Shown one piece after another: positions 1-64,000 of a stretch of DNA of 64,000 bases. The translations under genes were made by a program, and so were the position numbers. The stretch lies in contig NW_027361982.1 in NCBI RefSeq assembly GCF_039654945.1, positions 1,674,001 to 1,738,000 on the forward strand, in the 5' to 3' direction. The notes under the pieces are model-generated. The model did not search any database and was not told the DNA's origin. It was given only the letters and a program-made list of their open reading frames with translations. Within the stretch, counting starts at the first letter, position 1, and each line of letters begins with the position of its first letter. This DNA is from Dendrobates tinctorius (Eukaryota).

Positions 1-203
1 GAGGGGGCTGCCGAGCAGGAGCCATAGCTCAGGAGGGCACAGAACAGAAGTGAGGAATATCCAGGAGCCGGCGGGCTCAGCAGCAGTACAGGGCTGTGTG
101 AGGTACAGGTCGCCTGTTGCCCCCAGCATGGGAATGATTGCAGAGTCTGCCATGCCAGCACAGTGGGTAGAGCCTGAGACTTCACAGTAGGCGATCGCTG
201 AAA

Positions 204-37685
<37,482 letters not shown>

Positions 37686-38284
37686 GCTGCTGGCGCCTCC
37701 TCCTGGTAGGAATGTGCCCTCACCTGTGCTGCCCCCACCCTAACTGTCCTCTGCCCCTCAGCTATCCGGGCATAGCAGGAAGTGGCCCCTGCACCAGCTG
37801 CCTCCTCCCAGGGCCCCTGAGAGCCTCCCTGGCCGGGGCGGATGTCCTCAGCCTGTCCTGGCTCTGCTCCTCCCGCCTCTCCCTGTGCAGATCTACAGAC
37901 GCATCTGTCTCTCTGGATCCCTCTGTCTCTCCCTTTCTCTCTGTTTCTTTCTTTCCTCTCTGTTACAAGCTATCACTTCCTCTCTTTTGGGATCTGCCTT
38001 CTCTTAAAGCGGCCACAAGCCACAGCCCCACCACTTAAAGCAGCAACGCCACATGCACCTTCCCCCACACCAGGATCTGCAGCCCCCAGGGGTTTGTACA
38101 GTATGGAGGGAGGGGAGCGCACACCTGGCAGGTGGCCGCATGATACTCCACATAAAGTCTAAATCCACATGGAAAATATTTAGAACTTCTCAATCATCAA
38201 CCAATCACACAGCAGCTTTGATTTCATTAATCTTCCCCAAAGACTCTGCGGAGCAGACAGATCCCAAAATATAAGGGACGCATG

Positions 38285-38651
38285 TTGATGATTATGGTTT
38301 ACAGCCAATGAAAACCCAAAAGTCATTATCTCAGTAAATTAGAATACTTTATAACACCAGCTTGAAAAATGATTGTAAAATCTGAAATGTATGTTCAGTA
38401 GATGCACTCAGTACTTGGTCGGGGCTCCTTTTGCATCAACTACAGCATCATTGCGGGGTGGCATGGAGGCGATCAGCCTGTGGCACTGCTGAGGGGTTAT
38501 GGAATCCCAGGTTGCTTTGATAGCAGCCTTCAGCTCATCTGCATTGCTGGGTCTGGTGTCTCTCATCTAATATATGAGTTTCACTTTTTGTAATGAAGAA
38601 CTGAAATAAATTAACACTTTGCTGATATTCTAATTTAGTGAGATGCACCTG
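38285..38651. mobile_element. Internally deleted Tc1-like remnant
   Basis: Ends ...ATTCTAATTTAGTGAGATGCACCTG|TA; inner inverted copy TATCTCAGTAAATTAGAATA at about 38327. Confidence 0.55.
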
Positions 38652-38980
38652 TATAGGTTTGTGCAGAGCTGCAATGAAGAATTGCTTCTAATGGGTATAA
38701 ACTCCAAATGAAGCACTGGGGAGGTACAGGCCTGCAACACTCTAAAGTGACCCCTGGGGGTTGGTTGGGTGAACTGCATTTACAGATAACAGCTGAGACA
38801 CCAGAGTAGTACAGACACACACAAAGAAAAACAAGAGCCCGACCCTGCAGACGTCAGGAAAGGATGCCATCTTCTGAAACAAATTGATGTCAATCAGAAA
38901 TACAGACCGACAACCTGCTCGTTACATATCACAAAAATTATTTAATAAAGTGAAAAAAAAAAAAAAAAAAAAAAAAAGTT

Positions 38981-41900
38981 TCATTGTGGTATCAGGCGGA
39001 TGAGCTGAGCTTCACCTGGCGCCAGCTGCACGCTGTCCTGGAGCAGCTGACCTCTGTTGCGCTCCAGTTTGGTAGTCAACAATAATCGAACAGAGTTTGA
39101 GAAATAGGGAAATCGCAGAGACACATTGTGTGATCGATCAGAAGGCCCAATAAGGACTAAAAGCGTGGAACAGGCCCAGGAGGATAATGCACTGTAAGAG
39201 GAGCCATTAGATAAAAGCTGCAGCCAACCAGAGTAGAGCGCAGGGTTCTGGTATCGCAGGTGGAGAAGAGAACGGAGCCAGGAGGGCGGCGGGAGGGACT
39301 GTGGAGACAATGAGGAAAAAGGCATCAACTGGGACAGATTATCAGGAAGTTCTCACTATGCAAAAGCACTCAATTCGTGTAGATTATAATACTGCCCCCT
39401 ACGTACAAGAATATAATTACTATAATACTGCCCCCCTATATACAAGAATATAACTACTATAATACTGCCCCCCTATATACAAGAATATAACTACTATAAT
39501 ACTGATCCCTATGTACAAGAATATAACTACTATAATACTGCCCCTATATACAAGAATATAAACTACTGTAATACTGTGCCATTCACAAGAATATAACTAC
39601 TATAATACTGCCCCTACGTACAAGAATATAACTAATATAATACTGCCCCCTATATACAAGACTATAATTACTATAATACTGCTCCTATGTGCAAGAATAT
39701 AACTATTATAAGAGTGTGTGCACACGTTGCGGATTCTGCTGTGGATCCGCAGCGGATTTGGCCCTGCGGATCCGCAGCAGTTTCTGCTGCATTGTACAGT
39801 ACCTTTATTTTCTATGGAAAATGAAAACTGCTGTGCACATGCTGCGGATTTTTCAGCGCGAATTTGCTGCGGTTTCAAATCCGCAGCATGTCACTTCTTT
39901 GTGCCGAACCCGCTGCAGTTTTACACCTGCTCTATTGTACAGGTGTCTAACCGCAGGCTAATCCGCAGATAAATCCGCAGCAGAATCCGCAACGTTTGCA
40001 CGCACCCTAATACTGCCCCTATGTACAAGAATATAACTACTATAATACTGCTCCCTAACTACAAGAATATAACTACTATAATACTGCCCCCTATGTACAA
40101 GAATATAACTACTATAATACTGCCCCCTATGTACAAGAATATAACTACTATAATACTGCCCCTACATACAAGAATATAACTACTATAATACTGCCCCTGT
40201 GTACAAGAATATAACTTCTATAATACTGCCCCCTATGTGCAAGAATATAACTACTATAATGCTGCCCCTACGTACAAGAATATAACTACTATAATACTGC
40301 CCCTACGTACAAGAATATAACTACTATAATACTGCCCCTACGTACAAGAATATAACTACTATAATACTGCCCCCTATGTGCAAGAATATAACTACTATAA
40401 TACTGCCCCTATGTACAAGAATATAACTACTATAATACTGCCCCTATGTACAAGAATATAACTACTATAATACTGCCCCCTATGTACAAGAATATAACTA
40501 CTATAATACTGCCCCCTATGTACAAGAATATAACTACTATAATACTGCTCCTATGTGCAAGAATATAACTACTATAATACTGCTCCTACGTGCAAGAATA
40601 TAACTACTATAATACTGCCCCCTATGTACAAGAATATAACTACTATAATACTGCCCCCTATGTACAAGAATATAACTACTATAATACTGCTCCTATGTGC
40701 AAGAATATAACTACTATAATACTGCTCCTACGTGCAAGAATATAACTACTATAATACTGCTCCTATGTACAAGAATATAACTACTATAATACTGCCCCTA
40801 CGTACAAGAATATAACTACTATAATACTGCCCCCTATGTACAAGAATATAACTACTATAATACTGCCCCCTATGTACAAGAATATAACTACTATAATACT
40901 GCCCCCTATGTACAAGAATATAACTACTATAATACTGCCCCCTATGTACAAGAATATAACTACTATAATACTGCGCCCTATGTACAAGAATATAACTACT
41001 ATAATACTGCCCCCTATGTACAAGAATATAACTACTATAATACTGCTCCTATGTGCAAGAATATAACTACTATAATAGTGCCCCTACGTACAAGAATATA
41101 ACTACTATAATACTGCCCCCATGTACAGTGCTGTTCCCACTATATCTTTTTCAGCTGTGTGATAGTGTCTCAGTCTTTCTGATGTGCGATACATATCTCA
41201 GTATGTGTGACCCTTATCGGGTCTGTGGCTCGTTTGCTGACCCCGAGGTGACACACCTGGTTCAGGGACAGTATGACGGTTCCAGGTAGGGTTACAGCCA
41301 GGAATTGTCTCAACTCCAGAGAATCAGTGTCGTCAGGTGTCACCTGCAGAAAATGAGAGGTTACTTTATGAAGTGCCCTTCCCCTCCCCCATTCCCCACT
41401 CACCTCCCAGGCCAGATCCTTCATGTCTGACCCCAAAGTGAACGGTTGCAGGTTCCAGTTGAGTAGCGGACAGGTGCACAGAAGTTGGGACTTATTTTTG
41501 GGTGCATCCTCGTCATCACACAGCCAATTAGGAAGCAGGATTAGCCTAATTATAGAGTTTTGTTAGAAATTTTGCTTTTGCGTGGATACGTCACTGTGCG
41601 ATTACTCGGTTGTCACCTTTCCTCCTCGCCGGCAATTTCTACTTCATTCAGGAGGATCTGAGATATCTGCAAAAAATCAAGACGTATCGTAGTCACCGAC
41701 TATAGTACAAGTGTCCAAAACTGTTCCCCGAACAACTATCAAAGTGATGTGATGTTAGATCAGATGTAGTCACAGCCCCGCCCCCTGGTGATGATATCAC
41801 TGAGTTGTCAGCCCCGCCCCCTGCTTATGACATCACTGAGTTGTCAGCCCCCCCCACCCCCAAGTACTAGTGCTGACAGTACTTCATTTCCCCTCTCACC

Positions 41901-43939
41901 ATCATTACAGTTGTTTTCTTGTCACCTAAAAGCTGGAACCCAGATACTCCATCTTCCATCCAGCTCCGGGCAGAGTCCTGCACAAGATGGGTTCAAGTTA
42001 CTAAAGCCGAGGGGCCACAGCGCTGGAGTGTGTAGGAGGGCTGTGAAATTTGTAGCGGATGACAGATATTTTTTAATAACTGCTGTGATGGTAATAATAT
42101 CTACAGTGTCACCACTCTTACAGTAAAAAAGCCCGCCCATCTTGGCAGACAGAACCTTCTTTCCTGTGCTACACACAGCTTCTCTGAGACTCCTTTCATT
42201 CTTTCCAGAGGTTTCCCATCTCTAGCTTCAGTAAAGATGACTGATCATGACTAAGACACAAACAGGTGAGAGATCCTACTGAAGAAACGAACAGGGTTCT
42301 TTACAGCAAGAGCAGAAAGGCCAAGATGGTTCATTGAGGAACAGTGGTGTGAATGTGTAAAATGGAAGTGCGCCCCCTCGTGGAGGAATAAAGGGTCATA
42401 CAGCCACACCAGAGTTTATCAATGAACCATTCTGTCCTCCCCTGTAAGGTTCATCTCCTTTCTCCACAGCTTGTCTGCTCTTACAGTAAAGAAGACTGTT
42501 CATTTCTGGAAACAGAATTCCTCCAACAGGAGGGGGCGCTCTTGTCTTCTGAGCAGTCAGATTTGCACCATATTGTATGGGCCATTTCTATACTGGCTCA
42601 GATTTATCTTCTCGCCTCAGAACACTAAATCCATGGAATTCCACGATAGTCTCTGGACGCTCATCAGTGCCAATATTACATCCCGTGTGTACGTTTTATT
42701 ACAGGGGTGTCTGGGTTTCCTATCTCAATGCAGCAGAGAACCGCTGCAGATATCCGCACCTGAGCCCCTAATAAGTGGCCGCCTTTAGATGCAGCTGCCT
42801 GATGCTGAGCTCTCCATGACCTGCAGACCGCAAGGCTTTTGGCCAACTTCCCACAATGAGTTTTTGATGCTGCAGATTTTCTGCACCAATTACAGAAATT
42901 AGATTCATTGCGTTTTTTAAAGTTACATTTTTCTCAGCTGCTTTGGTTTTTCCTCCCTGTGATCAGGTGCTAAATATACTGCTTTGTGTTGGACACGTCC
43001 CCGCTGCTTAGCGGTGATCAAACTTCATTGATAAAGTCAAGTGCAGATTACTTTTGCTTTTTTTTTTTTTAAAAAAACATAAATAACTAAATCTCCAAGT
43101 TTATGGAGAAAATCCAGAAAGGGAAATTAATATACAGAAGAGAATCTGCTCCAAAAGGCACAAGAAAAAAAAAGTGTGTGAACAGAGTCTTCCATTCTCT
43201 CCCCACAATCTCATGTATGAGCATCTCCCATAGACTGTATGACATCACAAAGTTGGGGAACATCACCTTCAGCCTCTGGACTTGATGGCCATCATACTCC
43301 TCCAGTATCCGGACCTCCAGGATGATGTGGAGACCTGGGAACGTGAAGACCACAGAGGTGATTACGACTCCGGGCCTGGTCACTCAGCGCAGCCCTACAG
43401 ACCGCCACAGCCACTTACCGTATTTCTGCCCCTCGGTCACCTGACCTCTCACACTCCCATTAGTCACCTCTTCATGGGGGAGTATGAGACCACCACACCC
43501 CAAGGATGACGCCTCTCGTATTCTGTGCATCACATCTGTAAGACATGGGGGGGGGGGGCAAGAGATGGGTAGAGGGGACAGGTCAGACTGCCCCCACATA
43601 ACACACGCTGCCCCCACACAGTGGGGTTTGTAGTTTCATGTCACCCAGAGAGAATCACAAGCCTGACATCACTGCCCCCCCTCCGTCACACATTGCAGGT
43701 GGGGTGGGGGGTCCCGCATATAACTTACCGGTCTGTGGCGCCAGTCCTGCGATGCGGCAGATCACTCGGCGTTGGTGCCACACGCTTGGTGGAGGCGGCA
43801 CGTACGCCTGGGCAAGAATGGCGATGGCAGAACTAAGCAGCGCAGCAAGTAATACCCAGAAAAGCACCAGCAGCCCCCGACGTACGCACACCCAGCCACG
43901 GGCGTCCTGCTCGGGCCTCAGGAGCGGCTGGGACTCCAT
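38981..43939 (-). CDS. Divergent SLC3 (4F2hc/rBAT)-like type II membrane glycoprotein with degenerate alpha-amylase-like ectodomain, 8 coding exons, 356 aa
   Basis: Exons: 43729-43939, 43419-43535, 43267-43334, 41900-41977, 41617-41666, 41404-41545, 41257-41343, 38981-39298. All GT-AG, phases 1,1,0,0,2,0,0, 1071 nt, no internal stop. Motifs collinear with SLC3A2 (recalled): WVCVRRGLLVLFW-TM-AIAILAQ (cf WVRTRWALLLLFW..AVVIIVR), WHQRRVICRI (cf WWHTGALYRI), GLHIILEV (cf IRVILDL), DSARSWMEDGVSGFQ (cf DALEFWLQAGVDGFQ), FLAVTLPGTVI (cf LFTLPGTPVF), LRYQNPALYSG, LLLTT...LAPGEAQLIRL (cf LLLST...LEPHEGLLLRF). ATTAAA on the minus strand at 38941-38946. Confidence 0.85.
39385..41120. repeat. 35-36-bp minisatellite (TATAACTACTATAATACTGCCCCCTATGTACAAGAA)n in the last intron of the SLC3-like gene
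   Basis: Clear tandem periodicity, interrupted by the MITE at 39712-40007. Confidence 0.96.
39712..40007. mobile_element. Harbinger-type MITE inserted in satellite
   Basis: TAA|GAGTGTGTGCACACGTTGCGGATTCTGCTG...CAGCAGAATCCGCAACGTTTGCACGCACCC|TAA; the duplicated TAA comes from the satellite unit. Confidence 0.85.
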
Positions 43940-44405
43940 GTCTCCCTGGCTGCGTCTCCTCCTGCAGATCTTATACTTCAGTATTTGCTGACCAGAAAAT
44001 CGCCACCAGGTGTGAAGAGGAGTGTCACATTCTACATCCACCATCATCGCCCCACCCGAGGAGACAACGAGGGTCCAAGCAACCGACCAACCTCTGTACA
44101 ATCACAGTACCACCAAAAATGGAACACACACACAAAAAATCAAAATTATGCACCCAATCTACAAAACCAGGTACCTGAAAAGTCAGTGGTCAGACCTGCT
44201 TAACTAGCTAATCATGGCGGCCACCGCATTGGGGGGATGGCTGGATGAGCAGTTTTCCAGTCCCCAGACACTGCTGGCAGCTGCCACCTTCCTACACACT
44301 GAGGCCATGATCCCGGCAGCCAGCGATAATGTGAGCCCAGGTGAGGCTGCGGTGATGATAACCTGGACCGGACGAGGGAGGCCTCGATCATGGCTCCACA
44401 TAAAG

Positions 44406-45233
44406 CAGTGGTCCTCAAACTTAAACAGGGGGCCAGATCATAGTTCCTCAGACCATTGGAGGGCCGGAATATAGTTTAAAAAAAAATATTGAACAAATTC
44501 CTATGCACACTGCACATACTGCATCTTATTTTGAAGTAAAACAACAAAACAGGAAAAAATGCAAATTTAAAATGAAGAAGTAAAGTTAAATCAACAAACT
44601 TACAAATTTTTCAAGGGGTTCTTTGAATACCCTACACTTTGCGTCAATTTTTCCTCTTTCTTGATGTCATTGTTTCCTAGGGATTCCAAATTGCTATTAG
44701 TAAAATACCAATATATATATACCTATATATATATATACACAGCGGTACAAAAACAATATAGCAACAATAAAATTGCCCACACAGAGACATACAGACTGCA
44801 CTGTCCATCAATGCAGCCTCAACAGTGCCCATATTGGTGGGACTCCACTTTTACCTCTGGCTAAGACTGGTGTGGTGTGAGAGTCCCCGATAGGCAGGTA
44901 AATGCCCCTAATAGGAGCACAGGTCCCCAATAGGATCCGGGGTTAAAAAAAAATACCAGTACTCACCTGCTCTGAAGAGGCGCCCACTCAACTCCGTCTT
45001 CTTCTGGCAGAGGCAGCGTGACGTCATCAGGCCGCGCAGGTCGTCTGTGTGTGCTCGCTGCATACGTAGGGCTGCGCAACACCTTTCCTCGCTGACTCCT
45101 TGTTCCGCCCGCGATTACAGGGCCTGCTGGCATTGAACTGCAGTGAAGTTCAATGTCGGCCAGGCCCAGGGGGCCGGATAAAAGTCCTCGGCGGGCCGCA
45201 TGTAGCCCAGGGGCCGTAGTTTGAGGACCCCTG
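44406..45233. mobile_element. Non-autonomous hAT transposon
   Basis: TIRs CAGTGGTCCTCAAACT / AGTTTGAGGACCCCTG; exact 8-bp TSD ACATAAAG (44398-44405, 45234-45241). Confidence 0.9.
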
Positions 45234-45679
45234 ACATAAAGGCTCCGGTGGTTTCCATGGAGATGTGTGATAATCATTTGAGCACACGATCCGTTTTATA
45301 GTCACCACGGTCTGACGGATCCTGATCACGTCAGAGGGTCGCAAATCAAAATCACCCTCATCATCCTCGTCCCGCTGGATCTGGTCTTCATGATGTGTTA
45401 CTAATTTTCTTGTGATTTCATGTTTTTTTTATTTTTCTTTAGTAAAATATTTAGAAAGCTGCTTTACGATCTCTGTGACAAAACCGCCACGTGAATACAA
45501 CCGCACATGGAGATCGCGTCAATATGGCCGCCTTTATGGATTGTGTGTGTGTGCGAGGTGTGGCCAGTTTTTGTCACAACCTTGGTTCACATCCACAAGG
45601 TGCATTCACACCAGTAGCACGGCAGCCATGACGGTGGGGAAACAGCAGAAATATGGCTGCTACATCGGATGCCGTATAA

Positions 45680-46137
45680 GGCTAGTTTCACACTAGCGTT
45701 TATGAGCGCAGCGACGGCCTGCGCACGGCCGCCGCTAAGCCCCGCCCCGGCTGCGCCTCCGCCTCCGCCGGTAGCTCCGCCTACCGGCGCATGACGCTGC
45801 ATGCGCCCTGCGTCCCCTATCTTTATCACTGGGGGTGCAGGCCGTGCGCAGTATGCGTTTGGCGGCGCATGCGCCTTTTTGACGGTGCGCCGACCTGCGC
45901 CAAACGCAACCTGCTGCAGTTTGGTTGCGCCGGCGCACCGTCAAAAAGGCGCATGCGCCGCCAAACGCATATTGCGCACGGCCTGCGCCCCCAGTGATAA
46001 AGATAGGGGACGCAGGGAGCATGCAGCGTCATGCGCCGGTAGGCGGAGCTACCGGCAGAGGCGCGGCAGGGGCGGGGCTTAGCGGCGGCCGTGCGCAGGC
46101 CGTCGAAGCGCTCATAAACGCTAGTGTGAAACTAGCC
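45680..46137. mobile_element. Near-perfectly palindromic CpG-rich MITE (Harbinger-type)
   Basis: GGCTAGTTTCACACTAGCGTTTATGAGCGC...GCGCTCATAAACGCTAGTGTGAAACTAGCC; the whole element folds back; flanks TAA / TTA. Confidence 0.85.
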
Positions 46138-46249
46138 TTACAGAGGCACAATAGGAGGATAGTGCCGTATACAGCACAGAGCGGCATATGGCTCCACGCA
46201 CAGGCCCCCAACACTGCAGAGTAGAGACCCTTAATGGTGTGGGGTCGAT

Positions 46250-48925
46250 TTGTATGATTGTAGTATAGTAGTGTGGAGACATATCATTGTAGTATAGTAG
46301 TGTGGAGACGTATCATTGTAGTATAGCAGTGTGGAGACGTATCATTGTAGTATAGCAGTGTGGAGACATATCATTGTAGTATAGTAGTGCAGAGATGTAT
46401 GATTGTAGTATAGGGGTGCGGAGACGTATCATTGTAGTATAGTAGTGTGGAGAAGTATAGTAGTGTGGAGACGTATCATTGTAGTATAGTAGTGTGGAGA
46501 CATATCATTGTAGTATAGTAGTGTGGAGACATATCATTGTAGTATAGTAGTGTGGAGACATATCATTGTAGTATAGTAGTGTGGAGACATATCATTGTAG
46601 TATAGTAGTGTGGAGACATATCATTGTAGTATAGTAGTGTGGAGACGTATCATTGTAGTATAGTAGTGTGGAGACATATCATTGTAGTATAGTAGTGTGG
46701 AGACGTATCATTGTAGTATAGTAGTGTGGAGACGTATCATTGTAGTATAGTAGTGTGGAGACGTATCATTGTAGTATAGTAGTGTGGAGACGTATCATTG
46801 TAGTATAGTGGTGCGGAGAGGTATGATTGTAGTATAGGGGTGCGGAGACGTATCATTGTAGTATAGCGGAGATGTATGATTGTAGTATAGCGGTGTAGAG
46901 ACGTATGACTGTAGTATAGCGGAGACGTATCATTGTAGTATAGTGGTGTGGAGACGTATGATTGTAGCATAGTGGTGCAGAGATGTATGATTGTAGTATA
47001 GGGGTGTGGAGACGTATCATTGTAGTATAGCGGAGATGTATGATTGTAGTATAGCGGTGTGGAGACGTATGACTGTAGTATAGCGGAGACGTATCATTGT
47101 AGTATAGTGGTGCAGAGATGTATGATTGTAGTATAGGGGTGTGGAGACGTATCATTGTAGTATAGCGGAGATGTATGATTGTAGTATAGCGGTGTGGAGA
47201 CGTATGATTATAGTATAGCGGTGTGGAGATGTATGATTGTAGTATAGTGGTGCAGAGATGTATGATTGTAGTATAGGGGTGCGGAGACGTATGACTGTAG
47301 TATAGCGGAGACGTATCATTATATTATAGCGGTGCAGAGACGTATGACTGTAGTATAGCGGAGACGTATGATTGTAGTATAGCGGTGTGGAGACGTATGA
47401 TTGTAGTATAGCGGTGCGGAGATGTATGATTGTAGTATAGCGGTGCAGAGATGTATGATTGTAGTATAGGGGTGCGGAGACGTATGATTATAGTATAGCG
47501 GTGTGGAAACGTATGATTGTAGTATAGCGGTGCAGAGATGTATGATTGTAGTATGGGGTGCGGAGACGTATGACTGTAGTATAGCGGAGATGTATGATTG
47601 TAGTATAGCGGAGACGTATGATTGTAGTATAGCGGTGTGGAGACGTATGATTGTAGTATAGTGGTGCAGAGATGTATGATTGTAGTATAGGGGTGCGGAG
47701 ACGTATCATTATAGTATAGCGGTGCGGAGACGTATGACTGTAGTATAGCGGAGACGTATGATTGTAGTATAGCGGTGTGGAGACGTATGATTGTAGTATA
47801 GCGGTGTGGAGACGTATGATTGTAGTATAGCAGTGTGGAGACGTATGATTGTAGTATAGCGGTGTGGAGACGTATGATTATAGTATATCGGTGTGGAAAC
47901 GTATGATTGTAGTATAGCGGTGCAGAGATGTATGATTGTAGTATAGGGGTGCGGAGACGTATGACTGTAGTATAGCGGAGACGTATGATTGTAGTATAGC
48001 GGTGTGGAAACGTATGATTGCAGTATAGCGGTGCAGAGATGTATGATTGTAGTATAGGGGTGCGGAGACGTATGACTGTAGTATAGCGGAGACGTATGAT
48101 TGTAGTATAGCGGAGACGTATGATTGTAGTATAGCGGTGTGGAAACGTATGATTGTAGTATAGCGGTGTGGAAACGTATGATTGTAGTATAGTGGTGTGG
48201 AGACGTATGATTGTAGTATAGCGGTGTGGAGACGTATGATTGTAATATAGCGGTGTGGAGACGTATGATTGTAGTATAGCGGTGTGGAAACGTATGATTG
48301 TAGTATAGTGGTGTGGAGACGTATGATTGTAGTATAGCGGTGTGGAAACGTATGATTGTAGTATAGTGGTGTGGAGACGTATGATTGTAATATAGCGGTG
48401 TGGAGACGTATGATTGTAGTATAGCGGTGTGGAGACGTATGATTATAGTATAGCGGTGTGGAGACGTATGATTGTAGTATAGCGGCGTGGAGACGTATGA
48501 TTGTAGTATAGCGGTGTGGAAACGTATGATTGTAGTATAGTGGTTTGGAGACGTATGATTATAGCACAGCGGTGTGGAGACATATGATTGTAGTATAGGG
48601 GTGTGGAGACGCATTATTAGGCTATGTGCACACGTTGCGGAATCTGCTGCGTTTCCGCAGCGGTTTTGGCCCTGCGGAAACGCAGCAGTTCCGCTGACCA
48701 TGTACAGTACAATGAAACCCTATGGGGTTTCAAAAACGCTGTGCTGACGGTGCGGATTTTTCCGCACGGTTTTGCTGCGGTTTACAAACCGCAGCATGTC
48801 AATTGTTTGCGCGGATTCCGCAGCGGTTTCATACCTTTACCATAGTAGAGGTGTGAAACCGCAGGTCACTTTACCTGCGTTTCCGCAACGTGTGCACATA
48901 GCCTTAATATAGCGGTGTGGAGACG
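46250..48925. repeat. 29-bp minisatellite (GATTGTAGTATAGCGGTGTGGAGACGTAT)n with shorter deletion variants
   Basis: Tandem array ending about 230 bp upstream of the RTN2 ATG. Confidence 0.96.
48620..48903. mobile_element. Harbinger-type MITE inserted in satellite edge
   Basis: TTA|GGCTATGTGCACACGTTGCGGAA...TTCCGCAACGTGTGCACATAGCC|TTA. Confidence 0.9.
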
Positions 48926-49151
48926 TCTGATGACAGGATTGTGGGGTGGAGCGTTCCCTTGTCTCTCTGAATGGCTGTGTGCAGTCATTTCCTGCCCCCT
49001 CTCAGGCCTTTGTCTGCTGCGCTCGCCCCTCCCTGTGTTTGTGAGTTGTGTGTGTCAGGTTTGCTCCACAATGAGATGCTAGGCAGGGAGACAACACGCT
49101 GTGGGGTGCGCTCTTGTGGGTCTGTATGGGTATCACCGGCAGACAGCGGAT

Positions 49152-52100
49152 ATGGGACACGTCCTGTCGTTCACACACTGCAGTAAGTGTCGCTGCTGTA
49201 CAATTGTGTCTGGCTGTGAGTGCAGGTGCGGCATCTCCTCCATCATTGTCTTATGTAGGTGCTGCATATGGGTGTATCCTATACAGAGTGAGCGTGGGGT
49301 CCTCGTGTGACGGTCACCCAGATTATCACGTCATGTGCGACTGTCACACTACAACAGTAGTATCTGATGCTCTGACCGTATAAGCGGTGCGTGTATATAT
49401 CTGTGTGTTGGCGGTGCCGTGTTTGTATATATCTGTGTGTTGGCGGTGCCGTGTGTGTATATATCTGTGTGTTGGCGGTGCCGTGTGTGTATATATCTGT
49501 GTGTTGGCGGTGCCGTGTGTGTATACATCTGTGTGTTGGCGGTGCCGTGTGTATACATCTGTGTGTTGGCGGTGCCGTGTGTGTATATATCTGTGTGTTG
49601 GCGGTGCCGTGTGTGTATATATCTGTGTGTTGGCGGTGCCGTGTGTGTATATATCTGTGTGTTGGCGGTGCCGTGTGTATACATCTGTGTGTTGGCGGTG
49701 CCGTGTGTGTGTATATATCTGTGTGTTGGCAGTGCCGTGTGTGTATACATCTTTGTGTTGGCAGTGCCTGGGTGGGGGCGGTGCCGTGTGTGTATATACC
49801 TGTGTGTTGGCGGTGCCGTGTGTGTATACATCTGTGTGTTGGCGGTGCCGTGTGTGTATACATCTGTGTGTTGGCGGTGCCGTGTGTGTATATACACCTG
49901 TGTGTTGGCGGTGCCGTGTGTGTATATACACCTGTGTGTTGGCGGTGCCGTGTGTGTATATACACCTGTGTGTTGGCGGTGCCGTGTGTGTATATACACC
50001 TGTGTGTTGGCGGTGCCGTGTGTGTATATACACCTGTGTGTTGGCAGTGTCTGGGTGGGGGCGGTGCCGTGTGTGTATATATTTGTATTAGCGGTGCCGT
50101 GTGTGTATACATCTGTCTGTTGGCAGTGCCTGGGTGGGGGTGGTGCCTGTGTGTTGGCGGTGCCGTGTGTGTGTGTGTGTATACATCTGTGTGTTGGCGG
50201 TGCCGTGTGTATATACACCTGTGTGTTGGCGGTGCCGTGTGTGTGTATATTTGTGTGTTGGCGGTGCCGTGTGTGTATATACACCTGTGTGTTGGCAGTG
50301 CCTGGGTGGGGGCGGTGCCGTGTGTGTATATACACCTGTGTGTTGGCAGTGCCTGGGTGGGGGCGGTGCCGTGTGTGTATACACCTGTGTGTTGGCGGTG
50401 CCGTATGTGTATATATTTGTATTAGCGGTGCCGTGTGTGTATATACACCTGTGTGTTGGCAGTGCCTGGGTGGGGGCGGTGCCGTGTGTGTATACACCTG
50501 TGTTGGCGGTGCCGTGTGTGTATATATTTGTATTAGCGGTGCTGTGTGTGTATATATCTGTGTGTTGGTGCCGTGTGTATATATACACCTGTGTGTTGGC
50601 AGTGCCTGGGTGGGGGCGGTGCCGTGTGTGTATACACCTGTGTGTTGGCAGTGCCTGGGTGGGGGTGGTGCCTGTGTGTTGGCGGTGCCGTGTCTGTATA
50701 CATGTGTATTAGTGGTGCCATATGTGTATACACCTGTGTGTTGGCGGTGCCGTGAGTGTATACATCTGTGTGTTGGCGGTGCCGTGTGTGTATATATTTG
50801 TATTAGCGGTGCCGTGTGTGTATATACACCTGTGTGTTGGCGGTGCCGTGTGTGTATACATCTGTGTGTTGGCGGTGCCGTGTGTGTATATATTTGTATT
50901 AGCGGTGCCGTGTGTGTATATACACCTGTGTGTTGGCGGTGCCGTGTGTGTATACATCTGTGTGTTGGCGGTGCTGTGTGTGTATATATTTGTATTAGCG
51001 GTGCCGTGTGTGTATATACACCTGTGTGTTGGCAGTGCCTGGGTGGGGGCGGTGCCGTGTGTGTATACACCTGTGTGTTGGCGTTGCCGTGTGTGTATAT
51101 TTGTATTAGCGGTGCTGTGTGTGTATATATCTGTGTGTTGTCGGTGCTGTGTGTATATATACACCTGTGTGTTGGCAGTGCCTGGGTGGGGGCGGTGCCG
51201 TGTGTGTATACACCTGTGTGTTGGCAGTGCCTGGGTGGGGGTGGTGCCTGTGTGTTGGCAGTGCCGTGTCTGTATACATGTGTATTAGTGGTGCCATATG
51301 TGTATACACCTGTGTGTTGGCGGTGCCGTGAGTGTATACATCTGTGTGTTGGCGGTGCCGTGTGTGTATATATTTGTATTAGCGGTGCCGTGTGTGTATA
51401 TACACCTGTGTGTTGGCGGTGCCGTGTGTGTATACATCTGTGTGTTGGCGGTGCCGTGTGTGTATATATTTGTATTAGCGGTGCCGTGTGTGTATATACA
51501 CCTGTGTGTTGGCGGTGCCGTGTGTGTATACATCTGTGTGTTGGCGGTGCTGTGTGTGTATATATTTGTATTAGCGGTGCCATGTGTGTATATACACCTG
51601 TGTGTTGGCAGTGCCTGGGTGGGGGCGGTGCCGTGTGTGTATACACCTGTGTGTTGGCGTTGCCGTGTGTGTATATTTGTATTAGCGGTGCTGTGTGTGT
51701 ATATATCTGTGTGTTGGCGGTGCTGTGTGTATATATACACCTGTGTGTTGGCAGTGCCTGGGTGGGGGCGGTGCCGTGTGTGTATACACCTGTGTGTTGG
51801 CAGTGCCTGGGTGGGGGTGGTGCCTGTGTGTTGGCAGTGCCGTGTCTGTATACATGTGTATTAGTGGTGCCATATGTGTATACACCTGTGTGTTGGCGGT
51901 GCCGTGAGTGTATACATCTGTGTGTTGGCGGTGCCGTGTGTGTATATATTTGTATTAGCGGTGCCGTGTGTGTATATACACCTGTGTGTTGGCGGTGCCG
52001 TGTGTGTGTATACATCTGTGTGTTGGCGGTGCCGTGTGTGTATATATTTGTATTAGCGGTGCCGTGTGTGTATATACACCTGTGTGTTGGCAGTGCCTGG

Positions 52101-55100
52101 GTGGGGGCGGTGCCGTGTGTGTATATACCTGTGTGTTGGCGGTGCCGTGTGTGTATACATCTGTGTGTTGGCGGTGCCGTGTGTGTATACATCTGTGTGT
52201 TGGCGGTGCCGTGTGTGTATACATCTGTGTGTTGGCGGTGCCATGTGTGTATACATCTGTGTGTTGGCGGTGCCGTGTGTGTATATACACCTGTGTGTTG
52301 GCGGTGCCGTGTGTGTATATACACCTGTGTGTTGGCGGTGCCGTGTGTGTATATCCACCTGTGTGTTGGCGGTGCCGTGTGTGTATATCCACCTGTGTGT
52401 TGGCGGTGCCGTGTGTGTATATCCACCTGTGTGTTGGCGGTGCCGTGTGTGTATATCCACCTGTGTGTTGGCGGTGCCGTGTGTGTATATCCACCTGTGT
52501 GTTGGCGGTGCCGTGTGTGTATATCCACCTGTGTGTTGGCGGTGCCGTGTGTGTATATCCACCTGTGTGTTGGCGGTGCCGTGTGTGTATATCCACCTGT
52601 GTGTTGGCGGTGCCGTGTGTGTATATCCACCTGTGTGTTGGCGGTGCCGTGTGTGTATATCCACCTGTGTGTTGGCGGTGCCGTGTGTGTATATCCACCT
52701 GTGTGTTGGCGGTGCCGTGTGTGTATATCCACCTGTGTGTTGGCAGTGTCTGGGTGGGGGCGGTGCCGTGTGTGTATATATTTGTATTAGTGGTGCCGTG
52801 TGTGTATACATCTGTCTGTTGGCAGTGCCTGGGTGGGGGTGGTGCCTGTGTGTTGGCGGTGCCGTGTGTGTGTATACATCTGTGTGTTGGCGGTGCCGTG
52901 TGTATATACACCTGTGTGTTGGCGGTGCCGTGTGTGTATATATTTGTGTGTTGGCTGTGCCGTGTGTGTATATATTTGTGTGTTGGCGGTGCCGTGTGTG
53001 TATATATTTGTATTAGCGGTGCTGTGTGTGTATATATCTGTGTGTTGGCGGTGCCGTGTGTATATATACACCTGTGTGTTGGCAGTGCCTGGGTGGGGGC
53101 GGTGCCGTGAGTGTATACATCTGTGTGTTGGCGGTGCCGTGTGTGTATATATTTGTATTAGCGGTGCCGTGTGTGTATATACACCTGTGTGTTGGCGGTG
53201 CCGTGTGTGTATACATCTGTGTGTTGGCGGTGCCGTGTGTGTATATATTTGTATTAGCGGTGCCGTGTGTGTATATACACCTGTGTGTTGGCGGTGCCGT
53301 GTGTGTATATATTTGTATTAGCGGTGCCGTGTGTGTATATACACCTGTGTGTTGGCAGTGCCTGGGTGGGGGCGGTGCCGTGTGTGTATATATTTGTATT
53401 AGCGGTGCTGTGTGTGTATATATCTGTGTGTTGGCGGTGCCGTGTGTATATATACACCTGTGTGTTGGCAGTGCCTGGGTGGGGGTGGTGCCTGTGTGTT
53501 GGCAGTGCCGTGTCTGTATACATGTGTATTAGTGGTGCCATATGTGTATACACCTGTGTGTTGGCGGTGCCGTGAGTGTATACATCTGTGTGTTGGCGGT
53601 GCCGTGTGTGTATATCTTTGTATTAGCGGTGCCGTGTGTGTATATACACCTGTGTGTTGGCGGTGCCGTGTGTGTATACATCTATGTGTTGGCGGTGCCG
53701 TGTGTGTATATATTTGTATTAGAGGTGCCGTGTGTGTATATACACCTGTGTGTTGGCAGTGCCTGGGTGGGGGCGGTGCCGTGTGTGTGTACACCTGTGT
53801 GTTGGCGTTGCCGTGTGTGTATACATTTGTATTAGCGGTGCTGTGTGTGTATATATCTGTGTGTTGGCGGTGCCGTGTGTATATATACACCTGTGTGTTG
53901 GCAGTGCCTGGGTGGCGGCGGTGCCGTGTGTGTATACACCTGTGTGTTGGCAGTGCCTGGGTGGGGGTGGTGCCGTGTGTGTATACACCTGTGTGTTGGC
54001 GGTGCCTGGGTGGGGGTGGTGCCTGTGTGTTGGCAGTGCCGTGTCTGTATACATGTGTATTAGTGGTGCCATATGTGTATACACCTGTGTGTTGGCGGTG
54101 CCGTGAGTGTATACATCTGTGTGTTGGCGGTGCCGTGTGTGTATATATTTGTATTAGCGGTGCCGTGTGTGTATATACACCTGTGTGTTGGCGGTGCCGT
54201 GTGTGTATACATCTGTGTGTTGGCGGTGCCGTGTGTGTATATATTTGTATTAGCGGTGCCGTGTGTGTATATACACCTGTGTGTTGGCGGTGCCGTGTGT
54301 GAATACATCTGTGTGTTGGCGGTGCCGTGTGTGTATATATTTGTATTAGCGGTGCCGTGTGTGTATATACACCTGTGTGTTGGCAGTGCCTGGGTGGGGG
54401 CGGTGCCGTGTGTGTATATATTTGTATTAGCGGTGCCGTGTGTGTATATACACCTGTGTGTTGGCGGTGCCGTGTGTGAATACATCTGTGTGTTGGCGGT
54501 GCCGTGTGTGTATATATTTGTATTAGCGGTGCCGTGTGTGTATATACACCTGTGTGTTGGCAGTGCCTGGGTGGGGGCGGTGCCGTGTGTGTATATATTT
54601 GTTTTAGCAGTGCCGTGTGTGTATACACCTGTGTGTTGGCGGGGCCGTGTGTGTATATATGTGTATTAGTGGTGCCGTGTGTGTGTATACACCTGTGTGT
54701 TGGCAGTGCCTGGGTGGGGGTGGTGCCTGGGTGTTGGCGGTGCCGTTTGTGTATATATGTGTATTAGCGGTGCCGTGTGTGTGTGTATACACCAGTGTGT
54801 TGGTGGTGCCGTACGTGTATATCTTCGTGTTATCAGTGCTGCCAGTATGTTTGTAAAATTAGTCTCTATGGTAATTAAACATATGTTAGTGGGGGCGGGG
54901 CCGTGATGGACTCGTGCATTTATGCAAAACTTACCCAAAACTTATCAAAATTGTGCCTGTAATGTCTGTTTCTCCTGCAGAGGACGCTCCATCCACTGCC
55001 TCCAGCACCCCGGACTCCTGCCCTCCAGATGGTAAAGTCCCCGTGTGTATGTGTGTCCTCTATACTTGTCACATGACATGCACTATTGCTTTGTAGCTCC

Positions 55101-58100
55101 ACCCCTTCCGAATGGCTCCTCCTCCCTGTAAACACAATACTGGACTTCATTTATCAAACCCAACAGCTCAGCTTACATTTTTAAAAAATTTTCTGTTAAA
55201 AATTAAAAGGTGCACAGTGATTGGTTCCTATGGGCTCCAATGACAGCTGTACTGATAAATGAGGCCTGCCACATGTTCAGTGCTGCTCTGATTCTGCCTT
55301 CTTGTCTATGTTGTAGGTGACCTTGATGATGCCGCGGTGACCCTGGCTGATCTGTGGCCCTTACCTTCACCTCAGGAGCCAACTTTCTCTTACATTACCA
55401 TTGGAAGTTCAGCCCCATTAACTCGTCCCACAGTTAGGGCCCGAAGGGGACGGAGTCTGGGCCGAGGACAGTTACCAAGGAAAGAGGAACCGGAAGAGGA
55501 AACTGTGACCTATGTTCTGTTGGAGAAGGCGTGTCAGATCTCACAAGCCCTGCCCCCGAGCAACTATGAGGAACAGACACTAGTGGAGAAGCCCCAGCCA
55601 AGAATATCAGGGATCACAATGGGTGAGACATACGAGCTGCACGTCATGTGATACAGTGATATTACTACATGTCACCAAGGAGACACGGTACAGTGAATCC
55701 TCCAGCAGAAAAGTGAGTGCAGCTCTGGAGTGTAATGCAGGATGTAACTCAGGATCAGTAACATAATGTATGCACACAGTGACTGCACCAGCAGAATAGC
55801 GAGTGCATCTCTGGAGTATAATACAGGATGTAACTCAGGATCAGTAATGTAATGTATGCACACAGTGACTGCACCAGCAGAATAGTGAGTGCAGCTCTGG
55901 AGTATAACACAGGATGTAACTCAGGATCAGTAATGTAATGTATGTACACAGTGACTGCACCAGCAGAATAGTGAGTGCAGCTCTGGGGTATAATACAGGA
56001 TGTAACTCAGGATCAGTACAGGATCAGTAATGTATGTACACAGTGACTGCACCAGCAGAATAGTGAGTGCAGCTCTGGAGAATAATACAGGATGTAATTC
56101 AGGATCAGTAATTTAATGTATGTACACAGTGACTACACCAGCAGAATAGTGAGTACAGCTCTGGAGTATAATACAGGATGTAACTCAGGATCAGTACAGG
56201 ATCAGTAATGTATGTACACAGTGACTGCACCAGCAGAATAGTGAGTGCAGCCCTGGAGTATAATACAGGATGTAATTGAGGATCAATAGTGTAATGTATG
56301 TACACAGTGACTGCACCAGCAGAATAGTGAGTGCAGCTCTGGGGTATAATACAGGATGTAACTCAGGATCAGTAATGTAATGTATGTACACAGTGACTGC
56401 ACCAGCAGAATAGTGAGTGCAGCTCTGGGGTATAATACAGGATGTAACTCAGGATCAGTACAGGATCAGTAATGTATGTACACAGTGACTGCACCAGCAG
56501 AATAGTGAGTGCAGCTCTGGAGAATAATACAGGATGTAATTCAGGATCAGTAATTTAATGTATGTACACAGTGACTACACCAGCAGAATAGTGAGTACAG
56601 CTCTGGAGTATAATACAGGATGTAACTCAGGATCAGTACAGGATCAGTAATGTATGTACACAGTGACTGCACCAGCAGAATAGTGAGTGCAGCCCTGGAG
56701 TATAATACAGGATGTAATTGAGGATCAATAGTGTAATGTATGTACACAGTGACTGCACCAGCAGAATAGTGAGTGCAGCTCTGGAGTATAATACAGGATG
56801 TGACTCAGGATCAGTCATGTAATGTATGTACACAGTGACTCCACCAGCAGAATAGCTCTGCTCAGCTGCTGCTCATTGTGGTGATTGTGGGTGCGGTCGA
56901 CACTGATCCTGCTTTGTGTTCCTGAGCTCCAGAGAATCAACACCTCTCCACCCAGGGACCTACCCAGGGAGGAGTGGGTTTCCTGGGATGAGTGAAGGAA
57001 CCAAGTCCCAGGCTTCTGTTTCCCAGCAACCGGCCTGCACATCAGAGGACTCGGGGGTGAGGCGCTCAACCAGGAGTCGCAGCAATGTGGCTCCTACTCC
57101 CCCCAGGTTTGCAGAGACCCAGAGAAGCCGTAAGGCTTCCAACATGGAGGAGAAGCCTGCTAGCAGCGTGCAAGATGGCGGTCCTTCCGGAGGAAAGCTG
57201 AGTGCTCACGGAGGTAAGGCCGACCTCGCTGAGGAAAGTTGTGGGCTGCAGAAATCAAAGGAGTCTGTGTCCACCTATGCCTCCCGGGTCATGAGCCACC
57301 TCCGTGAATATGAAGAGGCGAGCAAGACCATCAGGAGGCTCCGGGAGGAGATGCGCTGCACAAGCGCCAAAGCTGCAGGTTCCTCCAGACCCGTGAAGAC
57401 CCAACTCCAGGCGGAGGTAAATCAACTGAAGCTGGATATTAATGAGCTGGAGGTGAGGAAAGTGTTCCTAAGAGAAAAAAGTGGACCATTTAAAGAAAAA
57501 CTAATAAATGAGGACAGATTTAGAGAAATGGCTGATAACAGAGAGCAAAGGCAGATGGGGCTGCAGCCTGAGAGCCAGGTGGATGATGATGATGATGACG
57601 ACCAGCAGAAAGCAGCACCTGGCAGCCTGCAAAGTCACCCGCAGGCCTCGTGCAGCGAGCTCCATGCTGGACAGGTGACATTGGCATCTGGTCGCAGTTC
57701 TGCTGGCTCTGGGGAGGACAGTGACAACAGCGGCCAGGGAGGGGCTCTAATGACGGAGATAAAGCTCCTGGAGTCCTCAGTGTGCCTTCAGAACTTCCAT
57801 CTTGGTGATGATTTACCAGAGGCGGCACCTGGGGACCAGAAGAAAAAGGCAAAGAAGAACAAGCCAAAGCTCCAGGAAGTGGTGAGCTATGTATATGCCC
57901 CCTTCCCTGTACCCCCCGAGTCAGCTGCAGGGTCAGCTCGCTGCATAAGCCCCGTTGCCCAGCCCAGCCCTGGTTCTGCTGTGGATCCGGTGCAAAGGCG
58001 CGGGAGAGTACAGAGCACAGTAGTGAGGCACAGAGCTCCGCCTCAGCAGGTGCATCAGCCGAGAGGCTGGACAGTGAGGGCGGCCCGGCGGCGGGTATAC

Positions 58101-61100
58101 GGTTAGGCCACGAAACTGTGGTGTGCTCCTCAGTGGGAGGGGGGAGCGGCCCAGTGTCGGGGGCAGCTCCGGTAGCCTTGGTGCCCCTAAATGCTGTTGC
58201 CGCTAATCACTTAGGTGAGAAGCGGCCGCAGTTTGAGGGGGCTGTTGGGGCTGGGTGTTCCGATCCTCCCAAGATCCCGTTCTGCGTTGGCGCTGCTGGT
58301 CAGCAAGATCCTGATGTAAATGATCAGCGGCGCCTCACAGCGGCAAAAGTTCGGCGCCTAATGAAGCAAAGAAACTTGCCAACTGGTGATGTGGAGGGCA
58401 CCCGTAAGTCCAGGGGTGATGTCGCCTCCAGTTGGAGGTGGATAATGGTGATACTGTTGGTGTTGATGTGGTCACTGGTCCGGTTGCCCCCCCCGGTGGT
58501 GGCAGTACCCGTTATTAGTTATGCCGCTGTCACCTCCGGGGAAAATAGGGCGTACTCCTTGTCTCCGAGCTCTGGGGATGGCATGTTGCAGCGGCGTCTC
58601 CTGGAGGCTCTAAAGAAGGGGGAGAGATCAGTAAAGGTAGAGAGTCGAGAGGTTGATCTATCCTTCTGGATAGAGAGGCATGTCCTCAGGGCCTTCCGAG
58701 AGCAAAATGGGGGAAATACAGTGTGGTCCCTTCCGACAGCCGGGCCAGGTAGTGTGCGTAGGAATGTGGTCCGTCTTCGGTGGAGGGGCACACCTCTGTG
58801 TCGTTAAAGAGGGGGAAGGATTCCTCCTCTGAGGCAGAGGATAATGGGAGTGGAAAGAAGAAAGCCATCTTACTCAATCACCAATGATGGCGGTACCCTC
58901 TCCGTTGACGCTGGCGTCCATTAATGTCGCCAGCATAAAGTCAAATGCAGCTAGATTTGCGGCCTTTGATTTTCTCAGCCGTGTTGAAGCTGACATTTTC
59001 TTTTTGCAAGAGACCAGACTGCCAAACATGGCAGACGTGTTTAAAGCCAAGAAGAAGTGGAGACTTGGGCCCTCCTATTGATCTCTTGCGGCCGAGCCGT
59101 ATAGCGGAGTGGCGGTCCTTTTTACCGCACTGGTGGAATGCCGACGGGCTATTGAATTAGAAATGGTGAGGTGCCTGATCTTGGATGTCCTCATGAAGGG
59201 ACAAGAGCTCCGGCTTATTAACATCTATGGTCCCCAATCTAAATGGGACCGGAAGTGTCTCTTTATGAGGATCAAGCCCTACCTTTTTACAAGTCGGCAG
59301 GTTGTCTTTGGAGGGGACTTCACTACTGTCACAAGGCCCTGAGATAGAGGAGGTTCCAGAGACAAGCTGACTTATGATAGCGTCGCCCTTAATTGTATAG
59401 CTAGTAAGGCTCGCTTGGTGGATGTCCACATTCGGCACACCCCAGGCCACGAGGGGTTCACCTATCATAGAGGTAACTGTAAGTCCAGAATAGATAGGTT
59501 TTATTTAAAGGAAGAAGCTGTCTCTTCAGCAGTGTCTGTTGTTGAGGTGGAGTTCTCCGACCACTGCTAATTTTGTTTTCTCTGAATGTTAGAGACCCTC
59601 CGGATGGGAAGAGGCTTTTGGAGGCTCAATTTGTCTCTCTTGGAAGAAGCGGACATAAGACAGTCCTTTGAGGATTTTCTTCAGAGCCAGGTACCCTTAC
59701 TGGATCTTTGTAGTAGTAAGTTAGAGTGGTGGGAGATGGTCAAGAAAAGGGGGGGCGAGATTCTTCCGCCAGCTCTCGAGCCTCAGGAGTCTGAACAGGT
59801 ACCGCCTGTATCAGGGTCTGAGGAGGAAACTCGAGCATCTTGTCTCAACTGGAGGTAGCCGCGAGGAGATCTCCAGAGTGAAATCTTTGCTCATGAGGTG
59901 TCAGTACGATACACACGCATCTTTGGTTTTTGAGAGGGATTACGGGAAGTACCGCTCGCCCGACCCTTACAGAAACTGCAAGATGTCAGTGAATAGTAAA
60001 GTTGTTATAGGACTGGTTGACACTGCGGGGTCCCTGAGGCGATCCAGATCAGGGATCCTGGACGTTGTCAGATCCTTCTAGTCGCACCTCTTGGGGAAGA
60101 GGGATCTTGATTGGGATAAGATGTCGGCTTTCCTGGCTGAAGTCGTTCCTGAACCAGGGGTAGACCCCTCTCTTGACGTATTGACAGAGATGATCAGGGA
60201 AGAGAAAGTTAAGTTGGCGATTGAAGGGCTTGCCCCAGAAAAATCACCCGGTCCAGATGGCTTAACATCTGAGTTTTATAAGACCTTTAAGGACGCTTTG
60301 GTTCCACTCTTGACTGAGGTATTCAATGAGTGTCTTTCCTCGGGCACTCTGCCAAAGTCAATGAGGAGGACTGCCCTGATCATCTTGTCAAAGGGTAAAG
60401 ACCCATCTTGCATTGAGAATTGGTGTCCCATAGCGCTTCTCAATGCAGACAGGAAGGTTCTGGCAAAGGTGCTGTTTAATCGGCTGGTGAAATTTGCACC
60501 CTGACTCCTTTCAGAGGCCCAGCATTGCTCTGTTCCAGTTCGCAGCACATTTAGTGCAGTGCTCGGTGTCCGGGTGGTGGTGGAGCAGGGTAGGGCAGGT
60601 CACTGGAAGGGGTACATGCTGTCACTGGACCAGGCAAAAGCGTTTGATCGGGATAATCACAAGTACCTCTGGTTTGTCCTTCTGAGATATGGCCTGCCGG
60701 GGGGGGGGGGGGGGGTGTTGTGAGGTGGGTTTATCTTGTGGGACTATGGGACACTGGGGTGTTTGGGGAAACACTGGCACTGCGTGATCTGGCCTATGGA
60801 CGTTGGACATGGACTGAGGCATGAGACGCAGGACCAGCTCTCTGGTCAGTGCGGGGGTTGGGAATGGTGGGCTTCAGTGTGGGGTGTTTAGTCTTGTATA
60901 TATTTGTATAGTTTGGTTATTTTATATACTGTATATGCTGTATTTATATAAAAAAAAAAAAAGTTTATATATTTATGTCAGCCTTTGTTTATTTTAATTT
61001 TCTTATTAGTTTGTTTGGTGACCGTAAGGTGTAAGTTATTATTAGTTGTTATTCTGTATATATGTATAATATGTGTGAGAGGAGAGAATGAGCGGCTGGA

Positions 61101-63814
61101 CTAGTGTTCAGTATACGTATTATTTTTCTGGCTGATATTCTTATGTTTCTGTTATTATTATTATTGTTTTTTTCATTTTTATAATAAAAGATCTACAGGA
61201 TGTAGCTCAGGATCAGTACAGGATAAGTAATGCATGTACACAGCGACAGCAGAATAGTGAGTGCAGCTCTGGAGTAAGATGCTGATTTTATATAGGACAT
61301 CACCGCTTCCTCGTTATCAGTTATTATACGCAGTGCTGGCATGTCTGGTATATGGGGACAGATACAATGGCTTTCCCCTGGCTCGTCCTCCATTGTTGCA
61401 GCTTATCGCTCTCTGCGGTCTCTGATCTCTATAATCCGCACAGCTTTGTATTAAAGCTTCTGTGAATGAGAGGAATCTCTGGATGCAGCGCTCACCTCTC
61501 CCAGCTGGGCCTGGAGGTGGGATAATGGAGAGGATTTATGGGGTCCTCCTTTGTCATTAGCTTCTTCACCACTGCAGGAGCTGGGGGGCACTTCTTTGCT
61601 GCCTTTACTTTGATAAAACCTTCTATAATATGTAAGTGCCGACACCCTCAGGGCACGAGGCGCCCACCACAGGCGATGTCTTGCTGACATATGAGGGGTG
61701 CCCTGCATGGAGTGGGCAGCAGCTAACCCTGGGTGTGGACATCTGTTCTCCGTGGCTTTTTCTGGCCACAGACGGGGGTTCTCAGGACAGAGGTTGTTAC
61801 TAGTCTCAGGGGGGTTGTCCCTGTCCGTCTATATTTAGTGTCTTCTTCTTCCCTCACAGACGCTGGTCGTAGAGACTCTCGCCACCTGTCACCCCAGAAC
61901 CGGAGCAGCTACCAGGAGGACACCATGAAGAAAGCCGGTGAGTGGAGGCCGAGAATGAGGAAAATGGCTACAAAAGGGACACTTATGTCAGTCTTAATGT
62001 GAGGCCACCCTACAGGATCAGGCCCCTCCACAGCCATGGCTGTCAGTTAAAGTATCTGGGTCCCTCCTGTAAAACGGTCAGGGTCCCACAGCTCCATCCA
62101 CCACCTAATAACTCAATATGTGGAAAACACAGGGAGGATCTTTTGAGGTTCACTTAATTTTGGAATCCGTAGAAGGTGGTAATATGGACTCCTTTATAGC
62201 TGACGGAGCTCCCTAGTGGCCGAGGACCAGGGCTTGTTGAGTATATGGGCCACATGAGTTCATCTTATTACTTGCCAACTTGGTGGAAGTGAAGTCAGGT
62301 CTGACCGCCCTGCAGCTCTGTAAGCCAGGAGTGTGGGGCCCCGTCACTGATAGTCCTGGAGTGAAACTACAGAATATTACACATCCCTGGGATTATGTCT
62401 GGTATAATATCACTGTGATGTCATCACCCAGCGTCACGATAGAGGGCGAACAGCTCCACGCATAGCACAGTCTTCCTACTGAGGATCAGTGTTGCATAAT
62501 GACCATATGCCCGTGCTGTCGCTCTCTGCGCGCCCGTGCTGTCGCTTACCTCGCGCTCTCTGCGCGCCCGTGCTGTCGCTTACCTCGCGCTCTCTGCGCG
62601 CCCGTGCTGTCGCTTACCTCGCGCTCTCTGCGCGCCCGTGCTGTCGCTTACCTCGCGCTCTCTGCGCGCCCGTGCTGTCGCTTACCTCGCGCTCTCTGCG
62701 CGCCCGTGCTGTCGCTTACCTCGCGCTCTCTGCGCGCCCGTGCTGTCGCTTACCTCGCGCTCTCTGCGCGCCCGTGCTGTCGCTTACCTCGCGCTCTCTG
62801 CGCGCCCGTGCTGTCGCTTACCTCGCGCTCTCTGCGCGCCCGTGCTGTCGCTTACCTCGCGCTCTCTGCGCGCCCGTGCTGTCGCTTACCTCGCGCTCTC
62901 TGCGCGCCCCTGCTGACGCTTACCTCGCGCTCTCTGCGCGCCCCTGCTGACGCTTACCTCGCGCTCTCTGCGCGCCCCTGCTGACGCTTACCTCGCGCTC
63001 TCTGCGCGCCCCTGCTGACGCTTACCTCGCGCTCTCTGCGCGCCCCTGCTGACGCTTACCTCGCGCTCTCTGCGCGCCCCTGCTGACGCTTACCTCGCGC
63101 TCTCTGCGCGCCCCTGCTGACGCTTACCTCGCGCTCTCTGTGCCTGTGCTCATATCTACCTTGCTCTCTGTGACTGTGCTGACTCTTTCTTGCCTCTCTC
63201 TCTTTCAGTGGCAGACCTCTTATACTGGCGAGACATCACTCTCTCTGCCGGCTGTCTCACCGGTCTCACCGTGTGCCTGCTGTGCCTCATCCACTTCAGT
63301 GTGATCAGCATCATCTCCTACTCCTGTCTCCTCGTCCTCAGCGCAACATTGATAATACGACTCTACTGCAGACTCCTGAAGAAGGGAGACGGAATGAATC
63401 CCTTCCAGTGAGTGCGGATATATAACCAGCGGACAGCTGTGGGGGTTGCTTAGCATGATCTGTGCAGTGTTAATGTATGTAGCAGTGTTGGGGTCCTCAG
63501 CTTAGAGGGGTATCGTGTGCTATACATGTATCAGCGTGTGCAGGAGAGTTCAGAAATCTCATTCACTTCGCTGATTCTGTAAAACGCTGCGTGTTGTCCT
63601 CAACGATAAAACACAGAAAAACTGCAGCGTGGGAACAGGCCCTTATAGTCTGATATCCGCTGTTCCTTTCCTCAGGAAGTACCTGGACATGGATCCCATT
63701 CTGCCGCCCCAGCAGGTTGAGGTGGTCGCTGCTCGTCTTGTCGTTCTCACCTTTACTGCGCTCTCCACCCTCCGCAGACTCTTCTTAGTGCAGGACACAA
63801 AGGAGTCACTGAAG
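49152..63814 (+). CDS. RTN2: Reticulon-2, 5' portion (first six coding exons; gene continues past the window end)
   Basis: Exons 49152-49182 ([10 protein letters not shown]), 54981-55031 ([13 protein letters not shown]), 55317-55622 (PTFSYITIG...), 61860-61937 (...MKKA), 63209-63407 (VADLLYWRD...NPFQ, reticulon homology domain), 63676-63814 (KYLDMD...[15 protein letters not shown]). GT-AG with consistent phases. N-terminus resembles RTN2 [24 protein letters not shown]; divergent orientation to VASP as in mammals. Extra exons could be hidden in introns. Confidence 0.9.
49385..54830. repeat. GT-rich 30-34-bp minisatellite (CTGTGTGTTGGCGGTGCCGTGTGTGTATATACAC)n with higher-order structure, RTN2 intron 1
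   Basis: Tandem units with variant cassettes; near-identical ORFs recur at a 576-bp offset (50709, 51285). Confidence 0.96.
55690..56852. repeat. 86-bp satellite (CACAGTGACTGCACCAGCAGAATAGTGAGTGCAGCTCTGGAGTATAATACAGGATGTAACTCAGGATCAGTAATGTAATGTATGTA)n
   Basis: Period about 86, with a 442-bp higher-order duplication (56105/56547); resumes at 61194-61280 after the LINE. Confidence 0.93.
56853..61193 (+). mobile_element. Tx1/L1-clade non-LTR retrotransposon, internally deleted and degenerate
   Basis: ORF1-like coiled-coil region from about 56988. ORF2 from 58884: APE motifs SINV, FLQET, GGDF, SRIDRF, SDH; RT motifs [35 protein letters not shown]. Stops throughout; jumps at about 60715 to an AT-rich 3' UTR ending AATAAAAGATC. 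Confidence 0.88.
61829..61838 (+). promoter_or_regulatory. MEF2 consensus site at a candidate internal RTN2 short-isoform promoter
   Basis: CTATATTTAG matches CTA(A/T)4TAG; it lies about 20 nt before the exon carrying in-frame ACCATG (61925) for MKKA-VADLLYW. Confidence 0.45.
62510..63140. repeat. 34-bp CpG-rich minisatellite (CTGTCGCTTACCTCGCGCTCTCTGCGCGCCCGTG)n
   Basis: About 18 nearly identical units in two variant blocks, ending about 70 bp before the RHD exon acceptor. Confidence 0.96.
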
Positions 63815-64000
63815 GTAAAGTCACCTGTGGCTCTTGCTTTTCTCATGTACTTCCCCAGGCATCTAATATTGATGACTTCTCATCACCTGGATCTGAGCCG
63901 TGTAGTTCAGCTCCATTCACTGTTTACATCCGGTCACAGCTGATCTGTGGAGGTGCCGGGTATCCAACCCTAACACCAAATATTGGTGACCTGTCATATT

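Follow-up and report, generated by a model that had tools for sequence, protein, structure and literature searches.

A compact gene lies on the minus strand between VASP and reticulon sequences in a 64,000-nucleotide stretch of the Dendrobates tinctorius genome (contig NW_027361982.1, positions 1,674,001 to 1,738,000; referred to as the window). The analysis confirmed that 38981-43939 holds a real, expressed and selectively maintained protein-coding gene. Its eight exons, running from 43939 to 38981, their phases, the GT-AG intron borders and the stop-free frame of 1071 nt (356 codons), all proposed by a sequence-only reading, were reproduced exactly (Table 1), and the poly(A) signal expected about 35 nt beyond the stop was indeed present. 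The RTN2/VASP flanks named in that reading were recovered as VASP WH1 exons and a reticulon-domain exon, and annotated orthologous loci had the matching order reticulon, 4F2hc-like gene, VASP. The human gene order is FOSB, RTN2, PPM1N, VASP (PMC4015772), and PPM1B, a paralogue of PPM1N, is contiguous with SLC3A1 at 2p21 in human (PMC8607452).

Table 1. Features of the locus in window coordinates
Feature	Position	Strand	Description
Exon 1 (CDS nt 1-211)	43729..43939	-	211 nt; start codon, ~20-residue cytosolic tail, TM helix, A-Y-V-P-P-P-P, start of beta1
Exon 2	43419..43535	-	117 nt, phase 1; alpha1, beta2 (L-G-C-G-G-L-I), N96 sequon, alpha2; RNA joints on both sides
Exon 3	43267..43334	-	68 nt; beta3 and start of alpha3; RNA joints
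Exon 4	41900..41977	-	78 nt; alpha3, beta4 (D-G-x-S-G-F); RNA joints
Exon 5	41617..41666	-	50 nt; alpha4; RNA joints
Exon 6	41404..41545	-	142 nt; beta5 (L-I-L-L-P-x-W-L-C), N192 sequon, beta6, beta7; RNA joints
Exon 7	41257..41343	-	87 nt; alpha7, beta8 (L-P-G-T); RNA joints
Exon 8	38981..39298	-	318 nt including TGA stop; alpha8, C-terminal beta-sandwich (domain C), sequons N282 and N309
Poly(A) signal ATTAAA	38946-38941	-	~35-40 nt past stop; preceded by 25-nt T run (as RNA)
5' UTR or promoter-proximal region	43940..44150	-	transcribed at least to 44150 in some RNA contigs
Intron 7 filler	39385..41127		36-bp tandem array (~9 + 32 copies), interrupted by ~300-bp insert at 39712-40007
N-terminal motif M-E-S-Q-P-L-L, codons 1-7	43919..43939	-	fits acidic dileucine [DE]xxxL[LI]
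TM helix (~residues 19-43)	43811..43885	-	hydropathy; aligns to 4F2hc TM segment in profile match
Juxtamembrane A-Y-V-P-P-P-P, residues 45-51	43787..43807	-	P48 opposite 4F2hc light-chain disulfide cysteine (HMM alignment)
VASP WH1 exons	30585-30902, 10493-10756	-	domain match
Reticulon-domain exon	63629-63943	+	domain match, weak, 18 bits

Transcription was followed in public RNA contigs from the same species and from a relative about 4% diverged, and in the contigs of these two species all seven introns were spliced out at the predicted bases. Joints were found at 41343/41404, 41545/41617, 41666/41900, 41977/43267, 43334/43419 and 43535/43729, with CT..AC ends on the plus strand (GT..AG when read along the minus strand). 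For the seventh junction, the letters that follow a loose end at 41257 (RNA sets X1, X15 and X16) are, once reverse-complemented, the initial 30 bases of exon 8. The GT donor and frame of exon 1 were confirmed, its joint being present in X16 and X15; the start codon has the Kozak context GACATGG, and in Dendropsophus in-frame stops lie upstream of it. At the other end of the gene, a 930-nt contig of the relative has 387 nt before its exon 7 part, corresponding to the 318 nt of exon 8 and some 69 nt more, and therefore ends about 25 to 30 nt beyond the ATTAAA signal. Upstream of the start codon, X1 record 3 and X19 record 19 extended to 44150, and the depth in X15 dropped from thousands to about 150. 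The two species differed at 7.6% of sites in 43940..44150 versus 1.9% in the exon 1 coding sequence, and of 15 coding differences listed between the gene and its close relative, 10 were synonymous. Exon 4 is absent from one RefSeq isoform of a relative (P0009), as is exon 7 from RefSeq isoforms of relatives (P0010, P0017).

Intact orthologues were found in at least 12 frog genera, and the reticulon/gene/VASP order was kept throughout the Anura, in Ascaphus and Rhinophrynus as well as in the Neobatrachia. Open frames of about 354 to 361 aa in at least seven genera have been retained for more than 200 million years; exon sizes are identical in Eleutherodactylus and Dendropsophus and are kept across Anura. 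RefSeq models of the orthologues already exist, every one named "uncharacterized protein," and we found no published description of these frog gene models. Thus, the advance made here is recognition and characterization, not gene discovery. Neither an exhaustive phmmer search with exon 8 as the query (1.84 billion representatives) nor word-indexed searches found a member outside Anura. The range of "amphibians" suggested earlier was borne out for frogs but not beyond them. No predicted protein of the family was found in Xenopus, Bufo or Rana temporaria, and the gene may thus be dispensable, patchily retained or merely unannotated there. The dN/dS ratio was 0.32 to 0.36, with 95% bootstrap intervals within 0.24 to 0.47 and a bootstrap maximum of 0.63, and these values, together with the intact orthologues, point to purifying selection, in line with the sequence-only reading. 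By region, exon 8 had a ratio of 0.17 to 0.26, and the barrel part changed fairly fast (0.39 to 0.53). Protein identity was 43 to 45% to Ascaphus and 65 to 69% between hyloid families, which bears out the description of the gene as fast evolving.

By its sequence, the 356-aa product is a type II single-pass membrane glycoprotein. As had been claimed, a short cytosolic N terminus of about 20 residues is followed by one TM helix: the only hydrophobic stretch has its best 19-residue window at residues 23 to 41 (mean Kyte-Doolittle value, 2.7), and windows starting past residue 30 reached at most 1.6. The signature W-V-x-x-R-R-x-L-L-x-x-F-W, common to 4F2hc, precedes the helix. The N-terminal motif is kept as ME[ST]x[PS][LI]L in 10 of 10 orthologues that include the N terminus, from Ascaphus to dendrobatids, and could be a sorting signal, as judged from the known class of acidic dileucine motifs. 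In the same number of orthologues (10/10), the stretch between the TM helix and beta1 was devoid of the juxtamembrane cysteine for the disulfide with an SLC7 light chain; a conserved proline in the motif A-Y-x-P-P-P takes its place, and the nearest cysteine is C61, in beta1. The ectodomain has five conserved cysteines (61, 84, 184, 200 and 294) and is predicted to be N-glycosylated. The five proposed sequons were located at N96, N192, N250 (across the exon 7/8 junction), N282 and N309, four of the five being kept in most species (NKS in 11/13 sequences, NQS in 8/13, and NGS [282] and NVS in 10/15 each).

Profile matches and the predicted fold assign the gene to the SLC3 heavy-chain family as a frog-lineage member of the 4F2hc/SLC3A2 type. 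Exon 1 matched Pfam SLC3A2_N with 28.5 bits (gathering cut-off, 27), as did 6 of 11 orthologues, mostly slightly below the cut-off. Against the PDB, a profile of the frog orthologues matched human 4F2hc with an E value of 1e-13 and rBAT with an E value of about 0.6. The ectodomain was modeled with AlphaFold from 15 sequences, with middling confidence (pLDDT, 71.5; pTM, 0.73). The model has eight beta/alpha units forming an eight-stranded barrel, followed by the beta-sandwich domain C, and is without domain B. As the sequence-only reading had expected, this predicted fold is GH13-like and closest to 4F2hc: the top 12 PDB and top 4 Swiss-Prot matches in Foldseek were all SLC3A2 (for 4F2hc chains, E value of about 1e-13 and TM score of 0.67 to 0.75), with mouse SLC3A1 in 19th place. 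In VIA-align, 311 of 313 residues aligned with 4F2hc over residues 109 to 528 (Z score, 24.1; 3.1 Å; 21 to 22% identity), whereas rBAT gave a Z score of 21.3 with 14% identity. Since the model superposes on the whole ectodomain of about 420 residues, the frog ectodomain of about 310 residues is a complete 4F2hc core, shorter by about 110 residues, in keeping with the "minimised ectodomain" described before. Loss of one whole SLC3A2 exon, also suggested before, is not favored, since none of the eight barrel strands is missing from the model and domain C is present too. Family-profile residues 251 to 353, in exon 8, align with domain C of 4F2hc; the Pfam DUF3459 match on this exon was weak and under the cut-off. 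No family member matched Pfam Alpha-amylase at E values up to 1. GH13 enzymes have their nucleophile Asp within a G-F-R-x-D motif; of the catalytic Asp-Glu-Asp triad, which sits in barrel strands 4, 5 and 7, the part examined was the beta4 motif, and it reads G-F-x-L-[LS] in the frog family. The nearest protein-language-model clusters were also SLC3A2; searches for neighbors by sequence, profile, fold and language model all put SLC3A2 first. The identity of about 21%, the separate locus and the generic RefSeq names hint indirectly at an extra (third) SLC3 copy, which may not nest as a slc3a2 duplicate.

What might such a protein do? We hypothesize a partnership with a transporter, and it seems to us an even chance that this is a functional 4F2hc-type gene whose product acts as an ancillary escort subunit with a non-covalent partner link and dileucine sorting. 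Like 4F2hc, it would use the conserved TM helix and the compact ectodomain to dock onto a multi-pass transporter, for which an SLC7-type light chain is the most plausible candidate. Since a conserved proline run stands in place of the light-chain cysteine, the two partners would associate non-covalently; the missing cysteine speaks against a covalent heterodimer of the classical kind. The invariant acidic dileucine, retained from Ascaphus to dendrobatids, would direct adaptor-dependent sorting (endosomal/lysosomal or basolateral), taking over from the long, regulated tail that 4F2hc has. Indeed, the region most like 4F2hc in both the Pfam match and the profile alignment is the TM helix, which in LAT1-4F2hc structures packs against TM4 of the light chain, and the retention of four of the five sequons in most species also favors an escort. 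Against an escort stand the absence of the defining disulfide cysteine in every orthologue, the loss of the cytosolic tail, which in 4F2hc serves integrin and ubiquitin regulation, the fairly high dN/dS of the barrel part, the middling confidence of the ectodomain model and the lack of predicted proteins found for Xenopus, Bufo and Rana temporaria. Alternatively, the 4F2hc scaffold could have been kept and the transporter service lost, the protein having taken up a new, frog-specific role as a chaperone, an adhesion molecule or a glycan-bearing membrane receptor. The loss of the light-chain cysteine would then mark a change of function, and the proline run in all members, the shortened tail of about 20 residues, which bears a new sorting motif, the fast divergence and the five conserved ectodomain cysteines, more than in 4F2hc, would fit. 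RNA word depth in the thousands in some runs, a poor measure, would also be unusual for a housekeeping escort. However, the strongest likeness to 4F2hc is in exactly the helix that contacts light chains, published mutagenesis reportedly found the 4F2hc disulfide dispensable for light-chain association or transport, and the analysis identified no ligand-binding-site features. We regard this alternative as rather unlikely.

A retrocopy was ruled out as the origin, since the gene is multi-exonic. It is either an SLC3A2 ohnologue from whole-genome duplication that survives in frogs alone or a duplicate that arose on the anuran stem. In human, SLC3A2 and RTN3 are no more than about 1 Mb apart, at 11q12-13. 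Taken together with the position of the frog gene in the human PPM1N slot between RTN2 and VASP and with the contiguity of PPM1B and SLC3A1 at 2p21, this suggests a duplicated RTN/PPM1/SLC3 linkage group. We put just short of an even chance on a vertebrate ohnologue in the RTN2 paralogon that stems from SLC3A2 (or from the ancestor of SLC3A1/A2) and has disappeared from mammals and the majority of other vertebrates; the mere 21 to 22% identity to 4F2hc fits its great age. However, as the searches found no member outside Anura, this origin would need many independent losses. It is also quite conceivable, if somewhat below an even chance, that slc3a2 was duplicated at the DNA level on the anuran stem, landed beside RTN2, was trimmed and diverged in a burst. 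A range of exactly Anura, with the deepest branches Ascaphus and Rhinophrynus included, a sequence and fold closer to SLC3A2 than to SLC3A1 and a high ongoing rate agree with such an event, but the RTN/PPM1 paralogous neighborhood would be a coincidence, and identity would have had to drop to about 21% within the anuran stem and then change far more slowly (dN/dS of about 0.33). A transcribed relic or the species' own divergent slc3a2, to which the generic names and the several RefSeq isoforms with skipped exons might point, is highly improbable. The skipped exons are all in frame, and a pseudogene is largely refuted by the long-conserved open frames and by dN/dS ratios well below 1 in every bootstrap replicate. 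Against a divergent slc3a2 stand the low identity to mammalian 4F2hc, the loss of the essential cysteine and the case of Xenopus, which has a normal slc3a2 and in which no member of the frog family was found.

The standard account of vertebrate heteromeric amino acid transporters allows for exactly two heavy chains, rBAT and 4F2hc. A further 4F2hc-type gene, retained in one vertebrate order for so long without the hallmark cysteine and the regulatory tail, is nature's own test of which 4F2hc parts are needed, encodes a candidate partner of orphan transporters and is a marker for reconstruction of the RTN/PPM1/SLC3 paralogon; if unrelated to transport, it would be an example of re-use of an escort scaffold. 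The most far-reaching reading, which we consider unlikely, is that of an "SLC3A3": a genome-duplication survivor of the fourth paralogon beside RTN2/PPM1N, lost outside frogs, encoding a minimal, disulfide-free heavy chain whose dileucine takes a so-far-unpaired transporter to the endolysosomal or basolateral membrane. If true, it would be the smallest natural 4F2hc scaffold supporting a heteromeric transporter and a third arm of the SLC3/SLC7 system.

Among known systems, GH13 alpha-amylase/alpha-glucosidase enzymes, including membrane-anchored insect maltase-like receptors (Cqm1), share with the frog model the barrel and C-terminal beta-sandwich (Z score, up to 22.9) and, in domain C, the weak DUF3459 match. 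They differ in their Alpha-amylase Pfam match, in the nucleophile motif (G-F-x-L-[LS] in the frog family), in an identity of only 12 to 16% and in the SLC3A2-type N-terminal TM anchor of the frog protein. rBAT (SLC3A1), the heavy chain of b0,+AT and AGT1, measures about 685 aa and includes domain B as well as an extension at its C terminus. Superfamily, general fold (Z score, 21.3) and type II glycoprotein nature are alike, but the sequence relation is far weaker (profile E value of about 0.6; 10 to 14% identity), and rBAT has the light-chain cysteine, which the frog protein does not. The human rBAT gene adjoins PPM1B, the paralogue of the PPM1N in the human RTN2-VASP slot (PMC8607452). The frog protein differs from 4F2hc in its length (356 versus about 530 to 630 aa), in its ectodomain, shorter by about 110 residues, in its tail of about 20 residues with an acidic dileucine start (versus about 80 to 180), in the proline at the light-chain cysteine position, in its five conserved ectodomain cysteines and in a gene that adjoins RTN2/VASP and was found only in frogs. 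Nevertheless, 4F2hc (CD98hc, SLC3A2), the heavy chain of LAT1, LAT2, y+LAT1/2, asc-1 and xCT, is the closest relative in type II topology, in the signature W-V-x-x-R-[RW]-x-L-L-x-x-F-W of the TM region, in a predicted barrel plus domain C without domain B that superposes over its full length (Z score, 24; 3.1 Å; 21 to 22% identity), in N-glycosylation, predicted for the frog protein from its sequence, and in having no enzyme-type Alpha-amylase match.

The eight exons, spliced by script on the minus strand of 38700-44200, gave 1071 nt (211 + 117 + 68 + 78 + 50 + 142 + 87 + 318) with one uninterrupted 356-codon frame and a TGA stop codon at 38983-38981. All introns were bounded by GT...AG and the phases were consistent, and thus the stop-free 356-aa model of the sequence-only reading was reproduced from the window DNA. 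The ORF list held mere fragments of the gene, as that reading had noted for the ORF track, and the five sequons, the single transmembrane (TM) helix and the poly(A) signal after the stop were all present in the sequence. The sole hydrophobic stretch of the protein had its best 19-residue window at residues 23-41, and ATTAAA was found 35-40 nt 3' of the stop codon. There were no N runs in the window, and a second copy of the gene was not found within the 64 kb; tblastn of the model matched its own exons alone. A retrocopy origin is ruled out by the seven introns. The start Met has a good Kozak context and is the invariant Met of M-E-S-x-P-L-L. Since Dendropsophus has in-frame stops just upstream and this Met is invariant, the upstream in-frame ATGs of D. 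tinctorius were rejected as a conserved start; the ATG pair might conceivably provide an alternative start in D. tinctorius alone.

Contigs of four public RNA runs, three from the same species (X15, X16 and X19) and one from a close relative (X1), were mapped on 41150-44150, a region that spans exons 1-7 and stops short of the long 36-bp array of intron 7. The contigs of the three D. tinctorius runs had zero mismatches to the locus, and those of X1 differed at ~4% of sites. Joints were observed at 41343/41404, 41545/41617, 41666/41900, 41977/43267, 43334/43419 and 43535/43729, and each spliced-out part had CT..AC ends on the plus strand, that is, GT..AG for a minus-strand gene. The exon 7/8 junction rests on loose contig ends at 41257 and not on a joint; there, the contigs read on into the start of exon 8 (its first 30 bases, as the reverse complement). 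From the six joints and these loose ends it follows that all seven predicted junctions are in use. A 930-nt contig of X1 continued for 387 nt beyond exon 7, which corresponds to exon 8 plus ~69 nt, and ended some 25-30 nt past ATTAAA. In X15, the exon word depth was in the range of thousands to tens of thousands, compared to 66 in intron 3. This shows that X15 is an RNA library with substantial expression of the gene, depth being a poor measure. Exon-skipping joints were not found in the four runs mapped on 41150-44150. RefSeq isoforms of orthologues (proteins P0009, P0010, P0002 and P0017, the last from Ascaphus) lack exon 4 (78 nt), exon 7 (87 nt) or exons 5 and 6 (192 nt), always in frame, and these skips would take out barrel elements.

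Exon 1 alone matched the Pfam family SLC3A2_N with 28.5 bits (gathering cut-off, 27), and exon 8 had a weak match to DUF3459, the C-terminal domain of GH13 proteins. PDB sequences gave no match to exon 8 alone, and 4F2hc was reached in the PDB by the family profile only: profile A1, made from eleven frog orthologues, found human 4F2hc with an E value of 1e-13 in two colinear stretches and rBAT with an E value of about 0.6. In A1, residues 15-179 align with the part of 4F2hc that starts with the TM helix and reaches approximately barrel strand 5, and domain C is matched by residues 251-353. A language-model search also gave SLC3A2 as the nearest clusters (score, 0.95). The structure was predicted from 15 frog sequences. 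The full-length AlphaFold model had a pLDDT of 60 with a poor domain C, and its best PDB matches were still 4F2hc chains; the ectodomain-only model (pLDDT, 71.5; pTM, 0.73), which was used in its place, had eight beta/alpha units with a beta-sandwich C-terminal to them. With this model, the best twelve Foldseek matches in the PDB were human or mouse 4F2hc (E of about 1e-13; TM-score, 0.67-0.75), and the best four among the Swiss-Prot models were SLC3A2 of rabbit, rat, mouse and human, with mouse SLC3A1 at rank 19. VIA-align superposed it on 4F2hc with a Z score of 24.1, an rmsd of 3.1 Å and 21-22% identity, compared to a Z score of 21.3 and 14% identity for rBAT and Z scores of up to 22.9 and 12-16% identity for GH13 enzymes. 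The amylase-like fold expected by the sequence-only reading was thus recovered, with 4F2hc as the best match.

Since 311 of 313 residues superposed across 4F2hc residues 109-528, the modelled ectodomain represents the whole 4F2hc ectodomain core minus roughly 110 residues. This agrees with the shortened ectodomain proposed earlier, but the idea that one internal SLC3A2 exon is absent is not favoured, as the model does not equal 4F2hc with one barrel unit deleted. Relative to 4F2hc, the A1 profile alignment lacks residues following strand 2, following strand 3 and in the part aligned to 4F2hc 380-512.

A phmmer search with exon 8 against 1.84 billion representatives yielded seven true matches, all from frogs, and one spurious repeat protein. 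Word-indexed protein searches with P0001, with profile A1 and with Ascaphus P0017 (E up to 10) retrieved nothing but orthologues from frogs and a single stray protein of the GH13 type, and no SLC3A1 or SLC3A2. The protein is present in Ranitomeya (two species), Anomaloglossus, Eleutherodactylus, Dendropsophus, Hyla, Leptodactylus, Engystomops, Pseudophryne, Mixophyes, Hyperolius, Lithobates, Staurois, Rhinophrynus and Ascaphus, with identities to the window protein of 91% (Ranitomeya), 65-69% (other hyloids), 54-56% (myobatrachids) and 43-45% (Ascaphus). Xenopus, Bufo and Rana temporaria were not among the matches of the protein searches, which may reflect loss or missing annotation. In Eleutherodactylus and Dendropsophus, the exon sizes, taken from the exact CDS of the loci, were 220 or 211, 117, 68, 78, 50, 142, 87 or 81 and 318 nt. 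In the annotation of Ranitomeya variabilis and Dendropsophus, the gene lies between VASP, downstream, and a reticulon gene, upstream in head-to-head orientation; in the window, a reticulon-domain exon lies upstream on the opposite strand and the VASP WH1 exons lie downstream on the same strand.

Selection was assessed by dN/dS (Nei-Gojobori, 95% bootstrap intervals) in three hyloid species and by a partial list of X1 contig differences. The ratio was 0.324 (0.241-0.432) for the window versus Eleutherodactylus, 0.361 (0.275-0.474) for the window versus Dendropsophus and 0.337 (0.248-0.451) for Eleutherodactylus versus Dendropsophus. Domain C was most constrained (0.17-0.26) and the barrel least (0.39-0.53). 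In the close relative, 10 of the 15 listed coding differences were synonymous. The gene is thus under purifying selection and evolves faster than a typical housekeeping protein. With orthologue values of 0.324-0.361 and no bootstrap replicate above 0.63, let alone near 1, a pseudogene is ruled out and the earlier claim of a functional gene is borne out. The data show that the product is a type II glycoprotein-type membrane protein that is expressed and conserved and combines the TM signature of 4F2hc with a compact version of its ectodomain. Within this signature, the X1 contig carries W28C (codon 28, 43856) in the otherwise conserved F-W; W28 is kept in every family protein covering that position.

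Where the gene came from can be approached from its neighbours. In human, SLC3A2 is located near RTN3 on 11q12-13. The human gene order is FOSB, RTN2, PPM1N, VASP (PMC4015772), and at 2p21 SLC3A1 directly adjoins PPM1B, the paralogue of PPM1N (PMC8607452). Given these placements, the location of the frog SLC3-type gene next to RTN2 is consistent with a linkage group of RTN, PPM1 and SLC3 genes that was copied in the genome duplications of vertebrates, and the gene would be an ohnologue. However, no copy outside Anura was found in the protein searches made, and a duplicate that arose in the anuran stem is about as likely. The RefSeq gene models are already known, but unnamed: the source names of the orthologues were all "uncharacterized" or "hypothetical" protein, except for one UniRef label noting an SLC3A2_N domain, and nothing relevant was found in the literature on a third SLC3 member or SLC3A2-like genes in amphibians. 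What is new is that these models constitute a pan-anuran 4F2hc-type family, with a predicted compact ectodomain, loss of the light-chain cysteine and gain of a dileucine tail, and that the gene occupies the slot of human PPM1N between RTN2 and VASP.

Repeats and other elements in the window are compiled with the gene in the table.

Positions of the 4F2hc-like gene and of other elements in the window
Feature	Position	Strand	Observation	Reading
4F2hc-like gene, exons 1-8	43939-43729, 43535-43419, 43334-43267, 41977-41900, 41666-41617, 41545-41404, 41343-41257, 39298-38981	-		
Stretch 5' of the ATG	43990-44050	-	Short, conserved with Eleutherodactylus (in-frame reading D-V-E-C-D-T-P); partly conserved with Dendropsophus, noncoding there (in-frame stops)	May be a conserved 5' UTR or promoter element
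Intron 7 array	39385-41127		36-bp tandem array, about 9 + 32 copies, 86-94% matches	
Insert splitting the intron 7 array	39712-40007		~300 bp, rich in GCGGAT/CTGCGG repeats	Looks like a small inverted-repeat transposon
Long ORFs	16543-20130	+	Protease/reverse-transcriptase/integrase-like translations	Looks like part of the LTR retrotransposon in the next row
Flanking ORFs	15032-15367 and 20017-20352	-	Two nearly identical 111-aa ORFs	15032-20352 looks like an LTR retrotransposon in the VASP intron between the two WH1 exons
Large tandem arrays	2613-6685 and 49279-54938		Very large, several open frames, ORFs > 1000 aa built from short peptide repeats; one array in the VASP gene region, one between the 4F2hc-like gene and the reticulon exons	
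GC-rich block	45587-46224		GC 0.64, CpG observed/expected 1.09	Possibly the RTN2 promoter or first-exon CpG island
Opposite-strand ORFs	45735-46022 and 45801-46082	- and +	Almost identical peptide	Inverted duplication, from the near-identical peptides
ORFs in a VASP intron	26137-26484 and 29877-30239	- and +	Tc1/mariner-type transposase C-terminal translations (DDE-like region)	
ORFs inside RTN2	56916-60504	+	396-aa acidic ORF (no Pfam family match), then ORFs with LINE endonuclease/reverse transcriptase-like translations	Probably a non-LTR retrotransposon

What the protein does may be judged from its likeness to 4F2hc. In the LAT1-4F2hc structures, the TM helix of 4F2hc packs on TM4 of the light chain. 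As the TM helix is also the region of the frog protein most similar to 4F2hc, docking on a partner is the simplest reading, and there is about an even chance that the protein is a transporter escort, an ancillary subunit that would still dock on its multi-pass partner, but without a disulfide. That the same scaffold has been turned to a changed, non-transporter function is rather unlikely. With regard to the escort reading, the segment that joins the TM helix to strand beta1 is free of cysteines in all frog orthologues. The conserved ectodomain cysteines are odd in number, at positions 61, 84, 184, 200 and 294, the first of them in strand beta1. Opposite the 4F2hc cysteine that links the light chain, the profile alignment has a proline of the frog protein, the first one in the proline run of the conserved A-Y-x-P-P-P. 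The cytosolic parts differ as well: 4F2hc has a long tail, whereas that of the frog protein comprises ~20 residues and begins with M-E-S-Q-P-L-L. This motif, conserved as ME[ST]x[PS][LI]L in 10 of 10 sequences with an N-terminus, Ascaphus included, fits the [DE]xxxL[LI] adaptor-binding class, and its dileucine may act as a sorting signal. Trafficking of the frog protein would be set by this dileucine, and not by a long tail of the 4F2hc type.

Follow-up and report, generated by a model that had tools for sequence, protein, structure and literature searches.

The minus strand of the window (the whole stretch of Dendrobates tinctorius DNA that was analysed, 64,000 nucleotides) contains at 38981-43939 a gene for a homologue of SLC3A2 (4F2hc/CD98hc), a compact frog-lineage paralogue in which the neck between the transmembrane helix and the first barrel strand has prolines in place of the heavy-chain cysteine. 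Exon 1 was readable in 10 anuran species, from dendrobatids to Ascaphus; none of them has the neck cysteine, and the loss was therefore considered old and fixed instead of a local slip or chance. Without a cysteine in the neck, the canonical neck-to-EL2 disulfide with an SLC7 light chain cannot form.

Structure, transcription and surroundings of the gene

The splice-site model comprised 8 exons and 1071 nt of coding sequence for 356 amino acids, from the ATG at 43939-43937 to the stop codon at 38983-38981 (all coordinates of the gene refer to the minus strand). Logan contigs of four public runs were aligned on positions 41150-45400. Spliced contigs from three of the runs, two of the window's species (X16 and X19) and one of a close relative (X3), joined six of the seven introns as GT..AG exactly at the predicted positions, and for the seventh intron a loose contig end at 41257 carried the first 30 bases of exon 8, so that all introns of the coding region were represented. 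The runs were small (65-124 million letters) and the gene was deeply covered by spliced contigs; they were therefore taken as RNA and the gene as expressed. The gene is real, functional and transcribed.

Exon 1 (43729-43939, residues 1-70 and one base of codon 71; joint 43535/43729) codes for the short cytoplasmic tail, the transmembrane helix, the neck and strand beta-1, and the region 43740-43830 lies inside it. Exon 2 (43419-43535, residues 71-109) has an invariant LGCGG, exon 3 (43267-43334, residues 110-132) strand beta-3 as placed by the AF2 model, and exon 4 (41900-41977, residues 133-158) GVSGFQLL, which is strand beta-4. These are followed by exon 5 (41617-41666, residues 159-174), exon 6 (41404-41545, residues 175-222) with C184, C198 and C200, and exon 7 (41257-41343, residues 223-251) with strand beta-8 TLPGTVILSLNQ; the contig joints define exons 2 to 6, and the joint 41343/41404 together with the loose end at 41257 define exon 7. 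The last exon (38981-39298, residues 252-356 and the stop) codes for the beta-sandwich C domain with the invariant C294, its strands lying at residues 285-352 in the AF2 model. Among the listed differences between the window's species and its sister species in exons 1, 2 and 6, 10 codon changes were synonymous and 5 non-synonymous, as would be expected under purifying selection.

The accepted protein start is MESQPLL at the ATG 43939-43937. A longer N-terminus beginning at either of two in-frame upstream ATGs near 44044 was rejected, as the sister species has a stop there and does not have the first ATG. Substitution density between the window and the sister species was about 4 times as high upstream of the accepted ATG as in exon 1, and a Met-Glu-Ser/Thr-x-Pro-Leu-Leu start is common to the orthologues, with extra preceding residues in the Engystomops and Ascaphus models. 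The cytoplasmic tail is 17 to 21 residues long. Its ESQPLL (43919-43936) fits an acidic dileucine-type sorting motif (E-x-x-x-L-L/I), and a motif of this type was found in 10/10 species with a readable exon 1 (ESQPLL, ETQPLL, ESMPLL, ELQPLL and ESQPIL), the remainder of the short tail being variable across the same species.

A second candidate first exon, with contig joints from 43535 to 44604 and from 44675 to 44966, was discarded for its stops in the exon-2 frame and a depth of 3-4% of the main form. In this rare transcript the upstream exons 44966-45184 and 44604-44675 are spliced straight to exon 2 and exon 1 is skipped; the stretch that holds them had high depth and shared mismatches in all four runs and is probably a repeat. 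The transcript was treated as a minor or non-coding form and as no source of another neck. One run showed a 5′UTR intron at 44094-44195. The annotated X2 isoforms of Ranitomeya variabilis (P0009) and R. imitator (P0010) skip exon 4 or exon 7; both skips are in frame (78 nt with strand beta-4 and its GVSGF, and 87 nt with strand beta-8), and either one would break the barrel.

Read by eye, the gene is flanked by two other exons, one of EVH1 type (VASP/EVL-like) at 10496-10831 on the minus strand and one with a reticulon domain (RTN-like, LLYWRD) at 63121-63408 on the plus strand. The Hyperolius orthologue (L001, 1-8748) is likewise arranged head-to-head with a reticulon gene (Pfam PF02453). LINE-type endonuclease and reverse transcriptase-like ORFs at 58845-60700 on the plus strand, between the SLC3A2-like gene and the reticulon exon, look like a retrotransposon fragment. 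Long minisatellite arrays were found in and around the gene at 39400-41150, about 35400-37700 and 46300-48700, with 35-bp units filling most of intron 7 and units of about 32 bp downstream of the gene. Further arrays are marked by a strong skew of both GC and AT at 2000-6000 and 48000-54000. At 45735-46224, about 250 bp are duplicated in inverted orientation, and ORFs on the two strands encode nearly the same peptide.

Homology to SLC3A2 and distribution in frogs

Exon 1 matched the Pfam family SLC3A2_N (PF16028) with 28.5 bits (curated cut-off 27) and an E-value of 1.2e-6, and the same family was matched by 6/6 orthologues with an N-terminus (best E-value 5.9e-6). In a HMMER search of the PDB, the profile of 12 frog orthologues returned human 4F2hc/SLC3A2 at E 3e-14 and rBAT at E 0.3, the former match being composed of two stretches, one from the helix to mid-barrel and one over the C domain. 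Only the family profile reached 4F2hc, as single-exon phmmer queries of the PDB (exons 6-7; exon 8) gave no match at E up to 1. The Pfam family Alpha-amylase was undetected in the frog orthologues, and the C domain gave a weak match to Pfam DUF3459. Protein-language (Atlas) features were nearest to chordate SLC3A2 clusters (0.95).

For folding and searches, the R. variabilis orthologue (P0001, 356 aa, 90.7% identical) served as a stand-in for the window protein. Its AF2 model (mean pLDDT 70.8, pTM 0.66, with 85-89 over most of residues 70-160) consisted of a helix at 9-45 (pLDDT up to 91), a disordered neck at 45-53 (below 50, flexible), eight beta/alpha units and a beta-sandwich at 285-352. 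The top Foldseek matches were 4F2hc chains of HAT complexes (E 1e-11). With VIA-align, about 290 of the 305 ectodomain residues were superposed at 3.4-3.9 Å with Z 18.2-19.6, in every case on GH13 proteins, the Z-score being 18.2 for human 4F2hc-ED (2dh2) and 19.6 for maltogenic amylase. As modelled, the ectodomain has about 305 residues and consists of a minimal, loop-trimmed GH13 barrel followed by the C domain.

The transmembrane helix (43802-43876, about residues 22-46, type II) was located by the AF2 model and the alignments. Together with its N-terminal flank it carries WVxxRRxLLxLFW, a motif common to 4F2hc, and in the helix region 13/31 residues (42%) are identical to human 4F2hc, against 16-21% over the whole protein. 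At position 43856, one contig of the sister-species run X3 had Cys where all other sequences have the Trp of the LFW helix motif (W28C); this could be a sequence error as well as a true variant.

The nucleophile region of the barrel reads GVSGFQLLG at 41950-41924 and has no Asp, just as the earlier note had described. In the GH13 motif GFRxD of strand beta-4, the catalytic nucleophile Asp is absent: the frog sequence is GFQLL with Leu, and human 4F2hc has GFQVR. The catalytic Asp is missing in 4F2hc too (PMC8537225). Judged by these residues, the ectodomain is catalytically dead.

SLC3A2 was the best match of the frog protein both by sequence and by fold. The two share a type II topology, a single helix with a WVxxRxxLLLLFW-type motif, the Pfam SLC3A2_N domain, and GH13-like domains A and C, with neither domain B nor catalytic residues; SLC3A2 is N-glycosylated, and the frog protein has predicted N-glycosylation sequons. 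By descent, the frog protein belongs with SLC3A2. However, overall identity is only 16-21%, and the frog form is so far found only in frogs. Moreover, the frog cytoplasmic tail has about 17 residues against about 80 or more in SLC3A2, the ectodomain about 305 residues with most loops trimmed against about 420, and the ectodomain five conserved cysteines against one non-neck cysteine (C330) in human SLC3A2. The neck is Pro-rich, has Pro instead of Cys, and is 2-3 residues shorter than that of SLC3A2. With SLC3A1 (rBAT) the frog protein shares the overall architecture, but rBAT has a neck cysteine (Cys114), domain B, a Ca2+ site, full catalytic residues and a C-terminal hairpin, unlike the frog protein.

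Searched with phmmer against 1.84 billion representatives, exon 8 produced eight matches. Seven were frog proteins, with orthologues down to E 5.7e-14, and the eighth was a clam protein unrelated to the family and composed of repeats. Additional members came from word searches with the 356-aa orthologue and the family profile, which scored only the 8000 candidates sharing most words; among these candidates, the results included family members only and no canonical SLC3A2. In addition to R. variabilis, members were found in R. imitator, Anomaloglossus, Eleutherodactylus, Engystomops, Leptodactylus, Dendropsophus, Hyla, Pseudophryne, Hyperolius, Lithobates, Staurois, Rhinophrynus and Ascaphus (40% identical), and on this sampling of sequences the family is at least as old as the common ancestor of living frogs. 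No member was returned from outside Anura or from Xenopus by searches blind to relatives much below about 35% identity, which is no proof of absence. In the databases, all members are named "uncharacterized" or "hypothetical", apart from one partial UniRef entry named only after its Pfam domain, and a literature search found no paper describing the frog SLC3A2-like protein.

The neck and the remaining cysteines

The neck covers residues 47-58 (VPPPPSVWHQRR; 43766-43801) and is without cysteine in both the HMMER and the MAFFT alignment to human 4F2hc, neither of which placed a cysteine anywhere between the helix and the first strand. In the HMMER alignment, human VRAPRC-RE-LPAQKWWHTGALYRI was matched to VRAYEPP--PKSAWYQRRVLCRI of the frog family consensus, which puts the human neck cysteine at Pro48 (codon 43798-43796), where the proline run starts. 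MAFFT set the human PRC in a three-residue gap, the match of C61 to Tyr being unchanged. Both alignments paired C61 (codon 43757-43759, in VICRI) with a strand beta-1 residue of the human protein, the Tyr of ALYRI. In the AF2 models C61 lies inside strand 59-64 of R. variabilis, and the equivalent Cys64 inside strand 62-65 of Pseudophryne; pLDDT around C61 was 60-65, and the mean pLDDT of the Pseudophryne model was 59.

The earlier note had quoted the peptide AILAQAYVPPPPSVWHQRRVICRI, which is found at 43822-43751 within exon 1, and had claimed that a proline run replaces the juxtamembrane cysteine and that the nearest cysteine aligns inside the first barrel strand. Both claims agree with the two alignments, and the second also with the two models. 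The note had further proposed an alignment of orthologues and would have been refuted by any that carry the neck cysteine; among the 10 anuran species, no member did. The neck was Pro-rich in 10/10 species, reading A-Y-x-P-P-P in nine and A-Y-V-P-Q-P-P in Anomaloglossus, and a cysteine at position 61 was invariant in all ten. Exon 1 of Hyperolius was located by tblastn upstream of the short database model, next to the reticulon gene, and the count is given without Rhinophrynus, whose exon 1 lies beyond the 10-kb flank. As shown by these alignments, the neck has been without a cysteine since before Ascaphus split from other frogs.

Five ectodomain cysteines were conserved in the MAFFT family alignment, C61, C84, C184, C200 and C294, and as the number is odd, at least one of them is unpaired within the chain. 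C61, C84 and C294 were invariant across all species covering them. C84 (codon 43497-43495) belongs to the invariant LGCGG, in the turn that links helix alpha-1 to strand beta-2, and its 4F2hc counterpart in HMMER was a hydrophobic Val just ahead of beta-2. On the cytoplasmic side, C18 was variable. All four cysteine motifs that the earlier note had listed as possible sites of other disulfides are present, i.e. LGCGG (43503-43489), WLCDD (41526-41512), LCTCP (41481-41467) and WACST (39178-39164), with the reservation that in LCTCP only the second cysteine, C200, is conserved, most species having Arg or His instead of C198. The codons are 41520-41518 for C184, 41478-41476 for C198, 41472-41470 for C200 and 39172-39170 for C294.

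C184 and C200 were kept in all species covering the region except Lithobates pipiens (P0016), in which both are replaced, by Gly and Arg. Because they are lost together, the two were taken as a putative disulfide pair, and the pattern suggests an internal C184-C200 bond; the Lithobates model is odd otherwise, which makes this a lead only. P0016 reads WLG and RTRP at the two sites. Its exon 5-6 sequence is present twice, the copies being separated by a long minisatellite that has been translated (ITITYPCSLLY repeats), and this arrangement looks like a gene-model artefact. Internal ectodomain disulfides are found in rBAT (PMC8537225) and, given the putative C184-C200 bond, would be a feature common to the two proteins.

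The window protein has five N-x-S/T sequons, at N96, N192, N250, N282 and N309. Most species have those at N192, N250 and N282, about half have the one at N309, and N96 was found only in dendrobatoid species.

Proposed partner binding without the neck disulfide

The intersubunit disulfide is part of the definition of heteromeric amino acid transporters (HATs), and how necessary it is has been disputed. Functional transporters without the cysteines of this bond were reportedly obtained in 1998, according to the title of a paper cited in PMC11065870. In known complexes, the intersubunit disulfide sits in the heavy-chain neck, and the light-chain cysteine is in EL2 at the membrane surface beside the neck (PMC8537225). 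The frog protein does not have the neck cysteine by which a disulfide-linked HAT heavy chain is recognised. Its state resembles that of engineered 4F2hc C109S and light-chain cysteine mutants, which are without the intersubunit disulfide; those mutants are laboratory forms with a full-size heavy chain, whereas the frog loss is natural, fixed and combined with a minimal ectodomain. LAT1-4F2hc reduced with TCEP remains a heterodimer in solution (PMC11065870). On the other hand, human C109S has been used as a transport-defective control (PMC6242995), so that loss of the bond need not be harmless and its outcome depends on context.

We give an even chance to a reading in which the frog protein serves as an ancillary subunit bound non-covalently to a multi-pass membrane protein, an SLC7-type light chain being the most likely partner. 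In 4F2hc, the helix is tightly packed against TM4 of its light chain (PMC8537225), and the helix is the best conserved part of the frog protein; a non-covalent ancillary subunit is therefore expected. The kept WVxxRRxLLxLFW, as a sequence feature, favours a membrane partner bound without a disulfide. In such an arrangement, the helix and its cytoplasmic flank, the parts best kept relative to 4F2hc, would pack on the multi-pass partner, and the heavy-chain role would be filled without an intersubunit bond. C61 would be buried in strand beta-1, possibly close to C84, and C184 and C200 would be joined as an internal disulfide.

The same helix conservation could equally serve a partner other than SLC7. 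The helix and tail of CD98hc also bind integrin beta chains. 4F2hc itself has functions independent of amino-acid transport, one example of which has been described (PMC6242995). The frog protein might thus be a small light-chain-independent glycoprotein that keeps only the SLC3A2 scaffold, either sorted to endosomes or lysosomes via ExxPLL or acting as a chaperone or co-receptor for a non-SLC7 membrane protein. This is somewhat unlikely in our estimate. It is consistent with the lost neck cysteine, with an ectodomain about 115 residues shorter than 4F2hc-ED, and with a tail cut to about 17 residues that has yet kept an acidic dileucine-type motif in 10/10 species. However, the element by which 4F2hc docks on its light chain, the helix with its flank, is precisely the part best conserved, and nothing in the analysis points to a specific alternative partner. 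A combined reading, in which the protein is a third SLC3-type heavy chain, disulfide-free, paired with an SLC7 light chain and sorted by ExxPLL to endosomes or lysosomes, we regard as unlikely.

A covalent heavy chain with its link moved to C61, C84 or C294 is more improbable still. That C61, C84 and C294 are invariant in all species covering them, C61 across the whole anuran tree, would suit such a link, and among five cysteines a C184/C200 pair leaves three over. For C61 to serve, the strand prediction would have to be wrong and the PPPP neck act as a longer tether. The pLDDT near C61 is indeed modest, but two alignments set C61 at a core position of beta-1 and two AF2 models inside the strand. 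For C84, the LGCGG turn would be on the N-terminal, membrane-facing side of the barrel, and in HAT structures it is the N-terminal loops of the barrel that are turned towards the light chain (PMC8537225); against this, C84 matches the hydrophobic Val of 4F2hc that precedes beta-2. A moved link is also argued against by the EL2 cysteine of the light chain, which is at the membrane surface near the neck, not under the barrel core (PMC8537225). That the missing cysteine is mere decay in a functionless duplicate is scarcely credible. The barrel is too diverged for detection by Pfam Alpha-amylase and several database models are partial or oddly spliced, but the gene has an intact frame and the same exon structure, is expressed and correctly spliced, and has kept its motifs, sequons and five cysteines from Ascaphus to dendrobatids. 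A pseudogene was rejected on account of the splicing, the conservation and the 10:5 codon changes.

The description given in the earlier note was right; its interpretation, with a non-covalent partnership, a different partner or a light-chain-independent role as options, was partly supported. The frog protein has dispensed with the neck cysteine, with about one quarter of the ectodomain and with the greater part of the cytoplasmic tail, and its helix motif, barrel core, C domain and glycan sites are what evolution keeps in this heavy chain. It is a compact scaffold on which structural and engineering studies of CD98hc can draw. Disulfide-free endosomal or lysosomal pairing, if true, would make it a natural experiment on which parts of CD98hc are needed for heavy-chain function. 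If an SLC7 light chain is bound, the protein would be a third member of the SLC3 family and the first natural non-covalent one, and if none is bound, it would represent a new use of the SLC3A2 fold.
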